A DNA stretch of 64,000 bases from Lingula anatina (Eukaryota > Animalia > Brachiopoda). This document shows positions 1 to 64,000 of this stretch, in pieces (the first letter of the stretch is position 1; every line of letters starts with the position of its first letter). The stretch is from NCBI GenBank assembly GCA_051362555.1, contig CM120648.1, forward strand, positions 18,720,587-18,784,586, in the 5' to 3' direction. Both the position numbers and the translations under genes were made by a program. Below the pieces are notes generated by a model. It searched no databases and was not told the DNA's origin. It worked only from the letters and a program-made list of their open reading frames with translations.

Positions 1-2432
1 AAAAACTTAAAATACCATTTCACTTCTCCGCCATCATGCACAATGTACGGGTTGATCAAATTGACCTACATGGACAATTAATCTCAGCCTATCAGGGATT
101 CAAAAAAGGAGGGACGATCGCCAGTGATTTGCATAAAGCGCATGACGTCAGCATAAATTAAGATCTTTGTTAAAACTGCGACGAGTAAAGAATATCTTCG
201 TTACGTTTAACATTAGATCTTGATGTCAAGAGAAGTCGAGTAAACAATCAAACTTCGGCCGTGAATTTTCTGAATTGGAGGGCGCGTTTAGAACACAAAA
301 ATGCGCCGTTGTTAATTCTCTTGAATTTTGTTGGCGCAGCTCACTCTACGAATTGCGTCAACCACATTTTTTCTGCGTCAATGACGCAAGGGCGCATCCT
401 AGAATGAACACTGACACCATAGAACACTGCATTAATAATGATGGTTACATCCCAGATATTTTGCTCCTATGAACAGTGTCTTTGATATCAGTCTATCGGC
501 AATCTCCAATCATAAATTGTTAATTTATCAGACACTTGTAACATTAACCACATTTAATTGTTCACCCTGATTGTGAAACAGCCGTTTGCTCCAGATGTAC
601 TTAGTCTTCTCCAAATTAAAAAAAAAAATATGGATGTTGATAAAATTTATTCTGAACAGTCTATAAGCCAGGCAGATTCAGTACAATGGCATAGGTATTT
701 GTAGGTTGATAAGTTATTAAATAAAGAAAAAAAAAAAAAAAAACTTCATGTAATAATCATAATAGTGATACATAATACATGTATGATGATACATTTCACC
801 ACATTTTGATGCAAACACCATCAAATGGAAACAAAAATAAACTTGTTATTAAACCAACTCAACAAATGTTTGTGCCAAGCAGATATTTAGCATTGTGTAA
901 TGTACATGTATTTCAGGAACTGCTCAGAATTATGCTGATTGCCATTTCAATTCTAAATTAAACAAACATCAACGTTGCCTACAAAACTGATACAACTGCA
1001 CCAAATATCTCTTGCTATATGAAATACTTGTTGAAATGATGTTTTCAATAGAACTTATATTTTGTTTCATTTTTTTATTTAATCATGAGAAAAACATTCT
1101 AAAATGTTTAATCCCATTTCTTAGTATTATCATTATGCTTCACATATATATCAAGGCTGTTGCAATGTTTTTTTTTTTTTTTTAACTAGTAAGCAAAATC
1201 TCTTACACTGCTACAGCACATCATCTACTAGCTACAATTTTTACATCTGATGGTTTTTAGAAGTTACTGTCCCTGTGATTCATCAGCTGAGATTTTTTTT
1301 TTTTTTTGAATAAGTCATATTGTGTAATATTATTCTGTGTTGTTGTTAAAGGGATAACAACTGTTTGTATGATATCCATATTTACTAATAAATATATTGT
1401 AAACAACTCATAAAAATATAACAAATTATGTTTTACCACTAAAATGGCAGTCAACACATTTATTAGTACCACCAGCCTGTAAGCTGTTGGTACTCCTAAT
1501 TTTATTCCCGACCCGTCTCATACAGCTCCACTAGCTCCGCATTCTGGAGCTGGATACAAGTCACCATTCTCCTCCTAGACCCCAAGGACCCATGTCCCCA
1601 TCTCTTGGATTTAGGTCACATATTATCTCAATTTGAACCCTTTTTTTTGGCTCAGTTGGTGCATTATCCTGGGCATGACATTCGTTGAAACGCACCCTTG
1701 TCAAAATTTGTGAAAATTCGATGCCAAATATCTCTCAAACCAAAGGAATTATCGGAAAAATTACTATAGAATTTTGACGAAAGTCATATTTGTAGATTCC
1801 AGATATGCCCTTGGATTTGACAGTTGACCTTTATCTCAAGGTCAAACAGGCCAAAATCTCCTAAAAATGGGGATTAAAAAAAAATATGTTTGTGCCAATT
1901 TTTAGAAACTACACCGACCTAAGTGGGGGGATTACATTTTGGGACTTCATCTTCGGGAGTTTGGGGTCAATAGGTGCATTTTCACAGGAGAGGCAGCCGT
2001 TAGATGCCAAAACTGAAAACTCTCTATTAAACCAGAACCCTAAATACAAGACCTCTTGTTTTTTGCATTACGTAGAGCTTGTCAAGCTCAATTAATACTG
2101 GGGTTGGAATCCATTTTTTTGTTTGTTTTTGGTATTTGGTAGGAGTTGTGCTATATATAAAAAAAAAGTACATTTCAATATTCAGTAGTGAAGCAAAATG
2201 TCCCAGACAGCCTCAGTAATCTGCCCCACGTCTGGCCCAGATCTGGCAACGTCTGGCAATATCTGGGCCAGATTTTGCCAGACACTTGCCAGATCTGGGC
2301 CAAGTCTGGCAAAGTCTGGCATTTATGCCACATTTTGCCAGACACTTGCCAGATCTGGGCCAAGTCTGGCAAAGTCTGGCATTTATGCCACATTTTGCCA
2401 GATGCTGCCCAGACTTGGGCCAGATATGGTAA

Positions 2433-4263
2433 TGTAACGAACGGGGCACCAATAGCTCTACACCGATGCCGACAAAAATTTACCAGTCCAACTTTAGTTG
2501 CCGTTCTAGAGCCGTTTAAAGACGAAAAGATGCCAAATACCCCATGATTTTAAACAAAGAAAGAAACGTTAGATTTGTACCGCTGTACGGGAAAGAATCA
2601 GCAATGACGTTCCAACCGTGTCGACGTGCCGTCAGAAAGTGTGACCGCGCGACCTGCGGTCATGACGTCACGGTCGCTATAAATAACCGCTCAGCTGATC
2701 GTTAGCGGCGTCTTTCAAGTTCTTCAAGTTGAAGCGGGGAAGAAAGAAAGTATCTTAGAGTGACATTCATAAAGCACAAGAGAGAGACAAAAAGTGAGTG
2801 AAACGGGCTGCGGGTAGCCCTCGGGCTACCCGACGTAGTCGGGAAAAATTGTGAAGAATTTTCTTTTCGAAGATTAGTCTATTTTTTTTTTTTTTTGTAG
2901 TATTTTGGCTGACAGTTATGTCAGCTACATGTACCGTTAGTTTTTAGCGAGTTTCTTAACGCAATCCTGTAACTGCATTCACCGTGACGCGCTCCGGAGG
3001 ACAAGTGGTGGCTGTCAGATCATGGGATCCCTTGGTTGCAGATGTTTAGGATCCTGGCCAAGGAAGCCGCTGCGGCATGGACGATTTTGGGTGAAAGGCT
3101 GATCGGGTCCAAGACGTCATGTAGGAGGCGCCGTCGACAGCTCGGAGCTGAAGGGAAAATGCCAGCCCGAGTGCGCAGTGTTCCCCCGTGTATGATCGGG
3201 GCAGTGTTATGTTCTTATTTTGTTTTAGTTCGGTCCGCCGGACGTGTCCCTTTGCATGCAGCTACCGGAAAGCGAAAAGAGACAGTAATGGTGAAGGACG
3301 TCCTAACCCTTGATCACGGTGCTCCCCTAGGAAACCTCCGCTCCCGCCGAGGCGAGACTGGGAACTTCCCATGGGACAGACGGGTCCAGGGCGTAGATAA
3401 TGCAGGAAATGCGCCACGGAAGATTAACCTTGCTCTTTCAGAGCTAACAGTCACAGGTTCCGGGTCCGCGGGGTTTACTGCCGCCAAGATGTTCACTGAT
3501 TGAACTGAAGGCCTCAGCGTTCCCCTACGATCTCGCCGCCCGTGGGTGGAAAAAGTGCCAGGACTGAGTTGTTGTGTGCATGAACCGTACCCGTGAGATT
3601 TTGCTGGTGGAGAGTGTCGCCGTGTCCACTTCAGAGTCGAGTCGTCGAACCAGGTTCACAGACCGAGGGTACAGTCTGTGAATCCCATTCAGGTTCCGTT
3701 CCCGCGGCTGCGGCCGTGTGATGCGTACCGAGCTCCTCTGCCATTGCGAATAACAGCCGGAATGCTGAGAAACTGAACAGACGCCCACCATGAAGATATC
3801 GTCGCCATCCCCTAGATGACGCCGCCGCGTTCAACGGTCGTCGTTATGCCGTCCCCAGGCGTACGATATCGTCGCCATCCCCTAGATGACGCCGCCGCGT
3901 TCAACGGTCGTCGTTATGCCGTCCCCAGGCGTAAGATATCGTCGCCATCCCCTAGATGACGCCGCCGCGTTCAACGGTCGTCGTTTCTACCATGAAGAAA
4001 GATGTCGATTTGCGCTACGCTACCATACCATGAAAAACGTTGCTCGATTTTATTACAAACTCTATGGCTTTAGGCCTTGTATATATCTCTTGAAATATCT
4101 CTTTTATTGAAAACAAATTGGTGTATAATAATAATATTTGAACTGTAACCATATGCCTTTGTTGTTAATTTCGAAGGACCGGGATATACTTTCCCTGTTT
4201 CAACATCATATTCCCACGTCGCGTCCGGGGTCGTGCGCCGACGCGGCGACCTCGCGCGTTACA
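2433..4263 (+). repeat. 5' LTR (1831 bp)
   Basis: TGT...ACA termini. Every ORF in the track recurs with an identical translation 3395 bp later. Contains a 70-bp x2.7 tandem repeat (3795-3985). Confidence 0.95.
2663..2686 (+). promoter_or_regulatory. LTR promoter: CRE palindrome TGACGTCA plus TATA box
   Basis: TGACGTCA at 2663-2670 and TATAAATAA at 2678-2686, repeated in the 3' LTR at 6058-6081. Confidence 0.55.
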
Positions 4264-4264
4264 T

Positions 4265-4282
4265 TGGTGGCAGCGGTGGGAT
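4265..4282 (+). other. Primer-binding site complementary to the tRNA-Leu 3' end
   Basis: TGGTGGCAGCGGTGGGAT, 1 nt after the LTR, is the reverse complement of ...ATCCCACCGCTGCCA-CCA of eukaryotic tRNA-Leu (AAG/TAG type, recalled sequence). Confidence 0.85.
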
Positions 4283-4375
4283 TGTCCTTCGAAATGTGCT
4301 ATGGTTACTTGGTCATGAATGGATGATAATTATTATCATTATTTTTTTTAATATCTCTTGTCAGAAGAAGTCAGA

Positions 4376-5380
4376 ATGGAAAATGTTAAGGTAGACAACT
4401 TTGACCAGTCAAGTGAGAGTGAGGTCATCTTGAATCTACGAGACCACGAGGGCCGCCACGCAGAGATAGACGGTGAGAGTGATACTTTGTTAGCGGGTCC
4501 ATCACCTAGAAAGAGACTGGTGAGTTCTCCATTCCCACCTAGAGACGTATTTCCAGGCAGCACAGGAGTCCAGAAAGGAAGGCCAAGCGTAATTCCCGAC
4601 CGCTACGATGGAAGCAGTCCTTGGTCCGATTACCTGGCGCACTTTGAGGGCTGTGCGATCATCAATGGTTGGAGCAGTTATGAGAAGTCAGCATTTCTCG
4701 CAGTCAGTTTGAAGGGAGAAGCTCAAGCCATTCTAAGTGATGCCCAAGCCGGGGGGAAAAGACTGTCCTACAAAGATTTGGTAGACTTATTACAGAGAAG
4801 GTTTGGTCCGGGAGAGGGAGCAGAAATCTTTGTGGCAGAGCTGCGTCATCGTCGAAGAAAACCAAATGAGAGCCTGCGAGAATTGGGACAAGCTATCCGA
4901 AGACTCACTGCCCTAGCCTATCCAGAGTTGAATGTGATGTCACAGGATCGCCTGGCCCGGGTACATTTCCAGGAAGCCGTGGTGAGCAAAGAATTGAAAT
5001 CATGTATTTTTCAGGCTCATTGTAAGACTCTGGAAGATGCAGTGACGGTGGCAGCAGGCATGGAGTCATTTCTGGATGCAGAAAGACTGAGCGAGGCTGG
5101 TAAACGGCAACTGCGGGTAGTACAGAAGACTGAAGAAGACGAGACCCAGGTGAAAAGACTGGAGGATGAAGTCCATGCATTAAGAAGAGAGCTTGCCGAC
5201 CTCAAAAGATCCATGCCTGTCTCATTCTTCGGTAAGCAGCCATTCAGGAGGGCAAAGGGAGTAATCTGCTACAACTGTCAACAGGAAGGTCATTTTGCCA
5301 GAGAATGCCCTCAACCAGCCAATGAGGGAAACGGCCAGTGGTCCACCCGAGGGACCGGGAGAAGACCCAATACTCACTGA
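4376..5380 (+). CDS. gag: Retrotransposon Gag with CCHC zinc knuckle
   Basis: Open frame from ATG 4376. Capsid-like motifs PDRYDGSSPWSDYLAHFE..NGWS and RRRKPNESLRELGQAIRRL; zinc knuckle CYNCQQEGHFAREC. Confidence 0.9.
   Translation: MENVKVDNFDQSSESEVILNLRDHEGRHAEIDGESDTLLAGPSPRKRLVSSPFPPRDVFPGSTGVQKGRPSVIPDRYDGSSPWSDYLAHFEGCAIINGWSSYEKSAFLAVSLKGEAQAILSDAQAGGKRLSYKDLVDLLQRRFGPGEGAEIFVAELRHRRRKPNESLRELGQAIRRLTALAYPELNVMSQDRLARVHFQEAVVSKELKSCIFQAHCKTLEDAVTVAAGMESFLDAERLSEAGKRQLRVVQKTEEDETQVKRLEDEVHALRRELADLKRSMPVSFFGKQPFRRAKGVICYNCQQEGHFARECPQPANEGNGQWSTRGTGRRPNTH
5326..5332 (+). promoter_or_regulatory. -1 ribosomal frameshift slippery heptamer G GGA AAC with downstream stem
   Basis: An X XXY YYZ heptamer in the Gag frame; the -1 frame is exactly the protease ORF. 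A GGTCC/GGACC stem starts about 7 nt downstream. Confidence 0.75.
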
Positions 5381-5778
5381 AGGTCCCAGTCAAAGAAGGA
5401 CGAACAAATGTACATAATGTTTCGAATGGGTTATTTATTGTTGGTAAAGTTGAAAATGTTGATGTTTTATTTTTAGTTGACACAGGGTCTTCAGATACCT
5501 TTTTAAGCGTTGAGTGTTACAGAAAAATTGCCGTTGACAAGAAAACAGAACTCCGTCAAATGACAGAACAAGTACGGCAAGCCGATGGCAAGCCGCTACC
5601 CGTATTGGGCCGAATGAAAGTATCCATTGACGTGCAGGATCAACCCACTGAGTTAGACGTTATTGTGGCGGACATACAAAACCAAGGTATTTTGGGCCTA
5701 GATTTTCTGGTGTCAACAGCAAGCGTTCTAGACTTTCAAGGTTTCAGTTTTCACTGTGAAGGTCAAAGACTGCCATGA
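5332..5778 (+). CDS. pro: Retroviral-type aspartic protease, expressed as Gag-Pro by -1 frameshift; pol ends here
   Basis: Catalytic motif FLVDTGS and GILGLDFL. Stop at 5776-5778, about 35 nt before the PPT. Confidence 0.85.
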   Translation, partial: RPVVHPRDREKTQYSLKVPVKEGRTNVHNVSNGLFIVGKVENVDVLFLVDTGSSDTFLSVECYRKIAVDKKTELRQMTEQVRQADGKPLPVLGRMKVSIDVQDQPTELDVIVADIQNQGILGLDFLVSTASVLDFQGFSFHCEGQRLP

Positions 5779-5811
5779 TTAGATGAATCTTGATTCGGGA
5801 GAATCAATTTT

Positions 5812-5827
5812 AAAAGGATGGGGGCAA
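5812..5827 (+). other. Polypurine tract
   Basis: AAAAGGATGGGGGCAA immediately before the TGT of the 3' LTR. Confidence 0.8.
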
Positions 5828-7658
5828 TGTAACGAACGGGGCACCAATAGCTCTACACCGATGCCGACAAAAATTTACCAGTCCAACTTTAGTTGCCGTT
5901 CTAGAGCCGTTTAAAGACGAAAAGATGCCAAATACCCCATGATTTTAAACAAAGAAAGAAACGTTAGATTTGTACCGCTGTACGGGAAAGAATCAGCAAT
6001 GACGTTCCAACCGTGTCGACGTGCCGTCAGAAAGTGTGACCGCGCGACCTGCGGTCATGACGTCACGGTCGCTATAAATAACCGCTCAGCTGATCGTTAG
6101 CGGCGTCTTTCAAGTTCTTCAAGTTGAAGCGGGGAAGAAAGAAAGTATCTTAGAGTGACATTCATAAAGCACAAGAGAGAGACAAAAAGTGAGTGAAACG
6201 GGCTGCGGGTAGCCCTCGGGCTACCCGACGTAGTCGGGAAAAATTGTGAAGAATTTTCTTTTCGAAGATTAGTCTATTTTTTTTTTTTTTTGTAGTATTT
6301 TGGCTGACAGTTATGTCAGCTACATGTACCGTTAGTTTTTAGCGAGTTTCTTAACGCAATCCTGTAACTGCATTCACCGTGACGCGCTCCGGAGGACAAG
6401 TGGTGGCTGTCAGATCATGGGATCCCTTGGTTGCAGATGTTTAGGATCCTGGCCAAGGAAGCCGCTGCGGCATGGACGATTTTGGGTGAAAGGCTGATCG
6501 GGTCCAAGACGTCATGTAGGAGGCGCCGTCGACAGCTCGGAGCTGAAGGGAAAATGCCAGCCCGAGTGCGCAGTGTTCCCCCGTGTATGATCGGGGCAGT
6601 GTTATGTTCTTATTTTGTTTTAGTTCGGTCCGCCGGACGTGTCCCTTTGCATGCAGCTACCGGAAAGCGAAAAGAGACAGTAATGGTGAAGGACGTCCTA
6701 ACCCTTGATCACGGTGCTCCCCTAGGAAACCTCCGCTCCCGCCGAGGCGAGACTGGGAACTTCCCATGGGACAGACGGGTCCAGGGCGTAGATAATGCAG
6801 GAAATGCGCCACGGAAGATTAACCTTGCTCTTTCAGAGCTAACAGTCACAGGTTCCGGGTCCGCGGGGTTTACTGCCGCCAAGATGTTCACTGATTGAAC
6901 TGAAGGCCTCAGCGTTCCCCTACGATCTCGCCGCCCGTGGGTGGAAAAAGTGCCAGGACTGAGTTGTTGTGTGCATGAACCGTACCCGTGAGATTTTGCT
7001 GGTGGAGAGTGTCGCCGTGTCCACTTCAGAGTCGAGTCGTCGAACCAGGTTCACAGACCGAGGGTACAGTCTGTGAATCCCATTCAGGTTCCGTTCCCGC
7101 GGCTGCGGCCGTGTGATGCGTACCGAGCTCCTCTGCCATTGCGAATAACAGCCGGAATGCTGAGAAACTGAACAGACGCCCACCATGAAGATATCGTCGC
7201 CATCCCCTAGATGACGCCGCCGCGTTCAACGGTCGTCGTTATGCCGTCCCCAGGCGTACGATATCGTCGCCATCCCCTAGATGACGCCGCCGCGTTCAAC
7301 GGTCGTCGTTATGCCGTCCCCAGGCGTAAGATATCGTCGCCATCCCCTAGATGACGCCGCCGCGTTCAACGGTCGTCGTTTCTACCATGAAGAAAGATGT
7401 CGATTTGCGCTACGCTACCATACCATGAAAAACGTTGCTCGATTTTATTACAAACTCTATGGCTTTAGGCCTTGTATATATCTCTTGAAATATCTCTTTT
7501 ATTGAAAACAAATTGGTGTATAATAATAATATTTGAACTGTAACCATATGCCTTTGTTGTTAATTTCGAAGGACCGGGATATACTTTCCCTGTTTCAACA
7601 TCATATTCCCACGTCGCGTCCGGGGTCGTGCGCCGACGCGGCGACCTCGCGCGTTACA
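5828..7658 (+). repeat. 3' LTR (1831 bp)
   Basis: Direct copy of 2433-4263, including the 15-T run. Confidence 0.95.
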
Positions 7659-7802
7659 GTACTTTCATTTTCAATTTTTATTTTCTATTTATTTATTTTT
7701 TATTGACCAGTGAGCTGAATGCATTAAACTGACATCATTTGATAAATTTTGATTTAATTTATCTCTCTCTTTTCTTCAAAGTCCTCTCATAAGTGTGCTA
7801 TT

Positions 7803-9262
7803 TGTTAAATTTAATTTGACTTGACATTTGAATGAATTCACTGTTTTAAAACTTTTTTGAACTACTCGTTCCGCTGTTGTAAAATTCCGCTTTTTATGCT
7901 AAGCCGGTCAAGGACCCGGATGTAGCGTTTCTTAGAGTTATGGATATGAAAAAAGCACAAGCGTATCAAACTGATACAATTTGTTGAGTGATTTGATTCG
8001 TGATGCGATTTATTTCGAAGGCATCAACACTGGCGACGAGGATTAACACTAGTGCAAAACTGTGAGCCAACTTTCTTTGAAAAAATGGAGGAAAAATGTG
8101 AAATTACGGAATTCGAACCGTACAGAAGTCCGGAGACATTAGGGTCACGCCCGACGCGATGGCTAGACAGTTTTAACCTCTTCGCTGACGGAAAAGATTG
8201 ATCTTTTCAAAACCAACGGACGGCATGAATAATGAACAAAGATAGAAAATTAAAAATACATGACAGAGGAGACACGCGCTTATGTTGTATTCAGCAGGGA
8301 CAGGTGTACAAGATATTTTCAGGACTCTCCCAAAACACAGGTTAGAAACATGAATATACATAAGACAGTTAACGCTTTGAATGAAATTGGAACACCAGAA
8401 ACTGTGAGTATGATGAAACCGAAGTCATTTGACAAACCAAGCCAGTCTAAACATTACGAGTTTAGACATGAAAAACGAAGTAGAAACTCCCTGACTGAGA
8501 AAACATGGAACGTTGGATCACTTTGCAAAAGTCTCCAAAACTGAAACTATTATTCATGTAAATGACAGCTTTGAACATGATAATCCAGGAGTGCATATAC
8601 ATTTGGTGTGGAACCAATGCAATATACACAGAAGACATGGAGGAAATAGAGGAGGTGTTAATCTCAGTGTATTACCAGATTCAGGTGCATATTGTAATAT
8701 CATTGATGAAAATACATGGAGAATGCTGAAATCCAAGAGAAATAAACGTGGCTCTTGTGGAGGACCAGAAAACAAACAGTATTATTCATACACGTCTGAG
8801 AAACCTTTAAAAGTGAAGGGGACATTCGAATGTGACGTAAAGGCAAGCAAAGAAAGAGACCAGTAGTAGTGAAAGGACATGGGATTTGATATGAGTTGAT
8901 TAGTTTTGAGAATTTTCAGTGTGGTTTAAGGAATAAAAGTTGGAGTTCATATGCTCTTCTGCAAATGTTTAAAAAGACATTTTAAAGACTGAACTGTCAA
9001 TTAACATGTTTTGAAAGGACCGTTTCTCTCCAAGAAAGGAAGGGATGTTGTGTTTTGACTTGACATTTGAATGAACTGTTGTTAACTTGGTAGAGTTACT
9101 TGTTCCATTGTTGATTCCTTTAATAATTATAAGCTTGTCAAGGAGTATCAAGGAGTATTATATCTTAGTGTTATGGATTTGAAAAAAGCGCAAGCATTGC
9201 AAACTGGTTCAATTCATTGAGTGATTTGATTCGTGATGTGATTTAATTCAAAAGCATTGATA
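7803..9262 (+). mobile_element. Decayed Gypsy-like LTR element with short diverged LTRs
   Basis: Similar ~220-bp repeats at ~7803-8029 and 9046-9262 (TTTGACTTGACATTTGAATGAA...GAGTGATTTGATTCGTGATG). PBS TGGCGACGAGGAT at 8031 (tRNA-Ser GCT type). PPT AAGAAAGGAAGGGA at 9032-9045. Broken HFAKV (zinc-knuckle tail) and LPDSGAYCNII (protease) remnants. Confidence 0.75.
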
Positions 9263-11152
9263 CTGGTTTGTTTTTGTGCACATGTAATTCTCTTTTAATT
9301 GTACATCTATATCTGTGCTGGAGTATACATTTTTTTTTCAGAATTTACATGTATGTACAGTACTGTAGCCAGCATGCAAGTTGAATTGAAACAGTTACTG
9401 CATGGTTATTTATAATTTTGTTATAACTCTCCATCATCTAAAAAACAATGTTTTTTCATTCATTATTCAAGATTTATTCATTACAAAACTATATTCATTA
9501 GTGATTATTATTATTAATGATATGTTTGAATTAGTTTAAAAATGACAATGTATAATATTATTTAGGTTGAGGTGTGCAAAAATATTTCCCCCTCAAACCC
9601 CCCCCCATGTACATGCATAATTAATTACAATTTTTGTAATTTGTGTTAATTCAGATTCGATGAGCAGCTTTGTGTTTAAAAAAAATGTTGTTATAACTGT
9701 TTTCTTTACACGTATGTAAGTGACATTTCCTCCTGTTAAGTGTCTGTATATTTGCCTTTTTGCAGTGTAGTTTTTTTTTTTCAAACATACATTGTTTTGT
9801 ACAAAAAGACAAGGAGTGGCCCTTAATTTGTTACATGTTAGTTGCCAGCAAGGTTATATAATGTGTAAAAATTTTGTTTAGGGTTTTAGCACAGAATAAA
9901 TACTTGAATCTTGAATTTTGTATGTCTTTTTTTTATAGTAATCTTATTGAATAATTAAAAATAATTAAAAAAAAGAAAAAAAAAAAAAACAATCTGGGCC
10001 ATATGTGGTCCATGTCCGGCCCTAATCTGGCCCATTTGAATATGATCTGGCCCACTTCTGGTCCACATCCGGCATGCCATACCTTTGCCAGATATTGCCA
10101 GATCTGGGCCGACATCTGGCCACATGAGCAAATGTGAAATAATTAAAAAAAAAAACAATCTGGGCCATATGTGGTCCATGTCTGGCCCTAATCTGGCCCA
10201 TTTGAATATGATCTGGCCCACATCTGGTCCACATCTGGCATGCCATACCTTTGCCAGATATTGCCAGATCTGGGCCGACATCTGGCCACATGAGCAAATG
10301 TGGACTGGGCCAGATGTGGCAATGTCTGGGCCAGATCTGGCCCAAACATTGCCACATCTGGCCCACATGTGGCAAGCCAGACGTGGGCCATACCTTTTGC
10401 CAGACATTGCCAGACGTTGCCAGATCTGGGCCAGATGTGGGCCAGATCACTGAGGCTGTCTGGGGTGAAATACTCAAAAACTGGCAGAGATACACCCATG
10501 GTTACTATTGACCTTGAATAAGAAGACACATACTGGCAGCCAAACTGTGACCTTGAAATTGACCTTTGACCTACTTTTTCATCTTAAACTAAGTCTTGCA
10601 AATTTTTTGCCTCTTTTATCTGCAAAAATGGCAGAGATACACTTATAGTTACTATTGACCTTGAATAGGAAGTCATATACTGGCAATCTTACTCTACGCT
10701 GCTTTGTAATCTGGAACATAGTCGATCTTACACGTCAGACTTTGTGTGCAAATCGACTTTGTGATTTATGAAAAATGTCTGTATACTTCACTTTGTTCTT
10801 CAGCAGTGATTCAGTATCCAGATTACACACCCTTTTTATCTATCTGTCTATTTTACTCGAAGTTTGTTTTACCCTGATATAAATAACGCACCATAGTATT
10901 TTTGGGAATTTCTCAATTTAATTCAAAAATTTAATTAAGCTGCGATTTATCGACTTTTGTCATCGTGAAAATGTGAGATTTTACATAACACACTGTTACT
11001 CTCAAGCACATATGCAGGCATCCACCTCTCTAGATTTTCTCTCGCTTCCTCTCTGCTATCACTTCACAATAAATATAACGTCTGCAAACATCATCGTTCA
11101 CCTTATCCATGAGTCCTTTTGTCAATCTGAAGCATAACATATGTATTACCAG

Positions 11153-14100
11153 GTGAGTTTAATGAACGGCTTCGCCGATTGTGTGAAAGTGGTAAGATTC
11201 CAGTATACCGACAGCGAGTAGCTATTGTTGGACCTTACGGTGTGGGGAAGACTTATCTCGCCAAGCGCCTCATCCATGAGGAATATATCAAAGAAGAAGA
11301 TGCAAATACAACTGGCGTGAATATATACCGCCATAGGTGTGTTGTCCATAAAGCTGGCCGATCCTGTTGGATCAGAGGAAAAGGTAAGCAGAATATAGGA
11401 AAACGTTTGACACATATGGAATATGTTTATAAAGAATACAAAGAACAGAAGATAAGACATTTTCAATTTTACCACATAATTCACAATAAGGAATTATACA
11501 TACGTGTACGTGTGGGTGTCCAAATGTGTCCTTCCCTATCTTAGTATGGTAGACGAGGGGCTGAGTGAAATAGTACCTAAATAAGTGGTGCCTTTGTATT
11601 GTTATCAATCAATTGACATACATGACACTTTACAATCTACTCCTACAGCCCATTGATTATTTTTTAACTGGGTACAAACACTATAATTTCATTCTTTGTA
11701 AAAACACCATGCTTTATTCTACTCAATATTGAATTGAATTTTTCAACGGTGTAGCCTGATACGTACACTCAGAAAGGGTACATTTAGATACAACGCTTGA
11801 TCTACCTGTATGATCCTTCCAACTATTCTCAGATGATCCAAAAGACCAGTTTGCACAAAACATGGCAATTGGAGTACAGAATTCAGATATGTTTTGTGAG
11901 CCGGACTTAACAGTATTGGACCAAACGCCACTAGAGGAATCCCCACCAGATTCAGAAGAGAATATTAATAACATGCTGACAAATAGAGGTATTGTACATG
12001 ATTGTCTCGAATAGTTCATCTTGGTGCAATTTAAACAGATATTTGTAGTTATTCTTCTTTTTTGCCAAGAGATTCCACCTTCTATGTGTTTTTCTTTGGC
12101 CATTCCACATATATGTGCCTTGAAAACGTTTTTGTTTACTTCAAGGTTGATTCTTTTTCTGTTAGAATGTTGTTTGATATTATTCTTCTCTTTATTCTAC
12201 AGCCGCTTCCCCTGATGACAGTGAATCACCTGCCTCTCCTGACAAAGCAGCAGGTAAGTAGTTCACATGTAGTAAAACAAAATTCTCGTGTATTGCTCAG
12301 AATGTTCGAGAGTTTTTCTTAGCTTGTTGATAAGGTATGTGAGTTTCTATCTTCTTATTTTCATCATACTGGGACTTTGAACTCACATGGGCATGAAGCC
12401 TGGTGGTAATCAAATTTTCTTAATGTCCATGTTTTTAATAGAAGATAATTAAAATTTTGTGGTATTTATACAGTTGACCATTATGTTATATTGCATCAAA
12501 AACCTACTTTGTGCACTATCACCATAACGTTATAAAAAGAAAACTGTTACCTATTTTATATTTACAAAAAATGATTCTTAGGATTGACAAACAGCTTAAA
12601 TTAGAAAAACCAGCTCTTTTGAATTATCCTTTTTATCGAATTATGCATTTTTTGTGAAATTTTTATTTATCTCATTCTGGTGTGAGCTTGAACTCTCATG
12701 GGCCTGAAGCCTTATGCTTTTACTTACATCGTTATATACTGTTGTGCATAATTAAATTTTGGGGTTGACTGTGCAGTTAAGCATTGTATTACATTAGAAC
12801 TGACAGCCTCCTATTTTATGCATTATTATTTTCTGCTTTTTTAAAATTGTGACTTAGATATTTCATGGGCCTGAATACCGTTGCTAGTCACATTTGGGTG
12901 ACAAGCCTCTAATCTTCCATTGGGTAACTACTAGCTAAATTCAGAGCTATAAGGTCACTTGCCTAAATTAAGTTTCAAGTGGCAATAAAATGAGATCATA
13001 TAAAACACACATGTTGAGATTCCCTGTAAACTCCCATAGGTTAAGTTTTCTGCCAGATAACAGTGTCCATAATAGGGAAGCAGTGATAATTATGCAGATA
13101 AATGTTGTTTAATTTTGCAAATTAGTTTTCAAAAAATTATTTTGTATAATGCCAACATTAATGCTAGTTTTAAAAGCAGCTTTACTGAAATGTTTTGTTT
13201 TTAATTTTTTTCAAACACTGAGGGTTTCAACTCAATTTTTAACTCCCCTCCACCTGAAGCTCTGCACATTTTCTGTTTTCCCACAAAAGCAGTTGTATTG
13301 GTATTTATGTATTTCAGCATTATGTAACATTATATTATTCTATGCACTGCTTTCATTTGTCAAATATTGTGATTTTCATTATGTGAATTTGAACTCTCAT
13401 GGTCCTGAAACTGTAATCTTATCATAGGGGCAGATTGGGATCGTCCTCAAGGTTTTCAGGAAGACGGTCAGATTTTAAAGTTAACATTGACGGGTATCTA
13501 TTTTTTTTGTTGGAAGACCATCTAAAATGGAGGGTGGATTAACAAAGATATTTTAAAATACTGTCAGAAAATACATTTGGATCCGCTCCTGTTATTGACC
13601 ATGTTACCTGTTGTGCATGACTTAAATTCAGTGTCGATTGACCGTGCTATTACAAGTATTATTTATTATTGCATCAAAATGAGAAATTAACCTATTTTTT
13701 GCATCTTTATTTATTTATTTATTTATTTTGTCTGTAGACTCGTCCTTCAAGAAATACATGCCTTCAAGAAATCGACGAAAACTGGAAGTGCATGTTTTTT
13801 GCACTGTTTTTCCTGTCATGCCCATCGTAAACACTGTGTTGTCAAGTAAAAGGAAGCGTCTGATACAAAGTATCAAATGCGGCATTGACGTGCTTACATG
13901 CGATGTGTTCAGTACACTTTGTTTACACTGACAAGTCGAGGTCAGAAATGCACAATGTTTTTCTATGTAATTACGCAGTTTCAATTTTGATTAGTGAATT
14001 TTCTTTTATCTGCATGGTCATTTTCCGAACATTTGTATAAGCCACGAAATATTTCTCATCGGAAAATCACCCAGCAGCTTTCCAAGTACAAGCGAGTGAC

Positions 14101-15995
14101 GTCATGATGCACTTCCGAATTTCGTCAAGATCTTGAAGGGATTAGCGTTATGGTTTGCTGCACATTTAAAGCGTTCTGTCTCAAAATGTACTTGACTGCT
14201 TGGATTGAAATTTACAGAACTTATTCTTCACATGATATCACACATATGTGCTTAATTTGAGAGCTTTAGCTGTTATATATTTTCTACAGTGCCCATTCAA
14301 AATTGAAAAAGAGCTATTTTCCGTCAATTTTTCTTGAAGGGCAGGTCTACATTTGACAGATTTGCTGTCTTGTTTTATCTGGGTACAAACACGACAATTT
14401 AATTTTCTGTAAAATAAGTCTTCTTTATATGACTGAGGATTATTTTTCTTTTTGCCAAGGGATTCCACCTTCTATGTGTTTTTTGTTGGCCATTATACCT
14501 TATGTACCTTGAAGACTGGGCACTTGATACCAATTATACTTGATCTTATTAGACGCATTTTCGATGTAATTTATTTATTTTTATACAATATTTATAGACC
14601 AATATCCCAAAGTTATATGTTAAAATTTTGTAAAGAAATTCCTTTATCTTAGCCACGTTTTTGTTTACTTTAAGATTGAGTCATTTTCTGCTAGAATGGT
14701 GTTTGATATTCTTCTTCTCTTTATTCTACAGCCGCTCCACCTGCCTCTCCTGACAGAGCAGCAGGTAAGTAGTGCATATGTAGTAAAACAAGATTCTGTC
14801 TTTTGCTCATAATCTGCGAGAGTTGTTCTTAGCTTGTCGATTAAGTATGTGAGTTCCTGCATTCTTATTTTCATCAAACTGTATTAATAATGTTATATTA
14901 AAATTGACTATACCTTACAATTTTAATTGATTTTAATGAATGTTAAAACATTCAGTATTTATCACCCAGTTATGTTTTGAGCTTACTCACTTGTATTCAA
15001 CAGAGAGGATACATTTTTAAGAAAAAAATGTTTTTTTTTTTTGCAAATTGCCGATAAACCTTCAGAAACAGATGAAAGCTTCTATTATATTTGATAACTG
15101 TTTCACAAAGTTAATTGACACTAAATACATTCAAATTTTGTCAATGATTACGATACTTTTTTATGCTAAAAAGTTTTATTTTAACCGCACTGTTCATTGT
15201 ACAGTCCTTTTCAAAGGTGAAAGTGGATCTCATACCTCTGGGGAAGAAAACATGAGTAGTATAAGAATGTTAACGATATGTCGATGTATGAACAGTCCCT
15301 GACAAATGAAATAAATTAGATTGAAAGCATGTCTATAAAGATTAAGGTCTCGTCTCTCACAACCCCCCCCCCCCCCCCCCCCCCCTTGAAGAAGGCACAT
15401 CAGCTGAAAACTCAATCGGGCGCTTGATACCAATTATACTTATTACATGTATTTTCAATCTAATTTATTTATTTTTATACAATATTTATACAATATACTG
15501 CGGGATTAATACCATGATTTGGATAAATATGCACGCATTGCAATACATAACAATATGCATTATGCTAAAATCATTTAGTTCGGACATAGCTTATTGTATT
15601 CATCGCAGTGGCAGAAAGGGACCATCTAGATGATATTGACAAGGAGCTATTGGAAAAAATTGAGAAAATTGCCCGAGGGGAAGATGTGGAGCCAGAGAAA
15701 CAGGTCACAATTTGGGATTTTGCAGGACAGGATGTCTACTACACCACGCACCAAACGTTCCTCTCAGAGCGGATCATCTACTTGTTGGTATTCCGACTTG
15801 ACCAGGACCTCGATGATAAAATCCCTGTATACAGGGGAGAGAAGACGCTGAAAGGTATTGTTGAGCTTTATGTATATATCTTTCATGTATAAGCTACTCA
15901 GGGCCCTCATGTAAATAAACTGTCAACTGTGTGTAATTTCTTTATTAAAAGACCCACATTTTTAAATCTCTCTATTGCTCTTAATAAATAAATAA

Positions 15996-16063
<68 letters not shown>

Positions 16064-19000
16064 CATTGAGTTTTTAGTAGTGTTAATTTTAAATGGTTCC
16101 GATGAGTGTTTTAAGATTTTAATATTGTAGTAATTTTAAGGATTTTAGTTATATTATCCATTGTAAGCCGCGCAATAAGAAACATTATTATTGTACCACC
16201 AGCGTTAGCGCTGGCGATACACATGGTTTCGGTCCCGTCCAGATCGTTCCGCCGGACGGCTACCGTTACCGCTTCTCCTCCTAGACGGTAAGGGCCCCCG
16301 TACCCATCTCTTGGATTTAGGTCACCTATAATCTCAACTCGTTCCACGTAAAATTTGGGCTTTGTCCGTATTGGGGTCTGGGTGTGGCACTCATTGCAAT
16401 GCACCCTTGTCCAAAAATGGCAAAATTAAATGCTAATTATCTACTCTTCCGAAGGGGTTATGGGAAAAATTTCTACAGACGGCTTTCCAAAAGTCATATG
16501 TGTAGATTTCAAATATGCCCTTGGATTTGACCTTTGACCTTTACTTCATGGTGGTGAAAGCAAAACGTGCAGTACAGTACGATGAATGACCATTGGGTGT
16601 TCATCTATTTTGGATCAGGGGGTTGACAAACACCCAATGGTCATTCATCGTGGAAAATTTCATGCTTTTATCATCTTTTGCACAATTCTGGATAAATTTG
16701 GACTGAGCCGCCTGACTACTTTTCACCATGAACTAAACTTTGCATATTTTGCTTCCCTTTTATCTCCAAAACTGGCAGAGATAGGTCCATAGTTACTATT
16801 GAAGTTGAATGGGGAAGTCATATACTGGCAATCTAAATGTGACCTTGAAATTGACCTATGACCTACTTTTCACCATGAACTAACCTTTGCAAATTTTGTT
16901 TCCCTTTTATCTCCAAAACTGGCAGAGATAGGTCCATAGTTACTATTGAACTTGAATAGGAAGTCATATACTGGCAATCTAAATGTGACCTTGAAATTGT
17001 CCTTTGACCTACTTTTCACCATGAACTGAACTTTGCAAATTTTGCTGCCCTTTTATCTCCAAAACTGGCAGAGATAGGTCCATAGTTACTATTGAACTTG
17101 AATAGGAAGTCATACACTGGCAATCTAAATGTGACCTTGAAATTGACCTTTGACCTACTTTTCACCATGAACTGAACTTTGCAAATTTTGCTGCCCTTTT
17201 ATCTCCAAAACTGGCAGAGATAGGTCTATAGTTACTATTGAAGTTGAATAGGAAGTCATATACTGGCAATCTAAATGTGACCTTAAAATTGACCTTTGAC
17301 CTACTTTTCACCATGAACTGAACTCTGCTAATTTCTTTCTCTTTTAACTCCTAACCTGGCAGAGATAGGTCCATAGTTACTATTGAACTTGAATAGGAAG
17401 TCATATACTGGCAATCTTACTGTGAAATTGACCTTTGACCTACCTTTTGATGAACTTAACTTTGATTGTACCATTTTAAGTTATATATATATTTTTTGCA
17501 TATTTTGAAAATTCTTGTTGATTGCATTTTTACAGCTTGTCAAGCAAAAGACTGGTGGCTGTGTCCCTTATTTTGTGTATGTGGGGGTCTATACAAATGC
17601 GCTTGCTCCAGCTGGTGGTACAATATTCGGAGGCGGTATCGCCCCTCTGATCCTCTAGTTATTATTATTATATTAATTGGTGCTATTTTTTAGCAGTGCT
17701 GAGGAGAAAACACTGATTAATATTCATCTTTGCAATAACCTCAAGGCTTTATATGTATTTTTCAGAGTTTATTATGTTTTGGTTAAACTCAATCCATATG
17801 CACACTATTGGAAAATTGAGGGAAGAAGACAAAAATGCCATGCCATACGTCTTGATTATTGGAACTCATAAGGACATGTTATGCCCACAGGTGAAAACGT
17901 TTTTCTTATCACAATTATTCAATTACTACCATACATAATCTATGTATAATTTGTATCCCTTCAACCATATCACATTGCGATTCCTGATGAGTGACTTAAT
18001 TATTTAGAAACTTTTCACTATGTGACTATTTGTGGATGGCATGATTAATGTTGGGGGAAAAGGGTGTTCCTTGCTCCCTGTACTCCATCCTAATTTTATA
18101 GGTTCATTGCAACATACCCCATTTCTCAACTTGAACAAAGTGGACTATATCATATACACACATACACATACACACACCCCGGTAAATGTTTTCTTTTGCA
18201 CTGACAATTTAACATTATTATATGGTAATGAACAACAACTACAAAAATGACTTAACTAGTTTTTATTCACAGGGCGACATTGAAAAGATTTTTGATAAAC
18301 TCAAGAAGTGTCTCGACGACAGGCAGGTACTCAAGGACCACGTCTACCGATATTTTGCCATAAGCAACTTGGCCGAAGATGATGGGGAGTTCGCTGAAAT
18401 AAAAAAAGCGATCGAAGATTTGTGCGGTTATAGCAGCAACAGTATTGCTACTGTTCAACATCTTTCAGTGAATTGGATTAAATTGGAAATGAATTTGGCA
18501 GAGAAGAGTGAAGAAACCCCCATCATATCTATTGAAAAACTGAGGGAAATGGCAAAAAGGGTAGGACTCCCTGATGAAGAATTACAAGAAAAATTCATTC
18601 CTTACCATCACCGTCAAGGCGACATCCTACACTTCAAAGTTGATGGACTGGAAAATGTTGTCATAATAGATCCACTTTGGTTAGCAGTTGTGTTTTCTGC
18701 CATCATGACCAATGCCAGCAGTCAACCTGGAGGCAGTCACTTTGATCTCCTGAAAGACGATCTGAAAAGAGGAGTGCTCAATGAGGAGGTATTTGATGAA
18801 TATCTAAAACAAATCAAAATGGCCGAAAAAAAGACTGAAATCATTCAACTTATGCTGCATTTCGACTTGATGTTAGAAATATCCCAAGCAGTTGAAAACC
18901 CTCTGCCTGGGTCTGGAAAGAGAAGATTCGTCGTGCCCAGTATGCTGGTATCCAATATCAGTGTAAATAACGCCTTGTCTGAGACGGATCCACAGAAATA

Positions 19001-21212
19001 TTTGCTTATCGCATTCCCTCACATTCTGTTTCCTACCGGGTTGTTTCATCGTCTGATCATCCGTCTTCTTAGGAAGTATAGAGCTCAGGAATATAAACAT
19101 AACATTCCAGTTGTTGGGTTTGACCATGCCTCCTTCCGATTGGGAGACGAACAATCGGTGCTCCATCTCGCCATTGAAGAAAGGGCCATGAGAATGATGA
19201 TAACAAATGCTACTGGAAACAAACCAAAACCTGACATATACTCCAACGCACGGGAAACCGTTGAAAAAGAACTGTCAACTCTTAAGGACACGTACTGTCC
19301 CAGGATGCAGTTAGGCTTTCGCATTCGGTTAAATGACAAAGGAAAAGATATTCCAATAAAAGCAGAAGACATCCAAGAAAACGATGAGATATGTAGATCT
19401 GTAGAGGGCACTGAAATGCCAATCGATGTGACACCGTATCGTGTTTGGTTTTCAGGTAAGCATTAAAATTTTAGGTAGTTTTACTGTGAACAGACATTAT
19501 GTTCCTGAATATAATTAGGGGTAATGTAGTCATTGAAATCGGTGATACTTAAACTGATGTAAATGCAACTAATCATATTGGGTGATGTACTATGATGTAC
19601 ATGAAGAGAATTAATATTTCAAATTGTTGCCAATAAACCAAACTTTATATATTTTAAAATAATGTAACTTGATAAATACCCAAAGGTGTTTTTTATAATC
19701 CCCGAAAATGATATCTTTGCAGATCTTATCAGCATTTTTCCCCTTGGCAAATTTTGCGCATCGCCTTTGTTAGAACAGTATAAATATCGCCCACAAAATC
19801 ATGCAATTTATATTTTAATCATTCCAACAATACGAGCTTTACATGGGCATCAACGTCTGTGTGAGGGTAAGACTGTTGCAATTGAACATTTTTCATATAA
19901 ACTGTCCCATATTAGATTTATTACCCAGCCATGCACATCGCTAGAATTGTTTTAACTTTTAATTTAAAAACAAATGCCCAATCATATTTGGAAAGCATTT
20001 AATGACAAAAATAAATATTATGCCCTGGTCGTATTTTGAGAATTTACCTGCAGTGCAGAAGGTAAATGTACAGCAGGTTACCTTTTGCTCACAACACATA
20101 TCTATTAATAAGTTTCTTCATACTTAAATTACATGTATATTATTAATTGCTAATTATGGTTCATCATGCGCATATTCTTGTAATCCTTCTTATTTTTACA
20201 GATAGTGCACAGGCAGTACAAACAAGAGATCCAGGTAATTTTTTATTTGGTATTGCTTAGCTTAGTCTAAGAAGTACGCGCATTATTCTTATTTTAACTT
20301 CTATTTTTTTTACTTTTAACTTACAAATCTTCAATATAAAGAAATAGCATATATTGTTACTAGCATGTACCCCCAGTTCATATGACAGTACATTTTACTG
20401 ACTACATATTTCTCCCATAATGCAGTGGTGGTTGCCGTATATTTTACACAAACACACTAGTATACTACTCTATCTCTTTCCCTATAAAATTCTTGTACAA
20501 AAAGCATTGATCATTATCATATTTTTCTATTAATAGGTGTGAATGCCCCAGATGCGTCATCTATTTATACACAGAGGTTTGCAAGGGTGAGTTATCTCGT
20601 TATTGAACTTGGAACGAAAGTCATTAGAACTTTCTTCCTCAAGGATGTTGTTAGGCCTAGCATCACTAATGGTGAGCACATCAGTGATAAAGATGCAGTG
20701 CTTCAGTTTTTTGGTAAGCATGACGTGATAAGGGAACTTGAGAAACTCAAGAAAACAAAAGTCATATATGCTTCTCAGTGGAATCTGTTGTACCCTGCCT
20801 CTGGTCATACAGATGTGGAAATGTTTGACATTACATTGCTGGTGTTATTGATAAGAAAACTTCACCCAGACAAAGCCAACCTGAAATGGTCAGCGCCCAA
20901 AGAAAATGCCACTTTACCTTCCTCTCCACAAACAACACAAGGTTTCATTGACCACATCCAACGGCTTAAGAATGTCAGGAATTATATACAGCATTCAAGT
21001 ATGAGATCCAAGACATGGAGAAATTCTGCACGAATTGGGAAATCGCCTGTGCTTCTGTTCTAGCACTTGGTGCAGATCCAAATGAAGTTGAAAAGGCACA
21101 GAAATCCATCTTTAGCATACAGGAGATAGATACAATAGTGTGTGAAATACGCAGCTCGGCCGAAGTTACAAACGGCATTTCGACAACAGATTTGACAGGC
21201 TTGAATTATTAA
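11153..21212 (+). CDS. ROCO protein: Roc GTPase + COR + C-terminal DZIP3-like HEPN RNase domain (5' exon(s) not found; frameshift near 21000)
   Basis: GT-AG exons in continuous frame: 11153-11383, 11833-11988, 12203-12253, 14732-14764, 15609-15854, 17766-17890, 18273-19455, 20202-20234, 20537-21212. Roc motifs: G1 GPYGVGKT, G2 NTTGVNI, G3 IWDFAGQDVYYTTHQTFL, G4 IGTHKD, G5 FAISN. COR motifs: NWIKLE, GDILHF, VIIDPLWL, FVVPSML, GLFHRLI. HEPN motifs: QWNLLYP, FDITLLVLLIR, RLKNVRNYIQH. Confidence 0.85.
16001..16062. repeat. (TA)n microsatellite
   Basis: Visible perfect TA run. Confidence 0.95.
16186..17659 (+). mobile_element. Intact Helentron-associated element (HINE family A) in a ROCO intron
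   Basis: Subterminal inverted repeats TATTGTACCACCAGC / GCTGGTGGTACAATA, a 3' GC hairpin followed by CTAGT, AT-rich flanks without a clear TSD, and an internal ~146-bp x5 tandem array (16715-17465). Confidence 0.8.
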
Positions 21213-21458
21213 TATTCTCTGTATGTGCCATCCTCATTGTGTTAGCCATAAATTACAAGAAGTGGATTTAGGTAGGGAAGGGGTCAGGGGGATCCTGGTT
21301 TCTGAAAAAAATCACACTAGTATTCCCCTCTTGAAATTAGAATTTTGACTAGCTGAATTATAGTTCTAAATAGAACCGAATGACACCATTCACCCTATAA
21401 AGTATCAACATTTTTCGGGGCCTAAAGTGGGCCTTTGAACCCCATGCCAGGGTGGTGT

Positions 21459-21626
21459 CAGGGGCGGATTTAGGCCGTCTTCTGGGTCTTCCAGAAGACG
21501 GTCAGATTTTCAAGTTTACATTGACGGGTATCCAATTTTTAATGTTGGAAGACGGTCAAAATTGGAGGATGAATCAACAAAGATAATTTGGAAGACTGTC
21601 AGTATATAGCTCTGGATCCGCCCCTG
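21459..21626. mobile_element. MITE with CAGGGGCGGAT TIRs, nested in an older related MITE (~21260-21683)
   Basis: Ends CAGGGGCGGATTTAG...CTGGATCCGCCCCTG with GGTGT repeated on both flanks. Decayed copies are embedded in HINE family B (~13425, 28160, 30253, 58810, 59260). Confidence 0.7.
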
Positions 21627-22399
21627 GGTGTGGCTTGGTATATGCGCCCCTCCTCCTTCAAATAACCCTGGATCTGCCTCTGAATTACCGTAAGTGAAAG
21701 GGTGAGTTGAGGTCCGTCTTAAGTTGTACGTGGCATATGTGGATGGTCCAATGTCAGATTGAACCTTCGAATATTCACCCAGTAATATTTAACACAATTA
21801 AAGCCTAGATTACATTTACACGGGCGCCGTGCGATGAAATTTTCTGTACGATATATATATATATTTTTTTGAAATTGTGAAGAGCTTGGGCCTACGCCGA
21901 TTATGTCTACATTTAAATGGCCTAAAATCAGTAAGATTTCGCAGGGTCATCGTCTACCTCCGCTCTGACGCCATACGGAAAGTGTATTAAGGGCAGAATA
22001 CGTGCATTGCACGGACATTACATTTCAAATGTAATTTATGCTTAAAAAGGATAAAAAAAATCATGGTATTTAGTGGAATTGTGAAAAGAAAAACGGTGTA
22101 AGTAGGATGATGTGAGTATAAAAATTGATATGTCCAATTTATAGGTAAATTTATTTAATCACAGTCGTTCAAATCAACAGTTTTGAGGATATATTATGTT
22201 AAGTCTTTTCCAGTTCTATGGAATGCATCTCTTAATACAAATGGCAGATCACTTACGTGAAAGGAAATTTAGGGGAAAAAAATAGAAAAGTTCAATTACA
22301 ATTATAATTATATGCAGACACATGTATATGTTTTGAGCACTCTGTCTGTTGTGACTGTCGCTGTCCAACACATGACATTGGCCCCATAACTGCCAAATC

Positions 22400-25300
22400 A
22401 CATTTTTGTTTTACTTAAAATTTAATCAGTGGCTTAGTTTGGTAAAGAGGCAGATTGCTTTTGAAAATCAGCATGATCGGTTTACATTTACGGTGATTTT
22501 TTTTTTTTATTTTATTTTTTTTTTTTTGTGAAATTTTCATTATTCACATAGTGGCTTTTTCAGTGCCTTTTTATATCTCATGGAACTGAATCAGTTGCCA
22601 GTATTTCACCTGTAGTGCATTATGCAAGAGGGTAAGAGTGATTATGCTATTATGTAACAGTGCATCAACATTGGCCAAAACATTATTTTGTGTACTTTTT
22701 TCTGTAGTCTGAATATTTCACAGTTTTGCTGCCTTGCTTCTTGGTGTCTGTATATTTGCAAGCTTTGTCTAGTTTTTAAGGGCCATTCCGTGGTATTTGG
22801 TCCGCAGACCTCAAAATTTGAAAAAGGAATCCTACTTATAAAACTTATAATTTCTGAAACCAGACACCATAAGACACCAGAATCCAAAAGAAATTTTAGG
22901 TTTTGATGACTAATTATGATTTTATTGACACTTTTATCTGGAAAACTTATAAAATAGTGTCACGGAAGGACATTTTTATTTTTGATATATTTTTATGTAT
23001 AGCCATCACCTGCGTATGTCGCCGTCGTTGCCGTCTTTGCCGTTGCCGTGCACTTTTACCGATAACTTTTGACTTGAAACTTACAGAACTGATGAATATA
23101 CATAATACGCAGGTCAAGTTCGAAAATCAGCATGATCGGGCCATTTTTAGGGAAGTTATGCTGTTTTTTTCACTTTTTTCAGCATTTATGTAGCACCGAT
23201 AACACGATAATTGGAAAAACTATTTTATCTTTTGGCTTGAAACTTATAAAACTGATGAATATTCAAAATACGCAGGTCAAGTTCAAAAATCAGCATGATT
23301 GGGCCATTTATATGGAAGTTATGCTGTTTTTCACTTTTTTCAGCATTTATGAAACACCGATAACACAATATTGGAAAAACCATTTTATCTTTTGGCTTGA
23401 CACTTACAGAACTGATAAAAATTCATAATACGCAGGTCAAGTTCGAAAATCAGCATGATAGGAATATTTTTATGGAAGTTATGCTGTTTTTTCACTTTTT
23501 TCAGCATATATGCAACCCTGATAACACAAAAAGTGAAAAAAACACTTTACTTTTTGGCTTGAAACTTACAGAACTGATGAATATCTATAATACGCAAGTC
23601 AAGTTCGAAAATTGGCATGATCAGGGCATTTTTATAAGTTTTGCTGTTTTTTTCACTTTTTTTCAGCATATATGCAACACCTATAACACATTTTAAGGAA
23701 AATCGATTGGCCAATTGTCTTGAAATTCACAGTAGTGATCAGTGTTACTCAAATACAGATTAAGTTTTTAAAATAAGCTTGATCAGTTAAAGTTTGGTGA
23801 AGTTATGCCTTTTTTATGTACAGACACAGATGTCTGTACAGATGTGTCTGTACATATAGCCGTCACCTGCGTCTGTCGTCGCCGTCGCCATCGCCGTGCA
23901 CTCAATGATAACACGATAAGTGGAATACCATTTTACATTTTGTATTCAAAATTACAGAACTGATGAATATTTTTTCACTTTTTCAGCATATATGCAGCAC
24001 CGATAACACGATAAGTGGAAAACCAATTTACTTTTTGGCTTGAAACTTACAAAACTGATGAATATTCATAATACGAAGGTCAAGTTCGAAATTCAGCATG
24101 ATCGGGCCATTTTTAGGGAAGTTATGCTGTTTTTTCACTTTTTTCAGCATATATGCAGCACCGATAACACGATAAGTGGAAAACCATTTAATTTTTTGGC
24201 TTGAAACTTACAAAACTGATGAATATTCATAATACGCAGGTCAAGTTCGAAATTCAGCATGATCCGGCCATTTTTAGGGAAGTTATGCTGTTTTTCACTT
24301 TTTTCAATATATATGCAACACTGATAACACAATATATGAAAAACAGATTGGCCAATTGTCATTATACTCACAGGAGTTGGCAATCCTGCTAAAATGCAGG
24401 TTGAGTTTGAAAATCAGCATAATTGGGCCATTATTTTAGAAGTTATACTGTTTTTTTCACATTTCCTCAGATTCAATTCTTAGGCATGTTAACAGTCTCA
24501 TTATTGAACTAATAAGATACGTAAAAGTGTTTGTTTGGTATTTCCTGCATCTTTACAACATTGTTAGTTGATTATGTAAAAATGATGGTAAACTTGTTAT
24601 TATGTATTGTGTAATAAAGTGTCAAAAATGAAAATAAACTCATACCATTGCAGTTTGTCAGATTCAATCATCCACTATGTTCAGAATCTCAGAATGGAGG
24701 AAGTTGGACATTTAACACTGTTCTATTGATACTTTCCCCATCTCATCAATTTTCTCAGTTGGTCATATAAAAATGGCAATAAAATGTTTATTTTGTTTTA
24801 TGTTAAAAAAGTGTTAAAATGGAAATAAACCCATTTCAGAACAGTGCTGTCATGTTTACATTTTGGCATTTTCAAGATGTGACTTTGAAGTTCCATGGAC
24901 CCGAAGACCTTTGCTAGTCACATTTTCTGAATATCTGTGATACTAATATTTTATAATTAAAAATTGATGGTCACTATGCTGTTAAACATTATGTAATGTT
25001 GCATTAAAAGTTGAAGAAAACCCTATTTTGGGCACTGCTCCTATGATGACCATTTAAGGGAAATCATGTAACTTACTATGCTCAAACTTACATGAAAGAA
25101 ACATGGGTCTAACATACAGCTTCAGTAGGCAATGCAGTCTGTTTGGTAAATTTTTCTGGCAATTTAACAGTTTTTTGTGAAAATTTAATTTTTCACTTAC
25201 TGACATTTTCAAGGTGCGACTTAGAACCTCCTCGGGCTTGAAGACCCTTGCTAGTCACATTTTCTGAAAATCCATGACACGTATATTTTATCATTAAAAA

Positions 25301-28300
25301 TTGATGGTCATTATGCTGTTAAGCATTATGTAATGTTGCATCAAAATAGAAGAAAACACAATATTTGGTGCTGCTGCCATGATGACCATTATGGGAAAAC
25401 CGTGTTACTTATTACTGTCAAACTTTCAAAAAAGAAACACAGGACTAAAATGCAGCCCGAGTTGGAAAAGCAGTCTAATTGGCTTCTTTTTCTGGAAGTT
25501 ATACACTTAGTGAAATATTCATTATCTTTTTGGCATATTCATTGTGGGACTCTGAGCTCCCATGGACATGAAGCCTAATGGTAATCAAATTTTCTACATG
25601 TCCATGCTATTTATAGTCAATAATCAAAAATTGGTGATAATTATTCAATAATTTATTATGCAATGTTACATCAAAATTGACAGTAATCTTTTTGCACTGC
25701 TACTGCAAACATTAAGAAAAGAAAACTGTGTTACTTATTATTATATTTAACTTATAAGTATGATTTTTAGGATTGGCATGCAGTTCAAATTAGAAAGCCA
25801 GGTCCATTGGGTTATCATTATGTACAGACACAGATGTGTCTGTACATATTGCCATCACCTGCGTCTGTCGTCGCCGATGCCGTCGCCGATGCCGATGCCG
25901 ATGCCGGCACCGTGCACTTTCCTTGTAAACACGATAAGTGGAGAGCAGATTTACTTTTTGGCTTAATATTTACACAGTTGATGAATATTCATAAAACGCA
26001 GGTCAAGTTCGAAAATCAGCATGATCGAGCCATATTTGTAGAAGTTATGCTGTTTTTTCACTTTTCAGCATATATGCAACCCTGTAAACACATTTCAAGG
26101 AAAACCATTAGTCCTGTTGTCATGAAACTCACAGGAGTAATCAATCATATTAAAATGCAGGTCAAGTTCGAAAATCGGCATGATCGGGGCACTATTTAAG
26201 TAGTTATGCTGTTTATTCATTTTTCAGCATATATGCAACACTGTAAACACAATATAAGAAAAACAGATAAGCCAATTGTCATTAAACTCACAGGAGTGGT
26301 CAATCTTACTAAATCACAGCTTGAGTTCAAAAATCAGCATAATCAGGGCATTATTTTGGAAGTTATGCTGTCTTTTCACAATTCCTCAGATTCAACTCTT
26401 AGGCATGTTAACAGTCTCCTTATTGAACTAATAAGATACATAAAAGTGTTTGTTTGACATTTCCTGCATCTTTACAACATTGTTAGTTGATTATGTAAAA
26501 ATGATGGTAAACTTGTTACCTTGTATTATGTAGTAAAGTGTCAAAAATGGAAATAAACTCATATCATTGCAGTTTGTCAGATTCAATCATTCACTATGTT
26601 GAGAATCTCAGAATGGAGGAAATTAGACACTTAACACTATTCTATTGATATTTTCCCCATCTCATTAATTTTCTTAGTTGATCATATAAAAATTGCAGTA
26701 AACTGTTTATTTTGTTTTATGTTTAAAAAAATGTTAAAAATGGAAATAAACCCATGTCAGAACAGTGCTGTCTTGTTTCACATTTCCTCAGATTCAATTC
26801 TTAGGCATGTTAACAGTCTCATTATTTTACTAATAAGACATGTTAAAGTGTTTGCTTGACATTTCATGTATCTTTACAACATTATTAGTTGATTATATAA
26901 AAATGAAAAAAAAAAAAAACATTTCAGAACAGTGCTGTCTTGTTTACATTTTGGCATTTTGAAGTTGTGACTTTGAAGTTCCATTGGCCTGAAGACCTTT
27001 GCTAGTCACATTTTCTGAATATCCATGATACTAATATTTTATTATTAAAAATTGATGGTCTTTATGCTGTTAAAGTTAAACATTATGTAATATTGCATCA
27101 AAATTTGAAAAAACCTATTTTGGGCACTACTCCCATGATGACCATTTAAGAAAAACAATGTCACTTACTGTTCTCAAACAGTAGAGTAAATACGTACAGA
27201 TGTGTCTGTACATATTGCCATCACCTGCATCTGCCGTCGTTGCCGTCACTGTCACTGTCGCCGGCGTCGTGCGCTTTCATTGTAAACATGATAAGTGGAA
27301 GGCAGATTTACTTTTTGGCTTAATATTTACAGAGCTGATGAATATTCATAAAACGCAGGTCAAGTTCTAAAATCAGCATGATAGGGCCATTTTTTGCATC
27401 TTTATTTTCTGTTTTTTTGTCTGTACATTTGACAGCTTTGCTGCCTTGTTTTTATTAAATTTATGCATTTTTTGTGGAATTTTCATTTTTCTCATTTTGG
27501 CACTTTCTAATTGAAAACTTGAACTCTGATGAGCCTGGAGCCTTATGCTTTTACTTTCATCAGCGTTACCTGTTGTGCATAATTACAATTTTATGTTGAC
27601 TGTGCAGTTAAACATAATGTATTATTGCATCAGAATTGGGCAGTCTCCTGTTTTTGTGCATTATTGTTTTCTGCTTTTCTTAAGGTGTGACTTATGGGCC
27701 TGAAGACCTTTGATAGACAAATTTGTGTGGTCAGTCTGTTAATTCCCCTTGGGTATTCACAAGGCTAATTTCAGTGCTATAAACTCATTTACCTAATTAA
27801 GTAGCCATTTATTGAAATTTCATAAAGCACACTTGTTGATATTTCCCTGTTAAGCTCTCTGCTAGATAACATAGTGTCCATAATAAGGAAGCAGTGAATA
27901 ACAGCTTCTTTGGGATTATATTTTTGTTGTTTCTATTTAATTTTTTCTCCAACACTGGCATTTTTAATATGTGATTTTAACTCCCATCCACCTGAGGCTC
28001 TGCACATTTTCAGTATTTCCACATAAGCAGCTGTATTGGTATTTATGTCTTTAAACACTCTGTAATATTACTTTATGCACTGTCATCATTTTTCATATAT
28101 AGGGACTTTCATCATGTGAATTTTAACTCTCATGGTCTTGACATTGTAATCTTATTGAAAGGGTGGATTGAGACCATCTTCTGGGTCTCCTGGAAGACAG
28201 TCAGATTTTAAAGTTTATATTAACGGGTTTCTGTTGGAAGACTATCAAAATGGAGGATGGCTCAACAAAGATACTTTGGAATACTGTCAGAAAATATCTC

Positions 28301-30572
28301 TGAATCTGCTCCTGTTATTGACCATGTTACCTGTTGTGCATGATTAAAAATCAGTGTTGGCTGACTGTGCTATTATAAGCATTTATTATTGCATCAAAAT
28401 TGACATAATGACCTATTTTGCATCTTTTTTTTCCTGTTTTTTGTCTGTACATTTGACAGCTTTGCTGCTTTGTTTTTTTTTTTTTGTTTTTTTTTTTTTT
28501 TGTTTGTTTTTTTTTTTTTTTTTGGATATAAGTGTTTTTTCCTCAAATTTAATTCTCAGGCATGTTAACAGTCTCATTTTTTAACTAATTAGATATGTTA
28601 AGTTGTTCTTTTGACATTTTCCGCATCTTAACAATGTTGTTAGTTGATTATATAAAAATGATGGTAAACCTGACATTGTGTATTGTGTAATAAGTGTCAA
28701 AAATGGGGGAAAAAAACTTATATCTTTACAGTTTGTCAGATTCAACCATTCACTTTGTTCAGAATCTCAGAATGGAGCAAGTTGGACATTTATAATTGTT
28801 CTGTTGATATTTTTGCTTTGACAACATATTTTTTGATTGATCATATAAAAATGACAGTAGATTGATTATTTTGTTTTATGTAAAAAAGGTGTTGAAAATG
28901 GAAATAATCTCTTTCAATACAATTTTCTCTTGTTTACATTTCGGGATTTTCAAAGTATGACATTTTCTGAATATCAATGATACTTTTATTTTATTATTAA
29001 AAAAATTATGGTTATTATGCTGTTAAGCATTGTGTAATATTGCATTAACTTGAACAAAACCCTATTCTGGGCACTGCCTCTATAGTTAGTGGTGGTGAAA
29101 GGAAAACCACTTGCTCTTCTCACACTTACAGGAAAGAAACAGGACTGAAATACAGCTTCAGTTGAAAAAATGTTTCATTAGTTAATTGTTTGGAAGTAAT
29201 ACAGGTTTTTTGTGAAAATTTTTATCTTTCACATGTTGCAATTTTCAATGAGGGACTTATAGCTTACTTGGGCATGAAGCCCAGTTGTAATCAAATTTTC
29301 TTTATGTCTATCTTTTTAATAGTAGATATTTTAAAATTGGTGGTATTTTATTAGTTAATCATTATGTAATGTTGCATCAAAATTGACAAAAACCCTACTT
29401 TGTGCTCTGCCACCATTAATATTATGTAAAGTAAAGTGTTGCTTTCTATTTTTTTTAATTATTCTTACAAGAATGATTCTTAGGATTGACATACAGCTCA
29501 TATTAGAAAACCAGCTCTATTGGATTATCATTTTTATTAAATTTATGCATTTTTGAAATTTTCATTTTTCTCATTCTGACACTTTCTTATTGTAAACTTG
29601 AACTCTGATGGGCCTGAAGCCTTATGCTTTTACTTTCATCAGTGTTACCTGTTGTGCCTAATTAAAATTTAATGTTGACTGTGCAGTTAAACATAATGTA
29701 TTATTGCATCAGAATTGGCAGTCTCCTGTTTTTGTGCATTATTGTTTTCTGCTTTTCTTAAGGTGTGACTTATGGGCCTGAAGACCTTTGATAGACAAAT
29801 TTGTGTGGTCAGTCTGTAAATTCCCTTTGGGTATTCACTAGGCTAAGTTCAGTGTTATAAACTCATTTGCCTAATTAAGTGGCCATTAAATGGAACTTCA
29901 TAAGGCACACTTGTTGATATTTCCCTGTAAACTCCCAAAGGTTAAGCTCTCTGCTAGATGACATAGTGTCCATAATAAGGAAGCAGGGAATAGCAGCTTC
30001 ATTGGGATTATATTTCTGTTGTTTTCTTTTTAATTTTTTCTCCAACACTGGCATTTTTAAGATGTGACTTTTAACTCCCATCCACCTGAGGCTCTGCACA
30101 TTTTCAGTATTTCCACATAAGCAGTTGTATTGGTATTTATGTCTTTAAACACACTGTAATATTATTTTATGCACTGTCATCATTTTTCATATATTGGGAC
30201 TTTCATCAGGTGAATTTTAACTCTCATGGTCCTGAAACTGTAATCTTATTGAAGGGTTGGATTGAGACCATCTTCTGGGTCTCCTGGAAGACAGTCAGAC
30301 TTTAAAGTTTATATTAACGGGTTTCTGTTGGAAGACCATCAAAATGGAGGATGGATCAACAAAGATACCTTGGATTACTGTCAGAAAATATCTCTTGATC
30401 TGCTCCTGTTATTGACCATGTTACCTGTTGTGCATGATTAAAAATCAGTGTTGACTGACTGTGCTGTTATAAGCATTATTTATCATTGCATCAAAATTGA
30501 CAAAATGACCTATTTTGCATCTTTTTTTTCTGTTTTTTGTCTGTACATTTGACAGCTTTGCTGCCTTGTTTA
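22400..30572 (+). mobile_element. Cluster of tandem/nested HINE family B copies
   Basis: Family heads (ATGTACAGACACAGATGTGTCTGTACATAT..GCC.TCACCTGCGTCTGTCGTCGCC) at ~22993, 23815, 25819 and 27194. Tails (TGTCTGTACATTTGACAGCTTTGCTGCCTTGTTT) at ~27420, 28442 and 30538. Contains ~160-bp tandem units and is colinear with 55277-59590. Confidence 0.75.
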
Positions 30573-31351
30573 TGATTTATATACCATTGTTTGTACAAAG
30601 ACTATCTCCCTAGATGCATGTATGTTTAAAATATCACCAGTTTTTGACTGACTTCTTTTTCCTTTTTTCGACTGACCTTTAATGATACTACGGGGTTGCC
30701 AGTTAGTTGGGAAAATAAAATTTCCATACTCTTCACTGACCAATTTTTTTTATTCGCTGCCTAATACCACATAATTTTCCTGGCTCCACCTCACCAACAA
30801 CCTTCCAATCCATCCATAATTGTTTTTTTTTTTTTTTTTTTTTTTGTCTTTGTTTGTTTGTTTGTTTGTTTTTTTTTTTTTTTTCTTAATCAAACCAACT
30901 TTTATTATGTAATGCATGTACCATTACCTCCAGCTCTTCTCATACACATGTCCCGAGTCCAAGCTTGTGACCTATTTTAATGGTACATGTTTTAAATTGT
31001 GATGTTGCCATATAGACCTTAGAGTGGAGACTTGGCATATTGAGATTCAAGTCCTGCTCTCAAAACAATTGACTGGCCTTGGTATTATGATTATAGGTCT
31101 GCATATCTGGTTTTTCATGAATTTATGGCAACATTGTGAAATTTTTTTCTCATCTGGTGTTTTCATTGTGTGGATATAAACACTCATGGACCTGAAGCTT
31201 TATGCTAGTTACATATTCCAAATCTCCATGTTATAATTACCTACTGAGCATAATTTAACTTTGGTTTTGCTGTTATTGCTTCAAAAAACCTATTGTTTCC
31301 TCCTTTTTGTTTGCACATTTGACAGCAACCTTTTCATTTCTCTTCTTTAAG

Positions 31352-31538
31352 AAAAGGCAAGGAAGTCTTTCTGGCCCTTGCAGCAATGCAGAGGAGGATA
31401 GTTACAGCAATATCCCTGTGTTTGGAAAAATCCTGCTCAGTATGGCGTATGACTCCAGAAAAGGTTGGCTGATTATACATATTTACCGATGCCAAGACCT
31501 TGCTCCAGCTGATGTGAAGAAGAATAGATCTGATCCGT

Positions 31539-31569
<31 letters not shown>

Positions 31570-34075
31570 CTGTGTTTTTTGCAAGATACGGTATAATTTG
31601 AGATCTTAATACCATGTGAAAGCAAAACATGCCATTTGTAGCTTATCTCCAACAAAAACAAAATTCATGGTGTTATCCAAATGTGTCAAACTTAACTCAT
31701 TCATCTAATTTTTACACTGTTTAATTTATGATCGTAATATTTTGAAATATCTCTGGGTTGCAGCTATGTCAAAACCTACCTCTTGCCAATTAAATCAAGA
31801 GGTGGGAAGAGAAAAACAAAGATAAAGAAGAATACATTGAATCCAACATTTGATGAACCGCTGCATGTAAGTTTCAGCATAAACTCTAAAGAAAATAAAG
31901 AAAATACTGTTTCATGAGTTGGTACCGAGCTAAGCATTCATGGTGAGCAATTCAGTGCATCAATAAATTGTTTTTTAATTAATGTACATGTTGTGATTTA
32001 TCTGCTGACAGTCGCCCACTATCCTGTTTCAGTACACCATCACTAAGAATGAGCTGGAAAGAAGAACCCTGTGGTTGTCAGTCTGGCACAGTGTCAAATT
32101 TGGCCACAATGTGCTCCTGGGTGATGTTGTTTTGCCTCTTAATAAACAGAACTTCAATGACACCTCACCACAGTGGTTCCAGCTATCAGGAGTAAGTTGG
32201 AGAAGTTACAGTAGTATTCAAAGCAATGTTAAATATCAATTTTAAAAGCAGGTTGAAGCATATACAGCTACTTTTTAATGATGTTAATTATAATTTACAG
32301 ACACATTGTGTTAATTTAGTTTGTGAATCCCAAGTTTTCCTGCAATACAGGACCATATGGCTGCTGGGGATCGAGACCAAGACGTTACTTATGTTACTGA
32401 CCCTCACAGCATCAAAACAAAGAGAGGGCAAGTTCTAAACCAGGCTGATGTGGGCAACCAGTGGCAAAGGTCAACATTATTGGAGACATCATTACAACCC
32501 AACTTTGACAACCAGCAGGATGACTTCCAATCCCAGACAACAAGAAAGACTGTTGTATCAGACCAATACCAACAAAACCAACCATCATCACAACCTACCT
32601 TTGGCAACCAATGGTTGCAACAAGGCAATTTCCAATCTCAGACACTGCCTGGTGAGTCAACAGGACCAAATATATCCTATCATCAACAAGGAGAATCCCA
32701 GCATAGCAGACTACCTCAGGAGCCAGTCACTGACCACCACATGGAGGAACAAGGTGGTGACCACTTTCAAACTAGGATGAAATCAGGCCATGACTTCCCA
32801 CCTTTACCCCCAAAACAGGACCCTGTGGCTGCTGAGGATCAAGACCAGGGGGTTACTGACCCTCAGGCCATCAAAACAATGGGAAACCAAGCTCTTAACC
32901 AGGCCCATGGGGATAATCAGTTAGAAAGATTACCTACAGCAGTGCCACATGAGATTGCTGGGGTTCTAAGGCAGATCCCCTTTAATACAGGCAACACAAA
33001 TGTTACCCTCAATTTGCAGCTGGTTAATCAATATTATAACTCAGAAAAGGCATCAGTGACACACATGAAAGAGAACGATGTCACAACATCTTTTCATAAA
33101 CATATCCCTCCACATGTGAAAAAACGACTGAATGAGACACTTTCTCAAAATGATGTATGGGACCAAGTGAAGAAGATGTATGGCATTTCAGATGAAATCC
33201 CACGTCCTCCTGATATTGTGGCTTCTTTGTTGTCACAAGATGAGGGTTCTATTGCATCTTTCATCAGTATGTTGTTAAAGTTGAAAGAATGCCGCAGAGA
33301 AAGACAACAAGACATTCCACAAGACTTGATTGATGAAGTCAAGGTAATTGATACTATGGTCTAAAATATAGTCAAATAAAGTAACCAGTCTTTAAAATTT
33401 TAAAATGACAATGTGTGTTTTGACTCCAAAACCATTTTCCACATTTCAAACATATTCTTCCTTTGTACTATCTTAATTTTAATTCAACAGAGTTTTTTAT
33501 TTCTTCAACTAGAACTAAATGTATGAGACAATGGGCTGGCTGTTTGGGATTATTAAGTAAATTGTTAGTTGTTTACACAGCGTCATGGTTTGAATGTTTG
33601 AATGAACAGAAGTTGTAAATAAATGTGGCTTACTATATTTCTCTTCTAGAAAGGACTTATGAGTGAAATGGAGTACAACAGACTGAGAGAGAAAGTGGTT
33701 GACTTTGCTGAGGAACTTTCGATTCATATAGAAAGAACTTTAGATTACCTGTATCAGTTTAGTGTAATACCAGATGAGGAGACAACAAAGCTTAAAAATG
33801 ATGCAAAGAGAAATCCACAAGAAGCTTGTAGAAATTTGTTTAAAGCACTCTTTGCGACCAGTCCTAAAAAAGAGCCAATTAAACACCTGAAAGCTGCATT
33901 CAGGGATTGTGGTCTTGGGTATCTGGCAGATGAACTAGAAGTCAGCTACCAGGACGTAGAGGATGAAATACAGAAACATGGAAGTGGCCGACCTTCTTGT
34001 GAAGAGCCGTTGGCGATAGGAATGTCAGCTCCCCCCACACCTGCAACAGGTGAAAACCCTATTGGAGAACATTAA
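31352..34075 (+). CDS. Chimeric protein: synaptotagmin-like (Slp4/5) C2A domain + Q-rich linker + death-domain-like + CARD-like domain (5' exon not found)
   Basis: GT-AG exons in frame: ~31352-31536, 31764-31866, 32033-32191, 32351-33343, 33650-34075 (TAA), with AATAAA at ~34183. C2A: [13 protein letters not shown]|[27 protein letters not shown]|[20 protein letters not shown]-like: [40 protein letters not shown]-like: [46 protein letters not shown]. Confidence 0.75.
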
Positions 34076-34249
34076 AACTGTGTGTACAGTATTTGACAGT
34101 ATGTGTCAAGATTGTTTATGCTATTTGAGTCACCGTGGACTAAGAACATATGGTGTATTGCCACATATATTGACATCAGACAAATAAAGTGACTCTTTGT
34201 ATTTACTGATTTTGAACAAGCTTGCTGTTAAACTACAGTGAGGAAGACG

Positions 34250-34600
34250 TTCATATTTGCAGTTCAGCATCAACTGTGACCCTAACTTTTAACAGGAAGA
34301 TGACAGAAATTTTTAAGCAAAACCCAGTGGACCATGAAACCATCAATCCTGTTAGGGGACTTCAATGTTGATTTGTCTTACAGTAGATCTAGAACCCCTA
34401 CAACCTCTGTTTGTGTTCCACTTTTATAATACCATCAACAAGTTATTGTCTCACCAACATTGAGGGATATCAAAGACACACTAGTGTTTATGACCATTTT
34501 TTTATGTACAAGGTGTAAAACCAGTAGAAACAGGTACACTGCACCTTTTACATTGCCACATGTGATCCTGTATATGCTATTATACCCATCTGTTTAAACT
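34250..34600 (+). pseudogene. Decayed AP/EEP endonuclease fragment (Helentron- or LINE-derived)
   Basis: Frame-broken motifs in the expected order: ILLGDFNVDL, QQVIVSPT, YDHFF, DPVYAII. Confidence 0.5.
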
Positions 34601-35871
34601 AGCTTATAAATTACTCCTTTAGTTCATTCCCACAAACAAAAATGGATATTTGTAAAAAGCACTGTATATATGTTAAAAAGCATCCATATGTATTTAATGT
34701 AAATATATTATGATAATGTCAACACCATGTAATTTATGTAAATATATCCCCTTAAAGATGGCAACACTACAAAAACGTGGGAAGGTGTTTTAATATGTAA
34801 AAGAATAGTTTGTAAAGTATAGTTTGATAATTTTACTAGTGTATACATATAAGTCCATTTATTATTTTGATATTATTCAAGGTGGATGTTTTTATATGAA
34901 GTATTGTATTATATTATATTTACAAAAACACTGTATATATGTAGAAAGTTTTAATAAGCACTTTATGTTAATATATATTCCCTGAAAGAAGACAGCACCA
35001 CAGATATTTATCAGGCCTACCCAACTACCAGACTCGGCACATAAGGTTCCTGAATTAACCGGTATATCAGACCACACTACCCGTTTTCAAAGGTGTGTGT
35101 CACCTTTGAAAACTAATTTGCAAATAAACTAATTTCTTATTCAAGTTGTCTTACTTGTATCTTTAAAATATAGGCCTTTATTTCGCCTTTCTTTTATGAT
35201 ACTTTATAAAAGCAAATTTTATTATTTAAAGAAAGGGAGGGTTCCAGATGTCAGCCACTGAAAATTATAACACTTCAATACAACATTATAGTCAAAATTG
35301 CTGCCCAGATCACAGTGCTAAAACGTATTTTGATAAAAAAGAATCCTCAGAGAGACCACTAGCCTCCAAAAACATAACATATGTTCACCGTGATACAGTT
35401 GCTATAAAAGGTAATTCAAATGCGGTCTAAGAGAATATCTTATTCCAATAAACTCTATATCTGGGTACCAATGTGTCATTTGCCCAATATCTAAAGTAGC
35501 CTCAATTCCCAGATATCTTCAGAGAGAGAGTAGAGCGTTTGCCTCTGCTTTATAAACACTGAAACCTCTTATTTTAACTTCTTCAAATTTTAGTTTCCAG
35601 TAAACAACACAGATACGGGGAATTTATATAAAATAATAATAAAAAACAAACTTAATACTCGCATAAATAAAAAATACATATTTGATGATCTGTAGAAAAT
35701 ATAAAGCCTAAAAGTGCATTTATCAACCTGAAATGTATTAAGTTGAAGCTGTTTGTTATTTTGTGTGTAAACATGCACATAAATACCCAGTACATCGACT
35801 GCGTATTCTTTTAGTCTCCCTACCGTGTGTTAATAGATATGTTTGGATTAGAATAATAAGATTGTCTTACT

Positions 35872-36175
35872 CAGGGACGGATTTAGGGAGGGGGGTTCAG
35901 TGGGGTCCTGACCCCCCCCCCCCCCCCCTCCTTCGGGTTCTGAAAAAAAAATCACACTAAATATTACCCTTTTAAAATTAGAATTTTAAGTAGCTGATTT
36001 ATAGTTCTTAACCGTTCCAAAAGGCACCGTTTGGCATTCAAAACACCAAAATATTTTGGGGCCCTTCAGTGGTCCCCCAGCCCCACCACAAGGAGGCTGA
36101 GGGTCGGCTTCGAATCCGAGGCCTGTCATTTGTAAAAGACACTGACACCCCCTTCAAATCCTAGATCTACCCCTG
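35872..36175. mobile_element. MITE of the CAGGG(G)CGGAT family
   Basis: Ends CAGGGACGGATTTAGG...CCTAGATCTACCCCTG. The internal TTGAAATTAGAATTTT block is shared with copies at ~21330, 36425, 36760 and 54765. Confidence 0.6.
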
Positions 36176-36678
36176 TCTAACCACCTGTATAATGCGTTCA
36201 GGAGACAAAAATGGTGTCTTCTTTGTAAAATTGTTTGGCAAATATGCTTAGGCGGGGATGGTTTTTGTTCTTTATCCTTTACCAGCTACGCCACAGATCA
36301 AACTCAAATGAAATCAATAGGTAATCCGGCATAGCGGCATGAATGTCATACTTCTCAGCAAGTTTTTTTTTTTCAAAAGTCACGTCGCCCTTATCACTAT
36401 CAGTGATCTCTCGGTAATCTCTCTTGAAATTAGAATTTTGGTCAGCTGATTCATAGTTCTCAACCATACCAAACGGCACCGTTTGCCCCCCAAAACACTC
36501 CACGGAGGCCGAGAGTCGGCTTCTTATCGGAGGCTTGTCATTCCTAAAAAAAACGATCACGTAAGATTGCCACCTGACATTTGGGTGCCTTGTGGCCTGT
36601 GAAAGGGAATACCCCCCCCCCCCCCCCTCCGCCCCAGGACGAATAACCTGTAAAAACTCGGCAAAGTGGTACGGTAAA

Positions 36679-36950
36679 CAGTAGCGGATTTAGGGGGTGT
36701 CAAGTGGTTCCTGACCCCCTTCGATTTCTGGAAAACATCAAACCAATGGTCCTCTCTTGAAATTAGAATTTTGACAAGCTGAATCACAGTTATCAACCGT
36801 ACCAAATGGCACCGTTCGCCCTCTAAAATACCAAAATTTTTCCGGTCCCTTCAGCGGGCCCCGGACCACAGTCCAAAGGAGGGGGGGGGGGGCGTCGGCG
36901 TTGCATCCGCGGACCCCCCCCCCCTCTCAAAAATCCTGGGTCTGCCCCTG
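36679..36950. mobile_element. MITE, same family
   Basis: Ends CAGTAGCGGATTTAGG...CCTGGGTCTGCCCCTG and the same internal blocks. Confidence 0.55.
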
Positions 36951-37459
36951 TCCGACACCCATATTCTTTCTTAATTATATCATGCTAGTTTCCAGAATTT
37001 GACTCTCGATTTATACCGCTCACTTAGCAGGTGACAAGATGATACAACGATTAGCACAGCATTTATAAACATTATTGTAAAACAGTTTTCACAAAATTTG
37101 ATAAGGGTGGTTCAAAGGAAGGAAAGAAATGATTACAAATTAAACAGGCTCTCGATCTTGTGTTCTCTTATGCTTCATTACCATTTACATTTTGGTGAAG
37201 GTTTGCATTCAATTGTGGGGAGATCTGGAGTTTCATTGGTTTAATTGAGAAATACAGGATGAGGGTAAACTGTGCGTAGTCTTCAGTAATAAAACTGGGA
37301 TATTAAAAAAAAGAATAAAAAACGACATACACGTTACCAGAGGAAAGTAGCCTGCAAGTTTGGTTCTTCTCCACCCCTTCTCTCTCCGTTTCTCTCCCTT
37401 TATCTTACTCTCTCCCTTTCCCCCTCAATATCTCCCTCTCTTTTTCTCTCTGTGAGTAC

Positions 37460-37463
<4 letters not shown>

Positions 37464-37510
<47 letters not shown>
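37464..37510. repeat. (CT)n microsatellite
   Basis: Visible perfect CT run. Confidence 0.95.
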
Positions 37511-37513
<3 letters not shown>

Positions 37514-38537
37514 CACTGTTAAAGGGTGTATTTCACATGTACAGTATATGTACACAAAATATTGTTTTAAAACGCCTTAGGTTGTACATGTACTGTGCAT
37601 AGTAATTGTACAATAATTTTACAGTGACTGATTTCTTTACTACATGTACAGTAGCTTTTGTAATCAACGTGTTCAAATAAACAAAAAATAGTTTAGTTTT
37701 AGTACAATTTTGTTCAATTTTCTTTTTTTTTAACCGAAAAACGTCATAAGTTGACACCATCCCGGACCCAGAACCAGAGATTTTCTACAGTAAGTCGTAA
37801 CTTTATCAGTTGAATTGTTTCCAAATATGTAGGAAACACACACACACAGAGAAATAATAAAAATTAAACGTTCACTCGAGAAAAATGTTGGACCTTAAGT
37901 ATGATCTCAAAATCATGGCGATAGTCGATCTTTACATCTACATGTATTTAACATACTTGTACAGTGTATCCACTCATTTTCTACCGTGTGATACTATCGA
38001 AAAAACTTGCCAAATTAAATCATTATAAAACCATAATAATGGCCGTAGCGGGATCTCGCGGCTTCGCAGCCTAATGCTAAAGACACAGTTCACTCCAGGG
38101 AAATGACAACGCTGGAGAAGGCGGAGCCAATTTGAAGGCGTGTCATTGGAAGAGTTATGTACTGGGAGGGTGATTTAGTAAAAGGGCAAGTCACTGGAAA
38201 AGGGTCAGTCGCTTAAATAAGCAATTCACAGGAGGGATGAGGTGATTGCACATTTAGTTTTCATCATTTGTCTGTTTTATTATTGTGACATTCATTTTAG
38301 CTGAGCCTATAGTGTCTGAGTTGTAGAACATGTCATTTGCTTGATATGTTAATATCTGTGTCACTGTGATTGGATTATATGAGGAATCACAAGCTTTGAA
38401 TAATTTCAAAGCAGTTCTTAACAAATAAGAACTGTGCTTACAGTGCAGTTTATATAAAAGGGAGTATGTTTTCTATAGGTAAATGATGCATCAGGTTAAA
38501 ATTATTGTCAGATGGTACCTTTTCTTTCCTTTTACAG

Positions 38538-41500
38538 ATTGGTGTGTGGGTTTGGCGGTGCTCTGTTCATTTATTTCCACAGGAAAATTATCCACTTTAT
38601 ACGAAAACAGAGGAAATTGTCCTCCTTTCTCCAGAAGAAGTAAGTACCAGTTACAGCAGGAGTCATCCACTGTATGTGACTTACAAGAGAGTAATTATAT
38701 GACGGTGTATAGTACAAGTAAGTAGCAGTTACAACAGGAGTCATCCACTGTATGTGACTTACAAGAGAGTAATTATATGACGGTGTATAGTACAAGTAAG
38801 TAGCAGTTACAACAGGAGTCATCCACTGTATGTGACTTACAAGAGAGTAATTATATGACGGTGTATAGTACAAGTAAGTAGCAGTTACAACAGGAGTCAT
38901 CCACTGTATGTGACTTACAAGAGAGTAATTATATGACGGTGCAACTGATTTGCACATGTATGTCACATACAGTAGACCACAAGTGGTTGTATAGCTGCTT
39001 CAAGCTTTTATAGGATGATTACACTTGTATTTCGCTTACAACACAGTGAAGCATGTTAATATAGATGAGCGAGCAATTATCCCATTGTTGCTAACAGTAA
39101 ATGTTTTTATGATTGTTATCACATAAGGAAATGTTTGGGATAATTATGTGAAAAGGACATAATGAAGATACCTTTTATTAGCATTCAGTTTATTCCCATT
39201 TTTTGTGTGATATAATGTGTAGTAAATATAACATGTTTTATTTATTTCAGTTGATTCATCTATCCAACTGTGATAACATTTTATGTGTAGATATAATGTG
39301 TAGTAAATATGATGTGTTTTATTTATTTCAGTTGATTCATCTATCCAACTGTGATAACATTTTATGTGTAGATATAATGTGTAGTAAATATAACATGTTT
39401 TATTTATTTCAGTTGATTCATCTATCCAACTGTGATAACATTTTATGTGTAGATATAATGTGTAGTAAATATAACATGTTTTATTTATTTCAGTTGATTC
39501 ATCTATCCAACTGTGATAACATTTTATGTGTAGATATAATGTGTAGTAAATATAACATGTTTTATTTATTTCAGTTGATTCATCTATCCAACTGTGATAA
39601 CATTTTATGTGTAGATATAATGTGTAGTAAATATGATGTGTTTTATTTATTTCAGTTGATTCATCTATCCAACTGTGATAACATTTTATGTGTAGATATA
39701 ATGTGTAGTAAATATGATGTGTTTTATTTATTTCAGTTGATTCATCTATCCAACTGTGATAACATTTTATGTGTAGATATAATGTGTAGTAAATATAACA
39801 TGTTTTATTTATTTCAGTTGATTCATCTATCCAACTGTGATAACATTTTATGTGTAGATATAATGTGTAGTAAATATGATGTGTTTTATTTATTTCAGTT
39901 GATTCATCTATCCAACTGTGATAACATTTTATGTGTAGATATAATGTGTAGTAAATATGATGTGTTTTATTTATTTCAGTTGATTCATCTATCCAACTGT
40001 GATAACATTTTATGTGTAGATATAATGTGTAGTAAATATGATGTGTTTTATTTATTTCAGTTGATTCATCTATCCAACTGTGATAACATTTTATGTGTAG
40101 ATATAATGTGTAGTAAATATGACGTGTTTTATTTATTTCAGTTGATTCATCTATCCAACTGTGATAACATTTTATGTGTGATATAATGTGTAGTAAATAT
40201 AACATGTTTTATTTATTTCAGTTGATTCATCTATCCAACTGTGATAACATTTTTGATATCCACTCTATCCTTCCCCCTGGGGCTGGGGCAGTATACAGCT
40301 GGAATGGTAGGTATCATGGGGGGTGGGGGTGTTATCCTTTCCTCTGGGGTTTGGGCAGTATACAGCTGGAATGGTACGTATCATGGGGGTGGGGGTGTTA
40401 TCCTTTCCTCTGGGGCTGGGGCAGTATACAGCTGGAATGGTATGTTTTCTAGAAACATTTTTCACAAGACTAGGAAGCAAATATATGATTAGTTTGTCCG
40501 ATTTACCAACACAACTTACCAAACACCTCTTTCCTGCATTAGTAATAGATACATCAAAATGTACAGAGATTATACTGCTGTGGGCATAAGTCACTTTCCA
40601 CAACTCATGACAGTCCATCTGTCCTTTCAGTTCTCATGGAGAAATTTAATGTACTTTCAGTTAACTCACCGAGAAGCTGTGAATGAGTTGTTTAGTAACT
40701 TCACATGGTCCACGAGGGAAGCAGAGAACTTAGATCTGGACCAACTAGAGGTTCTCAGTCACTGGAATCACCCGGACACCAGCGTCTACGTCACACTGAC
40801 TTTGTTTATTATTATACAGGTGAGATTTACTCTTTGTATGAGAAGACCAAATATCAACCCCAGTCTAATTGTATGAAGATTTTAAGAGTTGGCAATTTGA
40901 AAATATGTCAGTTATAACCTAACTTTAAAATATGCCATGTGTCTCTGTAATACTTAAATTTTTTGGTATATATAAATAATTTTGAATGGTTGTGCACTGA
41001 TTTCAGTTGTATAGAGTGATCTCACACAAACAGTTTATTTATAATAATAATGCATTACATTTGTTTCTAGTTTATGTGATCTTTCAGGTTCAGTAAGGTG
41101 CAGTGTAATAATGGAGTGTTGTATAGAGTGATCTCACACAAACAGTTTACTTATAATAATAATGTATTACATTTGTTTCTAGTTTATGTGATCTTTCAGG
41201 TTCAGTAAGGTACAGTGTAATAATGGAATGTTGTACAGAGTGATCTCACACAAACAGTTTACTTATAATAATAATGGATTACATTTGTTTCTAGTTTATG
41301 TGATCTTTCAGGTTCAGTAAGGTACAGTGTAATAATGGAGTGTTGTACAGAGTGATCTCACACAAACAGTTTACTTATAATAATAATGGATTACATTTGT
41401 TTTCAGTTTGTGTGATCTTTCAGGTTCATTAAGGTACAGTGTAATAATGGAATGTTGTATAGAGTGATCTCACACAAACAGTTAACTTGTAATAATAATG

Positions 41501-44500
41501 GATTACATTTGTTTCCAGTTTGTGACAGCTGCTTTGGCTGGTTCTCTCCCCATTCCTGCTGGAGTGTTCATTCCTGTCTTCACTATAGGTAAGTTGTGTC
41601 ATCATTTCACCACTTACTGTTGCCTTGTCAACTATTCCCCATGCTGCAGACTGCGCAATTACATATTAAAGGAAAGCTTTTTTAATAACATTTCATTTTG
41701 TTTTGTTGTGTTTGTTAAAATTGATAACATGACTGTTCAGCAGTAGGTATGAGCAGTTTGAGTTCAGGTACATTGATAATTCTTTATTCATTTGAATAAT
41801 TTTCATCATCCTTGGATAATCTACTAATTAATTATATATGGGTGGTGAATTTAAAAATGATGCAAATGAAAGAGAATTTTAATAATTATGCTGTTCCGTG
41901 AAAAGTTGAACTTGAAAAGCACTGACCTTGACCTACAGAAACCTGTCCACTCTGGTCTCACAGTGTCACACCTGAAGATCGTGACAGCTGTTGTTGTGGC
42001 TGAATGCCCATTTTCCTTCACTATGCTGCCATCTTCAGGTTAAAATTAGCTAAGAGAATGTTCTTAATTATTCCCAGGTGCTGCCTTTGGTCGTCTTGTA
42101 GGAGAGTGTTTGACGACGTGGTTCCCCAGTGGAGTGAGGATGGGGGATCAGGTGTCTCCTATAGTCCCTGGAGGATATGCTGTAGTAGGTAAGTGTATGA
42201 CTACATGATATCCCAGTGAAGTCAGGATGGGAGAGCAGGTGTCTCCTATAGTACCTGGAGGATATGCTGTAGTAGGTAAGTGTATGACTACATGGTATCC
42301 CAGTGAAGTCATGATGGGAGAGCTGGTGTCTCCTATAGTACCTGGAGGATATGCTGTAGTAGGTAAGTGTATGACTACATGGTATCCCAGTGAAGTCAGG
42401 ATGGGAGAGCAGGTGTCTCCTATAGTCCCTGGAGGATATGCTGTAGTAGTTAAGTGTATGACTACATGGTATCCCAGTGAAGTCAGGATGGGAGAGCTGG
42501 TGTCTCCTATAGTACCTGGAGGATATGCTGTAGTAGGTAAGTGTATGACTACATGGTATCCCAGTGAAGTCAGGATGGGAGAGCAGGTGTCTCCTATAGT
42601 ACCTGGAGGATATGCTGTAGTAGGTAATATCATGTAACTCAGCAGTACTCTCTACAAACCCATGATAGTAACTACAGGTATGAAAATTGATCACTTCAAT
42701 TATACTTGATCTAGTGTGTCAGGTATTTTAAATATTTGAAAAAAAAATGAAAATTATTATTCCAAAATGAGTTTTTCAGTACATTATTTATTAATAAGTC
42801 AGCTGTACATGTATCTTAATGCAGCAGCTATTGCTCTTTAAGCTGGCTGATATCGCATTGGAAAAAATGTCAGTAGTATGTTCCTTTCAATGTATTTTTG
42901 CTTACATAATCATAAAATATGCGTGTATCATTTGTGTAGGAGCTGCTGCTTTGGCAGGAAGTGTTACCCACACCATTTCCACCTCTGTGATAGTGTTTGA
43001 GCTGACGGGACAGATATCCCACATTCTACCTGCTGTGGTAAGACAACTGATTGTTTGATAAATGTGATAGTGGTTGAGCTAACGGGACAGATATCCCACA
43101 TTCTACCTGCTGTGGTAAGACAACTGATTGTTTGATAAATGTGATAGTGGTTGAGCTGACGGGACAGATATCCCACATTCTACCTGCTGTGGTAAGACAA
43201 CTGATTGTTTGATAAATGTGATAGCGTTTGAGCTGACGGGACAGATATCCCACATTCTACCTGCTGTGGTAAGACAACTGATTGTTTAATAAATGTGATA
43301 GCGTTTGAGCTGACGGGACAGATATCCCACATTCTACCTGCTGTGGTAAGACAACTGATTGTTTGATAAATGTGATAGTGGTTAAGCTAACGGGACAGAT
43401 ATCCCACATTCAACCTGCTGTGGTAAGACAACTGATTGTTTGATAAATGTGATAGTGTTTGAATTAATGGGACAGATATCCATATTCTATTAGCTGACAG
43501 CATTGTTGGTCTTTCTAAAATTCAAATATATTAAATAAATTTTATAAAACCAACACATATTTTTCATTATCTGTATATCATTTGTATACTCCAGATAGCA
43601 GTGTTGATAGCCAATGCAGTCGCCCACAGCCTTCAGCCGTCCATTTATGACAGCATCATCCAGATAAAGAGGCTACCTTACCTGCCTGATATTATCCCCA
43701 CCAAGTCCAGGTAATAAGTGATATAATCCCCACCAAGTCCAGGTAATGTGTGATATCATCCCCACCAAGTCCAGGTAATATGTGATATCATCCCCACCAA
43801 GTCCAGGTAATAAGTGATATCATCCCCACCAAGTGCAGGAAATATGTGATATCATCCCCACCAAGTCCAGGTAATAAGTGATATCATCCCCACCAAGTCC
43901 AGGTAATATGTGATATCATCCCCACCAAGTCCAGGTAATATGTCATATCATCCCCACCATGTCCAGGTAATATGTGATATCATCCCCACCAAGTCTAGGT
44001 AATATGTGATATCATCCCCTCCAAGTCCAGGTAATATGTGATATCATCCCCACCAAGTCCAGGTAATGTGTGATATCATCTCCACCAAGTCCAGGTAATA
44101 TGTGATATCATCCCCACCAAGTCCAGGTAATATGTGATATCACCCCTACTAAGACAAGGTAATATGCGATATCACCCCCACCAAGTCCAGGTAATATGTG
44201 ATATCATCCCCACCAAGTCTAGGTAATATGTGATATCATCCCTACTAAGTCAAGGTAATATGTGATATCATCCCCACCAAGTCTAGGTAATATGTGATAT
44301 CACCCCCACCAAGTCTAGGTAATATGTGATATCATCCCTACTAAGTCCAGGTAATATGTCATATCATCCCTACCAAGTCCAGGTAATATGTCATATCATC
44401 CCTACCAAGTCTAGGTAATATGTGACATCATCCCTACCAAGTCCAGGTAATATGTGACATCATCCCTACCAAGTCCAGGTAATATGTGACATCATCCCTA

Positions 44501-47500
44501 CCAAGTCCAGGTAATATGTGACATCATCCCTACCAAGTCCAGGTAATATGTGATATCATCCCCACCAAGTCTAGGTAATATGTGATATCACCCCCACCAA
44601 GTCTAGGTAATATGTGATATCATCCCTACTAAGTCCAGGTAATATGTCATATCATCCCTACCAAGTCCAGGGATGGAACCATGGTTCGTGGAAGCAGTGT
44701 TGAACCAGTCAGATTTTTAAAAATCAAAATATATGTGTGAAAACTCCTCCTCTAACCCTTATTTTGTCCTGTCTGTTATACCTTGAACATAGCACTGGCA
44801 TATCAGGACCTCTGTGAGATTCCAAGACATGGGATTTATTAACTGAACATTGTACACTGTTCTGTAGTCTTCTTACTTAGTGTTATATTCCAGTATGTCA
44901 GTTTTACATGATATTATCAGGTTTGAAAGCATCTTTCCTCTGATATTCCGATAAACTTTTTCACCAAACAGTTTATAACAGTTATATATGAGACATTTAT
45001 TTTTAGTATTTAGACCACTAACATATTGTTATATGTATACAATATAATGATATGCCATTCAGAAGACAATCATATCCATTATGTTGTGTATATTTCCAGA
45101 GTCCATGATTCTCCTTGGGTCTGTACAGAGACTGGAGCTGGAACTGCTACTGGAGGCTCAGCTTGGACGACAGCGCCGCCTGGCAGCAGTGGAAGAAACA
45201 TTACATAAACGGCAACAGGAAGAGGAGGAGAGGAAGAGAGCCAAGGAACAACTGGAGAAGAGGACGTCCCAAGGCGATACCGAGGGGACGCGACCAATGG
45301 CAGCCTGCAGTGGAGATATGTTGAACGCTGTGAAGGTCCACCGCCAGCCATCGGCCAGGTTTACGGTGACCCCTGCAGCCAGCAAGGTGGACAGTGGTGG
45401 ACAGGTCCAGTTGAAGCTGGACTCCACGGTAAACAGTGTGTGTGTTTGTGGATTTGAATGATAATCATAGGGACCATTCCACAGATGTTTGGAGCAATCT
45501 ATCTCCCAGGGGAGCCTCACTAAATTACTATCAACTTAACCGGCTTTAGTGTCTTTCAGGCCTAGTAAAGCTGTTAGGGGGTAATTATCTTTACCCCCTA
45601 GCTTATTTGGTGGCTGTGACAGACATTTAAGCCAGTTATTTTAAAGCAATTTATTGAGACTTCCCAGGGAGTTAGACCAATCCAGATGGATCGATCTAGG
45701 CATGAGAACCCAGTCTTAATCTTTTTTAGTTGTGATAAGGCCACACTTTTTTATTTTTATGGATGACATCCTGCGCGCGCACCGATTTTCGTCCGTTCTC
45801 CAAAAAAAAAAAAAAAAAAAAAAAATCCCCCCCTCCCCCCCCCCCCCCCCCCCCCCAATCGAAGTCGGTTGTCGCAAACGTCGTGATAGAATTTGCCGGA
45901 AAATGAGCTTTCTGCGCATGCGTATTACTGCCACGTGGAAATATGGCCGCTATGCCATCAAATTCATCTCTAGGATTACTTTCAAATTACAGGACAATTA
46001 ATTATATAAAGTCATAAAGAGAACGGGGCCGTCGTTTTGGATTGTTATGCCATTGATATTGGGCATGGAGATATCCACTTTTTTACAATTATGTGAAAGG
46101 CTGGCGGCGGCCAGCAATTATCGCCCGGAAAATTTCAGTGACATATTCCTGTCCAAAGCAGCACATACCAGGTTTTTTGTAGCGAAAAAAGGGTTGACAG
46201 GGCGTCGAGGTATTTGGTGGGCTGTAGGTCGGTCAGGCCACCCGACAATTTGGCTGCTTCGTGTGAGTCGAAGTAGACCAAATGGCATCGACCGAAATGA
46301 CCTTTTATAGATATGGTAGTAATAAGCATATCTTTGCATCGTTTTGTAACATTTCTGTGTAGTGTTCATAATGCTTTAATATTCTGAGAGTACAAATAAA
46401 GACATGCTGTTTGTTTGATATTTGTTTTATTGATTGTTATACCAACAAAATGCATGAAATAACCTTAAATAGATTGGGTAATATGCAGCATGTCTATCAG
46501 GCCCGTAGCCAGCAATTTCAAAAGGGGGGGTTCTTTTTTTGAAAAAGTGGACCATTTTCCATAAAAACTTAATGTATCTAGTTCAAATTTTACCCAGAGT
46601 GGACCTTTTCCCAGCAAAAGGGGTGGTTCTTTCGAACCCCCTGGCTACGGGCCCGTCTATTCATGACTTTTTTTTTACCTTTCTACGAAGCATTCACAAT
46701 GCTTTAATATTTTGAGAGCATGGATAAAGACATTTTGTTAGTTTGATACGTGTTTCTGTGGAAAATTTGGGTTTCCAGCTGTGTACTGACAGCATTCCTT
46801 TACTTAAGCAGCATTTTTTTTTTTGGGACTCTTTTTTTTTTTCGCCCTCTCGCACCGATTTCGGGGTCCCCAGAGGATGTCATCCATAAAAATAAAAAAG
46901 TGTGGCCTAATATATGTGAAATGATATTACTACATTATCTCTGCCATCATTCCAGCCACCAGAACATACAGCTAATGGAGACACGCTGAAACCACACAAG
47001 TACACCAAGGCACCACAGAGAGGGATATTAAAGAAGAGTCCCCGTCCCAGCCCCCGAGCTAGTCCCAGGGCCAGTCCTAAAGGAAGTCCTCAGTCTTCAC
47101 CTCGCTCTAGTCCACCAGGGTCTGCCAAGACAAGCCCAACACCCAGTCCACAGTTAGGTTAGTCAGCTCTGTGATACTACATTGTTCTCAGAGTAAACTT
47201 TTGATGGAACGCAGTCTTGTATATGTGTGTGTTATAAGTGTAGTTATTTTACCTAGGTAATTATGTATCATCCACCTAGCTACACCCCAACCATTAATAA
47301 TATATTATATAAGTAAAAAAAAATAAAAGCTGCAATAATATTGTTTTTGGTTTCAACACAGTACATACACCCTGATAGATAATATGGTTAATTTAAGGGC
47401 CAAAATTGTCTTGAAAATATTTAAATTCTCAATAAAATTACACTGCAGTTTCTCGAAAATAATAATGATAATAAATAAATAAATAAATAAAAATAAATTT

Positions 47501-50500
47501 AAAAAAAAATAAAGGGTATGGTGTATGTAATTTTGTATTGAGTAACGAAATTTGAATGATGTGAATAACCATTTAAAATGACTAAATTAGAGTATTGTGA
47601 TTATTAAGTAATCCTTCCATTAGATTACTTGATGCAGAGTGCTGATGCTGCAACATGAGGTTAAAAATTGCTCACATTTAAGAAGATAATTTTATCTCTC
47701 TATAACAGGTACCTATATAGTATATTCACCTTTAGGTTTATTTACCATCACACTATTGTTTTCCATGTACCTTTCTCTGTTTATTTTGATAATGAAGTTT
47801 AATTGATTTTGATTTTACAGAAAAGAAATTCAGCATAGGACTAGCAAAGATTTTCAAATCTCGAAGTAAAGAAAGTATCGCGGACAGTACGGCTTCTGAA
47901 GATGATGAAGCTCAGGTAACTATGGCAACAAACTGATAAACAGCATGGGATGTTTTAGTTTAATAGTCAATATTTACAGGGTTCTTTATTCTACTTATGA
48001 AGGATTAGCAGTGTGAGGACTCCATTATATCTACATTATATTATATTATATTATATATAGCATCGTGAGTATCATAAGAGTCATATATATCTATATCATA
48101 TTATATCTACATCATATTATATATATAGCATCGTGAGGGTAGTGGCTAAGTTTACATTTATCTATTTATCTGTGTTTAATGTTATATTTTATTTATTTAT
48201 ATCTTTTGCATGTGCTGTAAGTCTCTTCATACATGAAGTACCAGTTTGAAGTTAATAGTTAATACTTGAAGATATATAATATCTATATAGTAATAGAGTG
48301 ACCATGATGTAAGGTTTAAGAGTGTGATACTGATACGTGAAGGTCAACATACCTGTATCTACCCAGGCTTGTCAACTGTTTGCCCTCTGAGTCAGTACAA
48401 CAGTTAGTGTGTGGTATTACACCATTAAACTACCTGAAGGTCAACATACCTGTATCTACCCAGGCTTGTCAACATTTTGCCCTCTGAGCCAGTACAACAG
48501 TTAGTGTGTGGTATTACACCATTAAACTACCTGAAGGTCAACATACCTGTATCTACCCAGGCTTGTCAACTGTTTGCCCTCTGAGTCAGTACAACAGTTA
48601 GTGTGTGGTATTACACCATTAAACTGCCTGAAGGTCAACATACCTGTATCTACCCAGGCTTGTCAACTGTTTGAACTCTGAGTCATTACAGCAGTTAGTG
48701 TGTGGTATTACACCATTAAACTACCTGAAGGTCAACATACCTGTATCTACCCAGGCTTGTCAACTGTTTGCCCTCTGAGCCAGTACCGCAGTTAGTGGTA
48801 TTACACCCGTGCTAACAGCCAACTGCCGTATGCACTGTACACTTAGTGTTATATACAGCATATAGTTTCATTCTCATGGTCTGTCTGATTTGGTGAAATG
48901 TAGATATTAACTGTAAGTGAAATGGTCTGGGTATTATTTGAATGTCTGCTTTTATATTATATTTCACTATTGACAGGATTCCTCCCTATATGAGTTGGAC
49001 CCCGAGTCTGACAGGTTCTTACACAGGCGTGGCAAACATGCCCATGTAAAGCTGGTAAGAAGATGGCTGCTGCTTTACAAACCACGTTTTATTTGATCAT
49101 GTGACTTGTTATCTAGTCATGTGACCACAGCTTTTGACCACATGTTTTGCCATTGTTTCACAACTTTTGACTGCAGTGTGTAGGTGATTTAATTTTTGTA
49201 GCAGATTGCTGTGAGTGTGTTTTATCATAACCCATTTTTTGTTAGTAATTCCTAGCAAGACTGTTGGTTGCCGTTGTGTGGCTTGATTTTAGTTTTCTTA
49301 TATGGTAAAATTTTCAGAGCTGTCCTTGTGTCTGTAAGTATAGCTTGATGATTGCAGTTGTCAAAGAGTGAAGATTTTAATTTATTTTCTGTTTGGTTTT
49401 TGCTAAGAATACTATCTGAATGCTGTTATTTTGCTGTGATCATTTTTGAGGATGAGACAGAAAGGCATGACTACAGGTAATGTTGTTATAGATAGACTTA
49501 GGAAACTATAGAGAAATACACCTTTACTGCTGATTGAAAAGAACAGAACCCAATTGTCAAAATGTAATGAAAAGTAGATTCTAATCATTTTGTAACGGTT
49601 TTCTAACAAAAACAGCATCTGCACCAAAAGCTGCTTCTGTTTTGATATTTTTTCTGCTTGCAGTGAAAACCAATATGTTTTGTCTACAAAATCATTTTCA
49701 TTTGGATTGAAACATATATTCTTGAGACCCTGACTGCTTGGATTGATATAAAGTTTTATTTTATAAAAAATTGTATTATTATTTTCTTTCTTGTCATCAA
49801 TTAATAGTCTTCACATCCAAAAGAACTTCATAGCAACCAAGATGAGACACTATAAAACCTGGACTGGTTTTCTAACTGTTCATGTAGTTCAAACCCCATA
49901 AATGTGTCTGGCATATTTAATAAACGACACATGCAGATATCAAAGAATCGTCAAAAGTTGGAGCACATTTACTCTCCCTAAAGGTTGCCGCCTTAGTGCA
50001 GAGTATCAATTTGTGAAATTATCCTCTCTTGTTGTTCACTGGCTGTGGTAATTGAGTTGTGTTATCATGTAAACTGTTATGAGGGGAATTATGCAATGGC
50101 TGCTGCCCAGAAACCTATTAAATATATAGATAAACACTGATTTATAACATTCTCAACAGATGATATTGTGCAAACAATTCTGTTGGGAAGTATAAATTGG
50201 CATATGAACAAAAACCAGTTGAAAATCAAGATGAACATGCACTGATATTGACAGGGGTCAGCTGCTCTCTGCTTTCTCTGTGCACCAGCTTATAATTACT
50301 AGTTGTACATATTTGGGGAAGTTCCTTAACTGACTGCCACTCCCCCCCCCCCCCCCCCCCCACCACTCCTTCACAATGGTGATCTTCATCTGAAATCTAC
50401 TAATGAGACTATCATGTTTCTTACTACTATCTATACTTTCCTGTGTACATCATTAATACCTTGCATGTTGAGGCCTGGTGGCCTAAAATATCTTATGATT

Positions 50501-53500
50501 TATGGTGGTTCATCCATTGGCATGCTTTAATAATATGTCTTTATGTTTACTAACACCTTTATTATTTGATTTCAGTTGTCAAGAAATACCCTTCCTCCTT
50601 ACATTCTCTTTAAATTTTATAGTACAGGGATGGGAGCATCCTCCTTCAAATTTTGAATTACAGGGATGGAAATTTCCCAAGGTTTTAGCAGAAAAGACAA
50701 CTACATTTTGTTAGAAATGCTACAAGAGTAGGAGACGTCAGTGTTGAAAAGTAGGTGCAGGTTCCTTTCTCTCCAAACATTGTTTGTTCCCATCCCTGTA
50801 CATGATATGTAGCAGTTAAAACACCATTAAACCAGCACTTTGATGTGCAGCATATTTAAGACACCATTCCCAGAGCCTATCACACTAACTTTGGATCGGT
50901 CCAGGGGGATTCCCACTAAATTGCTATCAAATTAAGCAGCTTAGATGTCTCGCACACCCACTGATGCTGTCAGGGGGTAATTAACTCATTAAGCAGCTTA
51001 AGTAGGTGTGCCAGACATCTAAGCTGCTTAAACTGAAAGCAATTTAGGGAGAAAAACCCTTGGAGATAGTTCAATCTTCTAAGATCGATCTAGGCATGGT
51101 AACCCAGTCTTATACCTTATTAGTCAACTCTGTTATGTGCATGTGCAGCATATTTAATATCCTATCAGTCAACAATGTACCTTGTACCTTGATAGCATGT
51201 GCATGATATCCATACCCTTATATTTGCAGATCACATTATTGTCAAATACACAATTTTCCAAATATATATTTTAAAGCAAGGCTTCAAGTGATGGATTGTC
51301 ATATGCACATATTTATTGTTGATGTTTAAGGAGGCCCAGTATGTAGAACATTATTATTAACAGTGGATTTCTATTAATATTGGGTTGAAAGTTACATTGC
51401 ACTTGCTGTTTCTTAGATAGTTTAATTTGCAGTCAACAATTTTAGGTATTACACTCTCATAGATGTAATCAACATTGATACAACTTATCTGTTCGCCAGA
51501 ATTTTTTTTCTCAAGAAGTTAGGTTTCTTGGCTACTGAAATGAGAGTGTAAACCAAGTATTTGTTGTCATGGTAATTCTTTCTGTTGCATGTTTTTCTTC
51601 ATTTTCCTTTCCCTGCATTTTCTCCACTAGAGGTCTCTTCTAGACGATTTCCCCGAGCAATATACTGACTCTGTGCGAAGTGGCAAAAGTGTTCAATTTA
51701 ATGTCATGGACTTACAAGAGGTAAGTTTAATGTCATGGGTTTACTAGAGAAAATGTTAAAGTGATGAACATGCAGGTGAGTCCTGAACCATGCTTTCATA
51801 AACAAAATAAACAGAGGCTGGCAGATCTGCTGCACTGTGGAAATTATACTTTTGAAATACTGCCACTACCCATGTCAGTAATTATCAGTGATGTTTTTAA
51901 AAGTAATAAATATTGTTATGTGTCAGTTACTGCATCCCAGAGCTAATAATATGATATCATGGAGGATACTGGGGTCTAGTCAGGGTCAGGGGGAGATCAG
52001 AGGTGAAGTGAAGGTCAGGGCAAGGTCAGAGGTGAAGTAAAGGTCAGGGAGAGGTGAGAGGTAAAGGTCAAGAAATTGTCATTTGTCCATCACAAGATCA
52101 GTCTTGGGTCAAGAGACCCAGAAATGTGCCAAATGAAGTTATATTGAAACAGTCATTTGACAACTGGGATGTAAAGCAGTTGTTTCTTTATGTATAATAT
52201 TATTTATTAATTATGATTTTATCGATATGAATATTATTTCTTTAATTTTTTGGAATTTTATAGGCTTACCAAATATTTCATAGTTGAAGGCTAATTTTAA
52301 GGTTGCTTTTTAGAAGTGACTTAGTAGACATGCTTTTCTTGCTAGTTTATACATGTATATATTTTAGATGTCTAGCTTTCCTATGGAATATTGTATCACT
52401 TGTGGTGATACTCTAGTAGTATTTACTGTTATACCCCAGACACTGGTTAAGGGGTGTATAGACTACAGGTTGGCTGTCTGTTAAGTTTGTTCATTAAAAT
52501 TGCTTGACTTGGTGAAAACATCACATAACAGGTCAGCAGATTGTATAACTGAAAATTTTCAGACTTTTTTAAGATGAAGAAAAGGTAAATGATGTTAGTG
52601 AATTTTATGGATATTTCTTTGTATTACGGTAAGTTGATTTCAGGAATGCATCTAGTAAGGTGTGATGTGTGGTATATTTGATCTGTTTATCATGTGTGTG
52701 TTGTGTTTAGAATTTATTTTGTCATGATTGTAGAACTTGCAGTGATGAGAGCCTTAGTGTCTTCACTAGAACAGCTTGCAGTGAACTGACACATGGTTAT
52801 ATACTATATAGACTTCAGAGAGTATCTAGAACCAGTTTCAGAAAATGACTTAAAAGTTTGCTTTTCTTTAAAGTCTATATTGCATTCAACATAAATTCTG
52901 AATTAAAGACAAGACTTTAAACTTAGCTGAAATCGCCCTACCTGATTATCAATAGAATGTTATTTTAAAACCCGATATTTTATTTGAAAGGTATAGGTGA
53001 TGAGATCAATAACCTTTATAAAGATGTTGCGTAGTTTATTTGTATTAAAATAGCACATTTCTATACTTCAAAAATAAACTGATTTCAAAAAGTTGTCATT
53101 CTGTCATTGGATTATTTCTCTTCATTTGCAAGCCTCCACAGAGAGTGATAGATTAAAGTGAAAAAGAGGTAAAGTACCAGTAGCATGATGTGTGCTGTGT
53201 TCATTTATAAACTGACATCAGAGAAGACTTACATCCGCTGTGTTATGTTAGAACAATTAAGTAATTTTTCTTCAATCAACAGCTAGGGGAGACCGGGGCT
53301 AGTTGGACCCCGGGGTAAGTTGGCCCCCCATCAAGTCTCTTTAATCAAGTTACTTTAAGATGCTAAATTATTTCATTTGGACTCCCTGCCAACGCTTTCT
53401 TAGCACTATTGGATGCGGTCACTTTACGTGATAGATACAATACGAGTCGCCGAGCTGTACGTGAAATATTACGAGTGTATTGGCGAGCCGCAGGCGAGAC

Positions 53501-56500
53501 AATACACGAGTAATTTTCACGTACAGCTCGACGACGAGTGTTGTATCTGGCTTAAACCACGGCCTCTGATTGGCTACTACATTAGTAGTGCAACAGACCG
53601 TGGAACGCACTCGTACATGACGTGCTTGTATGTCGCATACAGCACGGCCGAGTCTTTTGTTCTACGCGCTAGCCGTGGTTTAAAAAATGATGTGATCAAT
53701 TCTTTTACCCCACAGTTACTTTGTCATAAATTGATGGGGAGCCAACTTACCCCGGGGTCCAACTAGCCCCGGTCTCCCCTAATATTTGGCAGCGAATATT
53801 GCCTCATTCCATGATGTAGATACTCATGAGAGACAATGAAATATTGGAGGTAATTATTAGCTGCCAGTATTCACTGGCCGTTGAAGAAAAATGTCTTTAT
53901 TCTTAAACTGACATATTGTTATTGTTGTTTAGTTCAGTCAAACCCAACCAAAGAATTTAAAACCATGTTCAGAAGAGGCAGATGAAGGCGGTTATTTTGA
54001 CAGAAGCTTCGAAACCAGAAAGAAAGTGATGAAGTGTATAATATGCCAATTTATATGCTGCTTCTTTAAATATATGTTACATTTTGTTTACTTATTGATG
54101 TCAGGGGCAGATAATAAGGGTTGAAATGTCAAATAATAGACATAAAGTGTGACCTATACCATCCCATCCCCAGGCACAAATAGTAGTTAAGATGTGAATT
54201 ATGGTTTTATCCTAGATATTCAATATTAGTACTTGAACCTAACTCACACTGCTTCATTTTGACAGCCTTAAGTCATGCCAAAAACTATAAGTATAATAGT
54301 ATAAATATTTCACAACTGTCACTGTGAATGAAAATCATAATATTTAATCAATAACAAAAATAAAAAAATAAGTCTTGAGATTCAATTTTTTAAAAAACTT
54401 ACATAAAAGTGTATCACATTCTACTGAATTACAACTTTATAGGCTAAGAATTGGTTAAATTCCTTCTTGGATCACTATAAGGCTTTTGCAGTTAAGATGG
54501 AAGGCTTTATTATATGAAGCAGGGTCTGGCTCTGTAGATATTAATGACAACCTGTTTTATTGCTCTCTATAGATGTAAAATGACACAGTTGGTATTACAC
54601 TGGGCCTGGGTCTGTAAATTCCATTGCTGGTCAGTTTTATTTCTTCCAGTAGTCATAAAATAGCACAGCTCTCAGTGGCAGATATTAAGAGGGGTGTTAG
54701 GGGGGTCCTGACCCCTCCCCTCCCCTTCGATTACTGAGAAAAAAATCACACCTATAATTCCTCTTGAAATTAGAATTTTGTGTAGCTTAATCATAGTTTT
54801 AAACTATACCAGATGTCACCATTCACCAAATAAAATACCAAAATATCAGCGGGCCCCGAACCCCACGTCAGCAGGGGAAGGGGAGACTTCGATTCCATGG
54901 ACCACCCCCTTCAAATAATTCTGGCTCCGCCCTTGGCTCTTATTGCACAGTAATGCACTGCTTGTAGTGCTCTAGATATGGTTAGTCTCTTCCTCCATGT
55001 AGTGTTGCCATTTTGTATAGCCTGATTAAAGCTCATCTTATATGACAATGACAATGAACAGTTTCCTAAATTTGAATGATTCTTGATAAGTTTAGTCTTG
55101 TTCTGCTTACTGCTAACATTAGATTGGATTGCTGTCCTAATTTTGGAGAGCACTGTAGATGGTCATGATAGTGTCATTGTTTTGACATGGTGTGACATTT
55201 GTTTGACAGTGTTGTGACATTGTATTGATGATAGTGTGATGTTGTTTGGGTGTAGTGAGACATCTTCACAATGTTTTTTTTATGTACAGACACAGATGTG
55301 TCTGTACATATAGCCATCATCTGCGTCTGTCGTCGCCGTCGTTGCCGCCGTCGCTGTCGTCGCCGTGCACTTTTACCGATAACACGATAAGTGGAAAACT
55401 GTTTTTTATTTCAGCTTGAAACTTACAGAATTGATGAATATTTATAATATGCAGGTCAAGTTCAAAAATCAGCATGATCGGGTCAATTGTAGGGAAGTTA
55501 TGCTGTTTTTTCACTTTTTTCAGCATATATGCAGCACCGATAACATGATAAGTGGAAAACCATTTTACCTTTTGGTTTGAAACTTACAATACTGATGAAT
55601 ATTCATAATACGCAGGTCAAGTTCGAAAATCAGCATGATCGGGCCATTTTTTGGGAAGTTATGCTGTTTTTTCACTTTTTTCATCATATATGCAGCACCG
55701 ATAACACGATAAGTGGAAAACCATTTCACCTTTTGGCTTGAAACTTACAGAACTGATGAATATTCATAATACGCAGGTCAAGTTCGAAAATCAGCATGAT
55801 CGGGTCACTTGTAGGGAAGTTATGCTGTTTTTTTCACTTTTTTCAGCATATATACAGCACCGATAACACGATAAGTGGAAAACCCTTTTACCTTTTGGCT
55901 TGAAACTTACAGAACTGATGAATATTCATAATACGCAGGTCAAGTTCGAAAATCAGCATGATTGGGCCATTTTTAGGGAATTTATGCTGTTTTTTTCACT
56001 TTTTTCAATATAAATGCAACACTGATAACACAATATAAGAAAAACGGATTGGCCAATTGTCATTATACTCACAGAAGTTGTCAATCTTACTAAAACGCAG
56101 GTTGAGTTCAAAAATCAGCATAAGCGGGCCATTATTTTAGAAGTTATACTGTTTTTTCACATTTCCTCAGATTCAATTATTAGGCATGTTAACAGTCTCA
56201 TTATTGAACTAATAAGATGCGTAAAAGTGTTTGTTTGATATTTCCTGCATCTTTACAACATTGTTAGTTGATTATGTAAAAAACATGGTAAACTTGTTAT
56301 CATGTAATGTGTAATAAAGTGTCAAAAATGGAAATAAACTCATATCATTGCAGTTTGTCAGATTCAATCATCCACTATGTTCAGAATCTCAGAATGGAGG
56401 AAATTGGACATTTAACACTGTTCTATTGATACTTTTCCCATCTCATCAATTTTTTTAGTTGGCCATATAAAAATGGCAGTAAAATGTTTATTTTGTTTTA

Positions 56501-58333
56501 TGTTAAAAAAGTGTTAAAAATGGAACTAAACCCATTTCAGAACAGTGCTGTCTTGTTTACATTTTGGCATTTTCAAGATGTGACTTTGAAGTTCCATGGG
56601 CCTGAAGACCTTTGCTAGTCACATTTTCTGAATATCCGTGATACTAATATCTTATAATTAAAAATTGATGGTCATTATGCTGTTAAACATTATGTAATAT
56701 TGCATCAAAATTTGAAGAAACCCCTATTTTGGGCACTGCTCCCATGATGACCATTTAAGGAAAATCATGTCACTTACTGTTCTCAAACTTACAGGAAAGA
56801 AACATGGGACTAAAATATAGCTTCAGTAGGCAATGCAGTCTGTTTGGTAATTTTTTCTGGCAATTAAACAGTTTTTTTGTGAAAATTTAATTTTTCACAT
56901 GTTGGCATTTTCAAGGTGTGACTTTGAAGTTCCATGATCCTGAAGGCCTTTGCTTGTCACGTTTTCTGAATGTCCATGTTACTAATATTTTATTAATAAC
57001 ATTTGATGGTTATTATGCTGTTAAACATTATGTAAGGTTGCATCAAAATTTGAAGAAACCTCTATTTAGGGCACTGCTCCTATGATGACCATTTAAGGGA
57101 AATCATGTCACTTGCTGTTCTCAAACTTACAGGAAAGAAACATGGGTCTAACATACAGCTTCAGTAGGCAATGCAGTCTGTTTGGTAAAATTTTCTGGCA
57201 ATTTAACAGTTTTTTTGTGAAAATTTAATTTTTCACTTATTGGCAATTTCAAGGTGCAACTTAGAACCTCCACGGGCTTGAAGACCCATACTAGTCACAT
57301 TTTCTGAAAATCCATGATGTATATTTTATTATTAAAAATTGATGGTCATTATGCTGTTAAGCATTATGTAATGTTGCATCAAAATAGAAGAAAACACAAT
57401 TTTTGGTGCTGCTGCCATGATGACCATTATGGGAAAACCATGTTACTTATGATTGTCAAACTTTCAAAAAAGAAACACATGGCTAAAATGCAGCCCGAGT
57501 TGGAAAAGCAGTCTAATTGGCTTCTTTTTCTGGAAGTTATACATTTTAGTGAAATATTCATTATCTTTTTGGCATATTCATTGTGGGACTCAGAGCTCCC
57601 ATGGGCATGAAGCCGTATGGTAATCAAATTTTCTACATGTCCATGCTATTTATAGTCAATAATCAAAAATTGGTGATAATTATTCTATAATTTATTATGT
57701 AATGTTACATCAAAATTGACAATAATCTTTTTGCACTGCTACTGCAAACATTATGAAAAGAAAACTGTGTTTATCATTATCTTTAACTTATAAGTATGAT
57801 TTTTAGGATTGGCATGTAGTTCAAATTACAAAGCCAGGTCAATTGGGTTATCATTTATTATTGAATTTTATGCAATTTTGTGTGAAATTTTCATTTTTCT
57901 TATTCTGGCACTTTCTAAGCATAAACTTGAACTCTGATGGGCCTGAAGCCTTATGCTTTTATTTTCGTCGGTGTTACCTGTTGTGCAAAATTAAAATTTA
58001 ATGTTGACTGTGCAGTTAAACATAATGTATTATTGCATCAGAATTGGTAGTCTCCTATTTTGTGCATTATTGTTTTGTGCTTTTCTTAAGTTGTGACTTA
58101 TGGGCCTGAAAGACCTTTGAGAGGGTTAGTCTGTCAATTTCCCTTGGGTATCACTTAGCTAATTTCAGTGTTATAATTTGCCTAATTGATAGGCCATTAA
58201 ATGAGATTACATAAAGCACACTTGTTGATATTTCCCTGTAAACTCCCAAAGGTAAAGCTCTCTGCTAGATTAATAATAAGGAAGCAATGATAATTATGCA
58301 GGTAAATTTTGTTTAATATTGCAAATAAGTTTT

Positions 58334-58402
<69 letters not shown>

Positions 58403-60904
58403 TAAAAGTTTGAATAGCAGCTTCATTGGTATTATATTTACCTCTGCCAAGGAGGTTATATTTTCACCCCTGTTTGTCTGTCATCAACATAACTCAAAAA
58501 GTTATGGACCAATTTTGCTGAAAATTTCAGGAACTGTCAGAAGTGGGCCAAAGAGGACAATAATCAATAATAATCAACAATTGCTGCCTTGTTAATTTTT
58601 TTCTCAAACACTGGCATTTGTGACTTATAACTTCCATCCACCTGAGGCTCTGCTCATTTTCTGTATTTCCACATAAGCAGTTGTATTGTTTTTTATGTCT
58701 TTAAACATTATGTTATATTATTTTATGCACTGTCATCATTTTTCAAATATTGAGACTTTCATCATGTGACTTTGGTCTCTTATGGTCCTGAAACTGTAAT
58801 CTTATTGAAGGGGTGGATTGAGACCATCTTCTGGGTCTTCCGGAAGACAGTCAGGTTATTAACTTTATATTGACTGGTATCTGTTTTTTTTCTGTTGGAA
58901 GACCTTCAAAATGGAGGATGGATCAAAATAGATACTTTGGATTACTGTCAGAAAATATCTCTGGATCTGCTCCTGTTATGGATCTGCTCCTGCCTGGGCA
59001 GAGGTCTGCACTCTCAGAGTGCTTTTCTAGTTTTGTTTATTTTCCTTAATAACTTTTTTCTCAAACGCTTGCATTTGTGATATTTAACCGCCTGAAGCTC
59101 TGCACATTTTCTGTATTTCCACATAAGCAGTTGTATGTTATTTATGTTTTCAAACATTATGTAATATTATTTTATGCACTGTCATCATTTTTCAAATATT
59201 GAGACTTTCATCATGTGACTTTGGTCTCTCATGGTCCTGATACTGTAATCTTATTGAAGGGATGGATTGAGACCATCTTCTGGGTCAGCTTCCGGAAGAC
59301 GTTCGGATTTTTAAGTTTATATTGACTGATATTTATTTTTTTTTTCTGTTGGAAGATCATCAAAATAGAGGATGGATCAACAAAGATACTTTGGAATACT
59401 GTCAGAAAATATCTCTGGGTCAGCTCCTGTTATTGACCATGTTACCTGTTGTGCATGATTAAAATTCAGTGTTGACTAACAGTGCTATTATAAGCATTAT
59501 TTATTATTGCATCAAAATTGGCAAAATGACCTATTTTGCATCATTATTTTCTGTTTTTTGTCTGTACATTTGACAGCTTTGCTGCCTTGTTTTAACATGG
59601 TGTGACATTGTTTTGACAGTGGTGTGGTATATTTGGACCTAGTGTGACATTGTTTTGATGTAAGTGTGATGTTGTTTGGATGTTTTGACATTTTTACAGT
59701 TTTTCTTGGACATGGTGTGACATTTTTTGACAGTAGTGTGACATTGTTTTGACAGTAATGTTTATTCTGTAGCAAAGACAGTGGGAGGAAGAGCAGTTGA
59801 AATGTCAGGTGAAGTTTGAAGAGGCTCAGATAGACCCCGCCCCCTTCCAGCTAGTGGAGAGGACTTCCTTACAGAAAGTAAGATGTAAAAAAAAAAAAAA
59901 AACAGAACATTTAGAAAATGCATGGTTGGTTTTCAAGAATGTTCATTTTATCCGCATCTCTGTCTTTTACATAAATAAAATTATTTCCAAAATTCGATAA
60001 TGACTGGGGAATTGAAAAAAGAGAGGATCATTTAATCAAAATAAAATTTAGCATCAATGCAGAGGAATCTGTCGGAGTGTTTCAGCTTATTCTTGGAAGA
60101 AATGGATCCATCATAATGGCATGGGAGAACTGAATTGTACATGCATTCTTTACAGTACCTAAGTAGTTAAGACTTCACTGTTTCACTTCTTTCTCACTAT
60201 GTGGTTGTGGCTATGTTTCAGGTTCACTCTCTGTTCTCACTGCTAGGCCTGAACCATGCCTATGTCACCAATACAGGGAGATTGGTAGGAGTGGTTGCAC
60301 TTAAAGAGGTAAACACACATCAACATGTTACTATCATAACTATATAATACTGTAAACTTGAACCATGTCTATATCACCAATACAGGGAGGTTGGTAGGAG
60401 TGGTAGCACTTAAAGAGGTAAACACACATCAACATGTTACTATCATAACTATATAATACTGTAAACTTGAACCATGCCTATGTCACCAATACAGGGAGGT
60501 TGGTAGGAGTGGTAGCACTTAAAGAGGTAAACACACATCAACATGTTACTATCATAACTATTTAACACTGTAAACATCAGAATTGCTGCTATTTGGCACT
60601 AGAAAAGTAAATGCTTAATGTGTTTAAAAGTTGTTACAGTATTACTCAGCCTTTGTTAAATCTTGTGTGACCCAAGTCTTGTGTAAGGTGTTACACTCTC
60701 AAAGTATAGGTCAGAGAATGATGGAACAAGTTTAACAAATCACAGCATGGGGTAATGCAATCAGCCTGCATTTTGTGCTTGCAGGTAAGGAGGGCCATTG
60801 AGGGCCAGGTAGAAGAAGACCATGAACTGATGCGGACACACAAGCATGGCAATACTGTGGAACTGGAGATGGAAGTGAGGGAACGGTCGGATAGTGAGGC
60901 TTGA
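38538..60904 (+). CDS. CLCN2: Chloride channel CLC-2 / ClC-a, 3' two-thirds; disrupted as assembled (TGA at 40223, CBS1 exon absent)
   Basis: Exons 38538-38639, 40222-40306, 40661-40819, 41519-41588, 42078-42188, 42940-43037, 43595-43710, [gap], 45100-45428, 46956-47157, 47821-47915, 48977-49054, 51631-51720, 59773-59877, 60222-60308, 60785-60904 (TGA). Hallmark peptides: [120 protein letters not shown]. Confidence 0.9.
38638..38940 (+). repeat. 78-bp x4 tandem array starting at a CLC-2 splice donor
   Basis: AA|GTAAGT at 38640, 38718, 38796 and 38874. Confidence 0.95.
39200..40254 (+). repeat. 81-bp x13 tandem array spanning a CLC-2 splice acceptor plus ~30 nt of exon
   Basis: TTTTATTTATTTCAG|TTGATTCATCTATCCAACTGTGATAACATTTT repeated, with acceptor AGs ending at 39250 through 40221. 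Confidence 0.95.
40266..40444 (+). repeat. 66-67-bp x3 array spanning an exon end plus donor
   Basis: GCTGGAATG|GTA at 40307, 40374 and 40440. Confidence 0.9.
41006..41525 (+). repeat. 112-bp x~4.6 array spanning an acceptor
   Basis: TTACATTTGTTT..AG|TTT ending at 41070, 41182, 41294, 41406 and 41518. Confidence 0.9.
42098..42627 (+). repeat. 87-bp x6 array made of most of an exon plus donor
   Basis: GGAGGATATGCTGTAGTAG|GTAA at 42189, 42276, 42363, 42450 (mutated), 42537 and 42624. Confidence 0.95.
42985..43489 (+). repeat. 77-bp x6.5 array spanning an exon end plus donor
   Basis: CCTGCTGTG|GTAAGA at 43038, 43115, 43192, 43269, 43346 and 43423. Confidence 0.95.
43687..44670 (+). repeat. 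32-bp x~31 array spanning an exon end plus donor
   Basis: Unit TGATATCATCCCCACCAAGTCCAG|GTAATATG, repeated from the donor at 43711. Confidence 0.95.
45739..46907. mobile_element. PIF/Harbinger-type MITE, carrying a smaller MITE (~46498-46655)
   Basis: TIRs GGCCACACTTTTTATTTTTATGGATGACATCC / GGATGTCATCCATAAAAATAAAAAAGTGTGGCC with a TAA TSD on both sides. The inner element has GGCCCGTAGCCAG / CTGGCTACGGGCC ends. Confidence 0.8.
48338..48807. repeat. 97-bp x~5 intronic tandem repeat
   Basis: TGAAGGTCAACATACCTGTATC at 48338, 48435, 48532, 48629 and 48726. Confidence 0.9.
53286..53779. mobile_element. Tc1/mariner/pogo-type MITE
   Basis: 49-bp TIR (GGGGAGACCGGGGCTAGTTGGACCCCGGGGTAAGTTGGC...) with one mismatch, a TA TSD, and a CpG-rich interior suggesting a young insertion. 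Confidence 0.85.
55277..59590 (+). mobile_element. Full-length 4.3-kb HINE family B element in a CLC-2 intron
   Basis: 5' ATGTACAGACACAGATGTGTCTGTACAT hairpin/subTIR, a (GTC/GCC)n microsatellite and ~160-bp x4 tandem units. The 3' subTIR TGTCTGTACAT is followed by a GACAGC-TTT-GCTGCC hairpin and a T run. The same ~20-bp minisatellite (GGTGTGACATTGTTTTGACA) lies on both flanks, with no TSD. Confidence 0.8.
60250..60576 (+). repeat. 109-bp x3 array spanning an exon end plus donor
   Basis: GCACTTAAAGAG|GTAAAC at 60309, 60418 and 60527. Confidence 0.95.
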
Positions 60905-61195
60905 ACTACATCAACTCATCAGATAGTGAGGCGTAAATAATAATTGCTCATGGTCAGTTTGGAACAGAAAGGAAAGTGAAGCACATGGAAACTGAAATAT
61001 TTTATCAGGACATGAAATATGCCAGAAGACAGTGAAGAGAACATTACTAGGAGCTGTGTACCAGTAGAGAGAGAGGAGAGTATGAACTCTTAACATTGGT
61101 GCTGTGGTCAGAATACTTGGTGTTTACCATGTACCCCCCTCTCACTGCTGACATACTGCATTTAGAGAGTTATCAAAATAAAGAACAAAGAGAGA

Positions 61196-61545
61196 TGGCA
61201 TGTCATGATAGTCCATGACTTGACAGTCAGTGTCATGGTAACCATTGCCATGACAATATGCCATGACAGTGCATGACCTGACATTCAGTATATGGTAATT
61301 GTTGCCATGACAATATGCCATGACAGTGCATGACCTGACATTCAGTATATGGTAATTGTTGCCATGACAGTCCATGACCTGACATTCAGTACCATGGTAA
61401 CCATTGCCGTGACAATATGGCATGACCGTCCATGGCCAGACATTCAGTATCATGGTAACCGTTGCCATGGCAACATGGCATGACAGTCCATGACCTGACA
61501 TTCAGTACCATGGTAACTGTTGCCATGACAACATGCCATGACAGA
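61196..61545. repeat. ~60-bp degenerate tandem repeat in the CLC-2 3' UTR region
   Basis: CCATGACCTGACATTCAGTA..ATGGTAA..GTTGCCATGACA recurring about 6 times. Confidence 0.8.
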
Positions 61546-61734
61546 CTATGTCGTCATATACAGTTACACAGTAACCATTGTTTCAGTTCATAATAATGCC
61601 AATATCATTTTATCCATGTTAAATTTGTTTGGGTCCTTAAGTAAATAAATACATTGTAACTACTGGTGTATGGGGGTGAGGGGGGGGGGGGGGTTCATGC
61701 CAAGGCAGTCCTTTTGTACCCAGAGTTTAAGAGT

Positions 61735-61987
61735 CTACTGTAGACTGACCTGTGTAATCATCATGTCTTCCAGAAAGGGAGGGGAGACATGATGATAATA
61801 CAGCTTACTGGTAGTTTACTGTAGACTGACCTGTGTAATCATCATGCCTTCCAGAAAGGGAGGGGAGACATGATGATGATAATAGAGCTTACTGGCAGTT
61901 TACTGTAGACTGACCTGTGTAATCACCATGCCTTCCAGAAAGGGAGGGGAGACAAGCTGATAATAGAGCTTACTGGCAGTCTACTGG
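61735..61987. repeat. ~84-bp x3 tandem repeat
   Basis: TACTGTAGACTGACCTGTGTAATCA...TTCCAGAAAGGGAGGGGAGACA occurs three times. Confidence 0.85.
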
Positions 61988-62260
61988 AAACTCCAAAACT
62001 CTGGATGCCATTTTAGTCATATATTTGTATATATATATATATAAACATTACCATATTTTTTATATCTCTTTTTGTACAGACTGCATTATGATTTAAATTA
62101 GCTTTTTGAATGGTCAAATGACCCCTTGTTTTTCTTGTTCTGTTTATTTCAGTCATTGGCATATTATCATTATTCATAAATTTCAATTATCACGAAACAG
62201 ATACAACTGTAACAGTGAATTTCCCTCTTAGTCTGGATGACTGGTGCTATATTTTGGCCA

Positions 62261-64000
62261 AATTGCTCAAAATGTGGAAAAAGCATGAAACTTTGCACAA
62301 ATGTTCTTTGGTCTATACTGATCATTTTCAAGGGCAGTGCCCAAAATTTCAAAGCGTTGCTTAGCAACCGTTGCTATGGAAGTGAATTTCCTTAGTAACA
62401 AGCTAATTAGACCTTTCTTGTCCAGTTTAAATGGTTTAGAAATGCTAATAACTATGTTACAGGGCATCAGAACTATCACTAGACTATTCAAAAGTAATTA
62501 AAACCCAAATTAACCTAAGCCATGATTGCTAGGCAGTATATTACCCTAGCAACAAGCATTTAAAGTTGCGTTAGTCTATTAAGTAAGGCAAATCTATAAT
62601 ACTAGCTAAGAACTATACTTTTGAGCAAGATATTCATACTTTTAATATACTTACATGCACACTAAACTTTACATGGCTTAAAAGACTTCTTTATGAAGAA
62701 AATAAGAGTAAGTGGAGAACCTTTTTTCTCGGCGAAATGTCAGGAATTGGTAGTAACAAAAGGTGGATTAAAAATACTAAAAGCAGCTTCTTATCACTTT
62801 TGGAAAAGATTAATGGTTCTTTGAGTGAAGTTCAGGAAAATTGCATTTTAACCCCAGACGAAATCCTATCACAACCATTATGTCAAAACTCAAAAATTGA
62901 AAGAAATTGAAAAACTGTTTTCCATAAAAGATGGTGTAAAAATGTTTTCTTTTTTTACACCAATGATATTATAAATGACATTTGAAATCCCCTTTGTCTA
63001 GAGGAACTCGACAAAAAATTAACCTTAACACCAACTTTCTGGGCTAATTCAGCATCCAAAAAAGCTTACCATCTGAATGGCTATCTCTTCCCATGGAAGG
63101 AAATTGAGCATAGCAATCCAAGAAATAATTGACTCAATTAAACAAGTTACCAAACCATCCAGATATTTTTTCGCAAAAATCCTCCAAAGCCATATAATAT
63201 CACTAGATAAAGGTGTAGGTGAATGGCAGACATATTTAAAAAAAAAACCTTGAGTACTGATAATTGGGAACTAACATTTAGGAAACAGATCACAAGAAAA
63301 TGAAGTTTCTCCAATTCAGAATAAATCATAGAATATTCAATACTTATGCTTATCTTATGAATTTGAGAATTTTGCAATACTGCTAGGGAAAATATTCAGT
63401 TTCTGTTCGTTTTTTTGGATTGTCCACATGTAAAAAATGTTTGGATGTGCATCATTTGCCCAGCTAAAGATAATTTAGGTGTGGTCATTGATAGATCTCC
63501 AGAGATATTTGTATTTGGGTTTGTGCAAGCATACACTATTTATGTACCTATCTTAATAACTAAGAAACATGTGAGTATATGTAGAATGAGAACAGAAAGA
63601 TGGGAAGGAACTGGAGGGTATGTAAAATGCTACAGAGATACCTGTAAATATATTATTAAATATATATTATTAAATATATATTATTAAATAAATAATGTTT
63701 AATACTTGTTGCTAGGGTAATATGCTGCCTAGCAACTGTTGCAATGGTTTACTTGGATTTTTAATGTCTTAAAATAATATAGTGATAGTTCTGATGGCTT
63801 GAAACATTATTAAGAGCCTTTTTAAATCATTTAAACTGAACAAGAAAGGTCCAATTAGCTTGTTACTAAGGTAAATCACTTCCTTAGCAACGGTTGCTAA
63901 GCAACGCTTTGAAATTTTTGGCACTACCCTTGAAAATGATCAGCATAGTCCAAAGAACATTTATGCCAAGTTTCATGCTTTTTCCACCTTTTGAGCAATT
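62261..64000. mobile_element. Foldback-type element with ~300-bp TIRs enclosing a decayed L1/Tx1 ORF2 3' fragment; runs off the window
   Basis: 62261-62560 (AATTGCTCAAAATGTGGAAAAAGCATGAAAC...) is the reverse complement of ~63705-64000. The interior encodes broken QPL..N.KI..KTVFHKRW and FFWDCPHVKNVW (zf-RVT-like) peptides. Confidence 0.7.

What the first reader, a model, noticed from the sequence alone, without database searches (positions are those of the whole stretch)
11153..21212. Roc-COR GTPase fused to a HEPN RNase: candidate GTPase-gated antiviral or cell-death nuclease
Seen: complete G1-G5 Roc motifs, COR, then a DZIP3/hRUL138-type HEPN domain with an R-x4-H motif (RNYIQH), and no kinase or LRR in view. 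Established: HEPN RNases (RNase L, Ire1, Cas13, bacterial toxins) need two HEPN domains brought together, and Roc-COR modules cycle between dimer and monomer with nucleotide state. Inference: COR dimerisation could switch on the RNase, making an animal analogue of prokaryotic NTPase-effector defence systems.
Basis: partly seen in the sequence, partly recalled or inferred. Interest (0 to 1): 0.75.

Follow-up and report, generated by a model that had tools for sequence, protein, structure and literature searches.

The report
GTP-switched RNase candidate in lamp shells
A lamp-shell (brachiopod) gene splices an LRRK2-type GTP switch to a predicted RNA-cutting domain and a predicted membrane tail, likely behind a fast-changing propeller sensor outside the window, so it is likely an animal version of a bacterial sensor-switch-weapon immune protein, but the copy read here has its reading frame broken just after the RNA-cutting motif.

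Summary
Domains confirmed: Roc (G1-G5), COR and HEPN_DZIP3 with RNYIQH, and RNA reads join them. Three things were missed. (1) This copy's last exon has two frame breaks, the first right after RNYIQH. Reads from other samples and five database copies are in frame and end in a hydrophobic tail (stop at 21271, not 21212). (2) A Lingula anatina model 98% identical over the Roc part starts with an NHL propeller whose top face varies strongly; that exon is not in the window. (3) Close Lingula paralogues carry a caspase instead, and Roc-COR-HEPN recurs in bivalves, likely by separate fusions. The design is in print for bacteria (LRR+AP-GTPase+COR+HEPN, Kaur 2021 supplement); I found no animal description. 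Best reading: ligand-triggered, GTP-gated proximity that switches on a membrane-anchored HEPN RNase (0.5). 'COR dimer = on' is doubtful, because bacterial Roco dimers are the GDP state. RNase activity, dimer and antiviral role are untested. The scan earlier noted sister NHL-, TIR- and Bcl-2-Roc-COR-caspase genes elsewhere in this genome. New variant of a known kind.

The parts
11153..11383 (+). First exon in the window: Roc G1 (11230-11253) and G2 (11305-11325); phase-1 acceptor, no Met before G1
   Evidence: Pfam Roc E 4e-6. Joint to 11833 in 36/11/81 reads of X14/X15/X16. 96% identical to P0008 314-392.
11833..11988 (+). Exon of the long acidic insert between G2 and G3
   Evidence: Joint and depth; 93% to P0008
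12203..12253 (+). 51-nt symmetric Pro/Ser/Ala mini-exon of the Roc insert
   Evidence: GT-AG ends and P0008 match; read depth; its joints were not among the rows shown
14732..14764 (+). 33-nt duplicate mini-exon, likely optional (P0001 has one repeat, P0008 two)
   Evidence: GT-AG ends; intron duplication 12126-12371 vs 14655-14881; low depth
15609..15854 (+). Roc exon with G3 WDFAG (15713-15727)
   Evidence: Pfam Roc E 2e-8; depth 40/43/139; loose ends of 45 reads at 17764 match its end
17766..17890 (+). Roc exon with G4 GTHKD (17861-17875)
   Evidence: Joint to 18273 in 32+7 reads of X14
18273..19455 (+). G5, COR-A and COR-B
   Evidence: Pfam COR-A E 1e-21. Pfam COR-B does not hit. A model of the 96%-identical P0243 matches the whole CtRoco COR (3dpt, TM 0.76 by target, E 4e-12).
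20202..20234 (+). 33-nt linker exon between COR and HEPN
   Evidence: Joints from the COR exon (7+11 reads) and to the last exon (10 reads) in X14
20537..20994 (+). DZIP3-type HEPN up to RNYIQH (20977-20994), with an Ex3K motif (ELGTK) in the first helix
   Evidence: Pfam HEPN_DZIP3 E 9e-15; motifs
20995..21063 (+). First frame break (the window has 4 bases fewer than other sequences) and the premature stop at 21061-21063
   Evidence: 7 of 27 X14 reads and one X2 DNA contig carry 4 more bases; P0001, P0003, P0098, P0243, P0244, P0245 are in frame
21000..21164 (+). Rest of the HEPN fold (last core helix) and the start of a long helix, out of frame in this copy
   Evidence: 98% to P0098 256-311 in another frame; helices 189-205 and 210-218 of the P0244 model
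21167..21271 (+). Second frame break (1 base fewer), then a predicted tail-anchor helix (about 21200-21256) and the stop of intact copies
   Evidence: 12 of 21 X14 reads, 2 of 3 X11 reads and one X2 contig carry one more base; hydropathy 2.38 over 19 aa
2433..7658 (+). Young LTR retroelement (gag and protease only), inferred to lie in the first intron, between the unseen NHL exon and the Roc exon
   Evidence: LTRs differ at 1 of 1836 aligned bases; zf-CCHC and aspartyl protease hits; that it is intronic is inferred

Best explanation
The gene joins a Roc-COR GTP switch to a HEPN domain with a predicted RNase site and a predicted membrane tail, likely behind an NHL propeller sensor, and intact copies likely act as one-chain immune receptors in which ligand binding would open the switch and bring two HEPN domains together to cut RNA, while the copy in this window is frame-broken after the motif and likely inactive as a nuclease. 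Shown: domains, splicing, transcription in some samples, frame breaks, effector swapping among paralogues, top-face variation of the NHL. Inferred step 1: at rest the GDP-bound protein is closed, with the propeller packed on Roc-COR as the LRR is in CtRoco and the HEPN domains out of register. Inferred step 2: an invader molecule (RNA or protein) binds the propeller's top face, GTP loads and the module opens. Inferred step 3: membrane tethering plus the long helix after HEPN raise the local concentration, so canonical HEPN dimers form. Inferred step 4: viral or host RNA is cut, stopping translation or killing the cell; GTP hydrolysis sets the threshold and resets the switch.
For: Splicing of Roc to COR to HEPN. 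P0008 is 275/280 identical over the Roc part and starts with an NHL propeller. A HEPN-tail model (P0245) is the next locus number on a contig of the same length, 45,860 bp. P0008 and P0101 differ at 33 of 54 top-face positions and 11 of 190 others (Fisher p 2e-17; top face as defined in PMC4015489). The same Lingula Roc-COR clade (support 100) holds C-terminal HEPN, C-terminal caspase and N-terminal HEPN members. Other family members end in death, DED, CARD or TIR domains, which act by proximity (established knowledge). 22 of 23 fused HEPN domains keep RN-x3/4-H. NHL-Roc-COR-HEPN also occurs in the mussel Sinanodonta (P0114). One clade for all C-terminal HEPN fusions is rejected (p-AU 6e-52). 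The bacterial counterpart is described as a counter-invader system.
Against: No activity, ligand or induction data. The DZIP3-type RNase role is called putative or possible in the passages I read. The fold match to HEPN RNases is only middling (best Z 7.0, rmsd 4.1 over 117 residues) and Foldseek found nothing at E 0.001 or better. The NHL exon is not in the window, and its link rests on a predicted gene model. Reads were laid at 90% likeness and may come from near-identical paralogues. The membrane tail is absent from all 10 bivalve fusions checked and from P0003, so it is not essential to the design. The polarity of the switch is borrowed from one bacterial Roco. The top-face positions were chosen after I had seen the two-sequence alignment.
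Confidence: 0.5

Rival explanations
1. The HEPN domain is a non-cutting dimerisation or RNA-binding module, and the protein signals like kinase-less Roco proteins through partners.
For: No RNase assay of a DZIP3-type HEPN appeared in the passages read. Many relatives end in non-enzymatic death, DED or CARD adaptors.
Against: R, N and H are the near-invariant columns of the fusion alignment, and 22 of 23 domains keep the motif. HEPN swaps with an enzyme (caspase) in the closest paralogues.
Confidence: 0.17
2. The RNase is on when COR is dimeric: the GDP or empty dimer places two HEPN domains together and GTP switches them off.
For: HEPN follows COR-B after only a 16-27 residue linker in Lingula. 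The whole COR fold is present. HEPN RNases need the canonical dimer (abstract of PMC8266594).
Against: It makes the resting state the toxic one if CtRoco polarity holds. HEPN lies ahead of Roc in 5 of 17 HEPN-bearing hits, where COR geometry cannot be the same.
Confidence: 0.13
3. It is a stress-regulated, organelle-anchored RNA-decay enzyme, like Ire1 in spirit, and not an anti-pathogen device.
For: Predicted tail anchor; NHL domains of TRIM-NHL proteins bind host mRNA through the top face.
Against: Many near-identical copies, domain shuffling, a hypervariable top face, a broken copy, and expression in only one of three RNA studies fit fast-turnover immune families better.
Confidence: 0.12
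4. For this copy only, and compatible with any reading above: the two frame breaks are assembly errors and the locus is intact.
For: Every other sequence that shows the site is in frame or carries the extra bases. The window has no excess of private amino-acid changes upstream of the break (11 of 595, against 12 of 595 for P0243).
Against: The first break is a 4-base loss outside a homopolymer. Both breaks fall within about 170 bases of one exon while the rest of the frame is open. No listed run holds more than 56% of the window's words, so the source individual was not sampled. 20 of 27 X14 reads at the site are not listed with the insertion, for reasons the output does not show.
Confidence: 0.35

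Closest known systems
Prokaryotic LRR + AP-GTPase (Roc) + COR + effector counter-invader proteins, including LRR+AP-GTPase+COR+HEPN of Thioflexothrix psekupsii (WP_086489369.1, WP_086489735.1; Kaur et al. 2021, PMC8195603; section 15 and Fig. 6 source data read)
   Same: Variable repeat sensor, Roc-COR, then a swappable C-terminal effector including HEPN and caspase; several paralogues per genome
   Different: Animal, spliced gene; NHL propeller (inferred) in place of LRR; DZIP3-type HEPN; predicted membrane tail. No sign of direct descent: the Roc-COR groups with animal sequences.
Animal HEPN_DZIP3 + NACHT or NB-ARC receptors of pearl oyster and corals (PMC9646362, PMC10236652, passages read; PMC3710099 Table 1 passage)
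   Same: Same HEPN family with Rx4-6H, fused to an NTPase switch and a repeat sensor, expanded in sessile marine animals
   Different: The switch is a Ras-like Roc-COR GTPase, not a STAND ATPase; HEPN is C-terminal. The PMC3710099 fusion list for DZIP3 does not name Roc.
Invertebrate Roco-effector fusions: Owenia ROC-prodomain caspase (PMC11463336) and Aplysia TIR-ROCO proteins (PMC9334734), passages read
   Same: Kinase-less Roc(-COR) joined to an immune or death effector in lophotrochozoans
   Different: The effector here is a predicted RNase; those papers list single cases and no HEPN version
LRRK2 / DAPK1 / CtRoco
   Same: Roc-COR tandem; nearest solved structures by sequence and fold
   Different: No kinase, LRR or WD40 found; long acidic insert between G2 and G3; not an orthologue
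RNase L, Ire1, RnlA, Csm6 (dimer-activated HEPN RNases)
   Same: Rx4H and Ex3K motifs; modest fold likeness to Csm6; activity expected only in the canonical dimer
   Different: Gated by a GTPase module, not by a pseudokinase, kinase, antitoxin or CARF domain; activity not shown

Membership tests
Roco (Roc-COR) proteins | Roc GTPase domain with G1-G5 motifs | tested here: met
   Pfam Roc on two exons; motif positions; G1, G3 and G4 match homologues
Roco (Roc-COR) proteins | Complete COR directly after Roc | tested here: met
   COR-A by Pfam. Whole COR by fold of the 96%-identical P0243 against 3dpt, TM 0.76. Pfam COR-B itself does not hit.
Roco (Roc-COR) proteins | GTP binding and hydrolysis, nucleotide-dependent dimer cycle | not testable with these tools
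   Needs biochemistry
DZIP3/hRUL138-like HEPN | PF18738 match above cut-off | tested here: met
   55 bits against cut-off 27 for the window piece; 68 bits for intact P0001 and P0098
DZIP3/hRUL138-like HEPN | R(N)x4-6H plus upstream Ex3[KR] | tested here: met
   RNYIQH and ELGTK; motif definition read in PMC3710099
DZIP3/hRUL138-like HEPN | Complete helical fold in this copy | tested here: not met
   Frame break right after the motif removes the last core helix; intact in the database copies
DZIP3/hRUL138-like HEPN | Fold likeness to solved HEPN RNases | tested here: inconclusive
   Csm6 ranks 1 and 5 (Z 7.0, 6.2) and AbiF rank 2 (Z 6.9; HEPN label recalled), but no Z of 8 or more, and unrelated helical bundles are tied
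DZIP3/hRUL138-like HEPN | RNase activity in a canonical dimer | not testable with these tools
   No assay; the dimer prediction could not be run
Prokaryotic AP-GTPase-COR counter-invader proteins (Kaur 2021) | N-terminal fast-evolving LRR | tested here: not met
   No LRR; an NHL propeller with a variable top face in P0008 takes this place. It works like this family but is not a member.
Prokaryotic AP-GTPase-COR counter-invader proteins (Kaur 2021) | Variable C-terminal effector among paralogues of one genome | tested here: met
   HEPN, caspase, death and CARD endings in Lingula
LRRK/DAPK kinases | Protein kinase domain in the same chain | tested here: not met
   No kinase hit in the window exons or in P0001, P0008, P0098; sequence upstream of the window was not seen
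HEPN-NLR (STAND) receptors | NACHT or NB-ARC ATPase | tested here: not met
   Only sub-threshold P-loop matches; best hit is Roc

The most novel reading that the evidence does not exclude
Sessile marine animals have repeatedly built a second class of intracellular immune receptor parallel to NLRs, centred on a GTPase: hypervariable NHL propeller, Roc-COR switch, swappable weapon. The HEPN version is a membrane-anchored, ligand-triggered RNase, an invertebrate counterpart of RNase L with sensor, switch and nuclease in one chain, and a direct RNA-cleavage read-out of the LRRK2-type nucleotide cycle.
Probability: 0.3. Interest if true: 0.8.

Novelty: new variant of a known kind. Interest (0 to 1): 0.52.

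Why it matters
If true, it identifies an antiviral or cell-death RNase pathway in lophotrochozoans, including farmed bivalves, and shows animals re-assembling a bacterial defence design several times. It would give the first functional test of the widespread DZIP3-type HEPN family, for which the papers I read give only a predicted RNase role. It would also offer a simple enzymatic read-out of which Roc-COR state (GTP or GDP, monomer or dimer) is the signalling one, a debated point for LRRK2. The score is held down because the design is listed for bacteria, HEPN-NTPase fusions are known in animals, nothing is shown about activity, and this copy is broken.

Tried and rejected
No whole genome is held for the window, so paralogue count, dN/dS and the upstream exon could not be read directly. 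The dimer prediction for COR-B plus HEPN never ran because the queue was full: no verdict. No indexed RNA holder was listed; RNA came from raw-read runs with the same species label. A search of the whole window with the N-terminal parts of P0008, P0005 and P0006 found no upstream exon. A candidate mini-exon at 15205-15253 was rejected: it has no GT donor as drawn, closes the frame, and has almost no reads. A word-based search with the HEPN region found only 2 Lingula proteins among 802 candidates; the HMMER search reached bivalves. Foldseek of the HEPN model gave nothing at E 0.001 or better. PADLOC had no match for 4 of 4 proteins. The HEPN-only tree was poorly resolved (3 of 19 inner branches starred) and is not used for origins. 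Look-ups of earlier findings by sequence and by nearby place returned nothing.
Full report
What is in the sequence. The region is a spliced animal gene on the + strand. Its closest named relatives are all Lingula anatina proteins, so the window is most likely Lingula. Pfam finds Roc on exons 11153-11383 and 15609-15854, COR-A on 18273-19455 and HEPN_DZIP3 on the last exon. Nine GT-AG exons give an open frame of 860 residues with G1 to G5 in order and RNYIQH at 20977-20994.

Transcription and splicing. Raw RNA reads with the same species label were laid at 90% likeness in two calls (7 different runs, 6 RNA and 1 DNA, of 21 listed). X14 shows GT..AG joints 17890 to 18273 (32+7 reads), COR exon to the 33-nt exon at 20202 (7+11 reads, 11 of them with two other letters at the joint) and on to the last exon (10 reads, exact acceptor not resolved). 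45 loose ends at 17764 match the end of the G3 exon. X14, X15 and X16 join 11383 to 11833 (36, 11, 81 reads). The mini-exon joints were not among the rows shown. Exon depth is about 20-140 in study P5 and near 0-5 in X11, X13 (P4) and X17 (P6). Reads may come from near-identical paralogues, so they show that the family is spliced this way, not that this haplotype is.

This copy is broken. Pfam matches only positions 7-96 of 144 of the HEPN profile. The window has 4 bases fewer at about 20995 than 7 of 27 X14 reads and an X2 DNA contig, and 1 base fewer at 21167 than 12 of 21 X14 reads, 2 of 3 X11 reads and an X2 contig (7 further indel rows were not shown). Six database models read through the first site (P0001, P0003, P0098, P0243, P0244, P0245); P0245 and P0098 are identical where they overlap. 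Five of the six end in a hydrophobic helix (2.26-2.89 over 19 residues; window frame 2.38). The window's frame stops at 21061, keeps the motif, and loses the last core helix and the tail. Private amino-acid changes upstream are not in excess (11 against 12 of 595), so the breaks are recent or are assembly errors. I put a true null allele at about 0.65.

The missing front end. The first exon has no Met before G1 and read depth starts at about its edge. P0008 (LOC106159696) is 275/280 identical to the window over the Roc part and begins with an NHL propeller whose best solved relatives are TRIM3 and TRIM2. P0245 (LOC106159697), a HEPN-tail model 94-98% identical to the window, is the next locus number on a contig of the same length. 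One gene split into two models is the simplest reading. No NHL exon lies in the window; a 5.2-kb LTR element sits upstream. A second Lingula NHL (P0101) is 264/309 identical to that of P0008 yet is joined at the same position to a Roc only 84/273 identical, which points to exon shuffling. The two propellers differ at 33 of 54 top-face positions and 11 of 190 others.

The family. In Lingula, one Roc-COR clade (support 100) holds the window, C-terminal HEPN (P0001, P0003), C-terminal caspase (P0002), no recognised effector (P0004) and N-terminal HEPN (P0005). Other Lingula and Owenia members end in death, CARD or caspase domains. Among the 150 best HMMER hits of P0001, 17 carry HEPN by my own profiles, 12 behind COR and 5 ahead of Roc, and about 55 carry death domains (the query favours HEPN-bearing hits, and 59 rows got no flanking-domain label). 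Named examples are from Sinanodonta, Potamilus, Mytilus, Mercenaria and Nematostella; two Mytilus HEPN calls rest on my profile and did not reach Pfam at 1e-4. P0114 of Sinanodonta is NHL-Roc-COR-HEPN. On 31 chosen rows, one clade for the 12 C-terminal HEPN fusions is rejected (p-AU 6e-52; 4 changes at least; quick tree, LG+G4, with long-branch warnings). This fits repeated fusion but cannot tell gain from loss. Rows without a recognised G3 motif (P0243, P0007, P0147, P0103) were left out of the trees. 22 of 23 fused HEPN domains keep RN-x3/4-H.

Structure. The P0244 model (pLDDT 79, pTM 0.70) is helical, with the motif at the end of a helix as described for HEPN, and one long helix running into the tail. 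Its best fold matches are Csm6 (Z 7.0) and AbiF (Z 6.9), middling for a helical bundle; Foldseek gave none. The P0243 model (pLDDT 67, pTM 0.48) matches the whole CtRoco COR. No dimer model was obtained.

Mechanism. I read intact copies as sensor, switch and weapon in one chain. The effectors that swap into this position act by induced proximity (established knowledge), and HEPN works from either end, so general proximity fits better than a fixed COR geometry. CtRoco is dimeric when empty or GDP-bound and an open monomer on GTP (abstracts of PMC5714945 and PMC11052575). [quoted passage not shown] I therefore favour: closed GDP state off, ligand plus GTP opens, HEPN dimers form on a membrane. 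All of these steps are inferred.

What is in print. Kaur et al. 2021 (PMC8195603; passages, section 15, and term searches of two supplements) describe bacterial LRR+AP-GTPase+COR proteins with at least 24 effector types. Their Fig. 6 source data list two with HEPN. The animal file had 0 hits for 'COR+HEPN' but was cut when stored, and it lists a coral protein with HEPN far ahead of APGTPase+COR+kinase. PMC3710099 (passages) lists DZIP3 fusions without Roc; its additional file was not read. PMC9646362, PMC10236652, PMC9334734 and PMC11463336 (passages) cover HEPN-NLRs, TIR-ROCO and a ROC-caspase. Brown-algal ROCO immune candidates were seen only in a search listing. Six searches showed no paper describing an animal Roc-COR-HEPN or NHL-Roc-COR family. 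Subscription papers and unread supplements may hold one, and the domain strings are already visible in public annotations.

Verdict. A real, transcribed architecture and a new animal variant of a known kind of conflict protein. This particular copy is probably disabled, and the biochemistry is untested. Interest 0.52.

Noticed in passing
window 31355-34075 (+): A separate gene: three exons of a C2 domain (Pfam C2 hits on two of them), a Q-rich exon with a helical end, then a CARD-like last exon (Pfam E 0.0014, below cut-off; 36% to the CARD of Roc-COR protein P0012). A C2-CARD fusion could be a membrane-recruited death adaptor.
   Followed up: partly
window 2433-7658 (+): LTR retroelement with near-identical 1.8-kb LTRs, gag and protease but no RT or integrase ORF; a very recent, likely non-autonomous insertion.
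   Followed up: partly
window 8254-8866 (+): Fragmented ORFs that look like decayed gag/protease of another retroelement (by eye, not scanned).
   Followed up: no
window 16716-17425 and 10473-10693: 146-bp tandem repeat (4.9 copies) in an intron and a related copy upstream; heavily covered by RNA reads from elsewhere in the genome.
   Followed up: no
window 12126-12371 and 14655-14881: Intron-plus-mini-exon duplication that lengthens the Pro/Ser-rich insert inside the Roc domain; copy number differs among paralogues.
   Followed up: partly
proteins P0110, P0123, P0124, P0107: Other domains placed ahead of Roc-COR-death in relatives: Med25 PTOV, SH2, Macro/EH, Neuralized. They may be integrated decoys, as in plant NLRs (speculation).
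   Followed up: no
proteins P0006, P0100: Bcl-2-like domain + Roc-COR + caspase in one chain; already noted by the scan (e1-10418754).
   Followed up: partly

What the first reader, a model, noticed from the sequence alone, without database searches (positions are those of the whole stretch)
38638..60576. Systematic splice-site-anchored tandem arrays: boundary after boundary of CLC-2 is amplified into its own satellite
Seen in sequence: nine arrays with mutually unrelated units each contain a real splice site. Donor arrays: 78 bp x4 (38640), 67 bp x3 (40307), 87 bp x6 (42189), 77 bp x6.5 (43038), 32 bp x31 (43711), 29 bp x2 (51721), 109 bp x3 (60309). Acceptor arrays: 81 bp x13 (40221), 112 bp x~5 (41518). 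Six of seven consecutive transmembrane exons carry at least one. The exon body stays intact at one end while the copies extend into the intron as decoy splice sites. The 14 exons of the two neighbouring genes carry no such arrays. Inference: this is too regular for random minisatellite birth. It suggests a boundary-directed duplication process (splicing/R-loop-coupled, or methylation/nucleosome-edge repair), or strong filtering of gene-body duplications, and it requires strict exon definition to pick one of up to ~30 near-identical sites.
Basis: partly seen in the sequence, partly recalled or inferred. Interest (0 to 1): 0.85.

Follow-up and report, generated by a model that had tools for sequence, protein, structure and literature searches.

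The report
Splice-site "mirage" repeats in brachiopod channel
Nine exon edges of a lamp-shell (Lingula) chloride-channel gene have been copied head-to-tail into the neighbouring intron, a repeat type already known from lancelets and chickens; at the five edges tested, RNA reads from other animals use the site next to the exon, so the spare sites are likely tolerated repair scars, and the gene copy in this window is itself broken.

Summary
Real, but a known kind. All nine arrays are present. They hold 9 of 29 CLC-2 splice sites, against 0 of 22 in the neighbouring genes; 9 of 24 window arrays sit on a site, 1.9 expected. The host is Lingula. Such arrays are the lancelet "mirages" and chicken "exon stuttering" (PMC3087553, PMC12954441), and this scan has already found them twice in this genome and in other genomes.

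RNA reads from other individuals use the exon-adjacent site at the five arrays tested (48 reads; three reads placed on a spare copy are explained by an allele match). An independent DNA run holds units of four arrays, which argues against an assembly artefact.

It lacks the N-terminal 322 residues and the CBS1 exon, and it has a stop codon whose base matches all 12 spare acceptors.

Spare copies differ from the exon mostly at third codon positions (12 of 16), and 5 of 9 testable ones match expressed alleles. This hints at repair between alleles. Why exon edges are favoured stays open.

The parts
38539..38639 (+). First CLC-2 exon present in the window (matches residues 323-356 of P0002); upstream exons absent
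   Evidence: tblastn
38638..38941 (+). Donor array, 78 bp x3.9; unit = 2 exonic bases + intron start
   Evidence: 17 RNA reads join this exon end straight to exon 40222
39197..40253 (+). Acceptor array, 81 bp x13; 12 spare AG sites, each followed by about 32 exon-derived bases; about 7-bp microhomology at the ends
   Evidence: unit junction in DNA run X2
40222..40306 (+). CLC-2 exon with an in-frame TGA at 40223-40225; the T is shared with all 12 spare acceptor copies, expressed alleles have C (Arg)
40266..40442 (+). Donor array, 67 bp x2.7 (41 exonic + 26 intronic bases)
   Evidence: 15 joint reads use the first donor; a spare copy appears inside model P0003
40661..40819 (+). CLC-2 exon without an array; a faint acceptor look-alike lies at about 40625-40636
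   Evidence: contigs of run X2 show a further acceptor-like copy here (loose ends)
41006..41521 (+). Acceptor array, 112 bp x4.6; four spare AG sites
   Evidence: 9 RNA reads use 41519; unit junction in X2 and in 2 reads of X12
41519..41588 (+). CLC-2 exon
42078..42188 (+). CLC-2 exon
42098..42627 (+). Donor array, 87 bp x6.1, almost wholly exon-derived; 5-bp microhomology; the first spare copy carries an in-frame stop
   Evidence: 7 RNA reads leave the true exon for exon 42940
42940..43037 (+). CLC-2 exon
   Evidence: RNA loose ends
42986..43489 (+). Donor array, 77 bp x6.6 (52 exonic + 25 intronic); last copy partial and degenerate
   Evidence: not tested with RNA
43595..43710 (+). CLC-2 exon, end of the membrane domain
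43687..44671 (+). Donor array, 32 bp x30.8 (24 exonic + 8 intronic); 28 of 30 spare copies keep GT
   Evidence: a spare copy appears inside model P0002; not tested with RNA
44672..45099 (+). Interval where the CBS1 exon is expected and missing; joining 43710 to 45100 shifts the frame to a stop
45100..49054 (+). Four C-terminal exons without arrays (45100-45428, 46956-47156, 47821-47915, and 48977-49054, the last not in P0002 or P0003); intronic 97-bp x4.8 array at 48334-48797 holds no splice site
51631..51766 (+). Exon 51631-51720 with a decayed 29-bp duplication (51698-51766); the second copy has no GT
   Evidence: read-through into it ends model P0002
60222..60575 (+). CBS2 exon 60222-60308 with donor array 109 bp x3.0 (60250-60575)
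   Evidence: not tested with RNA
60785..60904 (+). Last coding exon with stop codon

Best explanation
These are 'mirage' minisatellites: short tandem duplications that straddle one exon edge of a Lingula CLC-2 gene and that likely arose as error-prone DNA-repair scars, grew by unequal exchange, and are tolerated because splicing takes the site next to the exon body. Step 1, inferred: a 30-110 bp seed duplication forms by end-joining or template slippage. Two arrays show 5-7 bp microhomology and one is blunt; the rest cannot be read because the far copy is partial. Step 2, inferred: copies multiply and homogenise by unequal crossover or conversion; spare copies share differences from the exon. 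Step 3, logical necessity: only duplications that leave one whole exon and push the spare copies into the intron survive in a working gene. Step 4, shown at five arrays in other individuals: mRNA uses the exon-adjacent site; use of the next spare site would give a stop or a frameshift at all seven arrays examined, so leaks would likely be degraded. Step 5, least certain: the excess at exon edges likely comes from repair between two alleles that pair in the conserved exon and lose homology where the more variable intron begins. The window's own copy is likely a dead partial duplicate or broken haplotype.
For: Arrays and sites. Enrichment. Splicing: 17 reads for the 78D/81A intron, 15 for 67D, 9 for 112A, 7 for 87D; no RNA depth on the intron-derived parts 40173-40204 and 40333-40396. 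Frame effects. Independent presence: run X2, which differs from the window at many bases, holds 81-bp and 112-bp unit junctions, a piece across the 67-bp unit junction and variant 87-bp copies; RefSeq-named models with an intact N-terminus contain spare-copy peptides of the 67-, 32- and 29-bp arrays. Allele hint: majority differences between spare copies and exon fall on codon position 3 in 12 of 16 cases (P 0.0008 against one third, 0.038 against one half); 5 of 9 testable third-position bases occur in expressed alleles, 0 of 3 others. L. anatina heterozygosity 1.6% (PMC4595640, passage). Tandem duplications from end-joining of aborted recombination intermediates are shown in C. elegans (PMC8654963, abstract).
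Against: Read numbers are small, and the tool lists a joint or loose end only from 3 reads. Four arrays (77, 32, 29, 109 bp) were not tested with RNA. Of the RNA donors, only X12 is shown to carry an array (2 reads). Poly(A) RNA cannot show degraded leaks. The allele hint is weak: with the decayed 29-bp array it is 13 of 19 (P 0.08 against one half), 5 of 9 against 0 of 3 is not significant (P 0.20), and retention of the ancestral base explains the same matches. Junction-only letters (8, 23, 40 bases) are not templated from 600-bp flanks (345-473 of 500 shuffles match as well), so there is no positive polymerase-theta insertion signature; later deletion in the far copy explains them equally. 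The fast-evolving neighbour genes have no arrays, which the allele model does not by itself predict. The three lesions could be assembly errors; no long reads were available.
Confidence: 0.6

Rival explanations
1. Transcription- or splicing-coupled damage (R-loops, paused polymerase, spliceosome assembly) or a chromatin edge places DNA breaks at exon borders in germline-expressed genes, and end-joining turns them into seed duplications.
For: Accounts for edge enrichment beyond the survival filter and could explain why one gene is hit and two immune-type neighbours (Roc-COR-HEPN_DZIP3 and a CARD-like gene) are not. CLC exons are CpG-depleted.
Against: The most CpG-depleted gene has 0 arrays at 7 sites. 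It does not predict the third-position excess. No germline expression or R-loop data were examined.
Confidence: 0.25
2. Birth is unbiased; this is a local minisatellite-rich, exon-dense patch picked out of many windows, and edge-spanning arrays merely persist longer than purely intronic ones.
For: Window chosen for the pattern; seven arrays fall in one 7-kb stretch; two intron-only arrays exist. In chicken, exon copies are a minority of intronic repeat expansion (190 of 5,572 dot-chromosome introns; PMC12954441, passage).
Against: 7 of 7 on sites even inside the dense stretch (P 6e-4). Unchecked notes report the same excess elsewhere in this genome, which is a lead, not support.
Confidence: 0.12
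3. The arrays piled up because this copy is a pseudogene free of selection.
For: Missing 5' half, missing CBS1 exon and a stop codon; several private missense changes against RNA.
Against: Models with an intact N-terminus and CBS1 exon also contain spare-copy peptides of three arrays. All arrays keep the exon body on one side, as selection would require.
Confidence: 0.05
4. The arrays are assembly artefacts.
For: No long reads were seen; the lesions lie beside the two 1-kb arrays.
Against: Copies differ from each other and from the exon in a structured way; unit junctions stand in an independent DNA run and in RNA reads of another animal.
Confidence: 0.02

Closest known systems
Amphioxus 'mirage' minisatellites (Adh3, globins BflGb6 and BflGb9, troponin C, PGBD5); PMC3087553 and PMC3902484, passages read; the 2002 Adh3 paper was not held
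   Same: Tandem units spanning an exon-intron boundary, at donor or acceptor ends; many but not all copies keep GT or AG; normal splicing; units of 10-160 bp there, 29-112 bp here; mechanism stated as unclear.
   Different: Other phylum (Brachiopoda); nine in one gene; enrichment measured here; the host copy is broken.
Chicken 'exon stuttering' on dot chromosomes; PMC12954441, passages and first part of the Discussion read
   Same: The lateral part of an exon with its donor or acceptor is copied through the adjacent intron while the exon is unchanged.
   Different: There tied to GC-rich dot chromosomes with massive intronic expansion; here GC is 32-43%.
Human F7 intron 7, 37-bp VNTR; PMC1557585, abstract read
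   Same: First unit spans the exon-intron boundary; identical downstream donors stay silent; the most upstream one is chosen.
   Different: A single locus, donor only; it explains donor choice, not acceptor choice or origin.
Lingula anatina chloride channel protein 2 models P0002 and P0003 (PF00654, PF00571)
   Same: 96% identical over the 53-residue query exon; most C-terminal exons 91-100% identical.
   Different: The window copy lacks residues 1-322 and the CBS1 exon and has an in-frame stop.

Membership tests
Mirage minisatellite | Tandem repeat whose unit spans an exon-intron boundary | tested here: met
   9 of 9 arrays contain a boundary; two hold only 2-3 exonic bases
Mirage minisatellite | Both 5' and 3' boundaries can be duplicated | tested here: met
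   7 donor, 2 acceptor arrays
Mirage minisatellite | Many but not all copies keep GT or AG | tested here: met
   28 of 30 (32 bp), 4 of 5 (87 bp), 12 of 12 (81 bp), 0 of 1 (29 bp)
Mirage minisatellite | Normal splicing is undisturbed | tested here: met
   48 reads at 5 of 9 arrays, from other individuals; low depth
Mirage minisatellite | Concerted evolution among copies | tested here: met
   Spare copies share differences from the exon, e.g. 10 in the 87-bp array, 29 of 30 copies at one site in the 32-bp array; no tree was built
Mirage minisatellite | Copy-number polymorphism or somatic instability | tested here: inconclusive
   Run X2 has far higher word depth on the 81-bp unit than on flanking sequence, but the tool states that depth is no copy number
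Avian sequence (exon) stuttering | Partial exon-edge copies in the adjacent intron | tested here: met
Avian sequence (exon) stuttering | GC-rich dot-chromosome setting | tested here: not met
   GC 0.32-0.43 over the gene; invertebrate host
Avian sequence (exon) stuttering | Extensive intron length variation within the species | not testable with these tools
   No long reads or second assembly on hand
Functional CLC-2 gene | Whole Voltage_CLC domain and two CBS domains in an open frame | tested here: not met
   N-terminal 322 residues and CBS1 exon not found in the window; stop at 40223-40225. The 5' exons could lie beyond the window start

The most novel reading that the evidence does not exclude
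In highly polymorphic animal genomes, repair between homologous chromosomes pairs in conserved exons and derails where intron homology ends, so exon edges are duplication hotspots. The arrays then archive other alleles of the exon end, and can leak their own mutations back into the exon: the stop codon at 40223 would be such a copy-to-exon conversion. Mirages would be a readable footprint of recombination and a built-in mutagen for the genes that carry them.
Probability: 0.25. Interest if true: 0.6.

Novelty: new member of a known kind. Interest (0 to 1): 0.25.

Why it matters
As a repeat type it is ordinary. Its use is as a dense test case: the origin of mirages is stated as unclear in the lancelet and chicken papers, and they have been proposed as a route to intron gain (PMC3087553). 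In practice they corrupt gene models: both public Lingula CLC-2 models hold peptides read from spare copies and lack real exons. If the allele-repair reading held genome-wide, it would link heterozygosity to a specific kind of structural mutation at exon edges.

Tried and rejected
No whole genome is held, so no genome-wide test was run. No RNA holder was listed by word index; raw RNA runs with the same species label were laid instead. The two lays covered 40173-41117 and 41430-42200 only, so the 77-, 32-, 29- and 109-bp arrays, the CBS1 gap and the 5' end were not examined with reads.

Spare-donor use at 40439 (3 reads of X15) was rejected: the reads reach at most 35 bases into the copy, X15's own exon allele matches that copy at 40273 and 40276, and there is no depth at 40333-40396.

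An in-frame, decay-proof extension from the 87-bp array was rejected for this haplotype: the first spare copy has a stop.

Local templating of junction letters was not found. CpG depletion does not track the arrays. The E/D match between the 87-bp copies and P0003 was not counted, because that model may itself come from collapsed copies. The 161- and 338-bp arrays in the last long intron belong to a dispersed repeat also present at 23-30 kb; they were kept in one null and dropped from another, with the same result.

Literature: searches listed no paper on such repeats in Lingula. Word look-ups in the main texts of two Lingula genome papers (PMC4595640, PMC13121700) showed no mention; their supplements were not read and may bear on this.

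Full report
Observation. Tandem Repeats Finder lists all nine arrays at the stated places. Exon edges read from the sequence and confirmed by tblastn with two relatives put one true splice site inside each. Seven are donors and two are acceptors. Six of the seven transmembrane exons between 38539 and 43710 carry one. The exonic part of a unit ranges from 2 bases (78-bp array) to nearly the whole unit (87-bp array). Spare copies mostly keep their signal: 28 of 30 in the 32-bp array, 4 of 5 in the 87-bp, 12 of 12 in the 81-bp; the 29-bp second copy has lost it.

Chance. With every array collapsed to one unit, 9 of 24 arrays of period 25 or more fall on one of 51 splice sites, 1.88 expected, P 3e-5. 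CLC has 9 of 29 sites in arrays, the neighbours 0 of 22 (Fisher P 0.0065). Neighbour exons were placed by eye and by open frame; their products match Roc, COR-A and HEPN_DZIP3, and weakly CARD. A null that removes exon-internal and whole-exon duplications still gives 9 of 11 locally born arrays against 1.29 expected, and 7 of 7 against 2.49 in the exon-dense stretch. The window was selected for the pattern and no genome was held, so the genome-wide rate is unmeasured.

Host and gene. A 53-residue exon found two proteins, both named Lingula anatina chloride channel protein 2, 96% identical. Against them the window lacks residues 1-322 and the CBS1 exon, also at relaxed settings. Joining 43710 to 45100 shifts the frame to a stop, and exon 40222 starts with an in-frame TGA. 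RNA reads have C at 40223, giving Arg; all 12 spare acceptors have T. So this copy cannot encode a whole channel. A dead partial duplicate or broken haplotype is the simplest reading. An assembly fault beside the two 1-kb arrays, or 5' exons beyond the window start, is not excluded.

Are the arrays real and in the working gene? DNA run X2 differs from the window at many bases and holds the 81-bp and 112-bp unit junctions, a piece across the 67-bp unit junction and several variant 87-bp copies; two reads of RNA run X12 span the 112-bp junction. The two public models, which have the N-terminus and CBS1 exon, contain peptides that translate from spare copies of the 67-, 32- and 29-bp arrays. I infer that at least these arrays also sit in intact alleles.

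Splicing. Five RNA runs from three studies were laid on two short stretches (5 of the 9 RNA runs listed, each read in part). In (X15; X18) reads join the end of exon 38639 directly to exon 40222, which tests the 78-bp donor and 81-bp acceptor arrays together; 7 and 8 reads join 40306 to 40661; 5 reads join 40819 to exon 41519. In one search, 4 more reads (X16) use 41519, and 3 (X15) and 4 (X19) reads go from the true exon end 42188 to exon 42940 without listed spare-copy marker bases. That is 48 reads for the exon-adjacent site. Three X15 reads were placed on the third 67-bp copy; they enter at most 35 bases, X15's exon allele equals that copy there, and the unit's intron part has no depth, so I count them as misplacement. 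Limits: events under 3 reads are not listed; four arrays are untested; the donors are other animals; and use of the next spare site gives a stop or frameshift at all seven arrays examined, so leaks would likely be degraded and unseen.

Origin. The 81-bp and 87-bp arrays have about 7 and 5 bases of microhomology at their ends, the 109-bp array is blunt, and the others end in a partial copy. Letters found only at junctions are not copied from the flanks, and by eye a later deletion in the far copy can account for them in the 67- and 112-bp arrays. Differences that most spare copies share against the exon fall on codon position 3 in 12 of 16 cases, or 13 of 19 with the decayed 29-bp pair. This rejects plain neutral decay of the copies (P 0.0008) but only weakly exceeds what is expected if exon and copy both drift (P 0.038, or 0.08). 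Five of nine testable third-position bases occur in expressed alleles (40273, 40276, 42115, 42136, 42166), none of three others (P 0.20). The copies thus look like other or older alleles of the exon end. This fits repair between alleles that derails at the exon edge, in an animal with 1.6% heterozygosity (PMC4595640, passage); tandem duplications from aborted recombination finished by end-joining are shown in C. elegans (PMC8654963, abstract). Simple retention of ancestral bases fits too. The silent-position test was run after I had seen a similar idea in note e1-10697621. CpG depletion does not follow the arrays: o/e 0.31 and 0.43 in CLC, 0.59 in the Roc gene, 0.17 in the array-free C2/CARD-like gene.

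What is known. [quoted passage not shown] Chicken dot-chromosome genes show 'exon stuttering' (PMC12954441, passages and part 1 of the Discussion). The human F7 intron 7 repeat shows that only the most upstream of identical donors is used (PMC1557585, abstract). This scan's notes list the same pattern twice in this genome and 58 findings in at least 15 genomes for these words; these are unchecked notes, not support. Seven searches listed no paper on it in Lingula.

Verdict. Observation confirmed with corrections; interpretation partly supported. A dense new example of a known repeat kind, with modest RNA evidence that the spare sites are silent, a weak hint at an allele-repair origin, and a broken host copy. 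Interest 0.25.

Noticed in passing
window 2428-7658: Young LTR retrotransposon-like element: two 1836-bp terminal repeats 99.95% identical, each with a 70-bp x2.8 array; the interior looks by eye like gag with a zinc knuckle and a truncated protease, no pol.
   Followed up: no
window 11105-21200: Roc-COR-HEPN_DZIP3 gene with two small exons (12203-12253, 14732-14764) inside a duplicated segment about 82% identical; its last exon seems to lose frame after about 148 codons.
   Followed up: partly
window 31352-34076: Gene with a C2-like start (by eye), a low-complexity middle and a weak CARD match (E 0.0014, below Pfam's cut-off); strongly CpG-depleted.
   Followed up: partly
window 40615-40680: Faint acceptor look-alike just upstream of exon 40661; contigs of run X2 show a further acceptor-like copy and 72-75 bp skips here, so the one array-free transmembrane exon may carry a duplication in other alleles.
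   Followed up: partly
window 48977-49054: Frame-keeping 78-bp exon candidate with good splice signals that is in neither public model; possibly alternative.
   Followed up: no
window 23000-30570, 55280-59590, 12360-13710: A long dispersed repeat with internal 161-bp and 338-bp tandem units occurs in several rearranged copies, 65-93% identical.
   Followed up: no
window 61200-61986: Arrays of 57/58 bp and 81 bp downstream of the CLC stop codon, not tied to a splice site.
   Followed up: no
P0002, P0003: Both public CLC-2 models are patchworks: they miss real transmembrane exons and include peptides from spare copies; P0003 also repeats the CBS1 segment.
   Followed up: partly
runs X18, X19 on window 40661-40819 and 42078-42188: Reads of study P7 are more diverged from the window (many 90-95% alike) than those of the other two studies under the same species label; a distant population or cryptic species is possible.
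   Followed up: no
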